Notes under the pieces: generated by a model | The model's input: only the letters and a program-made list of their open reading frames with translations | What the model was told of the DNA's origin: nothing | Databases searched by the model: none | Translations under genes and position numbers: made by a program | DNA from: Candidatus Multivoradales bacterium | GTDB lineage: Bacteria > Acidobacteriota > Thermoanaerobaculia > Multivoradales > J023 | Assembly (NCBI GenBank): GCA_965248925.1 | Contig: CBDFLE010000006.1 | Location: 2,240,001 to 2,304,000, forward strand | Direction of reading: 5' to 3' | DNA: 64,000 bases | Shown: positions 1-64,000 of the stretch, in pieces | How positions within the stretch are numbered: position 1 is the stretch's first letter | Layout of the letters: every line of letters starts with the position of its first letter

Positions 1-1942
1 GCCGATCAAAGCAGGCCTCGGCCAGTGCCACCGCCAATCCGCCCTCGGCGAGATCGTGGGCAGTGCGAATGCGATCCGCGGCAGCCAGGCGACGCAGTAA
101 GACGGCCAATCGCCGCTCAGCCTGCAGGTCGACCCGTGGCGGTCGCCCTTGCTCGACCTGGAACAGCAGCCGCAGATAGGCCGAGCCGCCAAACTCGGCC
201 GAGTCTTCGCCGAGCAACAAGATCCGGTCGCCGGCCTGCTGGAAGGACGACCGCGGTAGCCGCCGCAGGTCGTCAATCAGGCCGACCATGGCCACCGTCG
301 GCGTCGGATGCACCGACCGCTCCTCGGTAGTGTTGTAGAACGATACGTTGCCTGAGATCACCGGAACATCGAGCACACGACAGGCCTCGGACATACCCCG
401 CACACACTCGCGGAACTGCCAGGAAATCTCGGGAATCTCGGGATTTCCGAAATTCAGACAGTCGGTCAATCCAACTGGCTTGGCGCCGGTGCAGGCAAGA
501 TTTCGCACCGCCTCGGCCACCGCCTGAGATCCGCCGCGACGGGGATCGAGACTACAGTAAACCGGATTGACGTCGGAAGTCAGAGCCAGTCCAGCGGGCG
601 TACCTTTGAGCAGCAGAACCGCCGCATCGCCCCCCGGACCGATCACCGTGTTGGTGCGCACGGTGTGATCATACTGACGCCAAATCCACTCTTTGGAACC
701 TAGCTCCGGAGTGGCTAGCAGGGCGCGTAGCGAGCTTCCTGGATCGACTGCCTCGGGCACTTCGGGCGGCACCTGACGCAGCGCCAGGTCGGCCGGTTCG
801 CGCACCGGCCGCCGATACTCGGGGCCAGCTTCAGAGAGCGGCTCGATTGGCATGTCGGCGACCACCGCGCCGCCCTGTGAAATCCGCGCCCGGCCGTCGC
901 CGGTGACCTCACCGATCTCGCTGACCTCCAGACCCCAGCGCTCGAAAACCTGCGCCACCTCTTGCTGGCGACCGCGCTCGGCAACCAACAGCATGCGCTC
1001 TTGCGACTCGGAGAGCATGATCTCGTAAGAACTCAGGCCCTGTTCGCGCAATGGAACCCGGTCGAGGTCGAGGCTGACGCCGGTACCGCCACGACCCGCC
1101 ATCTCGAATGAGGTGCTGGTCAAGCCGGCGGCGCCCATATCCTGAATTGCCACAATCGCCCCAGTCTGCATCGCTTCCAGGCAGGCTTCGATCAACACCT
1201 TCTCAGTGAATGGGTCACCCACCTGCACCGTCGGCCGCTTGGCTTCACTCTCTTCGTCGAAGGACTCCGAAGCCATGGTCGCGCCGTGAATACCGTCGCG
1301 CCCGGTGCGACTGCCGACATAGAGCAGAGGATTGCCCATCCCGGCCGCCTGGGAGGTAAAGATATTCTCCCGTCGCGCCAGGCCCAGGGCGAAGGCATTG
1401 ACCAGGATGTTGCCATTGTAACTGGCATGAAAGCCAGTTTCGCCACCCACCGTGGGGATGCCGACGCAGTTTCCATAGCCACCGATACCACGCACCACGC
1501 CATCGATCAGGTAGCGCATCCGTGGCGCATCGATCTCACCAAAACGCAGTGAGTCCATGCAGGCAATCGGCCGCGCTCCCATGGTGAAGATGTCGCGCAG
1601 AATGCCACCCACACCGGTGGCCGCTCCCTGGAAAGGCTCGATGTAGCTCGGGTGGTTGTGGCTCTCCATCTTGAACACCGCCACCAGGCCATGGCCGATA
1701 TCGACGATGCCGGCATTCTCCCCGGGCCCTTGCAGCACATGCTCGCCGCTGCTGGGGAACTGCCGCAGGTAAACCTTGGAACTCTTGTAGGAGCAATGCT
1801 CTGACCACAGAGCAGAAGTGATGCCGAGTTCGGTGTAAGTCGGGGTCCGACCAAGCAGCTGGCAGAGGGTGCCGTACTCCTGCTCACTCAGGCCATGGGC
1901 CTCGGCAAGGTCCGGGGTCACCCGGATTTCGCTGGCAGTCAT
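1..1942 (-). CDS. purL: Phosphoribosylformylglycinamidine synthase large subunit; 3' end runs off the window
   Basis: Manual translation from ATG at 1942: [23 protein letters not shown]...[12 protein letters not shown], with later ESHNHPS and DMGAAGL motifs. Absent from the ORF track because there is no stop in the window. Follows purS-purQ. Confidence 0.96.
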
Positions 1943-2052
1943 CTAGACGAACTCCGCGCTGACGACCACTAGCAGCCGACGATTCGGGCAAGTGGTAATC
2001 GCTGGATTTGGGCTATTGAAAAGCATGGTCGGCAACTGCCTCCGAGGCGACA

Positions 2053-2757
2053 TCAGGCTCCGACTCCCTGCGCCACGGCGGCAACAGCAGCCGCGAAGAC
2101 AGGGTAACCGTCGGTATTACCGAGGATCTCTTCAGCACATCGTTCAGGATGCGGCATCATGCCGAGTACGTTGCCCTCCGGGTTGCTGATGCCAGCGATC
2201 GCCCGGGCCGAGCCGTTGGGGTTGGCAGCGGCGGTAGGCTCGCCAAGCGGATCGACATAGCGAAACACCACCCTTGCCGCCGCCTCGAGGCGATCGAGAG
2301 CTGCTGCCGAATCGGCGTAGTTACCTTCGGCATGGGCAATCGGCATGCGCAGCACCTGGCCACGCTCGAAACCACGAGTGAAAGGCAGGTCATTGCGCTC
2401 AACCCGCAAGCAGATGTCGTGGCAAAGGAAACGAAGCCCCTGATTGCTTCGCATCGCCCCGGGCAACAAACCCGACTCAAGCAACACCTGAAAGCCATTG
2501 CAGATGCCCAGCACTAGGCCGCCAGCCGCCGCATGCTCGCGCACCGCCGCCATCACTGGCGACACCGCCGCCATGGCGCCAGCGCGCAAATAGTCGCCAT
2601 AGGCGAACCCGCCCGGCAAGACGACCAGTTCGCAGCCCTTGAGGTCGGCGTCGCCATGCCACAGAAAGAGCGTCTCCTGGCCGAGCACATGCTTCAGCAC
2701 ATGGTAGACATCGTGATCGCAGTTGCTGCCGGGAAAGATCACAACTCCGCATTTCAC
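2053..2757 (-). CDS. purQ: FGAM synthase glutaminase subunit
   Basis: FPGSNCDHD, PGGFAYGDYLRAG, GICNGFQ and MMPHPER motifs. Confidence 0.97.
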   Translation of the reverse strand: MKCGVVIFPGSNCDHDVYHVLKHVLGQETLFLWHGDADLKGCELVVLPGGFAYGDYLRAGAMAAVSPVMAAVREHAAAGGLVLGICNGFQVLLESGLLPGAMRSNQGLRFLCHDICLRVERNDLPFTRGFERGQVLRMPIAHAEGNYADSAAALDRLEAAARVVFRYVDPLGEPTAAANPNGSARAIAGISNPEGNVLGMMPHPERCAEEILGNTDGYPVFAAAVAAVAQGVGA

Positions 2758-3020
2758 GACGCTGTACTCCCCTCAAGCAACTCGATCGAATAGTCCTCGA
2801 CCACCGTATTGGCGAGTAGCTTCTCGCACATCTGGCGCAGGTCCTGCTCCGCGCTCGACCGATCTGCCGCCTGCAGCTCGATATCGAAGCTCTTGCCGGC
2901 ACGGACCGCGTGAACCCGGTCGAAACCGAGGCGTGCCAAGGCCTCGCCAATCGCCTTGCCCTGGGGGTCGAGGATCTCGCGTCGAGGATAGATAGTGACT
3001 CTTGCCTGGATCGTTTGCAT
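2754..3020 (-). CDS. purS: FGAM synthase PurS subunit
   Basis: ILDPQGKAI and LLANTVVEDY motifs; overlaps the purQ start. Confidence 0.96.
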   Translation of the reverse strand: MQTIQARVTIYPRREILDPQGKAIGEALARLGFDRVHAVRAGKSFDIELQAADRSSAEQDLRQMCEKLLANTVVEDYSIELLEGSTAS

Positions 3021-3089
3021 TGCTCTGTCCTGTTGCCAGCGAGTTACCCGCCAGCTAAATTAGATCGCGGTGGGGACACAGAAAACACC

Positions 3090-3977
3090 CTAGCCGACGC
3101 CCGCTGTTTCGCTATCGAGCTGCCAATTGAGGGCTAACTGTGAACCTTGTTCGGCCGCTTCCGGCGCTAGCAGCCGCGGTCGTTCCGCCGGCGGCTCGAC
3201 CGGCAGCCAAGCGGTCGCAACATCTTGCCGAGTGAGCACCACCCGAGCTGGCGAACGCAGCTTCTCGAGGGTCGAGGAAATCGCTTCGAGGGCCAGCGCC
3301 GGAGCATTGTTGGATTCTGAAAGATGGTAGAGCACCACGCAGCCAAGGCGCTCGCCCACCAGATCCGCCAAACCATCTGCCGCTTGCTGGTTCGACAAGT
3401 GGCCGTGGCGACTGGCGATACGTTGTTTGAGATGCCAGGGATAGGGACCGTCACGCAGCATCTGGAGGTCGTGATTGGTCTCCAGAACCAAGGTGTCGAG
3501 GTCGCGAAGCTTGGCCCACGCCAGTTGGCTCTTGGCGCCCAGATCGGTAAGCACTCCAAGGCGGCGACCGGCGGCATCTTGAATGGTGTAGCCGACCGGC
3601 TCGCGGGCATCGTGCGGCACGGCGAAAGCATCGACCCGGAAGCCGGCAAGCTCGAACGGCTGGCCCGACCGAATCGGTTGGGTGAACGACAGCGCGCCCG
3701 CTCCCAACTTGCCGGCACCCAGCGTGCCAGCGGTGGCCCGGCAAGGCAACCGGTGACGGCGCAACAGCACGTCGGCCCCGCAGACATGGTCCGAGTGTTC
3801 GTGGGTCAGCAGCACGCCATCGAGTTGCGCCGACTCGAGACCGAGTGCTTGCAAACGACGGTCAACCTGCTTACAGGAGAAGCCCACATCAACGAGCAGC
3901 CGGCGACCGTGCGACTCGACGACGATCGCATTTCCTCGACTGCCAGATCCCAAGACGGCCAATCGCATGCTCTTCAC
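3090..3977 (-). CDS. Metallo-beta-lactamase-fold hydrolase (YycJ/WalJ-like)
   Basis: LGSGSRGN, THEHSDH, LETNHD and HGHLSN motifs. Confidence 0.88.
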   Translation of the reverse strand: MKSMRLAVLGSGSRGNAIVVESHGRRLLVDVGFSCKQVDRRLQALGLESAQLDGVLLTHEHSDHVCGADVLLRRHRLPCRATAGTLGAGKLGAGALSFTQPIRSGQPFELAGFRVDAFAVPHDAREPVGYTIQDAAGRRLGVLTDLGAKSQLAWAKLRDLDTLVLETNHDLQMLRDGPYPWHLKQRIASRHGHLSNQQAADGLADLVGERLGCVVLYHLSESNNAPALALEAISSTLEKLRSPARVVLTRQDVATAWLPVEPPAERPRLLAPEAAEQGSQLALNWQLDSETAGVG

Positions 3978-3998
3978 ACCCGGCCGCCACTGGCGGCC

Positions 3999-4760
3999 TC
4001 AGAACTCGTAGACCTTGCCTTGCTCCAGAAAATCGATATCCGGGTTGCCAAGCGCTTTGACCTCACGGTGAATCTGCTCGACACACGGCGGCTTCAGATG
4101 ATGCAGCAAAATCGGCACTCGCTTTTCCAGCTTCTCGAGCTCGCTTGCCAGGCTGGCCGGGGTCAGGTGGAACGACACGTCGGCCACCTCCTGCAGCGAG
4201 TTGTCGAAGCTGGTATCGAGACAGATTGCCTCGAGATTGCGAGTGTTGTTGGCCACTTCCCACAAACGCTGAGTCGGGCCGGTATCACTAGACCACAGCA
4301 CGGCTTTACCGGCCTGCTCGATGAGGAAGCCATAGGTCGGTACCAGATGGTCGACCGGAATCGGCGTAAAGCGAACTCCCTCAAGTTCGAACGGCACCTC
4401 ATCCTGCAGCTCGTGAAACTGCAGTGCCGGCAGCAGGTGGTTGGGTAAGCGGGTGAAATCCGGCCAGGTGGCGTTGTTGAAAAGATACTTGCGCATCGCA
4501 TACACCGTCGCCGCTGAAGCGTAGATGTCGAGCGTGCGCTCCTGGCGGCTGAAGACATTCTCGATGAAGAAGGGGATCGAGCTGGTGTGGTCCATGTGCG
4601 AGTGGGTCAGCAGGATCGAATGCACCCCTACCTGGCGTTCGAGGGACAACGCCTGCGACAACGAGCCCGCATCGAGAGCGATGCGGTCGTTGATCAAGAG
4701 GCAGGTCATCCGGCAGCCCAGACTCTCGCCCCCATATCCGCCTAGAACCTCTATCTTCAT
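3999..4760 (-). CDS. Class II 3',5'-cyclic-nucleotide phosphodiesterase-like MBL-fold protein
   Basis: Start MKIEVLGGYGGE; ALDAGS, THSHMDH, FNNATWPDF and HLTP motifs. Confidence 0.82.
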   Translation of the reverse strand: MKIEVLGGYGGESLGCRMTCLLINDRIALDAGSLSQALSLERQVGVHSILLTHSHMDHTSSIPFFIENVFSRQERTLDIYASAATVYAMRKYLFNNATWPDFTRLPNHLLPALQFHELQDEVPFELEGVRFTPIPVDHLVPTYGFLIEQAGKAVLWSSDTGPTQRLWEVANNTRNLEAICLDTSFDNSLQEVADVSFHLTPASLASELEKLEKRVPILLHHLKPPCVEQIHREVKALGNPDIDFLEQGKVYEF

Positions 4761-4957
4761 GCTGTGATTCGCAAAGTTGCAGAATTCTATCCCTGCCCCT
4801 GCCCCGCGCACAAGGTGTGCTTGAGCCCAATCGCTCCAGCCACCCCGCCCACGAACGCGGCGCGAGTCTACAGCAAAGCTGGCTTCACGCTAAAGGATAG
4901 AGATATCTAGCCGGCAAACTTCTCCCGAGCACAGCCTACCGCCCAAGAGGCCGGTCC

Positions 4958-7900
4958 TCAGAATCGCGTGCCGATCCAGAACTCGGTCTCGAACGAGGAC
5001 TCCTCGTTGTCGCCAAAGCGAGTCACTCGAGCAAAGTCCCAATTCACCGGGAAGCCGAAGAAGCGGGCGCTGAGACCCCAACCATAGGATGCCACCGCAT
5101 CGTCGAGCTGGCTGTTGGTGCTGTCGTAGAAGTCGAAGTCCTGAACGTCGTCGTACCAGTTGCCGCCGATATCGAAGAACAGGATGCCGCGGATACCGCC
5201 CAGACCACCCAAGCCGGCAAAGGCGAGCTGCTCGATCAACGGGAACCGCAGCTCCGCATTGCCGTAGAACACCCGCGTCCCCGACAACTCGCGGAATTCG
5301 AAGCCGCGCAAGGTGTCGAGCCCGCCGATCCAATAGGGCTGCGCAAAGTTGCCGTCCGAAGCACCGGCGAAGAAGCGGAAAGCGAAGTTGCTGCGACGGG
5401 TCAGCGGCACGTACTGTCGCGCGTCGAGGGTGAGCTGGGTGTGCAGGGTTCCGCTCTCCTCTGTATCCGGAGCGTAGGCACCCGACAAGCGAATCCGGTG
5501 GCCGCCGATCGCTCCCCACTGGTTGAACACCGTGTTGTCGCTGATCAGCGTCACCGACAGCTCAGGGAAGTCGTCCTCGCGCGGCAAGATCACTGGAACT
5601 ATATCCGGATCGGTGAGTGCTCCTTGGCAGCTGACCGCATCGCCACCAAGCCTCAGATCGACACAGAGCGAGCCCTTGTACTCGCGATTGCGCACGCTGG
5701 TTGCAATCTCTACCCGGTTGTTGAAATTGAAGGGGTAGATCAGCCGGAACTCGACCCCGGTCTGCTTGAACAGCTCGTCACTCTCGGTATCGATACGCCC
5801 GTCGAGAGTGTCGCGGAATCGCCGCACGGCGAAGAAGCGTTCGTCGAACACCCGCGCCGCCCACTGCCATCGGTTCTTCAAGTTCAGGTAGGTGAACTGG
5901 AAGTTGGAGAAGGTGTCTACCGCCGCCACGTTGGCGATAAACCGGCGGTCGCCCAGATAGTCACTGAAGCTCAGCACCACCCGACCGACGAAGATGTTGT
6001 TGCTATCGATACCGATGAAATTGTCGATGCTCTCGAGGAAGAACTTCTTGCCGCCGTAGCTATCAATATTGGCATCGTCGATCGACACCTCAATATCCGG
6101 CTCGAAACGCTCCAGAGTAGCGATCTGGGCTGGCTCGTCAGAGATATCGACCACCTCCGGTGTGCCCAAGGGCTCCTCCACGTCGGTCATGAAGAGGTCG
6201 AAGCGCCCTTTCCAATAACCGGTGTAAACCAATCTCTCGCCGCCTTCCGGCAAGGCCAGCACCGCCGGCCGATCACAGCCAGTAACCGAGTTGGTGTACT
6301 GGGTGATCTCACCCCGCTCCAGGTCGAGACCGTAGATGTTGTCGGCACCGCTACGATCGCTGGTGAAGTAGATCCGCCGACCCGACGCGGAGTAAACCGC
6401 CTCCTTGTTGTTGGTCTCGCCCTCGGTGAGCTGATAGCGCTTCGAGGGATCGCGCGGGTCAAGACGGAAGAGCTGGGCGTACTCACCCACCCACGAGCTG
6501 TAGGTCAACCAGTTGCCATCGGGAGAGTAGGACGGCGCCGCGTCGTAGATCTCGTCGTGGGTGATGTTGCGGATCTCGAGCGATTCGAGATCGACGGTGA
6601 AGATGTCGAAGTATCCATCGAGATTGCCGGAGAAGGCGACGTAGCGACCGTCGGGGGAGAACGCGGGCGACAACTGCTGCTCGATCTCCATGTCGATGAT
6701 CTTCGCCAAGCCACCATTGAGCACATCGATCAGGATCAGACTACGACCCGATTCGCGGCGGCCGAAGGCAGCGATGTAGTTGCCGTCCGGCGAGAAGGCC
6801 AGATCCCGGCCCACGCCACGACCGGTGGTGAGGAACTGAGTGACGATCTGGCGGATGTCCTTTTCCAAGCCCTTGGTCAGATTGCGCAAGCGGCGCCGAT
6901 TCTGGGCGTCGAAGAGGGAGATGTCCACTTCGCCCTTGTCGGTGGTGATCGCCGCCACCAAATCGCCCGACGGCGAGGCGGCCGGCGACAGCTCCCAACC
7001 CTGGTTGCTGTTGTTCTCCTCAAGACGGAACGGGCGACCAAAATCACCCGGCTCACCGGTGTCGAGCAAGGTCGCCAAATAGCGCTTGCGCAGCCAGCGC
7101 CGGAACTCGGCATCGAAATCCTCGGCATCGATCCGGAAAGTGCGCTCGATCGCTTTGCCCACCGAGGCGCCCAGGGTGTTGCGGAATTCGTAGATCAGAT
7201 CCAACACCGCCTCGGCGCCCCAACGTTCCTCGATGTAGTCGAAAACCACATGACCGTAGCGATAGGCGATAAAGCCGCCTCCCTGCCAAGCCACCGACGG
7301 GATGTTGTCGTTAACCACCGCGTCGACCATGAACTTGCGATCGGCCGAGGTTTCGTCGTCGGCCATGTAGCTGGCCATGCCTTCGATGAACCAGGTTGGC
7401 GGCCGGCCGCGGAGACCGGCACCTAGTTTGCCGCGAAACAGCACGTAGTACTGGAAGATGTGGGTCAGCTCATGCTTGATCAAGCCCTGCAGGTCAGGGT
7501 CCGGCATGTCCAACGGCATCACCATGCGGAAGCGGTTCGGGGTAGCGAACGCCTGCGCCCCCTCGGGCACGCCGTTCAGGATGATGTTGTTCTGTTGAAA
7601 CGCCGAGTGGGTCTCGTAAACGATCAGCGGCGTCGGCTCCTGGATCTGGTAGTCGAAGCGGCGGGAGAGTTCGTCGTAGGCACTTTCGGCGAACGACGCC
7701 ACCTTCTGCAACAGGTGTGCCTCGGCTTGGTTGTAGTAAATATCGAAGTGCTGCGAGTGGTAGATCTTCCAGTCGAACTCACGATACTGGACCTTGTTCT
7801 TGCCAAAATATTGACCGGCGGCGGGGGACGGCGCCAGCAGCGAGGGCAGAACGATAGCGAGCATCGCCATCAGCGTGACGAGCTTCTTCGAGAAACGAGA

Positions 7901-7996
7901 GATCAAGGTCACAGGGACCTCCTTCCGACTGGATTCGATAGCGCCGCCGGGGCCTCTAAGTCCTCGGCGATGCTTGGGAATCTGTTGCGAATTCAA
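4958..7996 (-). CDS. Outer-membrane protein: HExxH peptidase-like domain, PD40/TolB-like propeller and Omp85/BamA-type barrel
   Basis: Signal peptide, QYFGKNKVQY, HELTH...WFIEGMASY, repeated SPDG motifs, GGLDTLRGF (Omp85 loop), C-terminal Phe. True start is probably GTG near 7911. Confidence 0.85.
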   Translation of the reverse strand: MNSQQIPKHRRGLRGPGGAIESSRKEVPVTLISRFSKKLVTLMAMLAIVLPSLLAPSPAAGQYFGKNKVQYREFDWKIYHSQHFDIYYNQAEAHLLQKVASFAESAYDELSRRFDYQIQEPTPLIVYETHSAFQQNNIILNGVPEGAQAFATPNRFRMVMPLDMPDPDLQGLIKHELTHIFQYYVLFRGKLGAGLRGRPPTWFIEGMASYMADDETSADRKFMVDAVVNDNIPSVAWQGGGFIAYRYGHVVFDYIEERWGAEAVLDLIYEFRNTLGASVGKAIERTFRIDAEDFDAEFRRWLRKRYLATLLDTGEPGDFGRPFRLEENNSNQGWELSPAASPSGDLVAAITTDKGEVDISLFDAQNRRRLRNLTKGLEKDIRQIVTQFLTTGRGVGRDLAFSPDGNYIAAFGRRESGRSLILIDVLNGGLAKIIDMEIEQQLSPAFSPDGRYVAFSGNLDGYFDIFTVDLESLEIRNITHDEIYDAAPSYSPDGNWLTYSSWVGEYAQLFRLDPRDPSKRYQLTEGETNNKEAVYSASGRRIYFTSDRSGADNIYGLDLERGEITQYTNSVTGCDRPAVLALPEGGERLVYTGYWKGRFDLFMTDVEEPLGTPEVVDISDEPAQIATLERFEPDIEVSIDDANIDSYGGKKFFLESIDNFIGIDSNNIFVGRVVLSFSDYLGDRRFIANVAAVDTFSNFQFTYLNLKNRWQWAARVFDERFFAVRRFRDTLDGRIDTESDELFKQTGVEFRLIYPFNFNNRVEIATSVRNREYKGSLCVDLRLGGDAVSCQGALTDPDIVPVILPREDDFPELSVTLISDNTVFNQWGAIGGHRIRLSGAYAPDTEESGTLHTQLTLDARQYVPLTRRSNFAFRFFAGASDGNFAQPYWIGGLDTLRGFEFRELSGTRVFYGNAELRFPLIEQLAFAGLGGLGGIRGILFFDIGGNWYDDVQDFDFYDSTNSQLDDAVASYGWGLSARFFGFPVNWDFARVTRFGDNEESSFETEFWIGTRF

Positions 7997-8053
7997 TTAA
8001 GACCTGCGCAAAAAGGAAACCAAAAAGTCAATTCAAGCTTGCTCGGCAGCCGC

Positions 8054-8851
8054 TCAATCTGCAAATAGAGAACGGGTAGCTTCCACCCGCTTCTGGGCAA
8101 AGATGCCGACAATGCGATCTTCCAGCGAGTAGAGATTCTGGAACATGCCGATCAACGGATCGGCGCTCTCGCCCTCGTACTGCTTGAAATCCTTGAAGTT
8201 GTCGCTGTAGAGCAGTTCTCCGGTGCGGCCGTCGAAGACCTGCATGACGATGTCGTACTCGAAGCCAGTCTGCTCCACCAAGACCTGGCGCTGATAGACC
8301 CGCCCGTCAAAGGGCGAGACGTACTCCTCGGTACGGTAGCCACTGCGATCCTGAATATCGAAATCGAGACTGCCGGCGAGAATCAGATCGACCTGCACGC
8401 GGTCACCCAAGGCGCGCCAAAAGTCACTATCGCGAGCCAACATTTCGAGATCGTAGGTTGGATAGTCCATCGGACCGGTCTCCAGCACTTTGAGATCGGT
8501 TTCGCGGCGCAACAGTTTGAAGAGATAGCGCTCAAACTCGCCCTGAACATCGATATCTCGTCCTGGAATGCGCCCTTCGCCTTCCTGCGAGACCATAATG
8601 AACGGCGCCGGCGCGATCGTCCGCCGACCCCCCAGATCAAGCCGCGCCCGCACCGGCAAGGTCACTTTGACCTCGACAATAGCCGCCATCACTGGCCAGG
8701 CCGCAGCGGCGCCAAGCAGCAGCAGCAGCACGGCTCGCCGCGGGTCGCTCCAGCGGCCTCTGGGCGGCGCGGGGAGACCTACAGATTCACTAGCAGGGGA
8801 CTTGCGGCGCAGAACTCGCTGCCGCCGAGAGAAGTTGCCATCCGGGCTCAT
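8054..8851 (-). CDS. Exported hypothetical protein
   Basis: 265-aa ORF with a hydrophobic signal-like stretch, co-oriented with its neighbours; start uncertain. Confidence 0.7.
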   Translation of the reverse strand: MSPDGNFSRRQRVLRRKSPASESVGLPAPPRGRWSDPRRAVLLLLLGAAAAWPVMAAIVEVKVTLPVRARLDLGGRRTIAPAPFIMVSQEGEGRIPGRDIDVQGEFERYLFKLLRRETDLKVLETGPMDYPTYDLEMLARDSDFWRALGDRVQVDLILAGSLDFDIQDRSGYRTEEYVSPFDGRVYQRQVLVEQTGFEYDIVMQVFDGRTGELLYSDNFKDFKQYEGESADPLIGMFQNLYSLEDRIVGIFAQKRVEATRSLFAD

Positions 8852-9020
8852 TTGCCAAACTCCTTTGCTGTCCGACCACCGCCGAGACTTGGCGATCCCC
8901 GGCTCGTGCCGATCTGCTCAGTGCTTCTATGCAGCCTCGATGCCGGCCAGCGGCGGCATCTGCCTGCCACCTTCCGCCACAGCTGTCTTCTACCGAGGTC
9001 GACACCGTCCTCCACAGGTC

Positions 9021-9503
9021 TCAACCCTGGTCCTCAGCCACCGCGGGACGAGGTACTGGGGCCGACTTGCCGCCCTCTTCGCCTTGCTGCTGATCGGGTT
9101 TGAAGCTGCGATAGAACTCGACAAAGCGCGAGTAATTGCGCTTCAGCTCCTTATTGGTCGAGTCGCTCTTGATCGCTTGCTGGTACAGCTCCAGGGCCTT
9201 GTCGAAGTTACCCAAGGCCTCGTAGGCCACCGCCAGATTGTTGAGCACCCGCGGGTTTCCGGGGTCCTTTAATCGCGCTCGCTTGAAGCGGAAAAGCGCC
9301 TCGGCCCACAAGCCTCGCTGCGCCATCTTGACGCCGAAACTGAGTTGCGCCGCGGCAGTGTCGGGTTGGCCGGCATTCTTCTTGGCCAGCGTCGGAGCGG
9401 CCGGCAACAAGGCCAGCAAGATCAAGGAAACAAAGACCCAACAGCTCGTCGAACGGCTGTGGATTCGGTTGGGAGAAGGCATAACGAGCGTCCCTTCACG
9501 CAC
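9021..9503 (-). CDS. Exported tetratricopeptide-repeat protein
   Basis: Signal peptide then TPR pattern (VLNNLAVAYEALGNFDKALELYQQA). Confidence 0.85.
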   Translation of the reverse strand: MREGTLVMPSPNRIHSRSTSCWVFVSLILLALLPAAPTLAKKNAGQPDTAAAQLSFGVKMAQRGLWAEALFRFKRARLKDPGNPRVLNNLAVAYEALGNFDKALELYQQAIKSDSTNKELKRNYSRFVEFYRSFKPDQQQGEEGGKSAPVPRPAVAEDQG

Positions 9504-9704
9504 CGATTGGCGCGCTCTCTAGCCAGGGTTAGAGGTGTGATCGCCAGCACGGACTCTTGCCAGTATATACGAGCCCGATCGGCGGTGGATTGGTAGGTCA
9601 GGAGTCAAAATCGATCGCCCGCGACAGATCTGACCCTCCTTTTCCGTCTCTCATGACGAGCTTCGCAGCAACGCGAATGCCAGATTCTTGGGAGAACCGA
9701 AAAA

Positions 9705-10808
9705 ATGTTGGAAAAAGAACTTCTGATCACCCTCAATGCAGCCCCAATCGTGCCACGAGCCACGCTCTGCCGGCTCGGTGCCGAGCTCGAGCGCTGGCGA
9801 GAAGACCGCGGTGGCGGCAATCCGGCAGCCCTCGCCCGGCGGCTCGGAGTGCCGGCCAAACACCTCGCTCAGGTCGACGCCCTGCGCCCGCGCGCCGCCC
9901 ATCTAGCCCAACAACAGCACCAGCAGGCTGACCGCTTCGGTGCCCGCCTGATCACCATCACCGATCGCGACTACCCCAGTTCCCTACGCGATTTGGCCCT
10001 GCCGCCGCCGGTGCTCTACTGCCGCGGCGAGCTGCCCCGCGGACCAGCGGTGGCGATCGTCGGCGCTCGCAAGATGGACTCCTACGGCAAACAGGTGGCG
10101 CGACACTTTGCTGGCGAACTCGCCGCCTCCGGGGTGACCATCGTTTCGGGCTTTGCCCGCGGCGTTGACGCCACCGCCCACCGCGGCGCCCTCGAAGCCG
10201 CGGGCCACACCGTGGCGGTGCTCGGCTGCGGCCTCGACATCGACTATCCCCAGGGCCAGGCCGGGCTAGCGCTCGACATCAGCCACCAGGGTGCTTGCCT
10301 CAGTGAGTTCCCCTTTGGCTGCGAACCGCGGGCCTGGCATTTCCCGGTCCGCAATCGAGTGATCGCCGCCCTGGCTCGCGGCACTCTGGTGGTGCAAGCG
10401 GCAATTCGCTCGGGCTCGCTCAACACCGCCCACCATTCCCTGGAGTTGGGTCGCGACGTCTATGCCATACCCGGCCGCATCGACGACCCCTTGGCTGGCG
10501 GCACCAACGGCTTGCTCGCCGACGGTGCCCTGGTGGCCAGAGCGCCGCGCGACGTACTCGAATGTCTGGCCCTCGAACAGCTGCGGTTACCGATCGAGCT
10601 ACCGGCGGCGCCAGCCTTGCCCGACCGCCCTTTGCCGACCGGCGCCCAAGGCCAGCTGCTGGCGATTTTACCGATCGGCGAAGAGGCCACCGCCGACCAA
10701 CTGGCCGCAGGCCTCGGCCAGGCAGTTGACCAGGTTCTCGGCACTCTGCTCGAACTCGAACTCGGCGGCTGGCTGAGCCGGCGACCGGGACCGGTTTATG
10801 GCCGCTGA
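9705..10808 (+). CDS. dprA: DNA-processing protein DprA
   Basis: VAIVGAR, IVSGFARGVDATAH, FPVRNRVIAAL and SGSLNTA motifs, plus a C-terminal winged helix. Confidence 0.95.
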   Translation: MLEKELLITLNAAPIVPRATLCRLGAELERWREDRGGGNPAALARRLGVPAKHLAQVDALRPRAAHLAQQQHQQADRFGARLITITDRDYPSSLRDLALPPPVLYCRGELPRGPAVAIVGARKMDSYGKQVARHFAGELAASGVTIVSGFARGVDATAHRGALEAAGHTVAVLGCGLDIDYPQGQAGLALDISHQGACLSEFPFGCEPRAWHFPVRNRVIAALARGTLVVQAAIRSGSLNTAHHSLELGRDVYAIPGRIDDPLAGGTNGLLADGALVARAPRDVLECLALEQLRLPIELPAAPALPDRPLPTGAQGQLLAILPIGEEATADQLAAGLGQAVDQVLGTLLELELGGWLSRRPGPVYGR

Positions 10809-10863
10809 GAGATGTTTGTCAACCGGCAACCCGCAGCCAACAACTCGGGCCTATAATCCCCCC

Positions 10864-12243
10864 ATGCAGTCTTCTTCCCAGCCTGACTCCCCGCCGCCAC
10901 CGGTGCAAGTAATCGGCGCCGGACTGGCCGGCAGCGAGTGCGCCTACCAGCTCGCCCGCCGCGGCGTGCCGGTGGTGCTGTGGGAGATGCGCCCCGAGCG
11001 CCAAACCCCAGCCCACAAGACTGGCGACTTCGCCGAACTGGTGTGCAGCAACTCGCTGCGCAGCGACGATCCACTGCACGCCGCCGGCCTGCTGAAGCGA
11101 GAGATGGAGCGCTTCGGCTCACTGATCATCGCCGCGGCGCGGGCGGCGGCAGTGCCAGCGGGTAGCGCCCTGGCGGTCGACCGTGAGTATTTTGCCAGCG
11201 AGGTCTCACAGCGCCTGGAGAGTCAGCCGAACTTAGAGATCCGGCGCCAGGAGGTGACCGAGCTGCCCGCCGGCGAGGTGGTGCTGGCCACCGGCCCGCT
11301 GACCTCGGATTGCCTGGCCGCCGTGCTGCAAGAGCTGTTGGGAGAGGAGTACCTCTACTTCCACGACGCCATCGCCCCGATCGTCGAGGCCGACAGCCTC
11401 GATCTATCCAGGCTGTTTCGGGCTTCTCGCTACGGCAAAGGCGGCGCCGACTACTTGAACGCCCCTTTTGATCGCGATCAGTACCTGGCCTTCCACCAAG
11501 CCTTGCTCGACGCCGAGCTGGTCGAGCCCCACGCTTTCGAGAAAGCCAAGTTCTTCGAAGGCTGCTTGCCGGTCGAGGAAATCGCTTCGCGCGGGGTCGA
11601 TACGCTGCGCTTCGGCACCATGAAGCCGGTCGGCCTGACCACTCCCGAGGGGGTGCGCCCTTATGCCGTGGTGCAGCTGCGTCAAGAGGACCTGGCCCGC
11701 ACTCACTACAATCTGGTGGGCTTCCAATCGCGCATGAAGTGGGGAGAGCAGCAGCGGGTGCTGCGGATGATCCCCGGCCTGGAACAGGCTAAGTTCGTGC
11801 GCTTGGGCCAGATCCACCGCAACACCTTTATCAACTCGCCGGTCCACCTCGACAAGTTCTACCGCTTGCAGACGGCGCCACGGGTGCGCCTGGCAGGCCA
11901 GATCACCGGCGTCGAGGGCTACTTGGAGTCGGCCGCCACCGGCCTGGTGAGCGCTCTCTACCTATCCCTAGATCGCCGTGCCGCGACCTTCGAACCACTG
12001 CCAAGCACCACCGCCCTCGGTGCTCTGGCTCGCCATCTCACCGAGTCGACCGCCAAGCATTTTCAGCCCACCAACATCAACTACGGCCTGTTCGAGCCCC
12101 TGCCCGGACGGGTGCGCAAGCGCGAGCGGCGGGAGCGCCAGGCGGTGCGAGCGCACGCCGCTCTCGGCCAGTGGATCACTGGCCAGGGCTTCACCGACGA
12201 GAAACCACCGGTCGCCGAGCTAGCGCTCGCAACCGCCGACTGA
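10864..12243 (+). CDS. trmFO: Folate-dependent tRNA (uracil-54)-methyltransferase
   Basis: VIGAGLAGSEC, FAELVCSNSLRS and AGQITGVEGYLESAA motifs; ATG 10864 lies just after TATAAT. Confidence 0.95.
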   Translation: MQSSSQPDSPPPPVQVIGAGLAGSECAYQLARRGVPVVLWEMRPERQTPAHKTGDFAELVCSNSLRSDDPLHAAGLLKREMERFGSLIIAAARAAAVPAGSALAVDREYFASEVSQRLESQPNLEIRRQEVTELPAGEVVLATGPLTSDCLAAVLQELLGEEYLYFHDAIAPIVEADSLDLSRLFRASRYGKGGADYLNAPFDRDQYLAFHQALLDAELVEPHAFEKAKFFEGCLPVEEIASRGVDTLRFGTMKPVGLTTPEGVRPYAVVQLRQEDLARTHYNLVGFQSRMKWGEQQRVLRMIPGLEQAKFVRLGQIHRNTFINSPVHLDKFYRLQTAPRVRLAGQITGVEGYLESAATGLVSALYLSLDRRAATFEPLPSTTALGALARHLTESTAKHFQPTNINYGLFEPLPGRVRKRERRERQAVRAHAALGQWITGQGFTDEKPPVAELALATAD

Positions 12244-12260
12244 GGAGCCCGCCACGGCTG

Positions 12261-13229
12261 ATGCGGGATCTGGTCCATCGCTTTCTCGAACACCTCGACC
12301 TCGAGCGCCATCTCTCGACCCACACCCTGAGAGCCTACGAGGGCGATCTGCGGCGCTTTGGCGATTTCTTGGCCGGTAACTATCTCGGCCGCGAGTTGGA
12401 CCAGCTGCACCCAGCCGACGTCGAGCCCGCCGCGGTGCGTGCTTTCCTCGCCCGCGCCGCCCAGCAAGGCCTGTCGCGGAGCAGCCAGGCCCGCGCTCTG
12501 TCGGCAGTGCGCAGCCTGTTTGCCTACGCCTGTCGGCTGGGAGAGCTAGAGGCCAATCCGGCGCGCGGCGTCCGCACTCCCAAACAAGACCGCACGTTGC
12601 CCCGCCATCTGCGACCCACGGAAGCCAACGACTTGCTCGACGCCACCGACGGCAAGCGCCCCGAGGCCAGCACCACACCCGCCGACGAGGCCCTCGGCCA
12701 GCGCGACCAGGCACTGTTCGAGTTGCTCTATGCCACCGGCCTGCGAGTCGGCGAGTTGGTCAGTTTGGACTGGCCGGACCTCGACCTTGGCGGCCGGGTG
12801 TTGCGGGTGATGGGCAAAGGGGGCAAGGAGCGCATGGTGCCCTTTGGCCGGCCGGCGAGAGCCGCCCTCGATGATTGGCTGGATGGCTGGGAAGAAGTGC
12901 GAGCACGCCGCCGGGACACCACCAGCGACGGCGAACCAGTGTTTCTCCACCACCGCGGCGGCCGACTCAGCGCGCGGTCGGTGCGCCGCTTGCTCGATCG
13001 CTACAGCGCTGTTGCCGGGCTGCCGCCGGGAGTGCATCCCCACATGCTGCGCCACAGCTTCGCTACTCACCTGCTGGAAGGAGGGGCCGACCTGCGCGCC
13101 ATCCAAGAGCTGCTCGGCCACAGCTCCCTCGCCACCACCCAGCGCTACACCCATCTCGACATCGACCGGCTGCTGCGGGTCTATCGCCAGAGCCATCCGC
13201 GGGCCAAGGCGTCCTCGGATGACCCCTGA
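12261..13229 (+). CDS. xerC: Chromosomal tyrosine recombinase XerC
   Basis: LYATGLRVGEL, GKGGKER, HPHMLRHSFATHLL, LGH and TTQRYTH motifs; sits between trmFO and hslV. Confidence 0.93.
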   Translation: MRDLVHRFLEHLDLERHLSTHTLRAYEGDLRRFGDFLAGNYLGRELDQLHPADVEPAAVRAFLARAAQQGLSRSSQARALSAVRSLFAYACRLGELEANPARGVRTPKQDRTLPRHLRPTEANDLLDATDGKRPEASTTPADEALGQRDQALFELLYATGLRVGELVSLDWPDLDLGGRVLRVMGKGGKERMVPFGRPARAALDDWLDGWEEVRARRRDTTSDGEPVFLHHRGGRLSARSVRRLLDRYSAVAGLPPGVHPHMLRHSFATHLLEGGADLRAIQELLGHSSLATTQRYTHLDIDRLLRVYRQSHPRAKASSDDP

Positions 13230-13308
13230 GCAACTTCTTAAAGCCGACGATATCCAGCAGAAGACGGCCTGCGAAACCGGGTTGCACGCTGATACAATCG
13301 GCCGCCTA

Positions 13309-13893
13309 ATGAACAGCCTACAAGCTGGATTTAGCCCAGCAACTCCATATGATGCGCAGCCGCGCTGCCGCTCGACGACCGTCTTATTGGTCCGTCACCA
13401 GGGGCGCACGGTGATGGCCAGCGATGGCCAAGTCACCATCAACGACACGGTCATCAAGCGCGGTGCCGCCAAGGTCAAACGCATTGGCCGCGGCGATATC
13501 TTGGTCGGCTTCGCCGGCAGCGCCGCCGATGGCCTGGCGCTGGTCACCCGCTTCGAAAGCAAACTCGACGAGTTTCAGAGCAACCTGGAGCGTTCGGTGG
13601 TCGAGCTGGCCAAGGATTGGCGCACCGACCGGGTGCTGCGCCAACTGCAAGCGATGATGGTGATCGCCAGCAAGACGCAGAGTTTTCTGATGTCGGGCAC
13701 CGGTGACCTGCTGCAACCCGACGATGACGGTGTGTTGGCGATCGGCTCGGGCTCCAACTATGCCTTGGCGGCCGCGCGGGCGCTGAGTTCTCACACCAAG
13801 CTCAACGCGCGACAGATTGTCGTCGAGTCGATGCGGATCGCCGCCGACATTTGTATCTACACTAACGACCAACTGACCGTCGAAGAGGTCTAG
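13309..13893 (+). CDS. hslV: ATP-dependent protease peptidase subunit
   Basis: STTVLLV...[30 protein letters not shown] and ICIYTN motifs. Confidence 0.95.
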
Positions 13894-13900
13894 AGCAGAG

Positions 13901-15295
13901 ATGGGTAGTCCGCAAAAGTCTATGGCCTCGAATTCGAGTCTGGCAGCAAACAACTTGTCGATCGAGGATCTGACCCCCCGTGAAATCGTCGTCGAACTCG
14001 ACAAATATGTAGTCGGGCAAGGCGACGCCAAGCGCGCCGTAGCGGTGGCCCTGCGCAATCGCTGGCGACGCCAGCGGATCGAGGGACCGTTGGCCGACGA
14101 GATCATGCCGAAGAACATCTTGATGATCGGCCCCACCGGCGTCGGCAAGACCGAGATCGCCCGGCGCCTGGCCAAACTCGCCCGGGCGCCGTTCCTCAAG
14201 GTCGAGGCCAGCAAGTTCACCGAGGTGGGCTATGTCGGCCGCGATGTCGAATCGATGGTGCGAGACCTCACTGAATTCGCCGTCCTCATGGTCAAGGAGG
14301 AGAAGCGCCGGGCGGTGCAAGAATCAGCCGCCGAACGCGCCGAAGAGCGGCTGTTGCAACTACTGGTGCCGGCCTCACCGACCAGCTTTCTCGGTAGCGC
14401 GGGGGAGAGCGACCTCAATCCGACGCGAGAGAAGTTCCGCACCCGGCTGCGCGCCGGCAAATTAGACGACCGCCAGGTCGAGATCGAAACCGATGAGACC
14501 CGCTTCCCCAGCCTGGAGATGTTCACCCCTCATGGCGGCGTCGAAGAAGTCGGTCTGAACATGAAAGACGTCATGCCGGGTCTATTCGGCCGCAAGCAGC
14601 AGCAGAATATGACCGTCGCTGAAGCGCGAGAAACGCTGCGCCAACAGGAAGCGGACAAGCTGATCGACCAACGGCAGATGGCCAAAGAAGCGATCGAGCG
14701 GGTCGAGCAGGGCGGCATGATCTTCCTCGACGAGATCGACAAAGTGGCCGGGCGCGAAGGCGGTCGCGGCCCAGACATCTCCCGCGAAGGCGTCCAGCGC
14801 GACCTCTTGCCAATCATCGAAGGCACCACCGTCAACACCAAGTACGGCATCGTCAAGACCGATCACATCTTGTTCCTCGCCGCTGGCGCCTTCCACATCT
14901 CCAAACCCTCGGATCTGATCCCCGAACTCCAGGGTCGGCTGCCGATCCGGGTCGAACTCCAACCCCTGGGCAAGAAAGAGTTCGTACGCATCCTCACTGA
15001 GCCTGAAGCGTCGCTGACCAAGCAGTACTCGGCCTTGTTGGCCACCGAAGACATCGAATTGAGCTTCACCCGCGGGGCGGTGGAAGAAGTCGCCCAACTC
15101 GCCGTTGAGGTCAACTCACAGACTGAAAATATCGGCGCGCGCCGATTGGCTACGCTGATGGAGCGCTTGCTCGAAGAGATCTCTTTCGAAGCGCCGGAGA
15201 AATCCGGGACGAAATTCAAGGTCGACGCCAGGTACGTTCGCAAAGCGCTGGCCGACATCGTCAAAGACGAGGACCTTAGCCGCTATGTGCTCTGA
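13901..15295 (+). CDS. hslU: ATP-dependent protease ATPase subunit
   Basis: [33 protein letters not shown] and DLSRYVL motifs. Confidence 0.97.
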
Positions 15296-16385
15296 TCTCG
15301 CCATGCAACCCAGCAGCCGGCGGGCAGTCGGTCAACGAGCAAAAATCACCCTGCTCACCCTGCTCGCCTCGATCGCGACCTTGACCACGGCTTGTGGCAA
15401 GCAAGGCGATCCGCTGCCGCCGCTGCGCCAGACGCCGCAACAAGTTCGCGACCTCGAACTGCGGCAGCAGGGCCAATCGCTGCTCTTCGACATGTCCTAT
15501 CCGGCCACCACCACCGGTGGCTTGGCGCTCGGCGGCATCGAGTCCTTGGAGCTGCTCGAGCTGGTCAAGGAGACCCGCGACGGGGAAGCGCCGCCGGTGG
15601 ACGGCACTGAGTTCGAACGCGCCGCCACCCCTCTGCTGACTCTGCGCGGCACCAGCTTGAGCAGCAGCATCTCCGGCGATCGGCTGCTGATTCGGGTGCC
15701 GCTGGCTGACCCGCTGCCCGAGCCCCTCCAGGCCCACTACTTCGCGGTTCGCTGCAGCAAGGGCATCGAGATCTCGGCGATCTCTAATCGAGTGCAGATC
15801 ATTCCCGAAGAACCGCCAGCCGCACCGCTGAATTTCACCGTCGAAGCCACCGCCCGAGGAGTGCGGCTGCGCTGGGAGAATCAGGACGAACGCGCCATTG
15901 GCTTCGATGTCTATCGACGGCCTGCCAGCCTGCGCGGCTACGGCCAGCCAATAGCTCGGACCAAAGCCGAAGCCGACAACCACCTCGACCGCGGCGCCCG
16001 CTTTGGCCAGCGCTACATCTACACCGTGCGCACCGCCACCTCGCGCGAGCCGTTGATCGAAAGCGCCGAAGCCGGCGAAGTCGAAGTACTCTACGAAGAC
16101 CGCTTCGCGCCCTCCCTACCCCGCAACTTCGTCGCTTTGGCCGAGCAAGGCAGCGTGCGCCTGCGGTGGGACGCCAGTAGCGCCGAGGATGTCGCCGGCT
16201 ACATCATTTACCGCCAAGATCCGGGCCGTGAGTATCACCGGGTGACCGACCGTCAGATCACCGCCAATGAGTATCTCGACCGCGGTCTGGTGACCGGCTT
16301 GAGCTATTCCTACAAGATCCAGGTGGTCGATCAGGAAGGCAATGAGAGCGCACAGAGTCAGCCGGTCAGCACCACGGTTCGCTAG
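15285..16385 (+). CDS. Lipoprotein with fibronectin type III repeats
   Basis: Lipobox [13 protein letters not shown]; FN3 patterns (VRLRW...YIIYR...Y.Y.IQVVD..GNES). Confidence 0.82.
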
Positions 16386-16438
16386 AACCCACCGGCAACA
16401 CTGCCCACGTCCGAGTTGCAGCGGATAGGATTAGACCT

Positions 16439-17479
16439 ATGTGCAGATCTCGAACCAGGCAACCCGTCTTTGTTTCCCCGCTCAGCGGCGCCGTCGTGAG
16501 CTTCCTTTTCCTCGGCGGCGCCATCCTTCTGGCCAGCTTGCCAGCCAACGCCCAGCCGGTGCGTTTATCGGTTCCGGTGTACGGGGTCACCGCCGAGGTG
16601 GAGATTCGCGACATTCGCCGCGAGCAGGCAGAAGTGTTGGCGCGAGCGGCACTGACCCAGATCTTCGAACTCAGTCAGGTCTTCGACACCACCTCACAGC
16701 AGCCCGGCAGTCTCGGCATATTCAATGCTAAAGCGGGCGATGGGCCGCAAACGCTCGATCCCCAAGCCTACCAACTGCTGCTTCGCGGCGCGCAGTTCTG
16801 CCTTTGGTCGAGCGGCGCCTACGGCCCTTTGGGCGGCCCCTTGCGCCATTTCTGGCAGGATCGAGAACGCCATGGCCTCGAAGACCCACAGGTCTTCAGT
16901 CTGGCACTGGCGGCAGCTGATTGCGACCACTTGCGAATGGCGGCCGCCACAACTTCGAGCGCCGAGCTAAACTCAGGTAGCCAGGTGGACGGCTGGGGAC
17001 TGCGCGAGGGCCTGACCGTCGATCTGGCCATGGAGCAACTGGCCGCCAGCGGCGTGCGCAATGCTTGGATCGAGATTGGCCCGGTGACCCGAGGCATGGG
17101 TGACGGCCCCAGCGGCGAGGGCTGGCCAGTAAGCCTGGCCACCCTTCCCGGAACTAGCGAGCCCATCGGCCGCATACTGCTAGTCGACCAGGCCTTGGCG
17201 GCGGCGCGGAGTCCGGAACACGGCGCCAGTCCCTATGTCGACCAACGGTCCGGGCGACTCGCGGAAGGCACGGTCGCAGTCTTTGTAGTCACTGAGAAGG
17301 CGGCGGATGCCCAAGCTCTAGCGACCACCCTATTCGTCACCGGCATGCGCGACGGACATCGACGCTTAGGCTCCTTATCCCCCCGCCCAGCGGTGCTGTG
17401 GTTGCTTGGCAAAGGAGGGGGACAGCCCCTAGAAGCCACCTACCGCTGGTCGACAGTCAAGCGGTTCGAGCCCCGCTGA
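16439..17479 (+). CDS. FAD:protein FMN transferase (ApbE-like, divergent)
   Basis: ApbE-like layout: SSGAYGP, DGWGLREGLTVD, EIG, VDQRSG, ADAQALATTLFV. Confidence 0.75.
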   Translation: MCRSRTRQPVFVSPLSGAVVSFLFLGGAILLASLPANAQPVRLSVPVYGVTAEVEIRDIRREQAEVLARAALTQIFELSQVFDTTSQQPGSLGIFNAKAGDGPQTLDPQAYQLLLRGAQFCLWSSGAYGPLGGPLRHFWQDRERHGLEDPQVFSLALAAADCDHLRMAAATTSSAELNSGSQVDGWGLREGLTVDLAMEQLAASGVRNAWIEIGPVTRGMGDGPSGEGWPVSLATLPGTSEPIGRILLVDQALAAARSPEHGASPYVDQRSGRLAEGTVAVFVVTEKAADAQALATTLFVTGMRDGHRRLGSLSPRPAVLWLLGKGGGQPLEATYRWSTVKRFEPR

Positions 17480-17486
17480 GCTGCAA

Positions 17487-18527
17487 TCAATCGGCCTCGG
17501 CGGCAAAGACTCGCAGCCCCTGTTGCCGCCGTAAACGCAGGCGCACCCGCTGCCCCACCGCTGTCCTTTTTGACGACAATACTCGCACCACCAGGCGGGC
17601 GTGGCCATCGATGGCAATCTCATCGAGGCGATCATGGCCAAAGAAAGTCTGCCCACAAACCTCGCCAGCACAACCTTCCGCGGCCGCCGCCGGCAGCAGT
17701 TCGAGATCTTCGGGACGTAACAGCACCAACGCTGAGCCGTCTTGGAGCGGGCAAGGAATGGGACCAAAACAAGACAACGCCGCACCACCCCGCACTTCGC
17801 AAGGCAGCAGTTGACCATCGCCCAAGAAACGCGCCACCTCGACACTGAGCGGATTGCCGTAGACCTCCTCCGGCCGGCCGCTCTGCAACACCCGGCCGTT
17901 ATGCATGACCACTATCCGGTCGGCGATACTCAGCGCTTCTTCTTGATCGTGAGTCACCAAAATCGCCGTAGCTCCGGCATCACGCAGAATCTGACAGACC
18001 TCCTCCCGCACCCGCTTGCGCAACCCAGCGTCGAGGGCCGCGAAGGGTTCGTCGAGCAACACCAACCGCGGCGCCGGGGCCAACGCTCGAGCCAGCGCCA
18101 CCCGCTGCTGCTCGCCTCCCGACAGCTGGTCAGGGTAGCGGCCGCCGAGGTCGGCCAGGCCCACCAGCTCCAAGACCTCGCGAGCGCGGCGTTGGCGCCC
18201 CGGCTTCCGGCGCAGGCCGTAGAGCACATTGTCGAGCACCTTGAGATGGGGAAAGAGCGCCCCTTGCTGAAAAACCATGCCCACCCGCCGGCGTTCCGGC
18301 GCCACCCAGCAGTCGGTCCCGCTCACTTGTTGGCCGTCGATCGTCACCGTACCGGCATGGGGAACCTCAAAGCCCGCCACCGCCCGCAGCAGGCTGGTCT
18401 TGCCACAGCCGCTCGGTCCCACCAAGACGGTGAGTTCAGCGGCCTGCGCTTCGAGGTTGACCCCGGCCAGCGCCAGGTGGTCCCCTCGCCACAGCTCGAC
18501 CCCACGCAGCTCAAGTGCCTTGTTCAT
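17487..18527 (-). CDS. Fe3+ ABC transporter ATP-binding protein (FbpC-like)
   Basis: GPSGCGKT, LSGGEQQR, LLDEPF and VTHDQEEA motifs. Confidence 0.92.
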   Translation of the reverse strand: MNKALELRGVELWRGDHLALAGVNLEAQAAELTVLVGPSGCGKTSLLRAVAGFEVPHAGTVTIDGQQVSGTDCWVAPERRRVGMVFQQGALFPHLKVLDNVLYGLRRKPGRQRRAREVLELVGLADLGGRYPDQLSGGEQQRVALARALAPAPRLVLLDEPFAALDAGLRKRVREEVCQILRDAGATAILVTHDQEEALSIADRIVVMHNGRVLQSGRPEEVYGNPLSVEVARFLGDGQLLPCEVRGGAALSCFGPIPCPLQDGSALVLLRPEDLELLPAAAAEGCAGEVCGQTFFGHDRLDEIAIDGHARLVVRVLSSKRTAVGQRVRLRLRRQQGLRVFAAEAD

Positions 18528-20149
18528 CGGCCGCCCTCGGCGAGGGCCGGACGAATGATCCACCAGTAGACCGGTGGACCCGTCACCAACACCAAGGCCA
18601 AAGCCGGCGCCGACGCCGCGGAGTAGATTCCTTCCGCAGCGTAGCTCCAGATCTCGCTGGCCAACGTCTCGTAACCGATCGGCCGCAGCAGCAAGGTGGC
18701 TGGCAGCTCCTTCATCGAGGTCAAGAAGACCAGGCCGGCGCCAGCCAACATTCCCGGCAGGATCAGCGGCAGCACCAGGGTGCGAAGAACCTCGGCCGGA
18801 CTCCGCCCCAGACTACGGGCGGCTTCCTCGAATACCGGCGCCACGCCAGCCAGCGCTCCACGGGTCGCTGAAGTTGCCTGCGGCAGAAAACGAATCACGT
18901 AGGCCAGGGCGAGCAGGGGCAGAGTCTGGTAGAGCGGCCGGGTCCAACGGACGGCGAAGAACACCAACGACAGGGCGATCACCAACCCCGGCAAAGCATA
19001 GCCGGCATAGGTCAGCCGCTCCACCCAGCGCGCCGTCTTGCTGCTGTGGCGCACCGACCAAACGGCGATTGGCAACGACAGGCCAACCGCGCAGATCGCC
19101 GCCAAGGCGGAAACGCTGAACGAGCGTAGAGCCGGAGCCAGCACCTTGGTCAAAGCCGCGGGATCGAACAGGCCCATGCCGCCCCAGAGCGCGACTACCA
19201 CCAACGGCACCCCGACGTTGAGGGCCACCAACGAAGCGACGGTGAAGGTCGCTGGCCAGCGCCAGGCGCCCAAGGCCAGACGCTCCGCAGGCGCCGTCGG
19301 CCGGCTACGGTGCGGCCGTTGGCCGCCCACCAGCCAAGCCTCGCCAGCGATTAGCAGCAACGTGACCACCACCAGCACGCTGGCCAGTGCCGCCGCCGTG
19401 GTGCGGTCGAAAATTCCCTGGTAGGCGTTATAGATCGACAGAGTGAAAGTGTTGTATCGCACAATTGACACCGCGCCGAAATCCGACAGGGTGTAGAGAG
19501 CCACCAACAGGGCACCGCCAGAGAGCACCTGCCGCAGCTGCGGCAGGATCACGGTGAAGAAAATCCGCAGCCGGCTAGCGCCGAGACTGCGAGCGCTCTC
19601 CTCAAGCTCCGGATCCAGCCGCCGCATGGCCCCCACCAGAGGCAGGTAGATGTAGGGATAAGTGAACAGACCCAGAGCGACCAATGCCCCGGAATAGCCA
19701 TAAACAAGGTCGGGTAGCTGAGTGATACCGAGCCAACTCTGCAATGCTCCTCGAGGACCCAGAGCCGCCACCAGGGCAAAGGCCGCGACATAGGACGGAA
19801 AAACCAACGGCAAGGCGGCCAACAAGGCCCACGCGCGACGTCCGGGCAGGTCGGTGCGGGCCACCAACCAAGCCAGCGGCACCGCTACCACAACTGCCAG
19901 AGTCACCGTGCCGATCACCAACAACAAGGTGCGACCGACCAGAGCAGCTATCCTCGGTGTGCAAACCCAGCGCAGATAGACCCCGAGTCCACCCTCTGAG
20001 GCGCGCAAGAAAATGTACAGCAGAGGCAGCAGTACCACCGCGGCGGTAACTACCGCCGGCAGCACCCAGATCAGCGGCGCTCTGCGCCGACGGCGCGGCC
20101 CAGCGGCGGCCGCTGCCGGCAGGGCTGGCTCGGGGAGCTGCTGCACCAC
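18524..20149 (-). CDS. Fe3+ ABC transporter permease (FbpB-like)
   Basis: Multiple TM helices and two EAA loops (LEESARSLG, FEEAARSLG). Confidence 0.92.
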   Translation of the reverse strand: MVQQLPEPALPAAAAAGPRRRRRAPLIWVLPAVVTAAVVLLPLLYIFLRASEGGLGVYLRWVCTPRIAALVGRTLLLVIGTVTLAVVVAVPLAWLVARTDLPGRRAWALLAALPLVFPSYVAAFALVAALGPRGALQSWLGITQLPDLVYGYSGALVALGLFTYPYIYLPLVGAMRRLDPELEESARSLGASRLRIFFTVILPQLRQVLSGGALLVALYTLSDFGAVSIVRYNTFTLSIYNAYQGIFDRTTAAALASVLVVVTLLLIAGEAWLVGGQRPHRSRPTAPAERLALGAWRWPATFTVASLVALNVGVPLVVVALWGGMGLFDPAALTKVLAPALRSFSVSALAAICAVGLSLPIAVWSVRHSSKTARWVERLTYAGYALPGLVIALSLVFFAVRWTRPLYQTLPLLALAYVIRFLPQATSATRGALAGVAPVFEEAARSLGRSPAEVLRTLVLPLILPGMLAGAGLVFLTSMKELPATLLLRPIGYETLASEIWSYAAEGIYSAASAPALALVLVTGPPVYWWIIRPALAEGGR

Positions 20150-20162
20150 TCTCAAAACCTCG

Positions 20163-21233
20163 CTACAGCAGGCCCGAGGCGGCAATCGCCTCCTGTGCCG
20201 GCACCAACTCGACGGCGACCCGCGAGAAGTCGACCTGCCCCGCAACCTGGTCGGCCAGCGGCATCAGTTCCACCGCCGGCTCGATTCCGCTGACCAGCGG
20301 ATACTCGTAGGTCTCGGTGGCGAAGTAGGTCTGGGCGTCATCCGACACCAGGTAGCGCATCAGTTTCAGAGCCGCGGCGCTAGCGCTGAGAGTTCCAGCC
20401 CCAGCCATGTTGAGAAAGGTCGAGCCCAGGTCCTCGTCCATCCAAAAATTCTTCGCCGACGCCGCAGGGTTCTCGGCCAGCACCCGCCACAGGTAGTAGT
20501 GATTGACTAGGCCGAAGTCGACCTCACCGTTCACTACCGCCTCGACAATGGCGCTGTTCATGGGATAGCGCTGAGGTTGGTTGGCGACCAGGCCCGCCAG
20601 CAACTGATCAAGCCGCTCACCGCCATGTAGTGCGCGATAGAGCGCCAGATGAGCCTGCAACGAGGCGTTGGCGGGAGCAATGCCGAAACGCCCCCGGTAA
20701 CGCTCCTCGGTAACCTGCTGCAGACTGCGGGGCAGCTCTTCGACCGCGATCCGCTCGGGGTTATAGACCACCGTCCGCGCCCGTCCCGACAAACCGACCC
20801 AATCGCCGCTGGCTGAGGAGAATCGCTGCTCTACCCGCCGCAGCACCTCCTCGGGCAGAGGTTGCAACAAGCCAGCCGCGGAAACCGCCGCCAAGGCAGC
20901 CGCGTCTTGAGCCAAGAAGACATCCGCCGGACTGCCTGTGCCCTCCTCAAGAATCGTTGCGGCCAACTCGGCGGTGCCGCCATAGCGCACCTGAACCTCG
21001 ATTCCGGACGCCTTCTCAAAACGCTCCAGCAGTGGACCCACCAGACTCTTGCTGCGACCGCTGTAGATCACCAAAGACCGCTCTGCCTGCTCCTGCTCGT
21101 GCTCAGCAACCGTCTCGTCGTGGTCCGCCGGCGACGAGCAAGCCAGCGGCAGAAGCAATAAGAAGGCCAGCCCCAGACCTGAGCCACGGCCTCGAACTCG
21201 GTAGATCGCTCGGGGGTTTCTAATTATCACCAA
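20163..21233 (-). CDS. Fe3+ ABC transporter substrate-binding lipoprotein (FbpA/FutA-like)
   Basis: Lipobox LAC; LVIYSGR, SPADVF, VNHYY (iron-binding YY) and YEYP motifs. Confidence 0.92.
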   Translation of the reverse strand: MVIIRNPRAIYRVRGRGSGLGLAFLLLLPLACSSPADHDETVAEHEQEQAERSLVIYSGRSKSLVGPLLERFEKASGIEVQVRYGGTAELAATILEEGTGSPADVFLAQDAAALAAVSAAGLLQPLPEEVLRRVEQRFSSASGDWVGLSGRARTVVYNPERIAVEELPRSLQQVTEERYRGRFGIAPANASLQAHLALYRALHGGERLDQLLAGLVANQPQRYPMNSAIVEAVVNGEVDFGLVNHYYLWRVLAENPAASAKNFWMDEDLGSTFLNMAGAGTLSASAAALKLMRYLVSDDAQTYFATETYEYPLVSGIEPAVELMPLADQVAGQVDFSRVAVELVPAQEAIAASGLL

Positions 21234-21249
21234 AACATCTCCGATGATT

Positions 21250-21268
21250 TTTGAGAATCTATCTCAAT
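21250..21268. promoter_or_regulatory. Fur-box-like operator upstream of the iron ABC operon
   Basis: AT-rich dyad tTTGAGAATCTATCTCAAt resembling TGAGAATnATTCTCA, 17-35 bp upstream of the binding-protein ORF. Confidence 0.7.
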
Positions 21269-21393
21269 AAAGAGACCCTCATTCTCGACCTTTTTAGTCT
21301 GGTTTGTCAACAGAGACGGCATCGGCTTGCTGCCGATGATTCGCCAGTCAATCGCTAGCGGGCCGCGGCCTGCTCGGGGTCCAGGACGCGGTC

Positions 21394-22662
21394 TCAGCGC
21401 TGTTCGATCGGCACATAGGCACGGTCGCCGGAACCGATGTAGACCTGACGCGGACGGTTGATCCGACCGTGGGGATCTTCGCGCATCTCTTTCCAATGAG
21501 CGATCCAACCCGGTAGCCGGCCGAGGGCGAACATGACTGTGAACATATTCGTCGGGATGCCCATGGCGCTGTAGATGATGCCACTGTAGAAATCGACGTT
21601 CGGATAGAGCCGGCGCTTGATGAAATACTCGTCGTTGAGCGCAATCTCCTCGAGTTTCTTGGCCACGTCGAGCAGGGGATCGTCGATACCGAGATCGTCG
21701 AGCACTTCGTCGGCGGCAGCCTTGAGGATCTTCGCCCGCGGATCGAAATTCTTGTACACCCGGTGGCCAAAGCCCATCAAACGGAAATCCGACTCCTTGC
21801 TCTTCGCCAGATCGACGTACTTGCGGTAGTTGCCGCCGTCGTCAGCGATCATCTGCAGCATGTCCATCACCTTCTGATTGGCGCCACCGTGCAGTGGCCC
21901 CCACAGGGCGCAAACCCCGGCGGCGATCGAAGCATAGAGATTGGCTTGGCTCGAGCCCACCATGCGCACCGTCGAAGTACTGCAATTCTGCTCGTGGTCG
22001 GCATGCAAGATCAGCAGCAGATTGAGCGCCCGATCGAGCACCGTATTGAGCTGATACGGCTCGGCCGGAACGGCGAACATCATCTGCAGAAAATTGCCGG
22101 TGTAGGTCAGGTGATTCTGCGGATACATGAAGGGCTGGCCGATCGACTTCTTGTAGGAGAACGCGGCGATCGTCGAAGCCTTGGCCAGCAAGCGGGTGAT
22201 GTTGAGGTCGATGTCCGAATCCGCATTCGGATAGTAAGTCGACATCGAGGCCACCATCGACGACAAGATAGCCATCGGATGGGCGGTCGGCGGATAACCC
22301 TCAAAGAACTTTTTCATGTCCTCGTGCAGCATCGAGTGGTAAGTCAGCTGCTGCTTGAACTGCGCCAGCTGCTCGGCGTTAGGCAGCTCGCCGGAGATCA
22401 GCAAGTAGCACACCTCGACAAAACTGGCGTTCTCGGCCACCTGCTCGATCGGATAGCCACGGTAGCGCAGAATGCCGTTCTCGCCATCGATGTAGGTAAT
22501 GCTGCTCTGGCAACTACCCGTGTTGCCGTAGCCCTGGTCGAGGGTGATCATCTTCGACTGCTTGCGCAGATGGGTGATATCGATCCCCACCTCGTCCTCG
22601 GTGCCTTCGACGATCGGCAGCTCGTACTCTTGACCTTGATAGCTCAGTTTGGCCGTACTCAT
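21394..22662 (-). CDS. gltA: Citrate synthase
   Basis: LHADHEQNCST, GPLHGGAN, GFGHRVYK and PNVDFYSG motifs. Confidence 0.98.
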   Translation of the reverse strand: MSTAKLSYQGQEYELPIVEGTEDEVGIDITHLRKQSKMITLDQGYGNTGSCQSSITYIDGENGILRYRGYPIEQVAENASFVEVCYLLISGELPNAEQLAQFKQQLTYHSMLHEDMKKFFEGYPPTAHPMAILSSMVASMSTYYPNADSDIDLNITRLLAKASTIAAFSYKKSIGQPFMYPQNHLTYTGNFLQMMFAVPAEPYQLNTVLDRALNLLLILHADHEQNCSTSTVRMVGSSQANLYASIAAGVCALWGPLHGGANQKVMDMLQMIADDGGNYRKYVDLAKSKESDFRLMGFGHRVYKNFDPRAKILKAAADEVLDDLGIDDPLLDVAKKLEEIALNDEYFIKRRLYPNVDFYSGIIYSAMGIPTNMFTVMFALGRLPGWIAHWKEMREDPHGRINRPRQVYIGSGDRAYVPIEQR

Positions 22663-22847
22663 GGCAATCTCCTACCTCGGAGGCTCGAAAGATCCGAGGA
22701 AAACCGTTCCCGAGCCGCATCAAATTCGTCGACGAAAGTCGCGGTGGACGGATCTGTTCTCGCGTTGGGACCGCACATGCGGCCAGTCTGGAGTTTATCC
22801 GCCAGACCTAGACAGAGCAAGGATCCTTGCCGCACGGCGGCAAGTGC

Positions 22848-23576
22848 TCAGTCGCCGCCGCCCGCCGAGCTATCCAAACTTGGCCCACCATGAATTGGCG
22901 GTGCCGCCGAGTTGCGCAGTCGAGCCAGATCTTCAGGGCGGTTGATATTAAGAAACACACGGCTTGGCGAGCCGTAGATTGCAAGCTGCTCACCTTCGAG
23001 AAAATAGGGTCGGAGCCCGTCTGCTTGGGCCAACGGGTGAAGTGCCCGCTGGCCTCGCAACACCCTCTCCGCCAATAACTGCAAGGACCGTGGGCGGTAA
23101 TGCGCCGCCAGCGGTTCCAACCCGCTCTGCCAGCGCGGTACCACCCAATCCGCGGCCGGCTGCTCGAGCAAGCGCCGCAGCAACGCCACCGGTACCCAGG
23201 GCAGATCACAGGCTAGAACAAGCAAGGAACGTCCAGAGCGGGCAGCGGCGACCCCGAGAATCGCCGCCGCCGGGCCCTCTCCAGGACCGTCGGCGATCGA
23301 CGACACGCCAGCCAACAAGCGGCGACCCCGGTCTGCCAACACCACCTCGACACACACTTCACCGAGGCGCCGGACCGCACTTTCAACCAGCGTCTCGCCG
23401 CTCGGTGCCAGACGGACTCGCGCCTTGTCACGCCCTAGACGGCGAGAAGCACCACCCGCTAGAACCACGCCCAGGGGAGCGCCTTCGCTGCTATCGGGCA
23501 CCAAACAACCCACCCAGACCGACCTGCCCGGCCGGGCCAGACGGTAGGTGTGAGCTGCTAGACTGCGCCGCTGCAA
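22848..23576 (-). CDS. mobA: Molybdenum cofactor guanylyltransferase
   Basis: VLAGGASRRLGRDKA, LACDLP, EPL and FLNINRPEDL motifs; start uncertain. Confidence 0.9.
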   Translation of the reverse strand: MQRRSLAAHTYRLARPGRSVWVGCLVPDSSEGAPLGVVLAGGASRRLGRDKARVRLAPSGETLVESAVRRLGEVCVEVVLADRGRRLLAGVSSIADGPGEGPAAAILGVAAARSGRSLLVLACDLPWVPVALLRRLLEQPAADWVVPRWQSGLEPLAAHYRPRSLQLLAERVLRGQRALHPLAQADGLRPYFLEGEQLAIYGSPSRVFLNINRPEDLARLRNSAAPPIHGGPSLDSSAGGGD

Positions 23577-23648
23577 ACAATCCAGTGCGCCGCCTCCGCT
23601 CTAGGCTGCCCTTTCTCGACCGGCCAGTTTTCATAAGGAGATCCGCAA

Positions 23649-24149
23649 ATGACCCTGCATACTCTGATCCAAACCAATAAAGGCGACATCCGCATCGAAC
23701 TCTATCCCGAGCACACCCCGATCACCGTGGCGAGCTTCATCAATCTGGCCGAGCGCGGTTACTACGACGGGATCGTCTTTCATCGCGTTATTCCCAACTT
23801 CATGATCCAGGGCGGCGACCCCACCGGCACCGGCCGTGGCGGCCCTGGCTACCAGTTCGAAGACGAGTTCCACGCCGATCTGCGCCACGACGCCGCAGGG
23901 GTGCTATCGATGGCCAATGCCGGCCCGCGCACCAATGGGAGCCAGTTTTTCATCACCCACGGGCCGACTCCCCATCTCGACAATAAACACTCGGTGTTCG
24001 GCAAGGTGGTCGAGGGGCTCGACGTGGTCAACGCCATCGCCGGCGCCGACAAGATCATCTCGATGAAAATCGAGGGCGACTCAACGGCACTCAAGACCGA
24101 CCAGGCAAAACGCATCAGCGAGTGGAACAAGACCCTCGACGCCCGCTAG
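23649..24149 (+). CDS. Cyclophilin-type peptidyl-prolyl isomerase
   Basis: [15 protein letters not shown] and [17 protein letters not shown] motifs; AAGGAG RBS. Confidence 0.96.
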
Positions 24150-24161
24150 AGCCAAATTGCC

Positions 24162-24512
24162 TCATTCGCCGAGAACGGTGACCTGACGGGCCTGCGCTCC
24201 TCGCGGCCCGTCGACAATTTCAAAACTGACCAGGGCGCCTTCGGCGAGAAAATCGTCCTCGCCGACGATCTCGCTGTGGTGAAAGAACACGTCTTTCCCA
24301 TCGTCTTTCAGTGCCAGAAAACCGTAGCCTTTGGCCAAGCTGTACCACTTGACCCGGCCTTGTCGTAGAGTGGCATTCGCGACCTTCCCTGACCTGGCTT
24401 TCCCAGCTGCCGTCTTGTCGGACACAGCCTTGTCGGACACAGCCTTGTCGGACACAGCCTTGTCGGACACAGCCTTGGCGGACTGTAGATCAACCATCGG
24501 AAACCTCCTCAT
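24162..24512 (-). CDS. Cold-shock domain protein with N-terminal DKAVS repeats
   Basis: GRVKWY...KGYGFL (RNP1) and DVFFHHSEI (RNP2). Confidence 0.9.
   Translation of the reverse strand: MRRFPMVDLQSAKAVSDKAVSDKAVSDKAVSDKTAAGKARSGKVANATLRQGRVKWYSLAKGYGFLALKDDGKDVFFHHSEIVGEDDFLAEGALVSFEIVDGPRGAQARQVTVLGE
24414..24483. repeat. 15-bp tandem repeat (CTTGTCGGACACAGC) x4 plus a partial copy
   Basis: Four perfect copies at 24414-24473, followed by degenerate CTTGGCGGAC. Confidence 0.95.
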
Positions 24513-24709
24513 CGCTCGCCGAGCTGAGCGCTTGGCGAACCTTCCGCCGGCTCAAGAAGGTCGGTCGGCACAACCCACATTCTTCTACACCAGCGATTGC
24601 TACAGACAACCGTCCTACGTAGCTGGCTTATTCCGTGCTCGGCTCGAGGGTCTCTCGCAGCCGCGGGCGAGAATGGCGAACTCGTCGTCGCGGGGGAAGG
24701 AGGGGATGA

Positions 24710-24797
24710 TGGTGCCGAAGGTCGGACTCGAACCGACACGGAGTTTCCTCCACACGGCCCTCAACCGTGCGCGTCTACCAAATTCCGCCACTTCGGC
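24710..24797 (-). tRNA. tRNA-Leu(GAG)
   Basis: Reverse complement GCCGAAGTGGCGGAATTTGGTAGACGCG-CACGG TT GAG GG CCGTG-long variable arm-GGTTCGAGTCC...TTCGGCACCA; downstream of secG. Confidence 0.96.
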
Positions 24798-24863
24798 TTC
24801 AATGCGAGATTCTAGTGGCCCTTTGAGCGCTAGGCAAGCAGCGAAAAGGGGCCGGCGACGATC

Positions 24864-25352
24864 TCATCCGTCGTTTGGTATTTCTGCCGTAGTTTTTCCG
24901 TCGGCACCTTCTTCAGCAGCATCAGCATCAGTGGCATCATCAGCCGTTGGACCCGTGCTCGCCGCCTCTTCCGCTGCCGCAGCTGCTGCTTCAGGAGTCT
25001 CGGTGGCGGCTTCGAGTGCGCCGACCGGCTCGGCCACCTCAGCCGCTTCCTCGCCGTCCGCGGCTGCCGTCGCTTCTTGCTCCGCGGCCGCAGTCTCCAG
25101 GTCACTCATGACCGAGCTACCCGTACCGCCACCGAGAAAAATGCCAATCATCATCGTGGTGACAATAAAAGCGACAAACGAAAACACCGTTAGCTTATGC
25201 AACACGGTGGCCGCGCCGCGGGCGCCAAAGGCGGTCATCGTGCCACCACCTCCGAACACCGACAAGTCGGCCCCTTTGCCCTGCTGCAGCAGGACTACCA
25301 GGATGAGGAAGATGCAGATCAGGATGTGCAGAGTGTAAAGCAGCGCTAACAT
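24864..25352 (-). CDS. secG: Preprotein translocase subunit SecG
   Basis: LILVVLLQQGKGADLS..GGG and LHKLT motifs, acidic tail; follows tpiA. Confidence 0.95.
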   Translation of the reverse strand: MLALLYTLHILICIFLILVVLLQQGKGADLSVFGGGGTMTAFGARGAATVLHKLTVFSFVAFIVTTMMIGIFLGGGTGSSVMSDLETAAAEQEATAAADGEEAAEVAEPVGALEAATETPEAAAAAAEEAASTGPTADDATDADAAEEGADGKTTAEIPNDG

Positions 25353-25417
25353 GGTCTTGCTGTTCCTTGGGCTCGTCGTCGGCTATCGTCGTCGGCAATC
25401 GGTTGAGACTGGGCGCT

Positions 25418-26176
25418 TCAAGCGCAGCGGCCAATCATATCCAGGAATTTCCCCACGTCAAGGCCGGCTCCACCTACCAAGAAGCCGTCGATATCGGGTT
25501 CGACGATCAACTCGGCGACATTTTGCGGTTTGGCCGAGCCGCCATAGAGCAAGCGCAGCGCGGCCGCGCGCTCCTCGCCAAGCCCTTCTTCCAGGCGGCG
25601 GCGCAAGAAGGCGTGGGCCTGTTGGGCGATCCGCGGAGTCGCAGTCTCACCGCTGCCGATCGCCCACACCGGCTCGTAGGCGAGTTCGAAGCGCGGCGGC
25701 GGATCGTCCAGCAGATCCTTCAGCTGGCGATCAAGGATCTCCCAAGTCCGACCCGTCTGGCGTTGCTCGGCGGTCTCGCCAACACAGACCAGCGGGCACA
25801 AGCCAGCGGCGGCGGCGGCCCTGGCCTGGGCGGCCACTTGGCTGTCGCCCTCACCGTGGTCCTGGCGCCGTTCACTGTGCCCACAGAGCACCCAAGTGCA
25901 GCCGACATCGACCAACTGCGCGGCCGACAAATCACCAGTGTGGGCCCCCTGAGCCGCTGGATGCAGAGCCTGTCCGCCACACTCCGCCGCCGAGCCGGCG
26001 AGCGCCGTGGCGACGGTTTCGAGTGCGGTGGCCGAGGGAAAGATCAACACTTCAGGCATCGCTTCACTCAGTCCGGCAACCAATTGGCGGCAGAATTCCG
26101 CCGCCTCGTCGCGCAGCTTATGCATCTTCCAGTTCGCCGCCAGGATTAGCCGGCGTGCTCTCGTTTGTTCGCTCAT
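25418..26176 (-). CDS. tpiA: Triosephosphate isomerase
   Basis: ANWKMH, GHSERR, AYEPVWAIG and LYGGS motifs. Confidence 0.97.
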   Translation of the reverse strand: MSEQTRARRLILAANWKMHKLRDEAAEFCRQLVAGLSEAMPEVLIFPSATALETVATALAGSAAECGGQALHPAAQGAHTGDLSAAQLVDVGCTWVLCGHSERRQDHGEGDSQVAAQARAAAAAGLCPLVCVGETAEQRQTGRTWEILDRQLKDLLDDPPPRFELAYEPVWAIGSGETATPRIAQQAHAFLRRRLEEGLGEERAAALRLLYGGSAKPQNVAELIVEPDIDGFLVGGAGLDVGKFLDMIGRCA

Positions 26177-27390
26177 GATTTCTTCTCCAGCACCACTAGT
26201 GCCGGCAGCGCTTTGCCGGCCAGCAAGGCCAGGGAAGCACCGCCACCGGTAGATACGTGTCCCAAACCTGCTTCGGCGCCGGCCCGGCGCACCGCCGCCA
26301 CCGTCTCGCCGCCACCGACGACGGTGAATCCGGGGCACGTTGCCAGGCTGCTAGCGATCGCCTCGGTACCCGCATCAAAGGGGGGCTGCTCGAAGACCCC
26401 CAACGGCCCATTCCAGAACAAGCTACCGGCGGTGGCCACCGCGGCGACGAATCGGTGGCGGGAATCTTCGCCAATATCGACCGCCAGCATGCCGCCCGGC
26501 ACCACCGCCACCGCCACCGTCTCGATGCGCTGGGGCGCCGCCAGGTCGTCAGTGACTACCAAGTCAGTTGGCAACAGCACCTCGGTACCGGCCGCCGCGG
26601 CTCTGCTGAGGATCTCACGCGCGACCTCGTAGCGCTCGGGCTCGACCAATGACTTGGCCAGGTCGAGACCCTGGCCAGCTGCCAAGAAGGTGTTGGCCAT
26701 GCCACCGCCGAGCAGCAGCTTGTCGAGCCGCGGCAGCAAATTGAGCAAAGTATCGATCTTACCGCTGATCTTGGCACCGCCTAGAATGCCGATGAAAGGC
26801 CGGCGCGGTGTGGCGAGCAAGCGGCTCAGGATCTCAACCTCGCGCACCAATAAGCGACCTGCGGCCCGGCACGGCACCCTCTCGGCCACTCCCACCACCG
26901 AGGCATGGGCGCGATGGGCTGTGCCGAAGGCGTCGTTGATGTAAACCTCGGCATGCTCGGCCAACCGGGCGGCAAACTCTCCCTCATTGGCCTTCTCAGC
27001 GGCGTGGAAGCGGAGGTTCTCAAGCAAAGTCACCGTACCCGGTGTGGTTGCCTCGACCGCTCGCCGGGCAGCCTCACCGACGCAATCCGCGGCAAATCCC
27101 ACCTTCTGGCCCAGCAGCTTACCGAGGTGCTCGGCCACCGGTCGCAGGCTGAGTTCAGCGCGGGGCTCACCCTGCGGGCGGCCACAATGGGAAATCAGCA
27201 CCAGCCGCGCCCGCGCCGCCAACAGCTGACGAATCGTCGGCATGGCTTGCTCCAGACGGCTGGCGTCCATAACCCGCCGGCCACCGCCAGCGCTCTCCTC
27301 CAGGGGTACATTGAAATCAACCCGCAGCAACACCCGGCGACCGTCGAGATCGGCGAGGGTGAGGTCGTCAAGGGTGTGGATCGGCTTCAT
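26173..27390 (-). CDS. pgk: Phosphoglycerate kinase
   Basis: RVDFNVP, NDAFGTAHRAHAS and HVSTGGGASL motifs. Confidence 0.97.
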   Translation of the reverse strand: MKPIHTLDDLTLADLDGRRVLLRVDFNVPLEESAGGGRRVMDASRLEQAMPTIRQLLAARARLVLISHCGRPQGEPRAELSLRPVAEHLGKLLGQKVGFAADCVGEAARRAVEATTPGTVTLLENLRFHAAEKANEGEFAARLAEHAEVYINDAFGTAHRAHASVVGVAERVPCRAAGRLLVREVEILSRLLATPRRPFIGILGGAKISGKIDTLLNLLPRLDKLLLGGGMANTFLAAGQGLDLAKSLVEPERYEVAREILSRAAAAGTEVLLPTDLVVTDDLAAPQRIETVAVAVVPGGMLAVDIGEDSRHRFVAAVATAGSLFWNGPLGVFEQPPFDAGTEAIASSLATCPGFTVVGGGETVAAVRRAGAEAGLGHVSTGGGASLALLAGKALPALVVLEKKS

Positions 27391-28394
27391 CAGAGGTCCT
27401 TCCCCATCATGGTCAACAGGTCGGCGAGGCGCTCGGCGTAGCCCCATTCATTGTCGTACCAGGCCACTATTCGGTAGAGATCGGTGCCGGCACGGCTCAT
27501 CAAAGGCAGATCGACCAGCGCCGAGTAGGGTTCTCCGTTCAGGTCGCTCGACACCAGCTCCTCTTCGCTCACCGCCAGCAAACCGGCCAGGTCGCCCGCC
27601 GCCGCGGCGCGAAACGCGGCAGTGAGTTGGTCCAACCGAGGCGGTCGTTCGAGCCGGGCCACCACATCGAGCAACGCCACATTGGGAGTCGGCACCCGCA
27701 CCGCGTGACCGGCCAGCCGCCCAGCCAATCGCGGTAAGAGCCGCTCGGTCGCCGCCGGCGCCGCGGTCGGAGTGGGCACGATATTGATCGCCGCCGCCCG
27801 GCCACGGCGCGGGTCGCGGTGACCACCATCCACCAGCCTTTGATCGGCGGTGTAGCTATGCACCTCGTTCATCAAAGCGCTGGCAACACCAAAAGAATCG
27901 TCGAGTACCCGCAGTAAGAGGGCCAAGCAGTTAGTGGTACAGGAAGCGTTCGACACCACATGGTGGTTCCGCGAATCATAGTCGGCCTCATTGATGCCCA
28001 GACAGAGAGTGACATCGGCCTGCTCGGCAATTGCCGACACCACCACCTTACGCACCGTGCCGCCGAGATGCTCGGCGGCCAACCGACCTCGGGTCGCCCG
28101 GCCGCTGGATTCGACCACCAGCAATGCCCCGCTATCGCTCCACGGCACCTTCGCCGGCTGCGGGATCCGGTGCACCGGCACTCGCCGACCATCGATGTCG
28201 AGGGCCCCATCGACCGCCCGCACCTCGCCATCGAAGCGCCCATGCACTGAGTCACGGCGCAGCAAGCGTGCCAGGCTGGCAGGATCGAGCAAGTCGTTGA
28301 TTGCCACTAACTCGAGTTCTGGCCGGTGTGCAGCGATGCGGACCAAGGCACGACCGATGCGGCCGAGACCGTTGATGGCGAAGGGCAAAGACAT
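27390..28394 (-). CDS. gap: Type I glyceraldehyde-3-phosphate dehydrogenase
   Basis: INGLGRIGR, SNASCTTNCL and WYDNEWGY motifs. Confidence 0.95.
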   Translation of the reverse strand: MSLPFAINGLGRIGRALVRIAAHRPELELVAINDLLDPASLARLLRRDSVHGRFDGEVRAVDGALDIDGRRVPVHRIPQPAKVPWSDSGALLVVESSGRATRGRLAAEHLGGTVRKVVVSAIAEQADVTLCLGINEADYDSRNHHVVSNASCTTNCLALLLRVLDDSFGVASALMNEVHSYTADQRLVDGGHRDPRRGRAAAINIVPTPTAAPAATERLLPRLAGRLAGHAVRVPTPNVALLDVVARLERPPRLDQLTAAFRAAAAGDLAGLLAVSEEELVSSDLNGEPYSALVDLPLMSRAGTDLYRIVAWYDNEWGYAERLADLLTMMGKDL

Positions 28395-28478
28395 AGTGGC
28401 GCGGAAGTCTACAGCGACGGCGTAGAATCTTGCACGGAGAATCCACTCGAGACCGCTGCCAGATACCGATCCGAGTTT

Positions 28479-28494
28479 GGGCACGGGGCTTGCT
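28479..28494 (+). promoter_or_regulatory. Putative sigma54 promoter for the kinase-regulator operon
   Basis: GGGCAC-N5-TTGCT (-24 GG / -12 GC spacing) about 70 bp before ATG 28566. Confidence 0.55.
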
Positions 28495-28565
28495 TGAATG
28501 CCCTTAACAGCGCACCCGCGAGACTCGACATGACAAGGCTCGCGAGGCCGTGCTCCGAGGTGAGA

Positions 28566-30110
28566 ATGTCACTGCGCACCCGCTTGTTCCTGATTTTCGG
28601 CGCCCTACTAGCGGCGTTGGTGTTGGCCCAATGGTGGCTGACCCGCACCTTGACTCGCGAGCTGCGTAACGAAATCGGCGAAGTCGCAACCCAGGCGGCA
28701 AGTTCGACGGCAGCACTCTTCTTCAATGAACAAGACTGCGATGAACCTCCTTGCGTCCCATCGCAGATCCACTCGGCCAGCAACCTCGACATTCGAGTGG
28801 TTCGCCTGGGAGCCAATGACCCGAGCCTACTGTGGGTCGACGCCGACGACGGCTCAATCTCACAACTGATGCGACAGCTGATCGCCAGAGATGCCGGCAA
28901 ACTCTCGCCAGAGCTGATTGAAAGACTCCACCAGCTCGAACCTGACCGACGGCCGAAGGTACTGTCCTACAGCTTCGAGTCCCGCCACGGCGACAGCCAA
29001 GAGGTTCAACGGACAGAGTGGATAAGTCGCTACCCACCGCACTCCGAAGACGACCAGGAGCACAGTGTCGTCGCCCTTGAAGGCCCTGGGCTTCGACGAT
29101 CCTTCGCCATCCCAGAAGCCGGGCTGCGGTCCAAGATGGAGGCTTTCTCGCGCAACCTGCTCTTGGGCTCGCTGGCGGTGTTGCTGGTCGGTCTGAGCTT
29201 GGCCGCGGCGGTGGCCTATCGGGTCACGCGGCCACTGCGGCAGCTGTCAGCGGCTGCTCGCCAGATCGGTGGGGGCGCCTTCGGCACTCAGGTCACCGCC
29301 GTTCCGGGGGGCGAAGTCGGCGAGGCCCTCGAGGCTTTTAATTACATGTCGCGTCGCGTCGCCCAACTCGATGCCGAGGCGCACCGACTCACCGCCCGCC
29401 AGCACCTCGGCGAGATCGGCGAGATCGCCCGCGGCCTCGCCCACTCGCTGCGCAACCCGCTCAACGCCCTGGGGTTGTCGATCGAAGAACTCGCCGCCCG
29501 CGGCGACGGCAACAGCGACGACAGCGATAGCAGCCAAGCGCTAGCCGAGTCAGCCCGCCGCCAGGTACGACGCATCGACGACTCGATTCGCTCCTTTCTG
29601 GCACTGGCCAGCCAGGGTGGCGGCAGGGTCGAAAGGCTCGATCTGGTCGGCCTGCTGCGCGATGTCAGCCTCGAAGCGCTGCAAGACGGCCGCAGCCGAG
29701 TACGAATCGAGGTACCGAGCGAACTCGAAGCCGCCGAGCTGCAAGGCATCGAGGCCGAGCTGCGGGCGGTGATCCAGGCCCTGGTGGTCAACGCCGTCGA
29801 GGCCAGTCCCGACGGCGCCAAGGTAGAGGCGCGGGTAGACTTTGAGAGTGCCGCCGGCGGTTTTCGTCTGCAAGTCGCCGACCGCGGTCCGGGGCTACCG
29901 GCCGCAGTACGGGAGCGCCTTTTCACCCCCCATCTGACCACCAAGGCCCACGGTTCGGGCATGGGCCTCTACTTGGCCCACCGCATTGCCCAGACCCGCT
30001 ATGGCGGCCATCTCGAGCTGCTCGATCGCGACGGCGGCGGCACCCTGGCGGTGCTCGTGCTGAGTTCGCGAGTCGACGAGACCGACTCCAGGGAGGCGAG
30101 CAATGACTGA
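28566..30110 (+). CDS. HAMP-domain sensor histidine kinase
   Basis: Two TM segments, HAMP domain, H-box LAHSLRNPL, N-box VNAVEA, DRGPG and GSGMGL. Confidence 0.93.
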   Translation: MSLRTRLFLIFGALLAALVLAQWWLTRTLTRELRNEIGEVATQAASSTAALFFNEQDCDEPPCVPSQIHSASNLDIRVVRLGANDPSLLWVDADDGSISQLMRQLIARDAGKLSPELIERLHQLEPDRRPKVLSYSFESRHGDSQEVQRTEWISRYPPHSEDDQEHSVVALEGPGLRRSFAIPEAGLRSKMEAFSRNLLLGSLAVLLVGLSLAAAVAYRVTRPLRQLSAAARQIGGGAFGTQVTAVPGGEVGEALEAFNYMSRRVAQLDAEAHRLTARQHLGEIGEIARGLAHSLRNPLNALGLSIEELAARGDGNSDDSDSSQALAESARRQVRRIDDSIRSFLALASQGGGRVERLDLVGLLRDVSLEALQDGRSRVRIEVPSELEAAELQGIEAELRAVIQALVVNAVEASPDGAKVEARVDFESAAGGFRLQVADRGPGLPAAVRERLFTPHLTTKAHGSGMGLYLAHRIAQTRYGGHLELLDRDGGGTLAVLVLSSRVDETDSREASND

Positions 30111-31479
30111 CGGTAGGGTGGCAAAACAGCGAGTCTTGGTGGTCGAAGACGAAGCCGATCAGCGGCAGCTGGTGGCTTCGATTCTCAGCCATGCCGGCTA
30201 TCTGGTGGCACAAGCTAGCTGCCTCGAAGAAGCCCGCCTCGAACTCGACCACGCTCCCTTCGACATCGTTGTCGCCGACGGCAAACTGCCCGATGGCAAC
30301 GGCATCGATCTGCTGGTCGAACTGCGCGAGCGCAGCCAAGGCGGCCCCGCCTTCGTGCTGGTCACCGCCTACGGCACCATCTCGCGAGCCGTCGAGGCTG
30401 TGCGCCTCGGCGCCGACGACTACCTGAGCAAACCCTTCGAGCGCCAAACTCTGCTCTTGGCGATCGAGAAAGCGCTGCGCTCACACCGCCTGGAAGACGA
30501 GAACCGGCGCCTGGTAGAAGCCCTCGGCGAGCGCGATCGGTTGGTCGATCTGGTGGGCAGCGCCCCCAGCATGCAGCGCCTCTTCCGCCAAGTCGAAAAA
30601 CTCGCCGGCACCGCCGCCACCGTGCTGGTGGTGGGAGAGAGCGGCACCGGCAAAGAACTTGCCGCCCGCGCCCTGCACAGCCTGTCGCGACAGGCCGCCG
30701 GACCCTTCGTCGCCATCAACTGCGCAGCGGTGCCCGAGGGGCTGCTCGAGGCCGAGTTCTTTGGCGTCGAGAAAGGCGCCTTCACCGGCGCCGATCGCAG
30801 CCGCATGGGCCAGTTCGAGGCCGCCAGTGGCGGCACCCTCTTTCTCGACGAGATCGGCGAGCTGCCCTTGGCCCTGCAACCCAAGCTGCTACGCACCTTA
30901 CAAGAAGGCACCTACACCAGGATCGGCTCGACCCGCGAACGCCATGCCGAAGTGCGGCTGATCGCCGCCACCAATCGCAACTTGGCCACCGAAGTCGCCG
31001 CCGGTCGTTTTCGCCAAGACCTCTACTACCGGCTGGCGGTGGTGCCGATCGAGATGCCGCCACTACGCCAACGGCGCGAAGACCTACCGCTGCTGGTCGA
31101 GCATTTCGTGGCCCGCGCCGCCCGCCGCCACGGGGTACACGTCGAGCCGTTTTCCAAGTCGGTGATGAAGCGGCTGATCGACCACACCTGGCCGGGCAAC
31201 GTGCGCGAACTCGGCAACGCGATCGAGCGCTTGATACTGCTGGCCGAAGACGGTCGCGTCTCGACCGACGATCTACCTCTCGACATGGCCTCCTCCGCAA
31301 CGACCGAGAGTGCCTTTCGGCTACCGCCGGGAGGTCTTTCCTGGGAACGCCACGAGCGTCACTGCCTGGCTCAGGCGCTGGACCTTGCCGGCGGCAACCG
31401 CGCCCAAGCCGCCCGCTTGCTGGACCTACCCTACAAAGCCTTCCTCTATCGCCTGGAAAAACACCAACTGGACTCCTAA
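30103..31479 (+). CDS. Sigma54-dependent response regulator (NtrC family)
   Basis: Receiver domain, GESGTGKE, GAFTGA, WPGNVREL and a Fis-type HTH. Confidence 0.96.
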   Translation: MTDGRVAKQRVLVVEDEADQRQLVASILSHAGYLVAQASCLEEARLELDHAPFDIVVADGKLPDGNGIDLLVELRERSQGGPAFVLVTAYGTISRAVEAVRLGADDYLSKPFERQTLLLAIEKALRSHRLEDENRRLVEALGERDRLVDLVGSAPSMQRLFRQVEKLAGTAATVLVVGESGTGKELAARALHSLSRQAAGPFVAINCAAVPEGLLEAEFFGVEKGAFTGADRSRMGQFEAASGGTLFLDEIGELPLALQPKLLRTLQEGTYTRIGSTRERHAEVRLIAATNRNLATEVAAGRFRQDLYYRLAVVPIEMPPLRQRREDLPLLVEHFVARAARRHGVHVEPFSKSVMKRLIDHTWPGNVRELGNAIERLILLAEDGRVSTDDLPLDMASSATTESAFRLPPGGLSWERHERHCLAQALDLAGGNRAQAARLLDLPYKAFLYRLEKHQLDS

Positions 31480-31592
31480 TGCCTCGAAACCCGCGGGCCA
31501 CGCCCGCCGAGAAAGACCCGATCTGAGGAACTGTCTCCCCATTTCGGGATACGATCTCGCCGGCGAAGCCCGGTTTCTTGGCCTGCTGTCGG

Positions 31593-31608
31593 TGGCACGC
31601 CCGTTGCT
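31593..31608 (+). promoter_or_regulatory. Sigma54 promoter
   Basis: Consensus TGGCAC-GCCCG-TTGCT about 50 bp upstream of ATG 31659. Confidence 0.8.
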
Positions 31609-31658
31609 CTAGCAGCTCAATGTAACGAAACCAACCCACTGATCAAGGAGACCTGCAC

Positions 31659-32339
31659 ATGACCCAAACCACCCGACGCTTGCTACTCGCCTGCCTGACC
31701 CTTTCACTCTTGGCCTTGCTCGCCCTGCCGACCCTGGCCGACGACGTTCACGCCGAAGAAGTGCGCAAAGTCGTGCTCAAGATTCTCGCTGGCGACGAGT
31801 TGGTCGAACTCGACCTCTCCGAGCTAGAGATCGGCGAGTCGCAGCAGACCTACGCTGCCGACGGCACTCAAATCGTCGCCACTCGCACCGAAGACAGCTA
31901 CACCATCCAGGTAGGCGACGAAGAAGAGATCGTTGTGTCGACCGGTGGACATGGCGTGCATTTCAACGCCGGAGGTGGCGAAGGGCATCAGGTGATCATC
32001 CGCAAACACATCAGCGAGATGACCGGCGATGGCAGTCATTCTGTGTTTATCAACAGCGACGGCGACGCGCTGCAGATCGAGGTCGACGAAGACTCCTACC
32101 AGTGGATCAGCGGTGACGACGATGAGAGTGCCCACGCCGCTATGGCCCATGTCATCCGCATGCAAACCACGGATCCAGCGCAGCGCCTGATCGACTCCGG
32201 TGTGCTCGATGAACTCGACGCGGCAACCCGGCAGAAGATCCTCGACGAATTGCGCAAGGTTGAATCACCCCACGCAGGCCAGACCAAGGTGATGATCCGC
32301 AAACACCACGACGACAGCGAGCAACAGAAAATCCCCTAG
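31659..32339 (+). CDS. Secreted acidic, His-containing hypothetical protein
   Basis: AAGGAG RBS, signal peptide (TLA-D) and an upstream sigma54 promoter. Confidence 0.82.
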   Translation: MTQTTRRLLLACLTLSLLALLALPTLADDVHAEEVRKVVLKILAGDELVELDLSELEIGESQQTYAADGTQIVATRTEDSYTIQVGDEEEIVVSTGGHGVHFNAGGGEGHQVIIRKHISEMTGDGSHSVFINSDGDALQIEVDEDSYQWISGDDDESAHAAMAHVIRMQTTDPAQRLIDSGVLDELDAATRQKILDELRKVESPHAGQTKVMIRKHHDDSEQQKIP

Positions 32340-32443
32340 AGTTACCCGCAGACCAGCCTGACTCAGGGGCCGGTCTGCCTCGTTTACAGCCGCCCAAAGA
32401 CCGGCCTGGGTTCATCCCTATTGAGGGGTAGAATCCACCCTCC

Positions 32444-33532
32444 ATGAGCGCCCCAACCCGCCCCCTAGTGCTCGGCATCGAGAGTTCCTGCGACGACACC
32501 GCCTGCGCGGTTCTCGACGGCGCTGGCCGAGTATTGTCCTCGGCGGTTTCTAGCCAAATCGCCGCCCACCGGCCATTCGGCGGCGTGGTTCCCGAGATTG
32601 CCTCACGCCAACACCTGGAAGCCTGGCCGACGACCAGCGCCGAAGCCCTCGAAGAAGCCGGCGTGGAACTCGACCAAATCGACCTGGTGGCCGCCACCCG
32701 CGGACCTGGATTGATCGGCTGCTTGCTAGTCGGACTGGCCCTCGGGCGCTCGATCGCCTGGGGTTTGGACAAACCCTTCTACGGTACCCACCACTTGGAG
32801 GGGCACCTTTACTCCCCCTTCCTCGACTCGACGGGAGGCGCCGCGGCCATGCCCCCAGAGCGCTTCGTTTCCCTGGTGGTGTCGGGTGGCCACAGCTCCC
32901 TGTTGCAGCTGCACGGCGGTCACATCGAAAGTCTCGCCGAGACCCGCGACGACGCCATGGGCGAAGTCTTCGACAAAGTCGGCAAACGCCTCGGCCTGGC
33001 CTACCCGCAGGGTCCCCAGGTCGACGAATTGGCCGAGTTGGGCACCGTCGAACGCGGGCACTTCAAAGTCAAACGCGCCAGGGACGAACTGTTCTTCACC
33101 TTCTCCGGTTTGAAGAGTCAAACCCTGAGAGAGATCGAGCGCCTTGAACAAAGAGGCCTGCTGACAGCGCTACCACGGGGCACTGAGCGCCGCGCCGCCG
33201 ACCTGCCTCAAGCTGCCCTCGATCTGCTGGCTGATTTTCGCGACGCCGCTGTGCGCCAGCTCGTCGACCGGCTAGAAAGGCTCCACCAAAGCCGGCCGCT
33301 GGGTTGCTTGGCGGTGTCAGGCGGGGTAGCCGCCAACCGCTTGCTGCGCCGCGAGTTGCGCCGCTGGGCTAGTGAGAGCCAAGTAGATCTCCGCCTGGTG
33401 CCCTTGGTCTACTCTGGCGACAACGCCGCGATGATCGCTTTCGCCGCCTTGATCCGCCATCGCCATGGCCAGGGGCCCGATGCCGACAGCCACCGAGTCG
33501 CCAGCCGCCTGCCCTTCGCCGCCGGCAATTGA
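32444..33532 (+). CDS. tsaD: tRNA N6-adenosine threonylcarbamoyltransferase
   Basis: LGIESSCDDT, GGVVPEIASR, HHLEGH, VSGGH and DNAAMIA motifs. Confidence 0.96.
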   Translation: MSAPTRPLVLGIESSCDDTACAVLDGAGRVLSSAVSSQIAAHRPFGGVVPEIASRQHLEAWPTTSAEALEEAGVELDQIDLVAATRGPGLIGCLLVGLALGRSIAWGLDKPFYGTHHLEGHLYSPFLDSTGGAAAMPPERFVSLVVSGGHSSLLQLHGGHIESLAETRDDAMGEVFDKVGKRLGLAYPQGPQVDELAELGTVERGHFKVKRARDELFFTFSGLKSQTLREIERLEQRGLLTALPRGTERRAADLPQAALDLLADFRDAAVRQLVDRLERLHQSRPLGCLAVSGGVAANRLLRRELRRWASESQVDLRLVPLVYSGDNAAMIAFAALIRHRHGQGPDADSHRVASRLPFAAGN

Positions 33533-33549
33533 GCGCAGCCGCGCCCCAC

Positions 33550-34833
33550 TCAATGGGCGAAGCCAGAAACTACGTAAGTACCGGCTCGGCGATCCCGCTT
33601 GAGATGGATAATGCCCTTCTCCTGAGCATCTTCGAGCAGCCCGGAGAACGAGTTATAGCCGTAATAACCTTCGTTAAAAGAAGGCCGCTTGCGCTTCATC
33701 GTCTGCTTGATCATCGAGCCCCACAGCACTTCCTTATTCTCGCGGATCAAGGCCAACATGGCATCCACCATCAGGCCAAAAACCTCGGCATCGCGAGGCG
33801 ACAGATGGTCTAGCCGCGGCGCTTTCTGCCCATCCCGCCAGATATCCTCGTAATAGATGAACTCGTCGCAATTATCGACCAGCAGCTGCGAAGTCGAGTT
33901 CTTGATGCCAATACCGATGACGTACTTGTTATTCTCGCGCAGCTTCGACACCAACGGCGAGAAATCACTATCGCCCGAGACAATGGCAAAAGTGTCCAAA
34001 TGCTCCTTGGAATAGCAGAGATCCATGGCGTCCACCACCATCTTGATGTCGGCGCTGTTCTTGCCCGAATAGCGCTTGCGCGGGATGTCGATCAGCTCGA
34101 TCGCCGCTTCATGGAAAGGGCGCTTGTAGTCAGCGTAGCGCTGCCAATCGGCGTAGGCCCTCTTGGCGATGATCTTGCCCTTCTCGAGCAAGCGTTCGAG
34201 CAGCAATTGAATCTCGAACTTCTGGCCGTCCTTGCCCTCGATGTCGCGCACTCCGAGAGCCAGGTTCTCGAAATCGCAGAACATCGCGATATTGCGTTCG
34301 TCACTCTCTTGGCTGCGGTCAGGAGGCGCGTAAACCAGCTCTCGCGCATAGGCTTCCGCAGGCTCCCCGGCGGACGGTGGCGAATCCTGGACAGCTGGCG
34401 CAGCCCGCTCACCAGGTCGCGGCAACTCGACCACTGGAGCTGGCACCGACACCGGTGCAGCGGCTAGAGACGGAGCCTCTTCGGTTGCTGGAACACCTTC
34501 AATACGACGGTGACGACGGCGACGGCGACGGCGCTTGGGTCGCTCGGCGCGATTCTCATCCGCCGCCTCGACCACGGCTTCCGGGTCGGCTGTCACGGCC
34601 CGCGGTTCAGCCCCGGGCTCAGCTTCGTCAGTGGTCGCAGCCTCCTCCTGGTTGCTCAGCGGCTCACCAACCTCGGCGGCCGGCGCAGCCGGCTCAGGCT
34701 GGTCAACATCGCCCTGCCCATCCAAGGCAAAGTCCCCGGCCTCCGCCGCCACCTCGCGGCTCGCTGGCCGCGGCTGCGATTCGTCGTCTGAAGCCTGCTC
34801 ATCGCTGCTCGAACGTAACCACCAAGGTGCCAA
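33550..34833 (-). CDS. NYN (LabA/DUF88) domain protein with C-terminal OST-HTH and a low-complexity N-terminus
   Basis: FCDFEN, GKNSADIKMVVDA, SGDSDFSPL and PSFNEGYYG motifs. Confidence 0.9.
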   Translation of the reverse strand: MAPWWLRSSSDEQASDDESQPRPASREVAAEAGDFALDGQGDVDQPEPAAPAAEVGEPLSNQEEAATTDEAEPGAEPRAVTADPEAVVEAADENRAERPKRRRRRRRHRRIEGVPATEEAPSLAAAPVSVPAPVVELPRPGERAAPAVQDSPPSAGEPAEAYARELVYAPPDRSQESDERNIAMFCDFENLALGVRDIEGKDGQKFEIQLLLERLLEKGKIIAKRAYADWQRYADYKRPFHEAAIELIDIPRKRYSGKNSADIKMVVDAMDLCYSKEHLDTFAIVSGDSDFSPLVSKLRENNKYVIGIGIKNSTSQLLVDNCDEFIYYEDIWRDGQKAPRLDHLSPRDAEVFGLMVDAMLALIRENKEVLWGSMIKQTMKRKRPSFNEGYYGYNSFSGLLEDAQEKGIIHLKRDRRAGTYVVSGFAH

Positions 34834-35118
34834 GAGACGCCTCCTTACTGCAGAATCGAAAAGTCAGTAAACTCGATCGATCCGGGCGTGCCCCCCCCCC
34901 GCCAATCAACACGGAGACCTCGACCATGGGGGCTCGCGGACGACGGGCGAAGGCGCCCTGGACCGAAGGCCGGTATCCTAGCATTGGCCACCAGCGGCCG
35001 GAGACGAAAGCAGCGATCAAGCCGCCTCAGCGTTGATATACTCAGCCCTCGCATCCACCTCCGCCGCCACGGCGACCATCGGCCGCGCCTCGGGCACGGC
35101 GCAGCACGAGTCGAGAAC

Positions 35119-35769
35119 TTGAGTAGCGAACCCTTACCCCTGAACTACCTCGCGGTCGACGGCCCCATCGGGGTTGGCAAGACCACCTTGGTAGACATGC
35201 TGGCGAAGCGCTTCGAGGGCGTCAAAGTGCTCGAGGACGTCACCAACCCATTCCTCGACGACTTCTACAAAGACCGTCCCGGGGCGCCATTCCAGACCCA
35301 GCTGTACTTCCTGCTATCGCGCTTCCAGCAGCAACAGGAGATCGTCCAGCGCGAACTCTTCCAACGCCTGGTGGTAGCCGACTACCCGTTCGTCAAAGAC
35401 CGCATCTTCGCCTACCTAAACCTCAGTGACGACGAGCTGATGCTCTACGACAAGCTCTACCAGGTACTCGAACCGCAGGTCCCCCAGCCCGACCTGCTGC
35501 TCTATCTGGCGGCCGACGTCGACACCTGCATGGAGCGCATCAAGCGCCGCAACCGCACCTTCGAGCGCAACATGGCCCCCGAGTACCTGCAAGAGTTGCT
35601 CGACGCCTACAACCACTACTACCAGTACCACGCCGCATGCCCGGTGCTGGTGGTCGACACCCGGGACCTCAACTTCCCCAACCGTCCGGGAGACTTCGAA
35701 GAACTCATCGAGCAGTTACGCCGGCCGATCAAAGGCACCCAGCACTACGTACCGATGGCCCGTCGCTGA
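35119..35769 (+). CDS. Deoxynucleoside kinase
   Basis: VDGPIGVGKTT, NPFL..FY, QLYFLLSR and PDLLLYL motifs; TTG start inferred. Confidence 0.92.
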   Translation: MSSEPLPLNYLAVDGPIGVGKTTLVDMLAKRFEGVKVLEDVTNPFLDDFYKDRPGAPFQTQLYFLLSRFQQQQEIVQRELFQRLVVADYPFVKDRIFAYLNLSDDELMLYDKLYQVLEPQVPQPDLLLYLAADVDTCMERIKRRNRTFERNMAPEYLQELLDAYNHYYQYHAACPVLVVDTRDLNFPNRPGDFEELIEQLRRPIKGTQHYVPMARR

Positions 35770-35856
35770 GCGCCCAGCTTCGGCCCCCAGCCCGAGCCCT
35801 CGGGCATCCACCGCACCGCGCTCCGCGAGAGCGCTCAAGATATCGAGATTCAAGCC

Positions 35857-36672
35857 ATGAGCCCCACCACCGAGACCCTCGCAGTCGACCCCAGCCTGGC
35901 CATCCAACCCCTGCGGATCGCCGACCGCACCTTCACCTCGCGCCTGTTGCTGGGCACCGGCAAATATCCCGACAGCCAGACCATGGTGCGAGCGCTCGAA
36001 GTTTCCGGCACCGAGATCGTCACCGTCGCCCTACGGCGGGTCAATCTCAGTGACCCCGACGGCGAAGCCTTCATCCACCATGTCGACCGCCAGCGCTACC
36101 TCTTCCTGCCCAACACTGCCGGCTGCTACGCCGCTGAGGAAGCCGTGCGCACCGCCCGTCTGGCACGCGAACTCGGCGGCTGGGATTGGGTCAAGCTAGA
36201 AGTGATTGGCGACAAGAAGACCCTCTTCCCCGACAACCGCGAGTTGCTAGCCGCCACCGAAACCCTGGTTGGCGAAGGCTTCACCGTGTTGCCCTACACC
36301 AACGACGACCCCGTCGTCTGTCGCCAGCTCGAAGAGCTAGGCGCCGCCGCGGTCATGCCCCTAGGAGCGCCCATCGGCTCCGGGATGGGCATTCGCAACC
36401 CCGCCAACCTGCGAATCATCATCGAACAAGCTGGAGTACCCGTGATCGTCGATGCTGGCGTCGGCACCGCCAGCGACGCCGCCGTCGCCCTAGAGCTAGG
36501 TGCCGATGGAGTGCTAATGAACACCGGCATTGCCTGTGCCCAAGACCCCGTGCGCATGGCCCACGCCATGAAGCTCGCCGTCGAAGCCGGCTGGCAAGCC
36601 GCCCACGCCGGCCGCATCCAGCAAAACCTCTACGCCATCGCCAGTTCCCCAGTCCAAGGACTCATCGAGTAG
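35857..36672 (+). CDS. thiG: Thiazole synthase
   Basis: [26 protein letters not shown] and VDAGVG motifs. Confidence 0.97.
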
Positions 36673-36740
36673 GATGCCCAGGGCTTGCAGCCGACCATTT
36701 CATCGGCTACAATCCCGCTCCGCGCCGTCCGGCGCGACAT

Positions 36741-36817
36741 GCACCCGTAGCTCAACTGGATAGAGCGTCTGACTACGGATCAGGAGGTTAGGGGTTCGAC
36801 TCCCTTCGGGTGCACCA
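36741..36817 (+). tRNA. tRNA-Arg(ACG); probable island integration site
   Basis: GCACCCGTAGCTCAACTGGATAGAGCG-TCTGA CT ACG GA TCAGG-AGGTTAGGGGTTCGACTCCCTTCGGGTGCACCA. Confidence 0.97.
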
Positions 36818-36831
36818 TTTAACTCCCTTGA

Positions 36832-36904
36832 AATCAACTAATTAGGCACACCACTCGGCTACTGCTGTGTTCTCTGTTTCTGGAAAGTAACCAGGAAGTA
36901 ACCA
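36832..36904. promoter_or_regulatory. att-arm signals: IHF-like site and tandem arm-type repeats
   Basis: AATCAACTAATTA (36832-36844) fits WATCAANNNNTTR; AAGTAACCA repeated at 36885-36893 and 36896-36904. Confidence 0.6.
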
Positions 36905-36993
36905 GAGCAGATGTGCTCATGTGAGCCACCCTTCGCCTCTCCTGCGCCTTTGTAGAGCGAACTCATCTGAGTTCGCCTGGAAGAACTCGCCCA

Positions 36994-38298
36994 ATGAAGG
37001 GGGGAACGGTGGCGGATCTATGGTGGTACCCGATTGGTTTCGTGGCAGCCCTACTGGGGTATGTCCAGTTGCACAATGCCCGGAGTGGTCGCCAGAAAGC
37101 CGGCTCCCTATTCTGGGCTGGTGGCGCTGCCTACCTCGCCTTCCGGAACTTTTGGCTCTTCGAGTACGCCGATACGGATCGGTTGATCTGGTTTGCTCTG
37201 ATCTTCTGTGCCGCCAGCCCCGTGCTTGGCTATCTGTGGTGGGGGCGTGACGGTGAGATTCGGCGAAGATTCTTCCGCATGCTTCTGTTCTTGGCGCTGT
37301 TGACCGTGGGATTCGTCGGTTGGTCGTTTGTCGTGGAATCACCCTTGGCAGTCCTGGTGTTGGCTCTCTCTACCGCTGTCCTCCCGTTCCTTCCCGCACG
37401 AAAGTTCCGGGGCTGGCTTACTCGACGCCGTCTGGTCGCCAGGGGTCGCGACGAGCAGCGCCAAGCCCATCAGCTCAGTGAAGCCGAGCATCGACAGCAA
37501 GAGATCGAGCTTGCCCAATCTCACCAAGCGCAAGCCGCGACCCAGCGTCAGCTCACGACAAAGGAAAAGCAGGTCGCTGCCCTCAAGCGCAAAGATGCGC
37601 AGCGGCGCCAAAAGAAGGAACTGCGCCGACAAGAGATCTCTGGCCAGATTCAGCAGCTGCGCGAAGCCGAAGTGGAACAAGTGCAGCGTGGCAAACCAGA
37701 TCTCCGCTTCCATGCCGACTACGGTTTCCTGATAGCCGAAGCTTGGCGCGTGCTCCGCGCGCAGATCGCCCGTGGTGACCGTGTGCCCGCGGTCGAGCAC
37801 GACGCCTTCTTTTTCCAGGTCGTTGAGGAGTTGCTCGCAGCCGAAGATTTCGAAGGGCGGTACTTCCATGCCAAAGGTCGGAAAGCGATCACCACCGCCA
37901 ATCGCTATCTCGCCGGGCGTGTTCCGCTGCGGAAGGCGGTACGCCAAATCCAACGTCTGCGCTTGACCCCGGCGCAGCTGGCCCCGGAACCGCTTCAACA
38001 CGGTGTAGGGGCCGAGCTGCTCGAAGTGTGGCTCGTGCCCCACCGCCGCTTGCAGGCGGCGCAATGGGAGGAATTCCAAGACGGGAACCACACCTACCAT
38101 GTGCAGATCATGACCGTCTGGACCCGGAGGGGGAAAGGGAGCGGCCAACCCAATCGCCAGCAGTGGCAAGACCTCTGGGATGAGCAACCGGCGTTGTTCC
38201 TGAAGCCCGTCACCACGTCAACAGCGCAGTCACGGCAGAAAGCATCCCCATGGCGGAAAGTGGTTTCCAGTATCTCGCAGCGCGTCAAAGCCAGATAG
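36994..38298 (+). CDS. Membrane protein with a coiled coil (unknown function)
   Basis: About 5 N-terminal TM segments, then a Q/R/K-rich helical region; overlaps the ATPase gene. Confidence 0.75.
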   Translation: MKGGTVADLWWYPIGFVAALLGYVQLHNARSGRQKAGSLFWAGGAAYLAFRNFWLFEYADTDRLIWFALIFCAASPVLGYLWWGRDGEIRRRFFRMLLFLALLTVGFVGWSFVVESPLAVLVLALSTAVLPFLPARKFRGWLTRRRLVARGRDEQRQAHQLSEAEHRQQEIELAQSHQAQAATQRQLTTKEKQVAALKRKDAQRRQKKELRRQEISGQIQQLREAEVEQVQRGKPDLRFHADYGFLIAEAWRVLRAQIARGDRVPAVEHDAFFFQVVEELLAAEDFEGRYFHAKGRKAITTANRYLAGRVPLRKAVRQIQRLRLTPAQLAPEPLQHGVGAELLEVWLVPHRRLQAAQWEEFQDGNHTYHVQIMTVWTRRGKGSGQPNRQQWQDLWDEQPALFLKPVTTSTAQSRQKASPWRKVVSSISQRVKAR

Positions 38299-40172
38299 AC
38301 CACCGCGTCCACGCCGGGAATCGGTTCGCTGGCGGACAGGCGGTTTGGCTGAGCGAGAAAGAGCGCGCGGTGCACACCTATGTCTGCGGTGTGTCCGGCT
38401 CCGGCAAGAGCCGTTTTCTCCAAAATCTGCTGTTCCAAGATATTGGGAAAGGGCATCCCGTCGCGCTGATCGACCCGATGGGCGACCTCTACCGCAGCGT
38501 GCTCGAGTTCGTCGCCACCGGTTTGGAACGCGCCGCAGAATGCGGCTTCACCCGCCGTGAGCTGCTGCCGCGCTATCTCTTTCTCGACGCATCTGACGAA
38601 GGAAACTCTCTGCAACTAAACCCGTTCGAGAGTAGCCCGCACGAAAGCAGCGAACAGCAAGTGGACGACCTGATGAAGGCGCTCGAACGTCTGTTCGATG
38701 GAAAGCTCGAAGAACAGCGCCGACTGAGAAATGTGCTGCGCGCCACCTTTATCCTGATCGCTGAACTCAACCGTCTACCCTTGCGGCAGCGCCCACCGCT
38801 CCTGGGCTTCATCGCCGACACCAGCTATCCGCTGACGCTGTTCTCTGCCCCCGACATTCTCAACATGAAGAACAACGAGCGGCAGCTGCTGCTCGATGCC
38901 CTTCCTTCCTCACCTCGTCTGCATTTCCAGCGGCAGTACTGGCAAAATCTGGCGCAGAATCCGCGTGAACAGAGCCAGATCGTGCAATCGAGCTGGAACG
39001 TCCTGCAGTACCTGCTCGCCGATGACCTGGTGCTGCGAGTGTTCGGCACACAGCGCAGCACCTTCGACTTCACGACCCTGCTGCGTGACGGCATCAGCCT
39101 GTTCTGCTTTCTCCCGAAGAACGAGAATCTCGCCGGAGCGCGCTTCCTCGGCAAGTACCTGACGACGAAGCTCCAGCACACCGCGTATCGCCGACCACAG
39201 GCGGAATGGCAGCGGGCGTACGCCCTCTACCTCGACGAATTCCACCACTTCGTTGACCAAACCTTCGCCGACGCCATGACCAATCTGCGGAAATTTGGTC
39301 TGCGGGTGACCAACGCGCACCAGACCCAATCCCAGCCGCCCTTCGACACCCGTGAAGGACAGTCACTGCTGAAAACCATCCGCGCCAACTCCCGCGTGAA
39401 GGTGCTCTTCCGCCTCGATCGCCCCGATGCCGAGCAGCTGAGCAAGGAGCTGTTCCAACTCACGCAGCAACGGGCGAACTTTCAGGCGACGGATCAGACG
39501 CAGGGAAGCTCTGAACAGCAAAGCAGTAGCCTGGCGCATTCGTCCGGCCAAACAACCGGCAGCGGCACGAGTTCGAGCCAGTCAAGTGCCCACAACACGG
39601 GTTCGTCCAGCTCGATGCGCGAAGATTCCGGCGGAGACCTACTGGGTGGCCAGGGTACGTCGGCAGGAAACAGCCTGAGCAGAAATCGCGGCCATTCTGA
39701 ACACTTCGGGTCTTCGGCGAGTGAACAGCGGACGCTCGGACAGTCGAAGAGCACTTCAGAATCTCGCACCACTCGCACGATCTACCACACCCTCGAAGGC
39801 GAGCGCGAGCTGCTGATCAACCAGCTTCAACACTTGCCCGATCGGCAGTGCTACGTCTCCACGGCGTCACTCCAGGCCGAGTTGGTCGAAACGCCCTACG
39901 TACCCGACAGCCACTACGCCTACGTCGCGGAGAATTTGCCGGAGCGGATCTTGGAGTTGCAGCGGGAGCGGCTGGCGGAGGGCCAGCGCGAGGAGTTTCA
40001 GAAGCCAGAAGTGAGGATGCTGCCGGCGGCGCAGGTGGTGGAGATCGAAGTGGCAGCGGCGCCAGAGGTGGTCGAGGTGGCTGCGATTGAAACAGTCGCA
40101 GAGGTTGAAGAGACGGTGGTGGAGCTGGCAGTGCTAGAGGTGCAGGACGAGGATGATCCGTTCTTGGACTAG
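38250..40172 (+). CDS. Type IV coupling-protein-like ATPase (TraD/TraG/HerA-like)
   Basis: Walker A GVSGSGKS, LIDPMGD, LNPF, Walker B LYLDEFHHF, RKFGL...AHQ, and a Ser/Gly-rich insert typical of coupling proteins. Confidence 0.85.
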   Translation: MAESGFQYLAARQSQIDHRVHAGNRFAGGQAVWLSEKERAVHTYVCGVSGSGKSRFLQNLLFQDIGKGHPVALIDPMGDLYRSVLEFVATGLERAAECGFTRRELLPRYLFLDASDEGNSLQLNPFESSPHESSEQQVDDLMKALERLFDGKLEEQRRLRNVLRATFILIAELNRLPLRQRPPLLGFIADTSYPLTLFSAPDILNMKNNERQLLLDALPSSPRLHFQRQYWQNLAQNPREQSQIVQSSWNVLQYLLADDLVLRVFGTQRSTFDFTTLLRDGISLFCFLPKNENLAGARFLGKYLTTKLQHTAYRRPQAEWQRAYALYLDEFHHFVDQTFADAMTNLRKFGLRVTNAHQTQSQPPFDTREGQSLLKTIRANSRVKVLFRLDRPDAEQLSKELFQLTQQRANFQATDQTQGSSEQQSSSLAHSSGQTTGSGTSSSQSSAHNTGSSSSMREDSGGDLLGGQGTSAGNSLSRNRGHSEHFGSSASEQRTLGQSKSTSESRTTRTIYHTLEGERELLINQLQHLPDRQCYVSTASLQAELVETPYVPDSHYAYVAENLPERILELQRERLAEGQREEFQKPEVRMLPAAQVVEIEVAAAPEVVEVAAIETVAEVEETVVELAVLEVQDEDDPFLD

Positions 40173-40981
40173 CCGGTTTCTTCTCCACCGCCCTTCTCCG
40201 CAATCGGGCTGTAGGCCCAACCCAATCGATATTTGCTTTCGCAATTCGAACATTTGATTACTTGTCCAATCCGGATCAAGCGGTTCTGGATGTACATTGC
40301 CTCTCGGCAATTTTGACAAACGACCCTCGTTTCCGGAATCTTGACGATCCATTCTTCTCCATCCTCTGTACGCTCCGCTTCGTGCTCAGCGCCACAGTCT
40401 GGATCAAGACAGATAGCCTTTCCCGACTCTTGCAATCCGTCATCGTTACAAACCACCTTCTGTCCGCAGGCGAGGCAGTCAAATTCTACATTTATGGCGA
40501 GACCCGCATCCATTGAGCTGGCTACTACAGGCCCAAGTTCCTCTAACATTCTCGAAAGTGCAGCGCGCATCTTTTCTAATCTGACCGGGTACGGTAGCCT
40601 GGGCGTAACGAACGGCTGATCTTCGTGAAGGTAGCTTCCGAGCTTGTTGTAGTGCTTCTGGACCCACTTGTACTTCACGGTGCGATGGGTTCCCATATGC
40701 TGCCATTTTTCGCCAGGCACCCCTAGCTCTGTTTCTCGCGCCATACGGAGGGTGAAGTCCTCGTCAGCGTTTGGCTCCAGTTGCAAAAGCGCCTTAAGTG
40801 CCTGGGGCGGTTGCCACTTTTTCTTTACCGACGCGGGAAGGCGGCTGGCATAGGTCTTGAGTTTGGAGTAGACGATGTCTTCCAGGCACAACCTCAGCTC
40901 CAAGGCGGCGTAGATCAATCGGTCGTCGTCGCCCGACTCAAGATGTTCTTTGGCTCTCCGATAATGCTCTCTCTTCGACAC
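40169..40981 (-). CDS. Hypothetical protein, HEPN-like N-terminus plus zinc ribbons
   Basis: YAALELRLCLE...YNKLGSYLH; four Cys pairs (CLAC, CLDPDC, CQNC, CSNC). Confidence 0.7.
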   Translation of the reverse strand: MSKREHYRRAKEHLESGDDDRLIYAALELRLCLEDIVYSKLKTYASRLPASVKKKWQPPQALKALLQLEPNADEDFTLRMARETELGVPGEKWQHMGTHRTVKYKWVQKHYNKLGSYLHEDQPFVTPRLPYPVRLEKMRAALSRMLEELGPVVASSMDAGLAINVEFDCLACGQKVVCNDDGLQESGKAICLDPDCGAEHEAERTEDGEEWIVKIPETRVVCQNCREAMYIQNRLIRIGQVIKCSNCESKYRLGWAYSPIAEKGGGEETG

Positions 40982-40996
40982 TGTTCTCCTCCCAAG

Positions 40997-41914
40997 TCAA
41001 GGTCTCCGTGCTCGCGCCAAACCCCTCCCCACCCCAACCCGATTCCTCCAGATCCCCTCGAACAAGACGTTCTGCGCCTTGAACGCTTCCACATCCGTCA
41101 TGCTCAGCAGCTCAAACCCCGGCTGCTCAGCCAACGACTCCGCCAGATTCTTCACCCGCCGCGGAGTCGTCGTCACCAGCAGCACCCGGAAGTCCCGCAC
41201 CTCGCCGTAGCGCTGCCAGAGCCGGTTTTCGGGAACAGTCGGATCTGACGCTTTCAGATAGTGGTGGTACGCCAACAGCTTCGTCGCCAACTGTTGCGAA
41301 CTCTCCGATCCGCGATCCGCTTCAAGGAAGTAGAGCCTCGCCCGCTTTCCCTGCCGCAGAGCAAAGACCAGATCGGGGCGAATGCGCAGCGGAACCGACT
41401 CCCCAGCCACGACCACATCTTCCTGCGTCACGAAGCGCTCGACGTGTTTGCGCTTCGCCGGATTGCCCACCGCATGCGTCGTCAGGAACGGCACACCGAG
41501 AGGTGCCAGATCGGAAAGCTCGAAGCTGCTGCGCCGGATCGACTCCACAAACCGCACTGCCCCCTCGCTGACCAGCAGGGCATGTTGAAGCTGGCGCTCC
41601 GTTTCCTCCCCGCGTGGCTGGTACAGCCGCCTCTGGCGAATACCAAACCGTTCGCGCAGCTCCGGCAATGCTTGCTCGGTTAGGAAGTAGATGCGCTCGC
41701 GCGTCTCCACCATCCGATCATCCGCCAGATAGCCAGCTTGGTAGAGCCGACGCAGCCGTTTGCGCACGTTGTGCAACGACGAGAGGCGTCCCGTGCCCGG
41801 CTGGAAATAGCCCAGCCGCCGCAGCTGCCCGAGCGTCAACACGCGCAGCATCCAGAGCCAGCTAAACAGCTCGACATCGGTGGCGGTCAGCACTAATCGG
41901 GAAACACGAAGCAC
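40997..41914 (-). CDS. Replication-relaxation family (MOBC-like) relaxase
   Basis: N-terminal winged helix (RKRLRRL...GYL), LQHALLVSE, RPDLVF, YFLEADRGSE, KLLAY and FRVLLVT motifs. Confidence 0.85.
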   Translation of the reverse strand: MLRVSRLVLTATDVELFSWLWMLRVLTLGQLRRLGYFQPGTGRLSSLHNVRKRLRRLYQAGYLADDRMVETRERIYFLTEQALPELRERFGIRQRRLYQPRGEETERQLQHALLVSEGAVRFVESIRRSSFELSDLAPLGVPFLTTHAVGNPAKRKHVERFVTQEDVVVAGESVPLRIRPDLVFALRQGKRARLYFLEADRGSESSQQLATKLLAYHHYLKASDPTVPENRLWQRYGEVRDFRVLLVTTTPRRVKNLAESLAEQPGFELLSMTDVEAFKAQNVLFEGIWRNRVGVGRGLARARRP

Positions 41915-41938
41915 GCCCGGATTCTACCGCGAGACGCC

Positions 41939-42175
41939 TCACCATTCCGGTCCCGGATCCGATGTTGACGACCGCAGCTGCGCCTCGATCCACGCTTCCA
42001 GATCCTCCGGCCGGTAGCGAATCGCCCGCGCCGAGATCTTCACGAACTGCGGTCCGCGACCCTGATAGCGCCACGCCTGCAAGGCGCGCGGCGTCAGGCT
42101 GAGCAGCTTCGCCGCTTGCACCTCTGTCAGGAGCGGTTGGCGCTGCGCGTGCGTAGTTTTCTCCATCGCGATCAT
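41939..42175 (-). CDS. Excisionase/AlpA-like HTH protein
   Basis: LLTEVQAAKLL.LTPRALQAWR..GRGPQFVK....IRYRPEDLEAWI; GGAGG RBS. Confidence 0.88.
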   Translation of the reverse strand: MIAMEKTTHAQRQPLLTEVQAAKLLSLTPRALQAWRYQGRGPQFVKISARAIRYRPEDLEAWIEAQLRSSTSDPGPEW

Positions 42176-42543
42176 CGTGTGCCTCCATGTTTCTTCACGA
42201 GTCTGAAACGCCCCTACTGGGCTTCGCTGTACGTCCGTTCGGCCATATGAAAACGCTAGCAAGCCCCTGAAATCCTGCCAATTACCCTTCTGCCGTACCC
42301 GCTGCTTGGGTACCCCCACCGGGTGGGCTCAGCGGGTAGGCTTCGTTTTCTTAAACTACTGAAATAGAACGGATTCGACATTCTCACTTTCTCTACTCGC
42401 AGATCCCGCTCTGCGCACCAGAAGAGGGAAACACTCTTCCGACCGGCTGTCGGGAACGCTGGTGGCTGGTGGGGTGGCGGTGGGGATCGGGATGGAAGAT
42501 GAAGAAACGGGAGCCCAAGCCAATGGACTCCCGTGGTCACCGG

Positions 42544-42723
42544 TCATTCCGGCAGTGAGCCATTCTCCGTCAGGAAGACTTCGCCAAGCTTGGAGCCGCA
42601 ACTCAGGCAGCGATAGATGGTCCAGCGACGCTCTGGATGATTGAGCAAACGGCTGTCTTCAATGCAGAGGTCGTGCTGCTCGATCTCGCACATCGGACAA
42701 GTGAAGGATTTGAAGTTCTTCAT
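42544..42723 (-). CDS. 59-aa zinc-ribbon microprotein
   Basis: MKNFKSFTCPMCEIEQHD...YRCLSCGSKL; directly downstream of hairpin B. Confidence 0.65.
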   Translation of the reverse strand: MKNFKSFTCPMCEIEQHDLCIEDSRLLNHPERRWTIYRCLSCGSKLGEVFLTENGSLPE

Positions 42724-42743
42724 GGGAAGAGGGGTTAAAGGAT

Positions 42744-42857
42744 GAAAACGCCCTCGCGCTACCGGTGAGGAGCGCCGGGTCCAGGAGGAGTCGCGCCGCA
42801 GGCGTGAAGGCTCCTGGAGGCGGCGCGAACGACGCCGGTACGCTGAGAGGAGTTTTC
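42744..42857. promoter_or_regulatory. Long imperfect hairpin B, putative ssDNA (Frpo-like) promoter
   Basis: Nested inverted repeats GAAAAC/GTTTTC, TACCGG/CCGGTA, GCGCCG/CGGCGC and TCCAGGAG/CTCCTGGA; tip CGCC-GCA-GGCG; TACGCT-GAGAGG in the right arm. Confidence 0.6.
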
Positions 42858-42961
42858 GACGGCAACTCAGGGTCGGAGGGTGGCGGTGGTGGATGAGGAA
42901 CTTGCAGCAGCGAGCATGAAAAGAGGGAGCCGCCCAGCCAGGCTGGAAGACTCCCGAGTAC

Positions 42962-43597
42962 TCACGCCAATCCCAGACGCTTGCGCGCAATCGCCGCGTA
43001 CTCCGGATCCAGCTCGATGCCGTAGAAATGTCGCCCCAGGCGCTGCGCCGCCTCACCAGTTGTCCCCGAACCCGCGAACGGATCAAGCACCATGTCGCCC
43101 GGCCTGGAAAATGCGCCGATCAGCGGCTCGATCGCACTGAGCGGTTTCTGCGTCGGATGCAGTCTGTTGCCCGTGTAACTCCACGGCAGTACATCATTGA
43201 GTAGCACCGCCGGTTGCTCTGGCTGACCTTTAGCCAGCAGATACGCCGACTCGTGCAAGCGCCGGACATACCGTTGAGACGACGCATACGATTTCGCCCA
43301 GACCAAGTGCCCGACCGGTCGCAGACCGGACTGCCGCCAAGCATGGAGAAACGTGTCCGCCTGCTGCCAACCATAAAACGAGATGCAGTAGCTGTTCGCC
43401 TTCAGCACCCGCGAGATTTCTTGAAAGGCCGGCTCCAGCCAATCGGCTTGTCGGTCGTTGCAAATCTTCCGCCCATCACGCGAGCGGTAGTCCACCAAGT
43501 ACGGCGGATCGGTGACCACCAGATCCACCTTGGCGTCCGGTACGCCTTTGAGAACTTCGATGCAGTCGCCGGTGATGATTTTGGAATGTGTCTTCAT
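42962..43597 (-). CDS. Orphan N6-adenine/N4-cytosine DNA methyltransferase (beta class, plasmid leading-region type)
   Basis: VTDPPY, HPTQKP and VLDPFAGSGTT motifs; no cognate endonuclease nearby. Confidence 0.92.
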   Translation of the reverse strand: MKTHSKIITGDCIEVLKGVPDAKVDLVVTDPPYLVDYRSRDGRKICNDRQADWLEPAFQEISRVLKANSYCISFYGWQQADTFLHAWRQSGLRPVGHLVWAKSYASSQRYVRRLHESAYLLAKGQPEQPAVLLNDVLPWSYTGNRLHPTQKPLSAIEPLIGAFSRPGDMVLDPFAGSGTTGEAAQRLGRHFYGIELDPEYAAIARKRLGLA

Positions 43598-43657
43598 AAG
43601 AAGTGAGAAAAAAAAGAGCAACGGAGCCAGCCTTCGACTGACCAGCTCCGCCGCCAA
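43598..43657 (-). repeat. Hairpin plus U-tract leader, copy 1
   Basis: AGAAGTGAGAAAAAAAAGAGCAACGGAGCCAG is 31/32 identical to the copy at 43850. Confidence 0.85.
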
Positions 43658-43659
43658 TG

Positions 43660-43848
43660 CTAGCCACAGCAGTCTGGATTGGCACGCTTGCCGTCCAGCT
43701 GATCAAGGTGACAGCTACATAGGAAACCAGCGCAATTCGGGCATTGATACTCAGTAGTGGAGTTCCCGCCATAGGAGCCAGCAGTCGTGATCCAGGCATC
43801 ATCTTGTTCCTTCTGGCAGTTCGGGCAGATGTAGGAGTTGGAGTTCAT
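43660..43848 (-). CDS. 62-aa Cys-rich zinc-ribbon microprotein
   Basis: MNSNSYICPNCQKEQDD...YQCPNCAGFLC; fits exactly between the two leader repeats. Confidence 0.7.
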   Translation of the reverse strand: MNSNSYICPNCQKEQDDAWITTAGSYGGNSTTEYQCPNCAGFLCSCHLDQLDGKRANPDCCG

Positions 43849-43906
43849 GAGAAGTGAGAAAAAAAAGAGCAGCGGAGCCAGTATCGAGTACCAACTCCGC
43901 CGCTGC
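43849..43906 (-). repeat. Hairpin plus U-tract leader, copy 2
   Basis: Near-identical to 43598-43657 except in the loop. Confidence 0.85.
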
Positions 43907-43914
43907 CGATGATG

Positions 43915-44118
43915 TTAGACCGCGTCAGCTGCCGACCGACCGGTCGAAGGTGCAGCCTTCGGCTCCATCAGGACGAACCGGCCATCAGGCGGCAGAACGT
44001 CCAAAACGACATTCAAGCCGTTGCCGTTCTTGGTCTTCCAAGCGGCGCCGATCTTCGTGAAGAAACCGTCCTTGACGTGGAAGGCTTCATAGACCGGAGT
44101 GTTCTTTGCAGAACTCAT
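43915..44118 (-). CDS. 67-aa mobile-element hypothetical protein
   Basis: FTKIGAAWKTKNGNGLNVVLDVLPPDGRFVL, a small beta-rich type I associate with plasmids/ICEs. Confidence 0.7.
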   Translation of the reverse strand: MSSAKNTPVYEAFHVKDGFFTKIGAAWKTKNGNGLNVVLDVLPPDGRFVLMEPKAAPSTGRSAADAV

Positions 44119-44161
44119 GAGAAAATGGGTAAAAGAATAAAAAACGCCGACCGAGTGAATC

Positions 44162-44320
44162 GATCGACACCTTGAGCACAGCAGACAGAGGCTCCGCGCC
44201 GCAAGGAGGAGTCGCAGGGAAGGCACAGGAATAGTCCGCCGCAGGCGGAATCTGCTGTGCCGACCGAGAAGCTCCTTGCGGCGTGGAGATGTCTGCTAAA
44301 ATGAGAGGTGTTGAGCGATC
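44162..44320. promoter_or_regulatory. Long imperfect hairpin A, putative ssDNA (Frpo-like) promoter
   Basis: Arms ACACC..GCAGAC..CTCCGCGCCGCAAGGAG / CTCCTTGCGGCGTGGAG..GTCTGC..GGTGT; tip CCGCC-GCA-GGCGG; TTGCGG (44276) and TGcTAAAAT (44297) in the right arm. Confidence 0.65.
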
Positions 44321-44332
44321 CCTCCATTCAGA

Positions 44333-44361
44333 TTGACCGATCCTTATCGAGAAAGTACAAT
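44333..44361 (+). promoter_or_regulatory. Sigma70-type promoter
   Basis: TTGACC-17 bp-TACAAT upstream of ORF 44388. Confidence 0.7.
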
Positions 44362-44387
44362 ATATCTACTTTCATTACTCCTGCCTC

Positions 44388-44630
44388 ATGGCTCATTCAG
44401 CCACCTTCGACACCCTCGCCTACGCCAAGAAAATGAAAGCTGCCGGCTTCACCGAGCAGCAAGCGGAAGGTCAAGCCGCAGCCCTCGCTGAAGTCATTGA
44501 CGAACGGATGGCAACCAAGCAAGATTTGCAGAATCTGGAAGAGCGGCTGATCCTCAGACTCACTATCCGTACCGGCAGCATGCTTGCTGCCACCATCGCG
44601 ATTCTTGCTACCCTGATCAAATTGCTTTAG
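44388..44630 (+). CDS. DUF1640/CCDC90-like small protein
   Basis: FDTLAYAKKMKAAGFTEQQAE...ATKQDL, with a C-terminal TM segment. Confidence 0.85.
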   Translation: MAHSATFDTLAYAKKMKAAGFTEQQAEGQAAALAEVIDERMATKQDLQNLEERLILRLTIRTGSMLAATIAILATLIKLL

Positions 44631-44701
44631 TTTCGCTCCCCAAAACCCACTTGCTGGATTCTGAGAGAAGTGTACAATGAGACTATTCTCACCTGAATCC
44701 C

Positions 44702-44845
44702 ATGGCCTTAACCGTCCAGAAACTCCGCAAGATCACCGGCAGCAAGACCCTTGAAGATTTCAAGCGCGACTACAAGAAGCGCACTGGACAAGAGCTGAAG
44801 AAGGTCCCGAAGCTCTCCCTGAAGACCAAGCTTGTTCTCAAGTAA
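44702..44845 (+). CDS. 47-aa Lys-rich microprotein
   Basis: MALTVQKLRKITGSKTLEDFKRDYKKRTGQELKKVPKLSLKTKLVLK, preceded by TTGCTG-16-TACAAT. Confidence 0.55.
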   Translation: MALTVQKLRKITGSKTLEDFKRDYKKRTGQELKKVPKLSLKTKLVLK

Positions 44846-44847
44846 CT

Positions 44848-45237
44848 ATCGAGATCCTCATCCGCCAGCGCCGGCCTTTCGTCCAGCTACCCGTCTTGAC
44901 CAAGACTGGGCGTTTCCGAAAAATGCGATTTCTCGTCGATACTGGCTTCACTGGAAGCTGTGTCTTCATTATTCGCAAAGGCGGAACCGTGCCCGATGTC
45001 GACTTGTCGGAGATCGAGGAGCTGCCAGCAGAAAGTTGGATCGAGGTCGCCAGCGGCGAGCAGGAACGGACCTTCTCAGCACTGACCGCCTTCAAGCTCG
45101 AAGCTGACACCCCATTGCCGGTGCTGTTGATGGAAGCCGAGGACTACGATGATCCGATTGTGGGCATGCAGTTCCTGGAAGAGCAGCAAAAGACCCTGCA
45201 CCTCGACTTTGGCGCGCGGTCGTTCTACTTGAATTGA
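44848..45237 (+). CDS. Clan AA (retropepsin-like) aspartyl protease
   Basis: FLVDTGFTG catalytic motif and PIVGMQFL. The frame is open upstream of TTG 44896, so the start is uncertain. Confidence 0.75.
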   Translation: MEILIRQRRPFVQLPVLTKTGRFRKMRFLVDTGFTGSCVFIIRKGGTVPDVDLSEIEELPAESWIEVASGEQERTFSALTAFKLEADTPLPVLLMEAEDYDDPIVGMQFLEEQQKTLHLDFGARSFYLN

Positions 45238-45506
45238 TCCGATCGAGATCAGCCACACCGCAGCGCTGAGCACAACACTGCATTGTGCGAAGTTGTAACG
45301 GAGTGGAAACTCCTCGCACAATGTCCGGTTGTGCCGGCGCGGTATTGACTGCGATCTGATTGGATTCTTGGGAATGGAGAAACCGACCAACCCCCACCCG
45401 AAGGGTCGGGATCACCAATACGACCAGAATGCGTCCCGCGCACTTCTCGTACTTTTCAATCGGAAGTTCGAACTGATCGCGAGATGTTCTTCGTGTCTGC
45501 TGCCCT

Positions 45507-46808
45507 CTATTGAGGGAAACGGACCTTCCTCGCAGTGGGGGCGATTTCGATCTGGTGAGGAAGATAGCTGCCTTCGACCCAGGCGATGACCATCCCATCT
45601 AACGTCCTGCGAAGCTTCTCCGTTGCCTTGAGGAACCCAGCAAGCGAGTGAATCTCAGTCTCACCCTGCCACTCCTGATCGCCGCCTCCATCGTGGCGAG
45701 CTAGAGGTCGCCAAACCAGCAGAGGAACGCGCAGCGCGCCCAAATAGTTGGCAGCTTGCTGGGGCGTCAGCGAGCTGGAGTCCTCGACGCGTCCCGATCG
45801 GATTAAGACCACGGCGCGGGCTCGCCCGGAACCAGCGGCTACGAAACCCGCCATCGCAACGGCATCCGCAATACGTTGCGATCCCTGCGGAAAATCCCGA
45901 TCAGGAAAAAAGCTATTCGCAACTAGTTCCAAGAGGGAGCGTGAGCCGTTGTCAGAAATGTCTTCTGACACCGGGAGAGCAGAGATCGCCGTCAGGTCTG
46001 GTGCTTCTTCCGCAAACACGACCCGTAGCTGATCGCCAGGACGCAAGCCGCGCAGATCTCGTCCCGAGAGGTCTCCCTTTCGCCGCACATGCATAAGCAA
46101 GTAGAGGTCCATCAAAGATTCAAGATTCCACTCTGACCCCTCGCGTACCACCACGATCTCGGCGTACCCGTGATCGACTGCCACCGTGCGTAACGGGCGC
46201 TTCTGAGCAGTGAGGACTTGCTGGAGATGCTCCAGCTTGACGCTACGGCGTCGACCCCAGGCTAGAGGGACGCTTGTGAGACCGCTCTGTGCGACATCTT
46301 GGAAACAGCAACCGAGCACCATCGTTGCTTGCGCTCGCAGCGTATCGGTGAAGACAACCTCTGCACGAAGAAGATTAGGCGCAGTCGGATCGAGCTTCGG
46401 AAGCGCAACGATCCCTTCCTGATCAACACTGAGGGCTAGGTCATCGAGCGAGACCGTAGCAGCTCGTTCCTTCCGGCCAGCCCGCTCTTCCCAGACGAGA
46501 CGAACAGTGTCCGGCGTTCCCTGCTCCCGAACGAAGCGAGCCGCGACTTCGGCGCCGGGGATATTAACGAGCTGACGCGCCTCCGCGACCGCGTCGCCAT
46601 TTGGCAATCGCCCGACCGCGCGGAGTTCGTGAGGCAGGAGAGCATTCCCCAGATCGCAGACGATCGCCCACGGCTCGTCATGGTCGACCCCGCAACTGGT
46701 ACCGTCGAGGAACAGCTCGACGCTCACCACCTCGGCACTCGTGGATGCCAGTCTCACTTCCTGGGGGCCAGTCATCAGGCCGAGGAAGAGCGTCAGGAAT
46801 TCGAGCAT
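45507..46808 (-). CDS. Hypothetical exported protein (Ig-like N-terminus, VWA-like C-terminus)
   Basis: VELFLDG...PWAIVCDLG...HELRAVG (Ig-like); IADAVAMAG...RARAVVLI (VWA-like). Confidence 0.7.
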   Translation of the reverse strand: MLEFLTLFLGLMTGPQEVRLASTSAEVVSVELFLDGTSCGVDHDEPWAIVCDLGNALLPHELRAVGRLPNGDAVAEARQLVNIPGAEVAARFVREQGTPDTVRLVWEERAGRKERAATVSLDDLALSVDQEGIVALPKLDPTAPNLLRAEVVFTDTLRAQATMVLGCCFQDVAQSGLTSVPLAWGRRRSVKLEHLQQVLTAQKRPLRTVAVDHGYAEIVVVREGSEWNLESLMDLYLLMHVRRKGDLSGRDLRGLRPGDQLRVVFAEEAPDLTAISALPVSEDISDNGSRSLLELVANSFFPDRDFPQGSQRIADAVAMAGFVAAGSGRARAVVLIRSGRVEDSSSLTPQQAANYLGALRVPLLVWRPLARHDGGGDQEWQGETEIHSLAGFLKATEKLRRTLDGMVIAWVEGSYLPHQIEIAPTARKVRFPQ

Positions 46809-46855
46809 CTCAACTCTCTGGTTTCAGGTGACCCGGCTCGGAACGAACGCATTCT

Positions 46856-47617
46856 CTAGTCGGCGCGATAATCGATCTGGAATGAGAGCAGAGTAAGAGA
46901 CCCCACGCTCGCAACGGCCTTTTCGTCATAGCGGAACTTCGCATAGGTGTTCAACGTCACATAGGCAAAGATCGGCGGACCAGAAGTCTCGCGAACCACC
47001 GGGCGTGCGACCGAGCCGTCCTCACGGACATCAACATAGAACGACACCGATCCACCAATTCCGGAAATTACCATTGCCGACATGAGGCGAGTTGCTTCCT
47101 TACCCTGCTGCTCCATGTTCCATCGAACCTGAGCCTGGGCTACAGCCGGAGTCGAGTTCACGACTTTTTTTGTGCCGAGATCAGAGGAATCGAGCACCTC
47201 AGTCAGTAAACGGGCATCTTGGCCCTCCAAGACTCGCGCTGCCAATCTGGGGAATGTGGAGAGTTTCAGGTCTCTGACTCCAGGCGCCAGGTTCTGAGCA
47301 ACATGCCACATCCAGAGTGCCCTGTCCTCTTCTCCAGTACCGGCTAGTGCGAGCGCTTTTAGTGCTGCGAGATGCCCTAGAGATCCGGCATCCATAATAC
47401 GTTCAGCGCTCGACTCAATAAGCGCGAGTTCAAGACGATGAATTGCGCGGGACGCCTTCTTCCAATTAGCTGCTTGGAGAAAAGTCTCTATCCTCTCCAT
47501 CTTTGCAGACGTCAACTGCGCGGCTGTCAATGCTGGTGCCCAAAAGACCAGGAGCGCTAAGCTGAATCTGACAAGTGGCGTTCTCACGGAACCAGCAGAA
47601 CCGACAATCCTACTCAT
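46856..47617 (-). CDS. Exported protein with a helical domain and divergent TonB C-terminal-like domain
   Basis: Signal peptide; C-terminal GSVSFYVDVREDGSVARPVV...FAYVTLNTYAKFRY. Confidence 0.65.
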   Translation of the reverse strand: MSRIVGSAGSVRTPLVRFSLALLVFWAPALTAAQLTSAKMERIETFLQAANWKKASRAIHRLELALIESSAERIMDAGSLGHLAALKALALAGTGEEDRALWMWHVAQNLAPGVRDLKLSTFPRLAARVLEGQDARLLTEVLDSSDLGTKKVVNSTPAVAQAQVRWNMEQQGKEATRLMSAMVISGIGGSVSFYVDVREDGSVARPVVRETSGPPIFAYVTLNTYAKFRYDEKAVASVGSLTLLSFQIDYRAD

Positions 47618-47713
47618 AGAATATAGAGCCCCAGGGAGAGATTAGTCTCGAAAATAATGCGCGGTGCGACGCCAGGACGACGGACTGGATTGATCGCTAC
47701 GAGCTAACGATCG

Positions 47714-47929
47714 CTAGGAGCAAGTTGTCTCGGTGAATTGCACTGCGGTACCGTTTGAAAGAAAGTAGAGATATGTGATTTGGTGGCAGACGATCTGCCC
47801 TCCCCCCGAGAAGACGATATCGTCAACGATGATGTAGTCTAGGCACTCGCCGGATGGCGCACATTGCCCGAAGCTGATTGCGGGGAGGAACACGAGCATG
47901 AGAGCTGTGAGAATTACTGCTAGTTTCAT
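47714..47929 (-). CDS. Secreted four-cysteine peptide 1
   Basis: GGAGG RBS; MKLAVILTALMLVFLPAISFG-QCAPSGEC...VC...TTCS. Confidence 0.72.
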   Translation of the reverse strand: MKLAVILTALMLVFLPAISFGQCAPSGECLDYIIVDDIVFSGGGQIVCHQITYLYFLSNGTAVQFTETTCS

Positions 47930-48290
47930 AGGAATAGCCTCCAAAGTAGAAATACGTAAACAGAGTACCCAAAGTACCTCTTGTCAGCACCGCACTAGAC
48001 ACTCTATCATTATAGACAAGGGGCTGGCGATGACCTTGTTCTCTTCTCACTAGGCATCTGTCGATGCACCAGCATCACTCTCCCAGAGGAATTTGCGGCA
48101 CCGCGCCGCTAGTTTCCGGTCATGGTTTTGGACCAGAGACCTCGCCGCGCAAGTGAGTTCTTCTGACGCTGGACACCTGGAGTTTTTCATCAAGAGAAAA
48201 AGAAGAGACGGCCGGCCCTATCCGCATCGAATGGCGACCATCCGGAGCCCAGATTCCCTGTTTCCAAGCGATGTCGTCTCTCGCCAGTAG

Positions 48291-48701
48291 CTAAGATCCT
48301 AATTCGCGAATCAAGCGCTGCCGTATTCGCCGCATGCGCGATCTGTCACCTCGAAAGCGCGCAATCCGCGAGCCGAGCACCGTGATCAGCCCGGCGTATT
48401 CGATCCCGCGATCTCGCTCCGGATCGAGCAGGTCATGCGCACGTTTCCAGGTCCGACCGTCCGCCGAGAGCAGCAGATCCACCTCTCGGTTAAGTTGCAA
48501 CGCTGAGAACGCCCAATGGAAGGACCCGATCCTGATCTGCGCATCGCGCGCTAGTTCTTGCAGGTCGGCCAGCAACGGTCCCGTCAGCGGATCGCGGCCG
48601 ATCAGATACCACGCCAGCCGGCCGAGTTCTGGACTCGCCTCTTCCGCTAATAGCAGCAAGTTGGCGACATCATCGTGCTTGGGCGTGAGCGCCGGGGTCA
48701 C
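48291..48701 (-). CDS. Hypothetical protein
   Basis: 136-aa ORF with a GTGA overlap with the upstream gene. Confidence 0.6.
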   Translation of the reverse strand: MTPALTPKHDDVANLLLLAEEASPELGRLAWYLIGRDPLTGPLLADLQELARDAQIRIGSFHWAFSALQLNREVDLLLSADGRTWKRAHDLLDPERDRGIEYAGLITVLGSRIARFRGDRSRMRRIRQRLIRELGS

Positions 48702-48964
48702 GGCTCGACTTTCTCCGGCATCAACCGCTGGGTCTGTACTCTGGCTACGCGCAACCGCGTGGTGAGCAACTCCAGATCCTCCTGCCTGCCGCTCTCCAGC
48801 ATTCGCAGGATTCGGGCCGCCGCATTCTGGGGCCGGTCAGCATGGTCGAAGTCCGGTTCGGGCAAGGCCGCACAGATCTGGACGAGCCGCTCCTCGATCG
48901 CGCCAAGCTCGGCTTCCAAATCTGCCAGGGCGGCGGGAAGGTCGGCGAGTTGTAGCGTCTTCAT
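48698..48964 (-). CDS. Small helical hypothetical protein
   Basis: MKTLQLADLPAALADLEAELGAIEERL...; preceded by a hairpin plus U-tract leader. Confidence 0.65.
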   Translation of the reverse strand: MKTLQLADLPAALADLEAELGAIEERLVQICAALPEPDFDHADRPQNAAARILRMLESGRQEDLELLTTRLRVARVQTQRLMPEKVEP

Positions 48965-49440
48965 CAGGAGAAAGAAAAAGGGTGGCGGCCACAGTGGGAG
49001 GGATTGGCGTGTACCACTGCGACCGCCGGATGAGAGAGAAAAGAACCCCAGTTCGCAATCGGTTGCTTTCGGGACCCCAATACTGCGCCACCCCGATCCT
49101 GATGGCCAGAGCACGCCCCTGAGCTAGTTTCCTGCTTTGCCGCCCAGCCGCAGGACTTTTTCCCTGTCCCAAAACCAGCACTCGCCCTCCAAGCGCGTTC
49201 GCCTGCGCGTTTCTTCTGGCGTAGGTCAGCGGCCAGACAATGTGCCTTGCCCAACCGCCTGAACAGACCCTAGGGTCGATCGACCGACCGGCCAACAAAC
49301 CCGATCATGGTGATTGCGGGAAGAGGTGTGGCCGCAGGAGATTGGAAATGTCCCAGGCTCAAGTATCGAGAACCCGGATGGCGACTTCAGACGGATTCAG
49401 CCCACATATCGATCCATCTGGCTAAGGCGAGAGTGCCGCG

Positions 49441-51123
49441 CTACTCGTGAAGGCGCGGAATCTGGATCAACAAGCGCAGCGTCGCTTGGAGCTGCTGGAG
49501 CAAGTCGCGGCTCAGCCGTTCTTCGGCTATGGCAGTTCTGAGTAGGCCCAGCGCTACCAGCACTTCACGATGAATCCGGAGCCCTTCAAGAGTGGGAATC
49601 AGCGACATGGCGATCTCAGCTGTGGAGCGGTTACGTTTTTGCTCCAAGAAGAGAACGGCGAGATCGAGCGAGATGACGGCGGCATAGCCTGTTTCGCCAC
49701 TGTCAGCGAAGCCTTGCTGCGCCGTTTGGAACGCTTGTTCAGCGCTCGCAAGGTCTGACTTGCTCTGCGCGATCAGACCCCGCAGCCAGCAGAGTTGGTG
49801 CTGCCCGATTTGATAGCGATGGCGCGCGCAAAGTTCCGCGGCACGAGGAAGGTGCTGCTGTGCTTCTTCGTAGCGCTCGGCCAGGGTCAAAGAGGTGGCC
49901 AGGTTGACGGTCAGAGCGAGTTCGAGATGGGAGTCTGTACTCGCTGTGTTCGCCAGGCACTCTTTCGCGCGCTGGAGATCAGGGACGGCGTCCGCTGGTC
50001 GGCCATCGAGATCGGCGATCAACGCCCGGCGCAGCAGCACGCGGCAAACCTGCTGGGGAGGACTGTCGCTTCGGTCCAATTCGCCCATGGCCTGGTTGAC
50101 CAACTCTGCTGCCTCTACCAAGCGGCGCTGGTACACCCGCAAGCCGGCTTTGAGATCGTAGAGATCGGCGGCGACGGCAGGGTTCGGCGGCTGCGAAGCT
50201 GCCAGCCAGCAATGCTCTGATTCGGCGAACGCCAGCTCGGCGCCGGCGTAGTCCAGCGCCAGTCGCCGGGCGTTGCCGATCCACGCCCACGCCTTGGCAG
50301 ACAAGTCCGGCAGCAAAGCACCGAGCGCCGAAGCGCTGCCTTGCAAGCTCTCCAGTGCCAGCTCGGCCAACTGGATACCGCGCTGGCGGTCACCTCGCCC
50401 CTCCTGACGGCTCTGCTTCAGCAGGAAGTCGAAGAGCGCCGCTGAGCGGAACGAGATCCGCGAGCGCACGAATTCAACTTGCTCTACGGAGGAAAGATCA
50501 CGAATCGTTTCCCAGACCACTACAGCGAAGGCTTTCTCAAACTGGACGCCGTCAACCAACAGCTTGTGCGCGTTTGCATCTGCTGACGTGGGATAGAGCA
50601 GACGCCAGCGGCGGCGCAACACGGCAGCCTCGGCTGGATCGAGTTCGCCAACCAATGCTCGCCGCCAGTAGTCAGCAGAAAACATCTCCTGCTGCGCACT
50701 TCCGGCTCTCGCAGTGGCTTGCCCATCAGCCTTGCAAAAGTCAGCCGGGCGCATGCCGCTCCAGCGCGTGAAGGCACGGGAGAACACCGATGCGGAGGAG
50801 TAGCCCACCAAGTCGCCGATGGCTGAGATACGCAGCTCCGAGGTTCGCATCAGCTCGACCGCCGTCTGCAAGCGCGCATCTTCGATATAGACACTGGGCG
50901 GTATGCCGACGTGCTGCCGGAAGAGGAGCGGAAACGAATTGTCGCGGATACGGCCGGCAATCTTGAGCCGACTGACATTGAAGCCAGGTTCAAAGAGGTG
51001 CTCTTGCAGGTAGCGGAGCACCGGCACGAGCTGCGCCGGTGCCCTCTCGCGGTCGCTGCGGATGCGCGCGAGCGCAGAGGCGGCGGCGGTGTCCAGCAGA
51101 GCTTGGGAATGGTCGAGCTGCAT
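49441..51123 (-). CDS. Regulator with N-terminal AraC-type HTH and C-terminal TPR region
   Basis: FRQHVGIPPSVYI...RL..A.ELM...ISAIGDLVGYSSASVFSRAFTRWSGMRP, then TPR-like helices (AWAWIGNARR, NLATSL...RYEEA); AAGGGGAG RBS. Confidence 0.88.
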   Translation of the reverse strand: MQLDHSQALLDTAAASALARIRSDRERAPAQLVPVLRYLQEHLFEPGFNVSRLKIAGRIRDNSFPLLFRQHVGIPPSVYIEDARLQTAVELMRTSELRISAIGDLVGYSSASVFSRAFTRWSGMRPADFCKADGQATARAGSAQQEMFSADYWRRALVGELDPAEAAVLRRRWRLLYPTSADANAHKLLVDGVQFEKAFAVVVWETIRDLSSVEQVEFVRSRISFRSAALFDFLLKQSRQEGRGDRQRGIQLAELALESLQGSASALGALLPDLSAKAWAWIGNARRLALDYAGAELAFAESEHCWLAASQPPNPAVAADLYDLKAGLRVYQRRLVEAAELVNQAMGELDRSDSPPQQVCRVLLRRALIADLDGRPADAVPDLQRAKECLANTASTDSHLELALTVNLATSLTLAERYEEAQQHLPRAAELCARHRYQIGQHQLCWLRGLIAQSKSDLASAEQAFQTAQQGFADSGETGYAAVISLDLAVLFLEQKRNRSTAEIAMSLIPTLEGLRIHREVLVALGLLRTAIAEERLSRDLLQQLQATLRLLIQIPRLHE

Positions 51124-51199
51124 GGTTCAGATCTCCCCTTGGATATGTTTGGGGGAACTGTAGCAGAATCTCTGGGCAGGGCAAGCTGGCGGTCAGGAA

Positions 51200-51404
51200 G
51201 GAGGGTGGTGGTGGTGGTGGTGGTCGAGGGTATCTGGACAGACTCGGGAATCACCGCTATCGTGCCGGTGTTGTCGCCGGAGAACGGCTGATTTTGCCAG
51301 TCCGAGATGCCAACCTCGACTACCCCGTTCTAGACGAGGTTCTGAGTGTCCTGGAAAAGCGTTCAGGCGAAGAGAACCAACGGCAGACAGCGGAGACGGT
51401 GCAT
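51200..51404 (-). pseudogene. Degraded gene for a secreted protein
   Basis: AGAAGGAG RBS, then MHRLRCLPLVLFA*TLFQDTQNLV*NGVVEVGISDW with two in-frame stops. Confidence 0.4.
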
Positions 51405-51982
51405 GGCGAGACTCCTTCTGACGAGTCCGAGTACGGGTTCAAGATGAATCGCCTAGATAATCCGTGGCGGGTTTCTCGTCAAGGTTCTCTGTAATCGCCG
51501 CATGGGCCAACTGCGGCTGGACAAGGAGAACGAGCGCCAGTTGGAGTTCGTGGCAGTGGAGGCGATTTGCGTGGCGCTGGGGCTGGGGTTTGGGGAGTTT
51601 GTGGGGAGGTGGAGGTGGGTTCTCGGGAGCTTCTTGGACGGGAAGAGCGAGGAACAGGGAGCCCAGGGTAATTGCGCAGGCCAAAGCCAGAAGAGTAAGC
51701 CTCGTAAGGCTAAGTCCCTTTTTTGTGAGCGATTTACGAGGATCCTTGAAATCGAGAAAATCTCTGATAAAGTAACGAATACGTAAGAAACGGGCAAAAA
51801 CCGACCACAACTGTCAAGCAATGCTACCATTCCAGGAGCGGTTTGCGCCTGTCGCAGGCCTACAACGGAGCCGAAAGAGCCCCTCTGGGCCTTGTTCGCT
51901 ATTACGCATCTGCCCTTCATTAGAAGGTGATCGTCGTTGTACCGGATGAGTGGGACCCCCAGTTGAGGGAGTATTGGCAGCA

Positions 51983-52018
51983 TTTGCCTTGACAGGCAAA
52001 GCCCCACAGGAGTAGTCT
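51983..52018 (+). promoter_or_regulatory. Sigma70 promoter with an operator-like dyad centred on the -35 box
   Basis: TTTGCC-TTGACA-GGCAAA, then TAGTCT at 52013-52018 (18-bp spacing). Confidence 0.6.
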
Positions 52019-52022
52019 TCAT

Positions 52023-52331
52023 ATGTCCTCTAATAAGCACCACATGAGCGAATCCCCCAGAGCAACATCATCTTCGGCCGAAGGTAATGTTACGCCGAAA
52101 ATACGGGAAGCGAGCAGCACAGTAGAGGATTGTCAGCTCTCTCTAGGGAGGCAGCTGGAAATCGTCCTAGAGGATCGTCTGGGACATTCACCGGATGAGA
52201 TGCCTTTATACGCCAAGCCCCGGCGAATGGCGCCGGGAACAGCGCCTCCACATCGCGGCAAGCAAAAACATGGCTTTGCCCGAGGCTTCGATAGTCTAGC
52301 TGGAAAATCTCTAGGTACATTCGATTTTTAG
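52023..52331 (+). CDS. 102-aa hypothetical protein, likely first gene of the HExxH-SIR2 operon
   Basis: AGGAG 10 nt upstream of the ATG, and a promoter immediately upstream. Confidence 0.5.
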   Translation: MSSNKHHMSESPRATSSSAEGNVTPKIREASSTVEDCQLSLGRQLEIVLEDRLGHSPDEMPLYAKPRRMAPGTAPPHRGKQKHGFARGFDSLAGKSLGTFDF

Positions 52332-52405
52332 GGTGGGTCACTCCATAGGGTGTGTTGCGGCTTCTTCCCAGCAGCACTCTTACCGAGTACCGACAGGGGA
52401 GAATT

Positions 52406-55400
52406 ATGCTCAAGGGCTTCCAGTCAACAAATATTTCACTGCATGCCGGGTTTCTCAATGTTATCTTCTTTGAGACGAATCCATCCAAGATCCTAGAGAT
52501 CGCCAAAGCTGCTAAGTCGCGCGTAGAAGACCTACGATCTCACCGACCGCACGACTATCAGTTCTCTTGGCTGCCAGAAGCTGAACTTCCGATTTGCGAA
52601 GAAGAGGACGAAGGCGCTGCCTTCTACTTCCCTCGCGTCTTCATCACCTCGGGAACGTTTGACGTTGCCGCGATTTTCCTTTCTCCCACAATGGAGATGG
52701 CACCTTGGATGCAAGTGGACGCACTACGAGTGTCCGGTCAGGACATCAATGTCGCACTGCTACCCAAGAAGAGCCCCCTTCTCGGTAGTGGGGTTCGAGA
52801 CTTCAATCGCGACTTCTGGGAATCCTACAGGCAAGAGCCTAGTAGGAACTTGGAGCCAGCCAGGGCATTCACCGGAATAATCAAGCTCAAAATCAATCCT
52901 GCGACCTGGCCGACGCTTCACCCCAACGCTGACCAGCAAACTGGACAGCTCACTCATCAGTTGGCCGACCTCTGGCAAGCGGTGGACCGCTGGCGGAAGA
53001 CAACAGCAGTTGCAGGAACGGAACACCCCGAAGTAGCACTCGCCATCTCCTTCGGCTGGAACGAGTTTCTTATTGTGGCGCATGCCGACTCTCCCGGCAA
53101 GCTGTTTCGCCTGTCACTTGCTATTCGCCAATGTTCTACATCGGCACCATGTCTCGCCGATGAGCCCAAGAACCTGGTACATCTCTTGTCGACGACAATA
53201 ACCGCAGTAGGGCACGATTACCGAATTCGCGAACATTGCATCGAGGAGTTGGACTCTCGGAGCAAGGCACGCCACTCAATCTCAGCTAAAGAAATCCTAA
53301 ATCTTGCTCTCGCTCTTCCGCGAAACCACCAAGAGAAAAAGACCTTCGAAGAGACAGGGGACATCCCTGGCACCTTCTATCAAATCGGTTGCCACACATA
53401 CCCAGGACACGAGAAGAGTCTCTTCTCGCTACTTCGGAAGCTTGAGGATACGCTGAAGAAGCAAAATATGCTGACTTCGGAAGATTCAAGCTGCGTGGAT
53501 ATCGGCAAAAGGGATATTTGGACTCCTAGGATCGTAATCGGAGAAAACTATTTTTCTCCGCTAGAAGCGACCTACTTGGTGGAGTTGCTTCATGTCTGGA
53601 TTCGCAATGGAGGCGCCGGACCCCTGGGAAAACGGACACAACGCGGGAAGTCCAACGGCGAAGCTCCAATCCGTGCCGCGTTTGACTTCTACACTCGCCT
53701 AGCGTGCCCAAGGCGCGTCAATGAACAAAACCTGAATCTGCGGCCCGTTCCACTCAACCATGTGACCAGAATGCCGCAAGATTATCTTACCCCGCCCCTA
53801 GTAACAATGGAATTCGCCCAGACTCGCGAAGATAACGGATTCGTGGCCCGCCTCAAGTTCTCCATGCGGATCCTACAGATCCCCTACTATCTCTCTGAGC
53901 AGATTCTCAACTTGGTGAATACATTTTTCTGGGCAAACGATCGTGACGTCATCTGGGACGAGAGCATTGAATTGATCCCCGTGGTAGTTGGCCTTGCTGA
54001 CAACGTGAATGCGCTACGAAACTGGTGGAATCTCGGCAAACCGACAGTACCACTCTATCCCTGGGAGTCTGTCTCTGAAGAACAGCGCAACGAGCTGATT
54101 GGCGATGAAGTTGGACGCAGACTGGCCGGAAACATCGACCCGAATATCCCAGAACTGCTGCATGCCTTCCGGGCATATTTTTATTCAAGACACCTGTCAA
54201 GCTACCTAACCGACGAAATGCCGGATATGAACATCCGCTTTCGCGGCTCGGTGCACCAACTACTAAATATATCAAATCTGATCCTCGACGCGATGTCTGA
54301 CCGAATCTTCGGTCCGAGAGCCTCAATGGCAATCATCGGCGACAGCGCGTCGCCCGAAATTGAGACTCCGTGCGATATCATCGTTGTAAAGCTCAATACT
54401 AACACCTTTACTATGCCCATAATGCTTGAATCTCTCGCTCACGAAGTTGGCCACGAACTAATCCTGGAGTTGATACGCGATTCCGTTGACTCAGGGTGGA
54501 GGCGTCACCGCTGGCTAAAAGGCAAGTTCAGTCGAACTCGCCAGAAGAACTTCAAGCGACTTGTCTCTGTGTTTACGCAGTTGCACCATGATGTGTTCCA
54601 AACCATGCTCGTGCCACCGACTAGCGACAATGACTGCGCCAGAGTCTTCATTGAGAGCTCTAGCGACTTTGTCGAATACCAACTCCTAGCCTTTGCTTCA
54701 GTGGAAGACTGGGCTCCGAGTTTTTTCTTAAGAATGGTACTTGCCGGGAGCCCCAGCAGTCTTGGTGCAAGACCTGAAGACATCGGTTCAATCGTGCCTC
54801 ACCTAGACGACAAGTTGATCTTGTCGGCCATACTAAGATCTGTCCATGTACTACTCGCGCACAGAATGAGCACAAAGGACTGGAGTAGCCTGGAAGAATT
54901 TAGAGATAGGATGATTGTCGCAGACCTGGCAGAGTTTAGAGATCTTCTGATAGAGAGATGTGTTCTCGGTCCAGGAGTGTCGCCTGCTCACTTGCTTCGC
55001 GCGGAATCTTGGCAGCATTTTGTTCGCAGCGAAGTCTTTGGCTCTTCACCTCTTTTCTTCTCGGAGGAGGGCTTTGAGCTTGCCTGCAAGTTCTACAAGG
55101 CTTTGGCTGGTCACGCGCGACCGCACCCGAACTCAATCCGAAAAGACACACCAGAGCGCTTTCTGAGCAGTATCCAAGATTCTTTCCGAGACCTACGTGG
55201 GTCATTCCCACAAGGGCAGGAAGAGGGTGATGGAGTATATGGACTCTTGCTCCCGAGCTTACATATACGTCACTGGCTTTCCGCCGAAGAACTCCGTGAC
55301 GTGCGCTCAGGAAAGATTTCCGCAACAGGGTGGGGTACTAGAAAAAGACCTTGGGTAGTAGCCCCTCAGCCCACGAAGACCCTCTTAGAATTCTTACGGG

Positions 55401-55600
55401 ATGGGCGTCCCTTTTCTCCAAGAACTTCGATCTTTCAGCGGGGTCAGATAATCCCGCGCTCAATCTCGGTTCAAGGCAGGTGGACCGACATAAACAGCCG
55501 TTTCCTGTTGCGATTGCTAGATATGGTGCCGTCCTGGCGTGTTTCTATTCTCAGAAAGCTCGAGGTTGTGCTGTCGCGTTCACGGAGTCGAAGTGTTTAG
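52406..55600 (+). CDS. Large hypothetical protein with a zincin-like HExxH motif
   Basis: Uninterrupted ~1064-aa ORF with GGGGAG RBS; LAHEVGHE and later IESSSD. Confidence 0.85.
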   Translation: MLKGFQSTNISLHAGFLNVIFFETNPSKILEIAKAAKSRVEDLRSHRPHDYQFSWLPEAELPICEEEDEGAAFYFPRVFITSGTFDVAAIFLSPTMEMAPWMQVDALRVSGQDINVALLPKKSPLLGSGVRDFNRDFWESYRQEPSRNLEPARAFTGIIKLKINPATWPTLHPNADQQTGQLTHQLADLWQAVDRWRKTTAVAGTEHPEVALAISFGWNEFLIVAHADSPGKLFRLSLAIRQCSTSAPCLADEPKNLVHLLSTTITAVGHDYRIREHCIEELDSRSKARHSISAKEILNLALALPRNHQEKKTFEETGDIPGTFYQIGCHTYPGHEKSLFSLLRKLEDTLKKQNMLTSEDSSCVDIGKRDIWTPRIVIGENYFSPLEATYLVELLHVWIRNGGAGPLGKRTQRGKSNGEAPIRAAFDFYTRLACPRRVNEQNLNLRPVPLNHVTRMPQDYLTPPLVTMEFAQTREDNGFVARLKFSMRILQIPYYLSEQILNLVNTFFWANDRDVIWDESIELIPVVVGLADNVNALRNWWNLGKPTVPLYPWESVSEEQRNELIGDEVGRRLAGNIDPNIPELLHAFRAYFYSRHLSSYLTDEMPDMNIRFRGSVHQLLNISNLILDAMSDRIFGPRASMAIIGDSASPEIETPCDIIVVKLNTNTFTMPIMLESLAHEVGHELILELIRDSVDSGWRRHRWLKGKFSRTRQKNFKRLVSVFTQLHHDVFQTMLVPPTSDNDCARVFIESSSDFVEYQLLAFASVEDWAPSFFLRMVLAGSPSSLGARPEDIGSIVPHLDDKLILSAILRSVHVLLAHRMSTKDWSSLEEFRDRMIVADLAEFRDLLIERCVLGPGVSPAHLLRAESWQHFVRSEVFGSSPLFFSEEGFELACKFYKALAGHARPHPNSIRKDTPERFLSSIQDSFRDLRGSFPQGQEEGDGVYGLLLPSLHIRHWLSAEELRDVRSGKISATGWGTRKRPWVVAPQPTKTLLEFLRDGRPFSPRTSIFQRGQIIPRSISVQGRWTDINSRFLLRLLDMVPSWRVSILRKLEVVLSRSRSRSV

Positions 55601-56615
55601 GGCTCAGGAAGCTGCCTTCCAGCTCCTTGAAGAATCGTTCCATGACGGGTCAGTCTGCCTGGTGTTGGGCGCGGGAGCAAGTGTTGACATCGGTCTTCCT
55701 CAATGGAAAGGTCTCGTGGAAAAGGTCGCGGGACAGTTAGGCGCCGAAACGAAGAACCTCGATTCGGCTGGCTATGCTAGAGTTCTTGGACAACTAGCAC
55801 GCTCGTCTGAGTTTTGGCGGGCCCTCAGTACCGCTCTTTACAGCGGACAGTGCTCAAGAGACTGGGTTAGCCGATCCTTGTCGGGAAGCTATGCGCTGAA
55901 GCGTTTGGCAATATTGGCGATACTAGGCGCGATTGGCCACCCTGATCGATCCTTCCACGCAATGACCTACAACCTGGACTGTCTCCTTGAGGAACAGATA
56001 GCCCATCTTGGCCACAGGGCGGTAGCATCGACTGCAAACGAGGAAGAGGTTTGGGAACCGACAGACTCAACAGAGGCGCTAGTTACTTGCTGCCCCAGGC
56101 ATTCTAGGGGTGAAGTGGCTACAGTCAGGATCTTTCACCCTCATGGACTGTTGTTAAGGGAGGGATCGAGGGCAATCGATCCAATACTGACTGCTGAGCA
56201 ATACGAGAGCCTCGCCAATGTTCCGTTGGGACAAATTAATCTTACGCAGATGCGACTGTTTATCCAGAGAACCTGCATCTTTTATGGTTTTTCTATGACA
56301 GACCCAAACGTCAACAGACTACAGCGGCTCGTTCACAACTTGGTGCGGTCTGGAACGGAACAGGAATCGGCCGGCAACGATTGCTTCTCTCACATTGCAC
56401 TGATCACTGACGAATCCGGCTCTGTTGTAGCAAAACGGGCCGCTCGCGGAGACGCCAATACGATTGCTGGCTTGGAACAAATCGACCTGTATGAGATGGG
56501 AGTTCTGAGACTTGGGCATATGGGCTACCGACAGCACCGGCTCTTTCTGGCGGAGCTGTTGCGGCGTGTAGGCAAAGGATTTCAGTGGCCGGGCAAGCTG
56601 AGTCCCTACTCCTAG
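55593..56615 (+). CDS. SIR2-like (SIR2_2) domain protein
   Basis: LVLGAGASVDIGLPQW, TYNLDCLLE, FHPHG, ILT.EQY and CIFYGFSMTDPN motifs; GTG start overlaps the upstream stop (GTGTTTAG). Confidence 0.88.
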   Translation: MFRAQEAAFQLLEESFHDGSVCLVLGAGASVDIGLPQWKGLVEKVAGQLGAETKNLDSAGYARVLGQLARSSEFWRALSTALYSGQCSRDWVSRSLSGSYALKRLAILAILGAIGHPDRSFHAMTYNLDCLLEEQIAHLGHRAVASTANEEEVWEPTDSTEALVTCCPRHSRGEVATVRIFHPHGLLLREGSRAIDPILTAEQYESLANVPLGQINLTQMRLFIQRTCIFYGFSMTDPNVNRLQRLVHNLVRSGTEQESAGNDCFSHIALITDESGSVVAKRAARGDANTIAGLEQIDLYEMGVLRLGHMGYRQHRLFLAELLRRVGKGFQWPGKLSPYS

Positions 56616-56658
56616 CTGAGGCACTCGGCTAGGCAGGTCTTTACTCGCAGCCGACTGC

Positions 56659-57294
56659 TTGTATCCTGAGCTACACTTGCCCCCTTTTCCGATTCTTCAC
56701 ATCCCCTCCTACTCCACCCCCTTCCGCTGGCTCATCGGCCTCTTCCGCTCGCGCATCCACGGCGACGCCCGTTGGATGCGCCGCAGCGAACGCCGCCAGT
56801 TTCTCGCACCTCGGAATCGGGGCATCACGCTCGCCTCCGGTGCCCCTGGCATCTCCGGAGCCGGAGCCATGCGACTCAGCCAGCGCGACTCCTTCACCAA
56901 CCTGGCGCTCGTGGCGCCCACAGGCTCGGGAAAGACCACGCGCTATGTCATCCCAAACGTCCTCCAAGTCGACGGTTCCGTCGTCGTCACCGACCCGGCC
57001 GGCGAGATTTTCGCCTGCACCTCGGGACATCTCGCCAGTCGTGGATTCCAGATCCAGACGCTACAACCAGCAGACGTGAAGCACAGCGCGCAGTTCAACC
57101 CCTTGGCGTTCTGTAAAACTCCGCAGCAGCTGCGGCAGCTGGCTACTTTGTTGGGGAAGAGCATGCAGGGTCAGCGTTCCGATCCCTTCTGGTCAACGGC
57201 GGCGATCAACCTCCTGGCGTTCAGCCTGGTGGCCATCGCCAATGTCGAAGATGAGCGCTTCCGTAATTTGGGAAATCTGCGCTGGCTCCTGAAC
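56659..57294 (+). pseudogene. VirD4/TraG coupling-protein fragment truncated by IS21
   Basis: HGDARW, VAPTGSGKT..YVIPN, VVTDPAGEI, FNPL and DPFW motifs; ends at the IS terminus and has no Walker B. Confidence 0.85.
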
Positions 57295-57648
57295 TGCCTA
57301 TTCCGACGAAACTGACCAGCCATTCCGATCGAAACCGACCACTTGTCGGAGCGAAGCGACGCTGGCGCTCTCCTCAGTTGTAAGTGTCCACTTTCGCTGT
57401 AGCTGGAGCCCTCCTTCCGGCTCTTCTTCTTGGTTGATTGTATTCAAATAACCCGTCGTCGGGGCTGTGCGTAGCTGTGGGAAACGCGGGTGGGTGGCCG
57501 GGGGGCGTTTTCCAAGCGGCTGTGGGAATCGCAGAGCGATTTCCTCAGCCGCGGCAGCTTCCACAGTCCATCTTGGGTCGGGTCCGGATCGGGCCGCAGG
57601 CCCGCTGATGGGTCAGGATCGGCGATCGCTTCAGCATGCTCTTGGATC

Positions 57649-58413
57649 TCACCTTGCCTCTCGCTGGGCGGCCTTGCGAATACCGCCGGCTCTCTTCGCC
57701 CGCATGGAGTCACCGTCCACCGCGAGCTTGTAGGCGCCGTGGACAATGCGATCGAGGATGGCGTCGGCCAAGGTCGGATCGCCGATGACCTCGTACCAGC
57801 TCTCAACCGGTAGCTGGGAGGTCACCAGCGTGGAGCGGTTGCCGTAGCGGTCCTCAAGAATCTCGAGCAGGTCGCGCCGCTCGCTGGCCCCGATCGGCGC
57901 CAGCCCCCAGTCGTCGAGGATGAGCAGGTCTGTGCGAGCATAGCTCTTGAGCAGCTTCTCGTAGCTACCATCACCCCGCGCGATGGCGAGCTGGCGAAAC
58001 AGCCTCGGCACCCGCAGGTACAAAGCGGTGTAACCCTCCCGACATGCCTTGTGCGCGAAGGCGCAGGCGAGAAAGGTCTTGCCCACCCCGGCCTTGCCGG
58101 TGATCAGCACGTTGAGATGCTCGGCGATCCACTGGCACGAGGCCAGGCGCAGGATCTGGCCTTTGTCCAGGCCCCTCTTGGCTCGCCAGTCGATGTCTTC
58201 GATGGCCGCCTGCTCGCGCAGCTTGGCTTTTCGCAACCGCGCTATCAAGCGGCGGCTGGATCGCTCGGTCGCTTCGCGCTCGACCAGCAGCCCGAGGCGC
58301 TCTTCGAAGGAGAGCTCTGAGACATCGACCATCGACAGCTGCTCCTCAAAGGCTTTGGCCATACCGTGGAGCTTGAGCGCGGCGAGTTGATCGAGCGTCG
58401 CGTGCCTCAGCAT
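57649..58413 (-). CDS. istB: IS21 helper ATPase
   Basis: GKAGVGKT, LILDDWG, VTSQLP and ADAILDRIVH motifs. Confidence 0.96.
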   Translation of the reverse strand: MLRHATLDQLAALKLHGMAKAFEEQLSMVDVSELSFEERLGLLVEREATERSSRRLIARLRKAKLREQAAIEDIDWRAKRGLDKGQILRLASCQWIAEHLNVLITGKAGVGKTFLACAFAHKACREGYTALYLRVPRLFRQLAIARGDGSYEKLLKSYARTDLLILDDWGLAPIGASERRDLLEILEDRYGNRSTLVTSQLPVESWYEVIGDPTLADAILDRIVHGAYKLAVDGDSMRAKRAGGIRKAAQREAR

Positions 58414-59981
58414 GGCGGCGTCTCCTCGCGGCGCGCGGCACTGTAGTAGCTGGCGCCGCGGACGTTGCGGTGCTCGATCGGCGCCGTCACTTCGGTGGGC
58501 TCGGGCGCTGCTTGCTGGTCCAGGCCGCTCTTCAGGATCGACTTCACGCTCTTGTAGGACAGGCCGTGAATGGCGAGCGCGCGGCGGCACGCAGCCTCCA
58601 AACGATTGGCACCATAGGTCTTGCCCAGGCGCATCAGCCCCAGACACGAGCGAAAGCCGTGCTGAGGATGGGAGCGGTTAAGCATGATGGTCTCCACCAG
58701 TTCGGCCGTCGCCTGGCCTGTTTTCGCCGCCCAGCTGATCAGCCGTGTCGGTGTCCACTCCAGGTACGCCTGGTGCGCTTTGGGCATGTGCTCGCTCTGG
58801 GTCGTGTGCCGACCCCGACACCGATTGCGACGATGAGCAGCCACACGCTTGCCGCGATCGAGCACCTCCACCAGTTGCGCCGTCGCCCGCAGATCGAGCT
58901 GCTTCTTGATCAGCTGGTACGGCACACTGTAATAGTGGCCCTCGAACTCGACGTGGTAGTCCGGGGCAACGCGTACCTTCTTCCATTCGGCAAGCTCGTA
59001 GGGCTGGAGCGGCAAAGCACCCAGAGCAGGACGATCGACCTGCTCGAACAGCGCTCGGCGCGAGACGCCCAACACCTTCAGCGGACGGTCGTTAAGCTCG
59101 ACCAGAAGCTTCGCGATGCTCTCGTTGAGCTCTCGCAGGCTGAAGAACTGCTGGTTACGCAGCCGGGCCAGAATCCAGCGCTCCACTTGCAATACACCGT
59201 TTTCGACCTTCGCCTTGTCTTGGGGCTTCCTCACCCGCGCCGGCACCACCGCCACGCCGTAGTGCTCGGCCAACTCCGCGTAGGTGCGATTGATCTCCGG
59301 CTCGTAGCGGCACGGGCTGGTCACGCCGCTCTTCAGATTGTCCGGCACCACCAGCTCGCTCACCCCGCCCAGAGCCGCGAAGGTCCGCACATGAGAGCCG
59401 ATCCAGTCCTCCAGGCCCTGGCTCCACGTTGATTCGGCATAGGTGTAGTTGCTCGCCCCCAGCACCGCCACGAAGATCTGCGCTTCGCGCGCTTTGCCAG
59501 TCGCCGGGTCGATCACCCTCACGGTCTGTCCGGCATAGTCGACGAACAGCTTCTCGCCCGCCCGGTAGGCTTGGCGCAGGCACACATCCAGGCGCCCTTC
59601 CCAGATCCGGTACAGCTGACAGAAGCGGCTGAGACCGTAGCCGTCAGGATGGTCCTCCCGGTACTCCTGCCACAGCAGCGACAGGGTTACGCACTTCTTC
59701 TTCAGCTCGCCATGCACCTTGGTCCAGTCGGGCAAGGCTCGCTGACCACCCCTCCGAAGCGGCTGCGGCCGAGGGTACAGGCGTTGCTCCAGCTCAGCGT
59801 CGCTCAAAGCTGCTACTTGCTCCCAGCTCAGGCCTTCAACCTTGGCTCGCAGCAGGTAGTTGCACACCGTCACGTGGCCCAGCCGAACCGACCGTCCGAT
59901 CTGGCGGTGCGACAGGCCATGCTGCCATTTCAGTCTCAGTACCTCGCGTATCTTGCGCATCGATGTCCTCACTCTCGGCAT
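58407..59981 (-). CDS. istA: IS21 transposase
   Basis: MRKIREVLRL, FVDYAG, VPDNLKSGV, KAKVE and YYSVP motifs. Confidence 0.96.
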   Translation of the reverse strand: MPRVRTSMRKIREVLRLKWQHGLSHRQIGRSVRLGHVTVCNYLLRAKVEGLSWEQVAALSDAELEQRLYPRPQPLRRGGQRALPDWTKVHGELKKKCVTLSLLWQEYREDHPDGYGLSRFCQLYRIWEGRLDVCLRQAYRAGEKLFVDYAGQTVRVIDPATGKAREAQIFVAVLGASNYTYAESTWSQGLEDWIGSHVRTFAALGGVSELVVPDNLKSGVTSPCRYEPEINRTYAELAEHYGVAVVPARVRKPQDKAKVENGVLQVERWILARLRNQQFFSLRELNESIAKLLVELNDRPLKVLGVSRRALFEQVDRPALGALPLQPYELAEWKKVRVAPDYHVEFEGHYYSVPYQLIKKQLDLRATAQLVEVLDRGKRVAAHRRNRCRGRHTTQSEHMPKAHQAYLEWTPTRLISWAAKTGQATAELVETIMLNRSHPQHGFRSCLGLMRLGKTYGANRLEAACRRALAIHGLSYKSVKSILKSGLDQQAAPEPTEVTAPIEHRNVRGASYYSAARREETPPC

Positions 59982-60733
59982 CCAATCCTCCTTTCAAGGA
60001 GGCTGGAATACCCCAATTGTGAGGAGCGCGCTACCGTCGAACTCCGCCGTGGCCAGGATTCCGATCCAATCTGACCACCCATTCCGATCGACCCGGAAAA
60101 GTGGTCACTTTCGATCGGAATCGATGGTCAGATTCCGTTGGAATCACTGGTCACTTTCAATCGGAATCGGTGGTCGGTTTCCGTCGGTGCAGGCAGGAGT
60201 AGCAGGGCATCTTCGAAGGACGAGAAAGGCCACCGACAATCTCCCATGCGTGCGCACGGGAGAGGTAGATGATCTTCGCGAAGAGCGCAGAGCCATCGAT
60301 GCGGTTGGCCTCGCCCTCACGGGGATGATCGCTGGCTGTTGATGAAGAGAGTGCTTCCAGAATCCAAGAGGTGAAATGCTCCCGTCATGATGAAGAAGAT
60401 GTGGATGAGAGCCGAGGAGTCGGCGGACAGCTCAGGCAGACGCGAAGCCCGCCAATGGCGGGGTTGCGGTGTCGTCATGTCTGGCGAAGTTGTCGCACTC
60501 AGCGGTGGTTGCCGAGCAGCCACAAAGTGGCTGCCTATTACAGAACGGTCCGATTTCGCGTTGAGCTGCACAGCAGCCGCTCGTGAGCAAGTGAGCGATT
60601 GGCCGCACGCGTTCGCAGGGGAGCAAGATTGCAACTGCACCCCCCGTCCCGATGCAGTGCATCGGGACGGGTATCTCGCGATGGGCTGCCGCCCCTTCGA
60701 ACCCCAAGAAAAGAACCGGCAGCAGGAGGTTTG

Positions 60734-61978
60734 TCAGTTTTCTGGAGCCGCCGACTCGGACCCGGCCGAACCAGGTGTGCCAGGTTCCTCAGAGTTCAAG
60801 GCGACATCCTGTACCGCACCTTCATTGAGCAGCGATCGATCCAGCCGGAAAAGGGGGGAGCCTTCGGTATAGCCACGGAGCCAGACGTAGCGGGCGCCCA
60901 CCGCTACCTGGGTCAGTGTGCCATCGAGTCCTTCCGGCAGAGTGAACGCTGTGCGGCGTACTTCGTTGGTGCCGGGATCGAAGACATCCATTTGATAGAT
61001 GCCCTTGAAGGCTCTGCGATCGAGGAGCCAGTAGAGCTGTCCCGGATTCAAGCCCCAGTCGAGATCGACCATGACTGGCCTATCAAGGCGGGCGCTGATG
61101 CGGGTGAGCGCGCGCGACTCCGGCCTCTTCGCAAGATCTCGGCCAGGTGTTGGGAGTTTGGGATCACTGCCGGCTGGTTCCGCCGCAGCAGTGTCGGAAT
61201 CCTGCTCGACCTCAACAGTGGCTTCTTCGGCGGCGGGCAGCGTGAAATCCAACTCGGAATCATGGAGCTGATCCTCTAGCTCGAGATCAGGAGCGAGCTT
61301 GATGATCCGATAGCTCCCAAGTTCACCAGCCCACAGCGCGTTGTCTCCCCAGGTGAGGCGGAGGGAGCGAGCCGTCGCCGGGAGAGGATGCTCCATTTCG
61401 TTCTCGATCAAGCCTCTGGCAACGATGTCGCCATCGTCGTCATAGATCACCACGCGCGGGACCTCGTCACCAAACGACCGCCTGGCCAGAAAGGTGCCCT
61501 TGTGAACGGGATTCGGGACGTTGGTCAGCGCCAGGGCGAAGTCTCCTCGCGGCAGGGCCGCCACATCACTCGGCTGGAAGATCCGCTGTTGGGATCGCAA
61601 ACTGCCGTCGCGCGCGGAGAATACGGCGGCGCCGGTATGGCCGGAAAAAGCGATGTAGCCATCGCTGAAGCTCATGCGAATTAAGGTGATCGGATGCTCC
61701 AGCGCTTCAAGACGCAGGGGAACCGGATCGCCCCAGGACTGCCCTTTCTCCGTATAGCGCTGTACTACAGCCAGTTCAGGCAAGTAGACGAACAGCTCTC
61801 GGCCTTTGTCACCGGTCGCGATCAGGGCGTCTTTGGCAACAATCGCAGCCAGCTCTTCAGGAGCCAACTCTGCCGCAATACGGGGAACCGAAGTCCCCGC
61901 TTTTTCCACGGCGGACAGCGAACTCGCCGCCAGCCAGAACACGGCAAGCGACCACACGAAGGGGCGGATGGGGAACAT
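60734..61978 (-). CDS. Secreted protein, probable beta-propeller
   Basis: Signal peptide MFPIRPFVWSLAVFWLAASSLSA; repeated short beta-strand/turn units (LFVY, PSDVAALPRG, LWAG, LYWL). Confidence 0.7.
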   Translation of the reverse strand: MFPIRPFVWSLAVFWLAASSLSAVEKAGTSVPRIAAELAPEELAAIVAKDALIATGDKGRELFVYLPELAVVQRYTEKGQSWGDPVPLRLEALEHPITLIRMSFSDGYIAFSGHTGAAVFSARDGSLRSQQRIFQPSDVAALPRGDFALALTNVPNPVHKGTFLARRSFGDEVPRVVIYDDDGDIVARGLIENEMEHPLPATARSLRLTWGDNALWAGELGSYRIIKLAPDLELEDQLHDSELDFTLPAAEEATVEVEQDSDTAAAEPAGSDPKLPTPGRDLAKRPESRALTRISARLDRPVMVDLDWGLNPGQLYWLLDRRAFKGIYQMDVFDPGTNEVRRTAFTLPEGLDGTLTQVAVGARYVWLRGYTEGSPLFRLDRSLLNEGAVQDVALNSEEPGTPGSAGSESAAPEN

Positions 61979-61989
61979 TCGATCCGCGC

Positions 61990-62172
61990 CTAGCAATTGG
62001 TGGAGTTTTCCACAGACAGATACCAGACGACGTTGTGGTTATCGTCTTCGGTCGTGCAGATCCAACCCCCGTCCCAACAGTTGCAAGCGGTGTGCTGGGC
62101 CGCTACTGGCAGGGCAGCAAAAGCCAGAAGTATCAGAATTCCGACGAACGGCAAACGAACTCTTTTCTTCAT
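61990..62172 (-). CDS. Secreted four-cysteine peptide 2
   Basis: MKKRVRLPFVGILILLAFAALPVAA-QHTACNCWDGGWIC...STNC; TAATG overlap with the upstream gene. Confidence 0.72.
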   Translation of the reverse strand: MKKRVRLPFVGILILLAFAALPVAAQHTACNCWDGGWICTTEDDNHNVVWYLSVENSTNC

Positions 62173-62561
62173 TACTGTTTTCCTTCCGAATAGAGAACGA
62201 GTGTTGGTGGCGTGCCTTCAACGTCCCAGGAACAGTGGCTCTGCTGGCAGACCTCATCGAGAGCATCTCGCAGCGGCCGCAGGGAAACTTCGCCCTGAAA
62301 CTCAGCGTCAGCATCTCCCACGACTTCCAGTCGACCACCGAAAAGAGCGAAGGCAAGATCAGCAAACACTTGCCGCACCGGCCTGGCTTCATAGGCCGCG
62401 AACTCAACTGCGTTGTCGAGGATCGCGAGGTCACTGTGCTGAGCCGAGTGGCTCTGAACCTCGTTGCTACTTACTGGCGTTGGGGATGAGGGGTTGGAAG
62501 ACGTGCAGCCCGCCACAGGCAGCACCAGGAGCGAGGCCAGGAGCGAGGCCAGGCGGGTCAT
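62172..62561 (-). CDS. Lipoprotein with an STN (secretin/TonB N-terminal)-like domain
   Basis: GGAGG RBS, lipobox VAGC, PVRQVFADLA...PLRDALDEVC....CSW. Confidence 0.7.
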   Translation of the reverse strand: MTRLASLLASLLVLPVAGCTSSNPSSPTPVSSNEVQSHSAQHSDLAILDNAVEFAAYEARPVRQVFADLAFALFGGRLEVVGDADAEFQGEVSLRPLRDALDEVCQQSHCSWDVEGTPPTLVLYSEGKQ

Positions 62562-62909
62562 ATCGTCGCCCTCCAAACAAGGAGAAGTAGGCGGCGCGAA
62601 AGGTTGTGCTGTAGAGCGCCGCTTGAGGGACAGAAGTCTATCAGCATTCGCCGGCTTTCGATAATGCCCTAACTGGAGAGCGAGATCGAATCTACCGAAC
62701 CTTGCTCCCGCCAGCCCGCGGAGATGCGATTTCCAGATCCAGATCTTAAGCATTCGTTAAATCCGTTTCGGTGGGAACCGGCATGCAGGCTGGCTTTCCG
62801 GCTGCCGAGGGGAAGACGCAATAGCTTCGTTGGCAGCCAGTATTTGGGTAGCGTAGCGCCCGCGTCTTGTGAAAGACGTATCTTTTCTACTTCTTTTTCC
62901 CCCATCCCC

Positions 62910-63251
62910 ATGCACGGCACCTACACCCACCGCATCACCAGCAACCTTTACCCCGACCAGTATTTCCAAATCTCCCACGCCGCCCGGAAATTTGACATGC
63001 GCGTCGCCCCCTTCGCCCGCGACGTCACCCTCGCCTATCTCGAGAAGCGCTCCCTCCTGCCCGCTTCTCTGGAAAAGAGGCTGCGCGGTATGATCCGCAA
63101 GATCCGCCGCGTCGGCACCAACCTCAACCAGATTGCCGCTCGCGCCAACACCTACCAACGCACCACTCACGATAACCTCAAGAAAGCCGGCGAACTCGTC
63201 ATCCAGCTCGAACGCCAGGTCACCATCCTCCGCTCGACGCTGGAGTCTTAG
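62910..63251 (+). CDS. MobC-family relaxosome accessory protein
   Basis: IRRVGTNLNQIAARAN signature; directly upstream of a relaxase. Confidence 0.85.
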   Translation: MHGTYTHRITSNLYPDQYFQISHAARKFDMRVAPFARDVTLAYLEKRSLLPASLEKRLRGMIRKIRRVGTNLNQIAARANTYQRTTHDNLKKAGELVIQLERQVTILRSTLES

Positions 63252-63267
63252 CCCAATTCCGCACCCG

Positions 63268-63537
63268 ATGATCATCAAGTCGATGGCGCGTAAGAGCGCC
63301 TCGTTCCGGCAACTCCTCAGCTACATCAGTCGTGTGGAAAAGAGAAGCCGCGCGTTGCTCCACAACCTGCGCTGTGAGAAGGACGATCTGGCGGCGATCA
63401 GCCGGGAGTTCAACGCCAACGCCCAGCTCATGCCACCACGCAAGAACGGAAACACCCGCTATCACGAAGTGCTCAGCTTCGCAGCCGCAGATCGGGAGGA
63501 AGCCACACTGGCTGTGCTTGAGGATGTTAGCGGCTGA
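63268..63537 (+). pseudogene. Truncated MOBP-type relaxase
   Basis: MIIKSMARK...LLSYI (motif I Tyr) and YHEVLSF (motif II); stops before the HUH motif. Confidence 0.78.
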
Positions 63538-64000
63538 GCAAGAACGTCTCTATTCGGAGTAATCCGAGCCCGAGTGCTGCCCCTGCTCGCGACGGGTGGT
63601 GCTTTGGAGATATTTGAGAGACCCCTAGATGTCTTCAGGGCCGGGTGCTGCGCTCTATCGTCGCTTCCACACCATCTCGGTATCGCGCCTGTAATCAGCT
63701 TGTAGTCGCCACGAAAGATCTTGTGCCTTCTGTCGTCGTCCCGACGACTTGCAACGGGTCTCGCGAAGTGATGGAACCAAGCTTCTTCCAGATTTCCTGG
63801 GCGGTTTGAAGACGACAGGATCGCCAGATCAGCACTTCAACCGCCTTGGCGACTCCCATACTCCTTGCGGGCTTCCGCCCACCCTTCGCTCGAAGCAAGA
63901 GAAGGAGTCGAAGGACGGGCAAAGCATGCCGGCACTCTGCTTTGGCCTCGCTTCTGAGCCAAGCTTGCGGCTCACCGCTATCACTCGGTGGACCGTCCAA

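Follow-up and report, generated by a model that had tools for sequence, protein, structure and literature searches.

Conjugation operons with internal terminators and antitermination are known from pLS20 (conAn) and Tn916, and in the excerpted PMC8955417, PMC8191782 and PMC11658703 such terminators are thought to suppress spurious expression and to allow differential expression. Cluster K mycobacteriophages carry start-associated sequences (SAS) and extended SAS, whose function is presumed to be translational in the excerpted PMC3203893. Protein S1 binds U-rich leaders (Boni 1991, Komarova 2005, cited in PMC5397173, in excerpt), and the same excerpt links phyla with few Shine-Dalgarno (SD) genes, Planctomycetes included, to leaderless and/or S1 signals. 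Genes of plasmid leading regions are encoded so as to be transcribed from the T-strand, from Frpo promoters (PMC11541004, in excerpt).

The window (the whole stretch of 64,000 nt that was analysed) contains a mobile element with an array of small genes, in which hairpins followed by a U run lie directly before purine-free leaders and start codons. These modules may be operon-internal intrinsic terminators (attenuators) fused to SD-less initiation regions of the S1 type, a reading of the sequence that we hold with about as much doubt as conviction.

Anatomy and conservation of the modules

The array and its modules comprise the following features, in the direction of transcription:

43915..44118, minus strand: p67, conserved 67-aa protein (by alignment), first gene of the array
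43846..43904, minus strand: module A, hairpin, U run, C/U leader and ATG of Zn62
43904-43868, minus strand: stem of module A, 16 bp with 8 G-C and 4 G-U pairs, 5-nt loop
43867-43849, minus strand: tail of module A, C+U8+CUCACUUCUC, 19 nt, then ATG 43848 (Zn62)
43660..43848, minus strand: Zn62, 62-aa Zn-ribbon microprotein with 8 conserved Cys, copy number variable in its slot
43595..43655, minus strand: module B, hairpin, U run, C/U leader and ATG of the methylase
43655-43617, minus strand: stem of module B, 16 bp with 9 G-C and 6 G-U pairs, 7-nt loop
43616-43598, minus strand: tail of module B, C+U8+CUCACUUCUU, 19 nt, then ATG 43597 (methylase)
42962..43597, minus strand: orphan N6/N4 DNA methylase, 211 aa (Pfam PF01555, E 8.9e-36)
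42925..42955, minus strand: hairpin and TCTTTTC 3' of the methylase stop, position conserved in ICE-2 and G119
42544..42723, minus strand: p59, second Zn-ribbon microprotein, purine-poor leader without SD
42507..42534, minus strand: terminator-like hairpin and TTCTTCATCT, 3' of p59

Modules A and B share one anatomy, a 16-bp hairpin, U8, a 10-nt C/U leader and the ATG, and are identical at 46 of 49 positions outside the loops (by reading of the sequence) and at 50 of 61 aligned columns over the whole leaders. Both RNA folds are significant (A, -26.1 kcal/mol, z -4.05; B, -29.9 kcal/mol, z -3.43). Five pairs differ between the two stems and all five are still paired, one of them through a double change (A-U to C-G) and four through single changes compatible with wobble pairing. 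A 24-nt tail pattern, allowing up to three mismatches, matched only A and B in the window, where 100 shuffles gave an expectation of 0.00, and again only A and B across the 7.98-Mb genome. Pyrimidines occupy 17–20 of the 20 leader positions, G is absent from the leaders of A and B, and no SD could be read upstream of either start codon. The earlier note had described a hairpin, U-tract and ATG before the methylase and the Zn gene, and leaders without SD; both descriptions are borne out, by the significant folds and unique tail pattern and by the reading of the leaders, respectively.

Seven copies of the module were compared over four elements (the window element; ICE-2, a second copy in the same genome; genome G119; and one metagenome contig), two of the seven being 98% identical. 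All seven form a hairpin of 10–16 bp that ends 1–2 nt before an invariant U7-8 run (T7-8 in the DNA), with minimum free energies from -16.6 to -29.9 kcal/mol and z ≤ -2.87 in six of them; the remaining one, the ICE-2 copy before the methylase, has the weakest fold (z -1.58). The distance from stem to ATG is 19 nt in six copies and 20 nt in one, even with diverged tail sequence, and the stem sequences vary between elements with their pairing preserved. When 300 genomes of the order were searched with a gapped tail pattern, two of them gave matches, six in total and each one of these modules, and the reversed pattern, used as a control, gave 0 matches. Because of the G-U pairs, folding is stronger on the sense than on the antisense strand in all five comparisons, which points to a one-directional signal at the RNA level.

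Such a signal could also act after transcription. RNase III sites between the early genes of phage T7 provide the model for hairpins that serve as 3'-end protectors or endonuclease sites, cutting one transcript into monocistronic mRNAs of different stability, with the U run mainly a ribosome landing site. The strand-specific RNA structure, the hairpins flanking every small gene, the spacing, which would give each downstream cistron a stem at its 5' end with the initiation region left free, and the lack of any intergenic promoter seen are all consistent with it. Nevertheless, U7-8 directly after the stem in 7/7 copies is the hallmark of termination and is dispensable for hairpins that protect RNA or are cut by RNase III, and the stems are perfect or wobble-only, without the internal loops that RNase III sites typically have, so that we regard processing as unlikely. 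As to promoters, no sigma-70-like site was found on the minus strand between 40000 and 52000 (6/6 sites lie on the plus strand); the host consensus may differ, so internal promoters may still exist.

Leaders of this type are foreign to the host. In a set of 530 host genes whose starts are unambiguous, GGAG or GAGG is present at -18..-4 in 42% (7% in a control region), and positions -20..-1 contain a mean of 8.8 pyrimidines (sd 2.2, maximum 15); none of the 530 reaches 16 of 20 and none lacks G. Genome-wide, 64 ATGs have at least 17 pyrimidines in the 20 upstream positions, 12 of them within the two elements. Terminator-like sites are rare in the host, with 0.85 per 10 kb when both strands and many IS copies are counted. 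Here they cluster: the window has 3 in a span of 530 nt and ICE-2 has 4 in 1.4 kb.

Array genes and the variable slot

Zn62 is 71% identical in amino acid sequence to its ICE-2 copy, the differences at the three codon positions being 15/9/33, with 24 codons changed only synonymously and 18 non-synonymously; this pattern indicates that Zn62 is under purifying selection. After the upstream in-frame stop, ATG 43848 is its sole start codon. The methylase and p67 begin at the same ATG as their homologues, those of p67 being found in ICE-2, G119, L087 and about 20 metagenomic proteins without names. Because of this selection and these shared starts, the ATGs of Zn62, the methylase and p67 are judged real starts. 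Conserved and strand-specific, the terminator-shaped modules do abut real start codons, as the earlier note had it.

A hairpin lies directly behind every gene of the array (p67, Zn62, methylase and p59). Depending on the element, 0, 1 or 2 Zn-ribbon genes lie in the slot between p67 and the methylase, one module per gene, and the window element has an extra Zn-ribbon gene, p59, behind the methylase and beyond the slot. This gene, absent from ICE-2 and G119, is distantly paralogous to Zn62, with 29% identity across 51 aa (E 1e-5). The earlier note asked whether different ORFs occupy the slots between conserved leaders and proposed that the leaders are homology blocks for cassette shuffling. Variable gene content and conserved leaders were indeed seen, the opposite of the fixed content without leader conservation that the note would have taken as its refutation, yet the slot is filled by diverged paralogues from a single Zn-ribbon family, not different ORFs, which favors duplication and leader homogenization over a shuffling of unrelated genes; the slot history looks like such a duplication, and the shuffling proposal is not supported.

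Leader identity is 82% and 98% within single elements and 61–63% between orthologous positions across elements, which fits recombination or gene conversion between repeats. The two ICE-2 leaders are 98% identical (53/54) and the proteins behind them 30% identical over 54 aa; thus, the leaders are homogenized or constrained. These figures bear on a neutral origin, in which the modules would be relics of a recent tandem duplication of a gene and its flanking terminator, with the leader under no selection. Paralogous occupants and high within-element identity are what a recent duplication would leave, but the ICE-2 proteins have diverged far beyond their leaders, the module has kept its place in all four elements although identity of their coding DNA is only ~65–70%, and pairing, U run and spacing have been retained, making this origin very improbable.

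The variable gene number, the single hairpin per unit and the promoterless cassettes also recall integron attC-like single-strand sites for inserting or excising small genes. However, attC core sites are absent from 42400-45400 and from both leaders, no integrase family was matched among the proteins scanned, the near-perfect stems have none of the extrahelical bases of an attC site, neither the U run nor a constant distance to the ATG would have a role there, and the occupants are paralogues. Cassette sites of this kind are largely refuted and scarcely credible.

The earlier note also listed looser versions of the leader, which are analogous to modules A and B and not homologous with them. 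The best formed is the following:

48962..49027, minus strand: analogous module, 14-bp hairpin, U-rich 19 nt and ATG 48964 of an 88-aa gene

Its hairpin (49027-48984; -30.8 kcal/mol, z -4.79) is real, and the leader belongs to a separate family that is also found before paralogous genes elsewhere in the genome. It lies, together with 48190, within unrelated cargo missing from ICE-2. At 48190 a pyrimidine tract is present as described, with no hairpin upstream (RNA fold z 0.04), and the gene is doubtful because its 46-aa ORF has a negative codon score (-7.3) and no paralogue was found. The version placed at 42918 does have a hairpin, which is the conserved-position terminator behind the methylase; its fold is not significant (z -1.80). 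The 16-codon ORF assigned to it, whose ATG is at 42917, is not conserved (8 codons from TTG in ICE-2, ATG missing in G119) and is probably spurious. Before p67 (ATG 44118) the purine-poor leader with 17/20 pyrimidines is confirmed, and its hairpin (44173-44141) is weak, with 9 bp and T6, the 91-nt fold not being significant (z -0.66).

Transfer-gene context and proposed mechanism

The following features, some of them candidate transfer elements, lie around the array:

44145..44331, minus strand: long imperfect hairpin (core about 44298-44179) upstream of p67, conserved
45335-45268: second conserved inverted-repeat pair
42270..42335, minus strand: inverted repeat TACCCGC...GCGGGTA, then GGGTAAWTGKCAG, just 5' of the HTH-relaxase operon
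40997..42175, minus strand: HTH_17 gene and Replic_Relax relaxase gene, co-directional with the array

The long hairpin folds strongly both as DNA (plus strand, -53 kcal/mol, z -8.29) and as RNA (sense strand, -97.1 kcal/mol, z -7.43), and its counterparts in ICE-2 and G119 give similar folds (computed without shuffle control). It may serve as a single-strand promoter, a single-strand origin or a structured leader; by reading, no conserved -35/-10 pair is found in the stem across the window element, ICE-2 and G119. The repeat at 42270..42335, read in the same three elements, is a candidate oriT or operator. The HTH_17 gene has a GGAGG SD ahead of its ATG (42175), so purine-free leaders are not obligatory in the element. 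The methylase matches NCBIfam NF010253 (268.2 bits, cut-off 244) and is 48–60% identical to the methylases of at least 5000 plasmids; this NF010253/PRK13699 subfamily sits in the leading regions of enterobacterial plasmids, in one example beside antirestriction, ssb and psiB genes. With such a methylase, and an array pointing toward the oriT-like repeat and the relaxase operon in the same direction, the zygotic induction setting suggested earlier appears plausible for the array as a leading region.

This layout resembles F-type layouts and gives some appeal to a switch on the single-strand state, where the terminators would silence the array in the resident double-stranded element and be read through after single-stranded entry into the recipient. 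Transcription would begin at the long hairpin upstream of p67, termination would be impaired without the non-template strand, and the C/U leaders would form the weakest RNA:DNA hybrid (pyrimidine RNA, purine DNA), freeing the start for ribosomes. The leading-region methylase, the co-directional array, the long hairpin as DNA, the purine-free leaders and the lower stability of the small hairpins on the antisense strand, the template in this model, are in line with it, as are leading-region genes built for T-strand transcription from Frpo promoters (PMC11541004, in excerpt). Against it, the pair at 45335-45268 would imply the opposite geometry, the long stem lacks a conserved -35/-10 pair in the three elements, an E. 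coli plasmid homologue of the methylase has a normal SD without the module, and impaired termination on a single-stranded template is a general expectation for which a literature search gave no direct source. We consider such a switch improbable.

In the preferred reading, of terminators fused to S1-type starts, the hairpin with U7-8 would be the intrinsic (Rho-independent) terminator of the upstream small gene, acting as attenuator or insulator because it lies inside a co-directional array. It would limit transcription into the next gene and thereby meter or silence what lies downstream, namely Zn-ribbon genes, methylase and relaxase operon. Since U7-8 after a stable stem predicts efficient termination, the methylase and the relaxase operon would be starved unless there were read-through, leaky or factor-dependent, or further promoters. 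The 19–20 nt after the stem (U run and C/U stretch) would form an unstructured initiation region without SD, onto which the 30S subunit would be loaded via protein S1 and not by anti-SD pairing, with the fixed spacing placing the stem just beyond the ribosome footprint. The unit and its Zn-ribbon gene would have been copied jointly by tandem duplication, within-element copies being kept alike by recombination. We infer termination, read-through, S1 dependence and timing from these features; if true, the modules would be stop-and-restart signals by which a mobile element meters small genes next to its transfer genes, a DNA methylase among them.

Comparison with known systems

Integron cassettes share with this locus promoterless small genes of variable number, each tied to one hairpin repeat, but here core sites and an integron integrase are lacking, the stems are perfect, and the link of the hairpin to U run and start codon is without counterpart. 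The leading-region anti-defence islands with Frpo (PMC11541004, in excerpt) show an orphan methylase of the same subfamily, small co-oriented genes of no known function and, ahead of the first of them, a long imperfect hairpin, as here; the word "terminator" has 0 occurrences in that source. Unlike these islands, the array is without ssb, psiB and ardA, and its long hairpin showed neither homology to Frpo nor a conserved -35/-10 pair.

Known S1 enhancers, in the excerpt of PMC5397173, also present an unstructured U-rich tract upstream of a start with weak or absent SD, and are placed upstream of an SD or in long leaders. In contrast, the tract here doubles as the terminator U run, the whole leader is without purines, and such leaders are missing from the host's own genes (0/530). 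The SAS described in the excerpted PMC3203893 are likewise repeated motifs of a mobile element that directly precede the start codons of some of its non-structural genes, their conservation tracking the gene family, and in about half the motif is itself preceded by an imperfect inverted repeat whose spacer varies. They have a GGAG core and, in that excerpt, no U run, and number 11–19 copies, whereas here 2–3 copies per element are purine-free, behind U7-8 and in terminator geometry.

The pLS20 conAn and Tn916 systems (in the excerpts cited above) resemble this locus in that a conjugative or integrative element carries several intrinsic terminators within one co-directional operon. Neither a factor nor an RNA for antitermination was identified here; a Pfam scan of 46 proteins gave no NusG/RfaH-type match, though pLS20-type factors might escape such a search. 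Those systems belong to Gram-positive bacteria and the present host is a high-GC bacterium; unlike theirs, the terminators of this element are located in an accessory (leading-region-like) array and not in the transfer operon, fixed 19–20 nt before start codons and fused to purine-free leaders without SD.

Anatomy and conservation of the leader modules

Two genes of the minus-strand array begin directly behind a module composed of an RNA hairpin, a U run and a pyrimidine leader that abuts the ATG. Module A precedes the Zn-ribbon gene Zn62 and module B the methylase gene, in the following arrangement.

44118-43915, minus: p67, first gene of the array (67 aa)
43904-43868, minus: hairpin of module A (16 bp), before Zn62
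43848-43660, minus: Zn62, Zn-ribbon gene (62 aa)
43655-43617, minus: hairpin of module B (16 bp), before the methylase gene
43597-42962, minus: DNA methylase gene (211 aa)
42723-42544, minus: p59, Zn-ribbon gene after the methylase gene, present in the window and absent from the other elements

In both modules the hairpin is followed by one C, eight T's, ten C/T/A bases and the ATG. Outside the loops 46 of 49 positions are identical (counted by eye), and over the full leaders 50 of 61 aligned columns match. The RNA folds reach -26.1 kcal/mol (z -4.05) for module A and -29.9 kcal/mol (z -3.43) for module B, and the five pairs at which the stems differ are all still paired, one by a double change (A-U to C-G) and four by single changes that wobble pairing accommodates. 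The 19-nt tails, unpaired in the MFE structures, are devoid of G and of GGAG, GAGG or AGGA. The duplicated hairpin, U-tract and AUG leader without a Shine-Dalgarno (SD) sequence, which the earlier note had described before the methylase and the Zn microprotein, is thus confirmed, the loops apart. A 24-nt tail pattern allowing up to three mismatches finds modules A and B and no other site, both in the window (0.00 expected from 100 shuffles) and in the whole 7.98-Mb genome.

Seven modules were collected from four elements, in which each gene in or after the slot (the stretch between p67 and the methylase gene) has its own. The second element, ICE-2, is a paralogue in the same genome (C6:493411 to about 524000) that shares with the window element a 434-aa ORF, the coupling protein, the relaxase, an HTH protein, the methylase, Zn62 and p67. 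The third, in genome G119, is the sole match among 299 other genomes of the order, by the tail pattern and by p67 alike, and the fourth lies on a metagenome contig (L087); the metagenome scan gave one further locus, which is distant and has no methylase. A sample of 401 genomes of the phylum yielded p67 only in the window's own genome, plus a weak match (G440, E 8.1e-5). Public assemblies hold about 20 close homologues and viral contigs seven distant loci, two of which (L089 and L094) were inspected and have SD-like sites and no module.

All seven modules fold (MFE -26.1, -29.9, -22.8, -24.1, -16.6, -26.6 and -27.5 kcal/mol; z, in the same order, -4.05, -3.43, -3.97, -3.80, -1.58, -2.87 and -5.62). 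The stems comprise 10-16 contiguous pairs, of which 1-6 are G-U, and represent five distinct sequences; as MAFFT and RNAalifold aligned the leaders poorly in structural terms, pair conservation was read from single folds, without a covariance model. The modules sit 15-40 nt past the stop codon of p67, Zn62 or Zn104 (a 104-aa Zn-ribbon gene), their T run is always 7 or 8 long and starts 1-2 nt past the stem, and the ATG lies 19 nt from the last stem pair in six modules and 20 nt in the seventh. The L087 element keeps this spacing despite a diverged tail sequence. In DNA folds the sense strand comes out stabler than the antisense strand in 5/5 comparisons, the signature of a structure selected in RNA. 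A gapped version of the tail pattern (T run, YTCAC, ATG) has six sites, in two of 300 genomes of the order, and all six are these modules, with no match to the reversed control pattern in the same genomes, which makes the tail motif a specific marker of the element family. The 26 viral loci carrying the tail pattern are all of low G+C (0.28-0.49) and unrelated; the sole one with an adjacent strong hairpin (L120) resembles an ordinary terminator.

Leaders within one element are closer to each other (82% for A vs B, 53/54 positions for the two Zn leaders of ICE-2) than leaders at orthologous positions across elements (61-63%). The two ICE-2 leaders precede proteins sharing only 30% identity, so the leaders have been homogenised by recombination, are strongly constrained, or both. 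That the modules are neutral relics of duplication is very improbable, given this disparity (98% vs 30%) and their retention in four elements.

The slot is empty in G119 and L087, contains Zn62 in the window and Zn62 plus Zn104 in ICE-2. The Zn-ribbon genes are of three kinds, related only as distant paralogues (identity 30% over 54 aa at E 4e-4 and 29% over 51 aa at E 1e-5). As to the question whether different ORFs occupy the slots between conserved leaders, the number of slot genes varies (0, 1 or 2) with the leaders kept, but the occupants are distant Zn-ribbon paralogues. Reading the modules as integron-like recombination sites is hardly credible, since R''/R' core sites of attC number zero in 42400-45400 on both strands and zero in both leaders, and no integrase family appears among the 46 window proteins scanned with Pfam.

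Between the window and ICE-2, Zn62 shows 15, 9 and 33 differences at codon positions 1, 2 and 3, with 24 codons changed synonymously only, 18 non-synonymously and 8/8 Cys kept; ATG 43848 is its sole start codon after the upstream in-frame stop. The methylase homologues of ICE-2, G119 and L087 share the same ATG start, and plasmid homologues align from residue 3-5. The earlier note had made its claim depend on the use of these ATGs and, judged by the Zn62 substitution pattern and the shared methylase start, the ATGs downstream of the modules are real start codons. A word-based search found no homologue of Zn62, and PHROGs gave no match for the small proteins. A DUF736-like identity of p67, only a lead in the Atlas (0.79), has no support from Pfam.

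Leaders and terminator-like sites in the host genome

The host 16S rRNA ends in a normal anti-SD, and among 530 host genes with an unambiguous start 42% have GGAG or GAGG at -18 to -4, vs 7% in a control region. Pyrimidines at -20 to -1 of these genes average 8.8 (sd 2.2, maximum 15); none of the 530 has 16 or more and none is free of G, against 17-20 pyrimidines of 20 in the element leaders. The module is foreign to the host. Leader complementarity to 16S rRNA is no better than that of shuffled leaders. Out of 156,081 ATGs in the genome, 64 combine 17 or more pyrimidines among the 20 upstream bases with no fewer than 8 T and an ORF 30 or more codons long; 12 of them fall in the two elements, which together make up less than 1% of the genome, and the others are mostly internal or non-coding. 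A crude scan found 676 terminator-like sites genome-wide (0.85 per 10 kb), many of them IS copies, and only 105 follow the end of a coding ORF. These sites cluster in the array (three within 530 nt) and in ICE-2 (four within 1.4 kb).

Purine-poor, SD-less leaders without hairpins were also seen before a MobC/NikA-like gene and other small ORFs of the window element and ICE-2, at 62910 (+), C6:518973 and C6:523869 (-), so that this leader type is a signature of the whole element, beyond the array. Two high-copy IS-like repeats of the same genome carry a hairpin and T run immediately before the start of an ORF (e.g. C6:312366, C5:1267725; C5:404678), one of them 28 nt before a 797-aa ORF (at least 25 copies) and the other before a 57-58-aa ORF (at least 20 copies).

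The looser versions listed in the earlier note fared unevenly. A genuine hairpin precedes 48964 (z -4.79) and ends 19 nt from the ATG. It sits in cargo of about 12 kb that is missing from ICE-2, and belongs to a separate leader family (region 48962-49180). This family precedes paralogues of an 88-aa/136-aa gene pair beside AraC-TPR genes and recurs with different stem sequences at no fewer than four other loci (C6 near 2554059, 4571378, 322011 and 2436549). Its leader consists of a CTGGGGTCTCTTYC-like box, a hairpin and then a T run, and looks like an attenuator or small RNA. The pyrimidine tract before 48190 is present but comes without a hairpin, and the ORF behind it is a doubtful gene. The claim of a 16-codon ORF with its own leader probably does not hold: the hairpin concerned (42955-42925) is the terminator conserved behind the methylase gene, and the ORF that follows lacks conservation.

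Possible working of the modules

A stable, sense-strand-specific stem with seven or eight U's directly behind it, lying past a stop codon, has by sequence every trait of an intrinsic terminator. No sigma-70-like promoter was found on the minus strand across 12 kb, although the host promoter consensus may differ. With the next gene only 19-20 nt on, downstream genes would then have to be served by read-through, and the terminators would act as attenuators or insulators inside the operon. The tail after the stem, 19-20 nt long, is unpaired, U-rich and purine-free, the type of unstructured tract without SD pairing that characterizes S1-type regions in the ribosome-binding window. As this tail offers the anti-SD nothing to pair with, initiation is expected to depend on S1 attaching to the U-rich RNA. 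The footprint of the 30S subunit reaches some 20 nt upstream of a start codon, and the invariant spacing would then place the stem as near as it can lie without entering that footprint. The combined reading, an operon-internal attenuating terminator fused to an S1-type, SD-less initiation region, has about an even chance of being correct. A search for sequencing runs of the host listed four, from one study, none of them recorded as RNA. A role of the modules as RNA processing or stability hairpins is a minor possibility, to which the invariance of the U run is opposed. As regards an antiterminator, Pfam and NCBIfam scans (46 window proteins in the former) gave no NusG-family match; several ORFs without assigned function and the long structured leader are candidates.

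A further alternative depends on the element around the array. In this genome (7.98 Mb, 62% G+C) the housekeeping genes for ThiG, dNK, TsaD, GAPDH, PGK and TIM stop near 36.7 kb and the mobile element lies to their right, with these landmarks.

36741-36814: tRNA gene, left edge of the element
38250-40172, plus: T4SS coupling-protein-like ATPase
41914-40997, minus: Replic_Relax relaxase
42270-42335: inverted repeat TACCCGC...GCGGGTA, then GGGTAAWTGKCAG, upstream of the HTH-relaxase operon, between array and operon
44145-44331, minus: long imperfect hairpin (core about 44179-44298), directly upstream of p67
45268-45335: a pair of neighbouring short inverted repeats (arms GCACAA/TTGTGC), kept in ICE-2 (C6:505595-505664) and G119 (L003 about 2090-2130)

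The element also encodes an HTH_17 protein, a second coupling protein and a MobC/NikA-like protein. The 434-aa ORF adjoining the tRNA gene (region 36741-38298) occupies the same position in ICE-2 (44% identity), has no Pfam, NCBIfam or PHROG match and may be an unrecognised recombinase. An IS21-type insertion (56659-60100; IstA 59981-58407, IstB 58647-57649) apparently splits the second, VirD4-like coupling-protein gene, of which only the N-terminal part (56659-57315) is intact. A 1082-aa ORF without family match and a SIR2_2-domain protein (52352-56615, plus), both missing from ICE-2, form a possible defence system carried as cargo. A three-gene module at 45507-47929, encoding proteins of 433 aa, 253 aa (weakly matching TonB_C) and 71 aa (secreted-looking by sequence), recurs at three other places, C6:325116-329094 and twice on contig C1.

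The methylase passes NCBIfam NF010253 (268.2 bits vs a cut-off of 244) and shows full-length identity of 48-60% to the methylases encoded in at least 5000 plasmid records, 3814 of them typed conjugative. In the one plasmid inspected (CP063731.1) the homologue stands beside antirestriction, ssb and psiB genes, a classic leading region; the homologue read on the E. coli plasmid starts behind an ordinary SD, with no module. Among 80 methylase loci listed from the genome contigs, most are generic methylases about 26-37% identical, with some short partial matches at 42-56%, and none of these loci entered the comparison. The inverted repeat at 42270-42335, kept in the window, ICE-2 and G119, is a candidate oriT or operator, and the repeats at 45268-45335, separated from p67 in the window by a three-gene plus-strand insertion (44388-45237), are an alternative candidate for either role. 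The array layout resembles, as far as sequence can indicate, a leading region beside a candidate oriT.

The long hairpin (z -8.29 as plus-strand DNA, -7.43 as sense RNA) has a conserved arm pair, AAGGAGC / GACTCCTCCTT, counterparts with different outer stems in ICE-2 and G119, and a shorter relative upstream of p59 (about 42760-42880). No -10 box in it is conserved by eye across the three elements. It may be a promoter or an origin active on single strands, or else a structured leader. Like Frpo it is a long imperfect hairpin upstream of putative leading genes; neither conserved -35/-10 boxes nor homology to Frpo was seen. Rfam has no family for it or for the module leaders (weak matches below threshold, E 0.19-0.2).

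In this setting the modules could be a switch read by the state of the DNA and working only on incoming single strands. In the double-stranded element the chain of strong terminators would hold the methylase and Zn-ribbon array off; on single-stranded entry, transcription from the long hairpin would cross the terminators, as hairpin-driven termination would fail for lack of a non-template strand, and the purine-free leader, forming the weakest possible RNA:DNA hybrid, would let the start region peel off the template and bind S1. Such hard-wired zygotic induction would be unlike the promoter-only Frpo model. The leading-region type of the methylase, the orientation of the array (p67, Zn62, methylase, p59) along with the HTH-relaxase operon and the conserved long hairpin are in its favour, but no conserved promoter boxes were seen in that hairpin, the oriT beside the array is a candidate with a rival in the repeat pair at 45335-45268, and searching the literature for termination on templates of single-stranded DNA turned up no direct source. 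We consider this switch improbable.

Comparison with known systems

Terminators inside conjugation operons are described for Gram-positive plasmids and Tn916 (PMC8955417, PMC8191782, PMC11658703), and S1 binding to U-rich RNA is discussed for low-SD phyla including Planctomycetes (PMC5397173). The nearest described repeat of like shape is the start-associated sequence with upstream inverted repeat of Cluster K mycobacteriophages, which has a GGAG core and no U run, unlike the modules, and a function still to be established (PMC3203893). The word 'terminator' does not occur in a leading-region paper (PMC11541004), and the literature searched gave no account of leading-region arrays in which a terminator is joined to a purine-free leader at constant spacing. 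Mobile-element operon terminators, S1-type leaders and leading-region islands are known kinds, and their fixed-distance fusion is undescribed in the literature searched.

If the terminators are conditional, they would provide a compact, portable means of timing or insulating early genes. The modules also lend themselves to testing how initiation proceeds without an SD in a host that has received little study. Work on leading-region anti-defence islands has mostly concerned plasmids of enterobacteria and Gram-positive bacteria, with a focus on promoters and gene content. The island described here carries the same methylase subfamily within an integrative element of an 8-Mb, 62% G+C bacterium, and its wiring differs, the genes being bracketed by canonical terminator-like sites at a fixed distance to a start region of a type found in 0/530 host genes.

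Follow-up and report, generated by a model that had tools for sequence, protein, structure and literature searches.

Introduction

Bacterial immunity repeatedly employs SIR2 NADases as effectors; these enzymes have relatives in animal innate immunity, and each new SIR2 partner reveals another route of infection detection. In DSR1 and DSR2, an N-terminal SIR2 is fused to a helical sensor within one polypeptide of ~1000 aa or more, and neither an ATPase nor a signalling nucleotide is required. Small molecules activate the SIR2 effectors ThsA of Thoeris and KomC of Kongming; ThsA combines SIR2 with a SLOG (or macro) sensor domain and is encoded beside the TIR-domain protein ThsB, and KomC is found together with KomA and KomB (KomABC). 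In the two- and three-gene systems SIR2-HerA and Lamassu with a SIR2 LmuA, a large partner controls a separate SIR2 protein, the hexameric HerA and the SMC-like LmuB being P-loop ATPases. The short Argonaute system SPARSA consists of a SIR2-APAZ protein and a short pAgo (MID-PIWI). Lit (Peptidase_U49) and other phage-exclusion zincin proteases represent HExxH proteins in a conflict context.

Here we describe a gene pair from a 64,000-nucleotide stretch of a Candidatus Multivoradales genome (hereafter the window), in which the gene for a large HExxH protein (gene 1, protein P0001) is followed by that for a SIR2 protein (gene 2, P0002). The pair looks like an undescribed variant of the bacterial anti-virus suicide systems. 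No named system with this gene combination was found in PADLOC-DB 2.0 or in the literature searched, in agreement with a preliminary description made from the sequence alone.

Results

An overlapping gene pair among broken transfer genes

Both reading frames are open over their whole length and overlap by 8 nt, and the overlap region contains a Shine-Dalgarno sequence. Gene 1 starts with the ATG at 52406, preceded by GGGGAG 8 nt upstream, and ends with the TAG at 55598-55600; the GTG start of gene 2 at 55593 has GGAG 6 nt 5' of it (Table 1). GC content across positions 52000-56500 is 0.50-0.54, compared with 0.60-0.63 upstream and 0.61-0.66 downstream, which puts the two genes 6-10 points lower, and in all three loci examined the pair lies 5-10 points below its flanks. 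The coupling-protein fragment that follows the pair is 55% identical to residues 1-173 of the corresponding protein in a second locus, L001; no continuation beyond residue 173 was found in the window, whereas an intact coupling-protein gene follows the pair in L001. In these two genomes the cassette resides on an ICE-like element, and because the mobile-element backbone is common to both, they are not independent contexts. The preliminary description had reported two intact overlapping genes, less GC-rich than the host and close to broken transfer genes, and all of this held, the coupling-protein gene being cut by an IS21 element and the relaxase reduced to a fragment. Its suggestion that the 102-aa protein encoded upstream (P0003) is possibly a third part gained no support: P0003 has no family match in Pfam, PADLOC, NCBIfam or PHROGs, and tblastn against four other loci gave none either, the sole signal being a 21-residue patch (9/21 identities) shared with the ORF that precedes the L001 pair. 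Among the neighbours in the window, the search detected a single defence-type gene, for a type II methyltransferase, at a distance of 9 kb from the pair.

Table 1. Positions in the window of the gene pair, its motifs and predicted domains, and neighbouring features
Feature	Position	Strand	Remarks
Upstream ORF (P0003)	52023-52331	+	102 aa; cassette membership unsupported
Gene 1 (P0001)	52406-55600	+	1064 aa; intact ORF and translation
P0001 residues 12-273	52439-53224	+	two tandem ferredoxin-like domains forming a dimeric alpha+beta barrel (predicted fold)
P0001 residues 319-447	53360-53746	+	third ferredoxin-like domain, ACT/RAM-like (predicted fold)
PGHE, P0001 residues 333-336	53402-53413	+	strand-to-helix junction
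HEVGH, H679-H683 of P0001	54440-54454	+	helix 671-694; three short strands (640-663) precede
E750-x3-D754-x2-E757 of P0001	54653-54676	+	helix 743-760; possible third metal ligand
QRG, Q1011-R1012-G1013 of P0001	55436-55444	+	conserved C-terminal motif
Gene 2 (P0002)	55593-56615	+	340 aa, intact; stand-alone SIR2_2 protein
Type IV coupling protein (VirD4/TraG type), N-terminal fragment	56776-57307	+	PF02534 7.1e-24; residues 1-173 remaining at 56776-57366
IS21-family element	57308-60135	-	interrupts coupling-protein gene; PF01695 3.5e-76, rve and Mu-transposase C domains
IS21 terminal inverted repeats	57308-57347 / 60096-60135		40 nt, 85% complementary
istB	57649-58647		part of IS21 element
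istA	58407-59981		part of IS21 element
Relaxase fragment	63268-63531		88 residues

A rare and conserved cassette

Six loci in total were inspected for pairing (the window, L001, G093, G555, G489 and G310). A SIR2 gene lies directly 3' of gene 1 in all four close-family loci with flanks, namely the window, L001, G093 and G555, one of these four being a truncated remnant; one copy is decayed. The SIR2 gene precedes the large gene in one of two loci with distant gene 1 relatives: in G489 the relative, which has HETGH, immediately follows a SIR2 gene, in reversed order, and in G310 the relative has no adjoining SIR2. Genes 1 and 2 form a conserved cassette, and the co-occurrence outside the window that the preliminary description presupposed was observed. 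The distribution is very patchy: 2 of 401 genomes of a phylum sample and 3 of 401 of a class sample, with the source genome counted in each, and 1 of 119 genomes from the class of G093. The neighbours of the pair are unrelated metabolic genes in G093 (glycosyltransferase/hydantoinase) and likewise unrelated in G555 (LolA-like/tgt); none of them is a defence gene.

Gene 2 encodes a probable NAD-destroying enzyme

P0002 matches the SIR2_2 family (PF13289) over residues 124-245 with an E value of 1.5e-9 and 38.5 bits (gathering cut-off 24.5). It carries GAGAS (26-30), N127-x-D129, H182-P-H184-G185 and G232-x-S-x-x-D237, and the motifs GAGxS, NxD, HxHG and GxSxxD are invariant in 8/8 aligned relatives, confirming the full SIR2_2 motif set noted at the outset. 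From the work on ThsA, DSR2 and KomC we take the glycine-rich loop to bind NAD and the Asn and His to be catalytic; PDB titles among the matches include 'DSR2 H171A' and 'KomC(H146N)'. The database neighbours of P0002 in PADLOC and the PDB are defence sirtuins only, with KomC, ThsA and DSR2 as the nearest solved chains and weak, partial PADLOC matches (best 37 bits) to ThsA, Dsr1, LmuA-SIR2 and Aga-SIR2. The gene 2 product is a probable NAD-destroying SIR2 enzyme.

Gene 1 combines ferredoxin-like domains with an HExxH motif

Database searches place P0001 in a very rare family without a name, with 45 relatives among 1.84e9 representative proteins and no match to P0001 in Pfam, PADLOC, NCBIfam or PHROGs. 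E values range from 0 to 1e-30 for 30 representatives, and chance ORFs are therefore ruled out. The AlphaFold model (pLDDT 88.5, pTM 0.92) predicts three N-terminal ferredoxin-like domains, followed by a helical C-terminal half with the HExxH. Fold searches assign the predicted barrel of the first two domains to the chlorite dismutase/HemQ/ABM-monooxygenase/DyP type; identity to members of this superfamily is 3-13% with no family-level sequence match, and the common fold does not show a common function. Conservation within the family peaks at PGHE and G367..D370, both in the third ferredoxin-like domain, and the C-terminal motif is also retained among the aligned members (R1012 in 23/23, G1013 in 22/23, Q1011 in 20/23). 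The model agrees with the tandem ferredoxin/AsnC-like domains proposed in the preliminary description, and the three G-x-x-(D/E) turns it had listed sit between the paired strands of the three domains. Equally sound was its reading that gene 1 has no P-loop and is not recognisable as a TIR, HerA, Ago or STAND partner: profile and motif searches of P0001 detected no signature of TIR, HerA, Argonaute or STAND/P-loop proteins, and a Walker A motif is absent from it and from 21/23 family members, the remaining two matches being unaligned. No transmembrane segment is predicted in either protein (maximum 19-residue hydropathy 1.36 and 1.45).

The LAHEVGH and distal ExxxD of the preliminary description are present as H679, E680 and H683 and as E750, D754 and E757. 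Across 23 members, H679 is conserved in 20, E680 in 21 and H683 in 17, the last being substituted in six (Y, N, N, K, A, T), including the G093 copy; E750 is retained in 19/23, and D754 and E757 in 20/23 each. The full set occurs in 16 members. Because the HExxH is incomplete in the other seven, proteolysis cannot be the general mechanism. Domain-sized pieces of P0001 gave no match to Pfam peptidase families even at E <= 10, and hhalign against the Peptidase_M48 profile aligned 15 columns, covering the motif helix only, with a probability of 3.3%. There was no zincin fold among the Foldseek and VIA matches listed, including the 50 rows of the fold search whose lowest listed Z was 6.0, these lists being filled by the N-terminal domain, and PF10463 had no matches in the source genome (G000) or control genomes. 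The language-model feature neighbours of residues 600-800 were all peptidase-labelled (M13-like 0.84; M48, U49 and M78 0.78) and, since all scores are below 0.9, serve as leads only. The metallopeptidase assignment first given to gene 1 thus stands at the level of the motif and not at that of profile or listed fold matches.

Comparison with described systems

The locus resembles DSR1 and DSR2 in having a SIR2 NADase module and a large, mostly helical sensing part of roughly 700-1000 residues, and in G489, where SIR2 comes first and the large protein second, the gene order looks like that of a split DSR. In contrast to DSR, the SIR2 protein here is separate and encoded after the large gene, and the large protein combines an HExxH with an N terminus of three ferredoxin-like domains. 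Identity with DSR1/DSR2 was rejected, as NCBIfam Dsr1 gave 13 bits (cut-off 1400) and PADLOC Dsr1 covered residues 15-77 only; no DSR2 chain was among the listed fold-search matches of P0001. ThsA and KomC provide the best sequence matches of gene 2 and have its catalytic motif set in common: PADLOC ThsA models match at 3.3e-10 and 1.8e-7, and KomC is the best solved match (6e-5, over 49 residues only), with ~50 residues covered at a time in these matches and PADLOC-DB 2.0 (2023) possibly predating Kongming. Thoeris was dismissed, since gene 2 is a SIR2 domain only and neither TIR nor SLOG matched gene 1, gene 2 or P0003; profile searches recognised no signal-making partner beside gene 2. SIR2-HerA and Lamassu differ in their P-loop ATPases: gene 1 has no ATPase family match or SMC/ABC signature, its family does not conserve Walker A, and the LmuA model is weak on gene 2 (6.6e-5, residues 8-79). 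SPARSA was likewise set aside, with no Argonaute or APAZ match and Aga_SIR2 reaching only E 0.0047 on residues 16-53 of gene 2. The likeness to Lit lies in the HExxH and the U49-, M48- and M78-labelled clusters among the feature neighbours; in contrast, there is no sequence or profile match, and gene 1, with its extra domains, has four to five times the length.

Discussion

We propose, with a probability of roughly 0.5, that the pair is an undescribed, horizontally mobile two-gene abortive-infection system with a SIR2 effector and gene 1 as its sensor and regulator. Arguing for a defence role are the defence-sirtuin neighbours and invariant SIR2_2 motifs of gene 2, the conserved and patchily distributed pair, its low GC and its place on an ICE-like element, together with the unrelated surroundings in G093 and G555, the reversed pair in G489, the decayed copy, the Shine-Dalgarno sequence in the overlap and the absence of predicted transmembrane segments. 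Arguing against it are the missing PADLOC match of gene 1, the weak and partial defence-model matches of gene 2, the non-defence neighbours in G093 and G555, the G310 relative without SIR2, the incomplete HExxH sites, the backbone common to the window and L001, and the small number of loci inspected, six. In the proposed mechanism, translational coupling would yield the two proteins in matched amounts, and gene 1 would probably hold the SIR2 protein silent in a complex. Infection may be detected by the triple ferredoxin-like module, which resembles a ligand- or protein-binding pocket, and the signal would then be relayed by the helical half that carries the HExxH, either through a change of conformation or perhaps, where a member's HExxH...E site is complete, through a proteolytic cut. 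Once switched on, the SIR2_2 enzyme would hydrolyse NAD+ and stop the infected cell. It is tempting to go further and speculate on a new SIR2 immune class, in which ligand binding by the barrel and ACT-like domain licenses a zincin module that then frees the SIR2 protein or activates it by cleavage, a version that we consider very doubtful; here the invariant PGHE/G..D pocket would bind a small molecule that arises upon infection, for instance a metabolite made by the phage or derived from damage, or a ligand resembling a tetrapyrrole, giving ligand-gated proteolytic activation of an NADase without a nucleotide-signal synthase.

Other explanations place the same observations differently. The pair could be a toxin-antitoxin-like addiction or stabilisation module of a conjugative element, in which the large protein restrains a SIR2 toxin that is freed upon element loss; its role would be to maintain the element or to keep competing plasmids out, and not to defend against phages. 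Its location directly 5' of a related element's coupling-protein gene in the window and L001 and the translational coupling fit this idea, as does the toxicity expected of an unregulated SIR2 NADase from what is established about defence sirtuins; however, the G093 and G555 pairs lie away from transfer genes, and a strongly conserved, multi-domain partner of 1064 aa greatly exceeds the size required of an antitoxin. We regard this role as unlikely, while noting that addiction and defence are not mutually exclusive. Also improbable is a reading in which gene 1 supplies a second effector, a Lit-like zinc protease that, once triggered, cleaves a protein of the host or the phage, with the SIR2 protein as a parallel effector or sensor-controlled partner. 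The complete site in 16/23 members, the three strands before the predicted HExxH helix and the location of the acidic motif in a helix further along, and the peptidase-labelled leads speak in its favour, but the Pfam, M48 and listed fold comparisons do not, and the second histidine is replaced in the six members noted above.

A role outside conflict, with gene 2 as an NAD-dependent protein-modifying regulator (deacylase or ADP-ribosyltransferase) and gene 1 as a ligand-sensing partner, for example with the chlorite-dismutase-like barrel binding a tetrapyrrole or a hydrophobic metabolite, seems quite unlikely to us. Although enzymes that bind haem and hydrophobic ligands have this N-terminal fold and the G093 neighbours are metabolic, the very patchy distribution, low GC, mobile elements and decayed copy point elsewhere, and the sirtuin is of the SIR2_2 rather than the classical deacetylase family.

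The gene 1 family is unnamed and lacks both a Pfam model and a relative of solved structure, and its domain combination is unreported for a defence sensor in the literature searched. If the pair is an element-maintenance module instead, it would mean that conjugative elements use SIR2 toxins. If it is a defence system, it would add a new sensor architecture, its type of trigger, a small-molecule pocket or a protease switch, may be new, and it would be a defence candidate from the Acidobacteriota, a soil phylum.

The Gene Pair and the Element That Carries It

The two genes are intact open reading frames encoding a large protein (P0001, gene 1) and a SIR2 protein (P0002, gene 2). GGGGAG lies 8 nt 5' of the gene 1 ATG and GGAG 6 nt 5' of the gene 2 GTG at 55593, which is most plausibly the start of gene 2; the aligned N-termini of two relatives, P0007 and P0008, agree with this start, from which the genes overlap by 8 nt (GTGTTTAG). 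The GC content of the pair is 0.50-0.54, against 0.60-0.63 upstream and 0.61-0.66 downstream in the window, and the deficit relative to the flanks amounts to 5-10 points here and at two homologous loci, metagenome contig L001 and genome G093. The preliminary description of two intact, overlapping, low-GC genes was therefore accurate. Counts in a promoter and terminator scan were not above those in shuffles, and a sequencing-run lookup returned no RNA run with this DNA, which is contained in four runs from one study.

Features of the gene pair and of the surrounding DNA in the window
Feature	Coordinates	Strand	Remarks
tRNA-Arg	36741-36817		upstream of pair
Second coupling-protein-like (TraD/TrwB-like) ATPase	38250-40172		upstream of pair
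Replic_Relax gene	40997-41914		upstream of pair
Type II N6/N4 DNA methyltransferase	42962-43657		upstream of pair
AraC-HTH/TPR regulator	49441-51123	-	560 aa; divergent from pair
P0003 ORF	52023-52331		102 aa
Gene 1	52406 (ATG)-55600 (TAG 55598-55600)	+	intact ORF, 1064 aa (P0001)
Gene 2	55593 (GTG)-56615	+	intact ORF, 340 aa (P0002)
Coupling-protein fragment, VirD4/TraG type	56776-57366	+	residues 1-173 only; PF02534 at 7e-24
IS21-family element	57308-60135	-	istB 57649-58647 (IstB at 3.5e-76), istA 58407-59981
Relaxase fragment	63268-63531		88 residues; 51% similar to N-terminus of L001 relaxase

Downstream of the pair, the coupling-protein gene is interrupted after residue ~173 by the IS21-family element, and no remainder of it was found beyond the insertion. 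The element has 40-nt terminal inverted repeats (57308-57347 and 60096-60135); it looks complete, with additional internal repeat copies near 60057-60187. The relaxase fragment is oriented opposite to its counterpart in L001, which indicates, on this comparison of sequences, that the transfer region has been rearranged. Upstream, the stretch 36741-43657 probably represents the end at which the element bearing the pair integrated; no integrase was identified within it, and a 434-aa ORF between the tRNA-Arg gene and the TraD/TrwB-like ATPase gene matches no family. Because the pair is surrounded by the cut coupling-protein gene, the relaxase fragment and these upstream mobile-element genes, it is carried as cargo by an integrative element of conjugative type that has decayed, and its reported position among broken transfer genes is borne out.

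Two more low-GC stretches (43500-45500 and 47000-48500; 0.52-0.54), with few long ORFs and without family matches, may be further cargo of the element, and the ORF at 45507-46808 (433 aa) has no Pfam or PADLOC match. The AraC-HTH/TPR regulator is not conserved at the other loci; L001 has in its place an ECF-type sigma factor-like ORF and a Ser/Thr kinase-like ORF, as read by eye from the translations.

A SIR2 Gene Accompanies a Rare Protein Family

Co-occurrence of the two genes was judged on six loci: the window, L001 and the genomes G093, G555, G489 and G310. L001, an Acidobacteriota MAG contig, carries a gene 1 homologue (41% identity) and then a SIR2 gene (35%), followed by a coupling protein that is intact, an ORF of 362 aa that by eye we take to be RadC-like, and a relaxase. 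Backbone DNA is common to L001 and the window ~9 kb upstream of the pair, so the two represent one element family and not independent contexts. In the complete genome G093, which belongs to a different class within this phylum, a 998-aa homologue is directly followed by a SIR2_2 gene (Pfam 2.2e-10); the flanks encode a glycosyltransferase, an amine oxidase, a MopE-motif protein and a hydantoinase/oxoprolinase, with no transfer gene among the eight flanking ORFs scanned. The homologue in G555, a genome of the same order as the source genome (L009, G555:C5 9431-12517), is without the first ~157 residues and the first ferredoxin-like domain, and after it come a SIR2 stump of 106 aa, a 264-aa ORF (presumably LolA-like, as read by eye) and tgt; by its sequence, this locus is a decaying copy of the cassette.

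Gene order is reversed relative to the window in G489 (L010, G489:C219 6379-10061), where a 379-aa SIR2_2-like gene comes first and runs into the start of the gene for an 861-aa distant gene 1 relative with HETGH. This arrangement suggests that large proteins associated with SIR2 form a broader superfamily (alignment A6, 11 members). The distant relative in G310 is split across two contig ends, and the 7.5 kb and 13 kb of sequence available there contain no SIR2; its neighbours include genes for an ankyrin/TonB_C protein, a kinase-AAA_16-TPR protein and a BON-domain protein, and Pfam gave no match for five of ten scanned ORFs. The two genes thus do recur together, SIR2 adjoining the gene 1 relative in all four close-family loci and in one of two distant-subfamily loci. 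The exchange of effectors that the preliminary description had proposed to look for was not seen: none of the six loci showed an alternative effector beside the gene 1 relative, and G310, the sole relative without a SIR2 neighbour, has no recognisable effector either.

The gene 1 family is rare and patchy in distribution. It occurs in 2/401 genomes of a phylum sample (the source genome G000 counted), in 3/401 of a class sample (G000 and the weak G489 match counted) and in 1/119 genomes of the class of G093. Among 1.84 billion representatives, an HMMER profile search run exhaustively recovered 45 relatives at E <= 1e-3, of which 34 remained at <= 1e-10 and 30 at <= 1e-30; a word-index search found two relatives among 5.8 billion clusters, and with the 23-member profile only four proteins. 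The clusters of ten relatives had one or two members each, 'hypothetical protein' being the sole name. No match to P0001 was obtained by tblastn against plasmid and phage collections, and two metagenome scans found no locus.

The 102-aa product of the upstream ORF (P0003), once considered a possible third part, matches no family. As it had no tblastn match in L001, G093, G555 or G489 and agrees at only 9/21 residues with the ORF that precedes the pair in L001, it was rejected as not conserved across loci and is not counted in the system.

Gene 2 Encodes a Minimal Defence-Type SIR2 Protein

Gene 2 matches Pfam SIR2_2 above threshold (1.5e-9), and the motifs GAGxS (26-30), N127-x-D129, H182-x-H184-G185 and G232-x-S-x-x-D237 are invariant across eight aligned relatives (22-37% identity), in agreement with the full motif set first read in it. 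Its other database neighbours are defence sirtuins throughout, in weak and partial matches to PADLOC models (ThsA at 3.3e-10 and 1.8e-7, Dsr1, LmuA, SIR2 of the SIR2-HerA type, Aga_SIR2) and to solved structures (KomC at 6e-5, ThsA, DSR2). The protein scarcely exceeds one SIR2 domain, and a sensor domain such as SLOG or APAZ was not found in it.

Gene 1 Combines Ferredoxin-Like Domains with a Helical HExxH Half

At E <= 1, P0001 matched nothing in Pfam, PADLOC or NCBIfam, and neither it nor P0002 or P0003 matched PHROGs at E <= 0.01. Pfam still gave no match at E <= 10 when P0001 was searched as four segments of domain size and three homologues by segments of their HExxH region; none of 23 family members has a convincing Pfam domain, the sole match at E <= 0.01 being CysG_dimeriser in one member (E 0.0041), and the 23-member profile matched no PDB sequence at E <= 10. 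No membrane segment was predicted. No Walker A motif is conserved in the family, as expected from the P-loop noted as missing.

AlphaFold gave a pLDDT of 33 from three sequences, and of 88.5 with a pTM of 0.92 from a 43-sequence alignment. Compared with 48,161 PDB representatives using VIA-align, the model places the turns TSGTFDV, SFGWNEF and DIGKRDI, earlier read as suggestive of tandem ferredoxin/AsnC-like domains, at the hairpins of three ferredoxin-like domains; the matches listed are filled by the N-terminal barrel. Foldseek searches returned nothing below E 0.09 among viral structures (BFVD) and no PDB row at E <= 0.001. In the third domain, strand 1 meets helix 1 at a PGHE motif (333-336). 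Since ACT-type domains bind ligands at such strand-to-helix junctions, this pocket is a candidate ligand site.

The remainder of the model is helical, save three short strands (640-663) before the HEVGH helix (671-694), with an acidic motif, E750/D754/E757, on helix 743-760. This layout is the one expected of a minimal gluzincin, a putative fold here. Conservation across the 23 members is complete at P333, G334, G367, R1012 and P1042 and reaches 22/23 at H335, E336 and D370. The HExxH is therefore not the best-kept site (H679 20/23, E680 21/23, H683 17/23), and the counts for the acidic motif are 19/23 (E750), 20/23 (D754) and 20/23 (E757). The complete set of both motifs occurs in 16/23 members, HExx[Y/N] in three, the G093 copy among them, and both motifs are missing from the four most divergent; from these alignments a catalytic metal site is plausible for most members yet is no universal requirement. 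The motifs of the proposed metallopeptidase are present; no Pfam peptidase match was obtained at E <= 10. In an hhalign comparison with a Peptidase_M48 profile (three paralogues from G000), the alignment was confined to the 15 columns of the motif helix, with a probability of 3.3%, and Peptidase_U49 (PF10463) had no match in G000 or any control genome. Language-model feature neighbours of residues 600-800 all carry peptidase labels (M13-like at 0.84; M48, U49 and M78 at 0.78) and, lying below 0.9, serve as leads only.

Relation to Known Systems and Possible Mechanism

By analogy, the pair would work most like a split DSR, or like a pair in the style of SIR2-HerA, where the SIR2 is a separate protein under the control of a large partner. 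It differs from DSR in being unfused (13 bits against a cut-off of 1400), from Thoeris in having neither TIR nor SLOG domain, from SIR2-HerA and Lamassu in having no ATPase partner, and from SPARSA in having no Argonaute. The comparison with Kongming covered KomC, to which gene 2 has the partial structure match given above. A PADLOC check for known systems returned only the partial gene 2 matches. In the literature, as far as its text was accessible, we found no description of a SIR2 gene whose partner is a large protein with HExxH or a ferredoxin barrel, in keeping with the view that the combination is not a named system; supplementary tables of large screens (e.g. 10.1101/2025.01.08.631966) might list the gene 1 family.

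For a pair whose anatomy and co-occurrence are directly observed, we put at about one half the probability that it is a two-gene SIR2-effector abortive-infection cassette with the large protein as inhibitor and sensor. The gene 1 protein would keep the SIR2 inactive, infection would be sensed through the ferredoxin-like module, and the helical half with HExxH would relay the signal, either by changing conformation or, in members that have the complete site, through proteolysis; the SIR2 would deplete NAD+. Every dynamic step is drawn by analogy with DSR2, ThsA, SIR2-HerA and SPARSA. A complex prediction of gene 1 residues 436-1064 with gene 2, run without controls, scored 0.00 and speaks neither for nor against binding.

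Three rival readings are less probable. The pair, being element cargo, might be an element-addiction module, a reading to be set beside the G093 copy and its flanks; gene 1 might be a Lit-like second effector, for which the HExxH half and its uneven conservation are the features to weigh; or the two might form a regulatory enzyme pair outside conflict, to be held against the company that gene 2 keeps in the databases. The observations of the preliminary description stand and its interpretation is supported in part: the pair would be a SIR2-effector system whose putative sensor belongs to a family that had no name before. The family is very rare, its function is predicted, and for a SIR2 to be joined by a new kind of sensor is a well-established pattern; what is new here is the gene 1 partner family and its domain combination, with a confident structure model.
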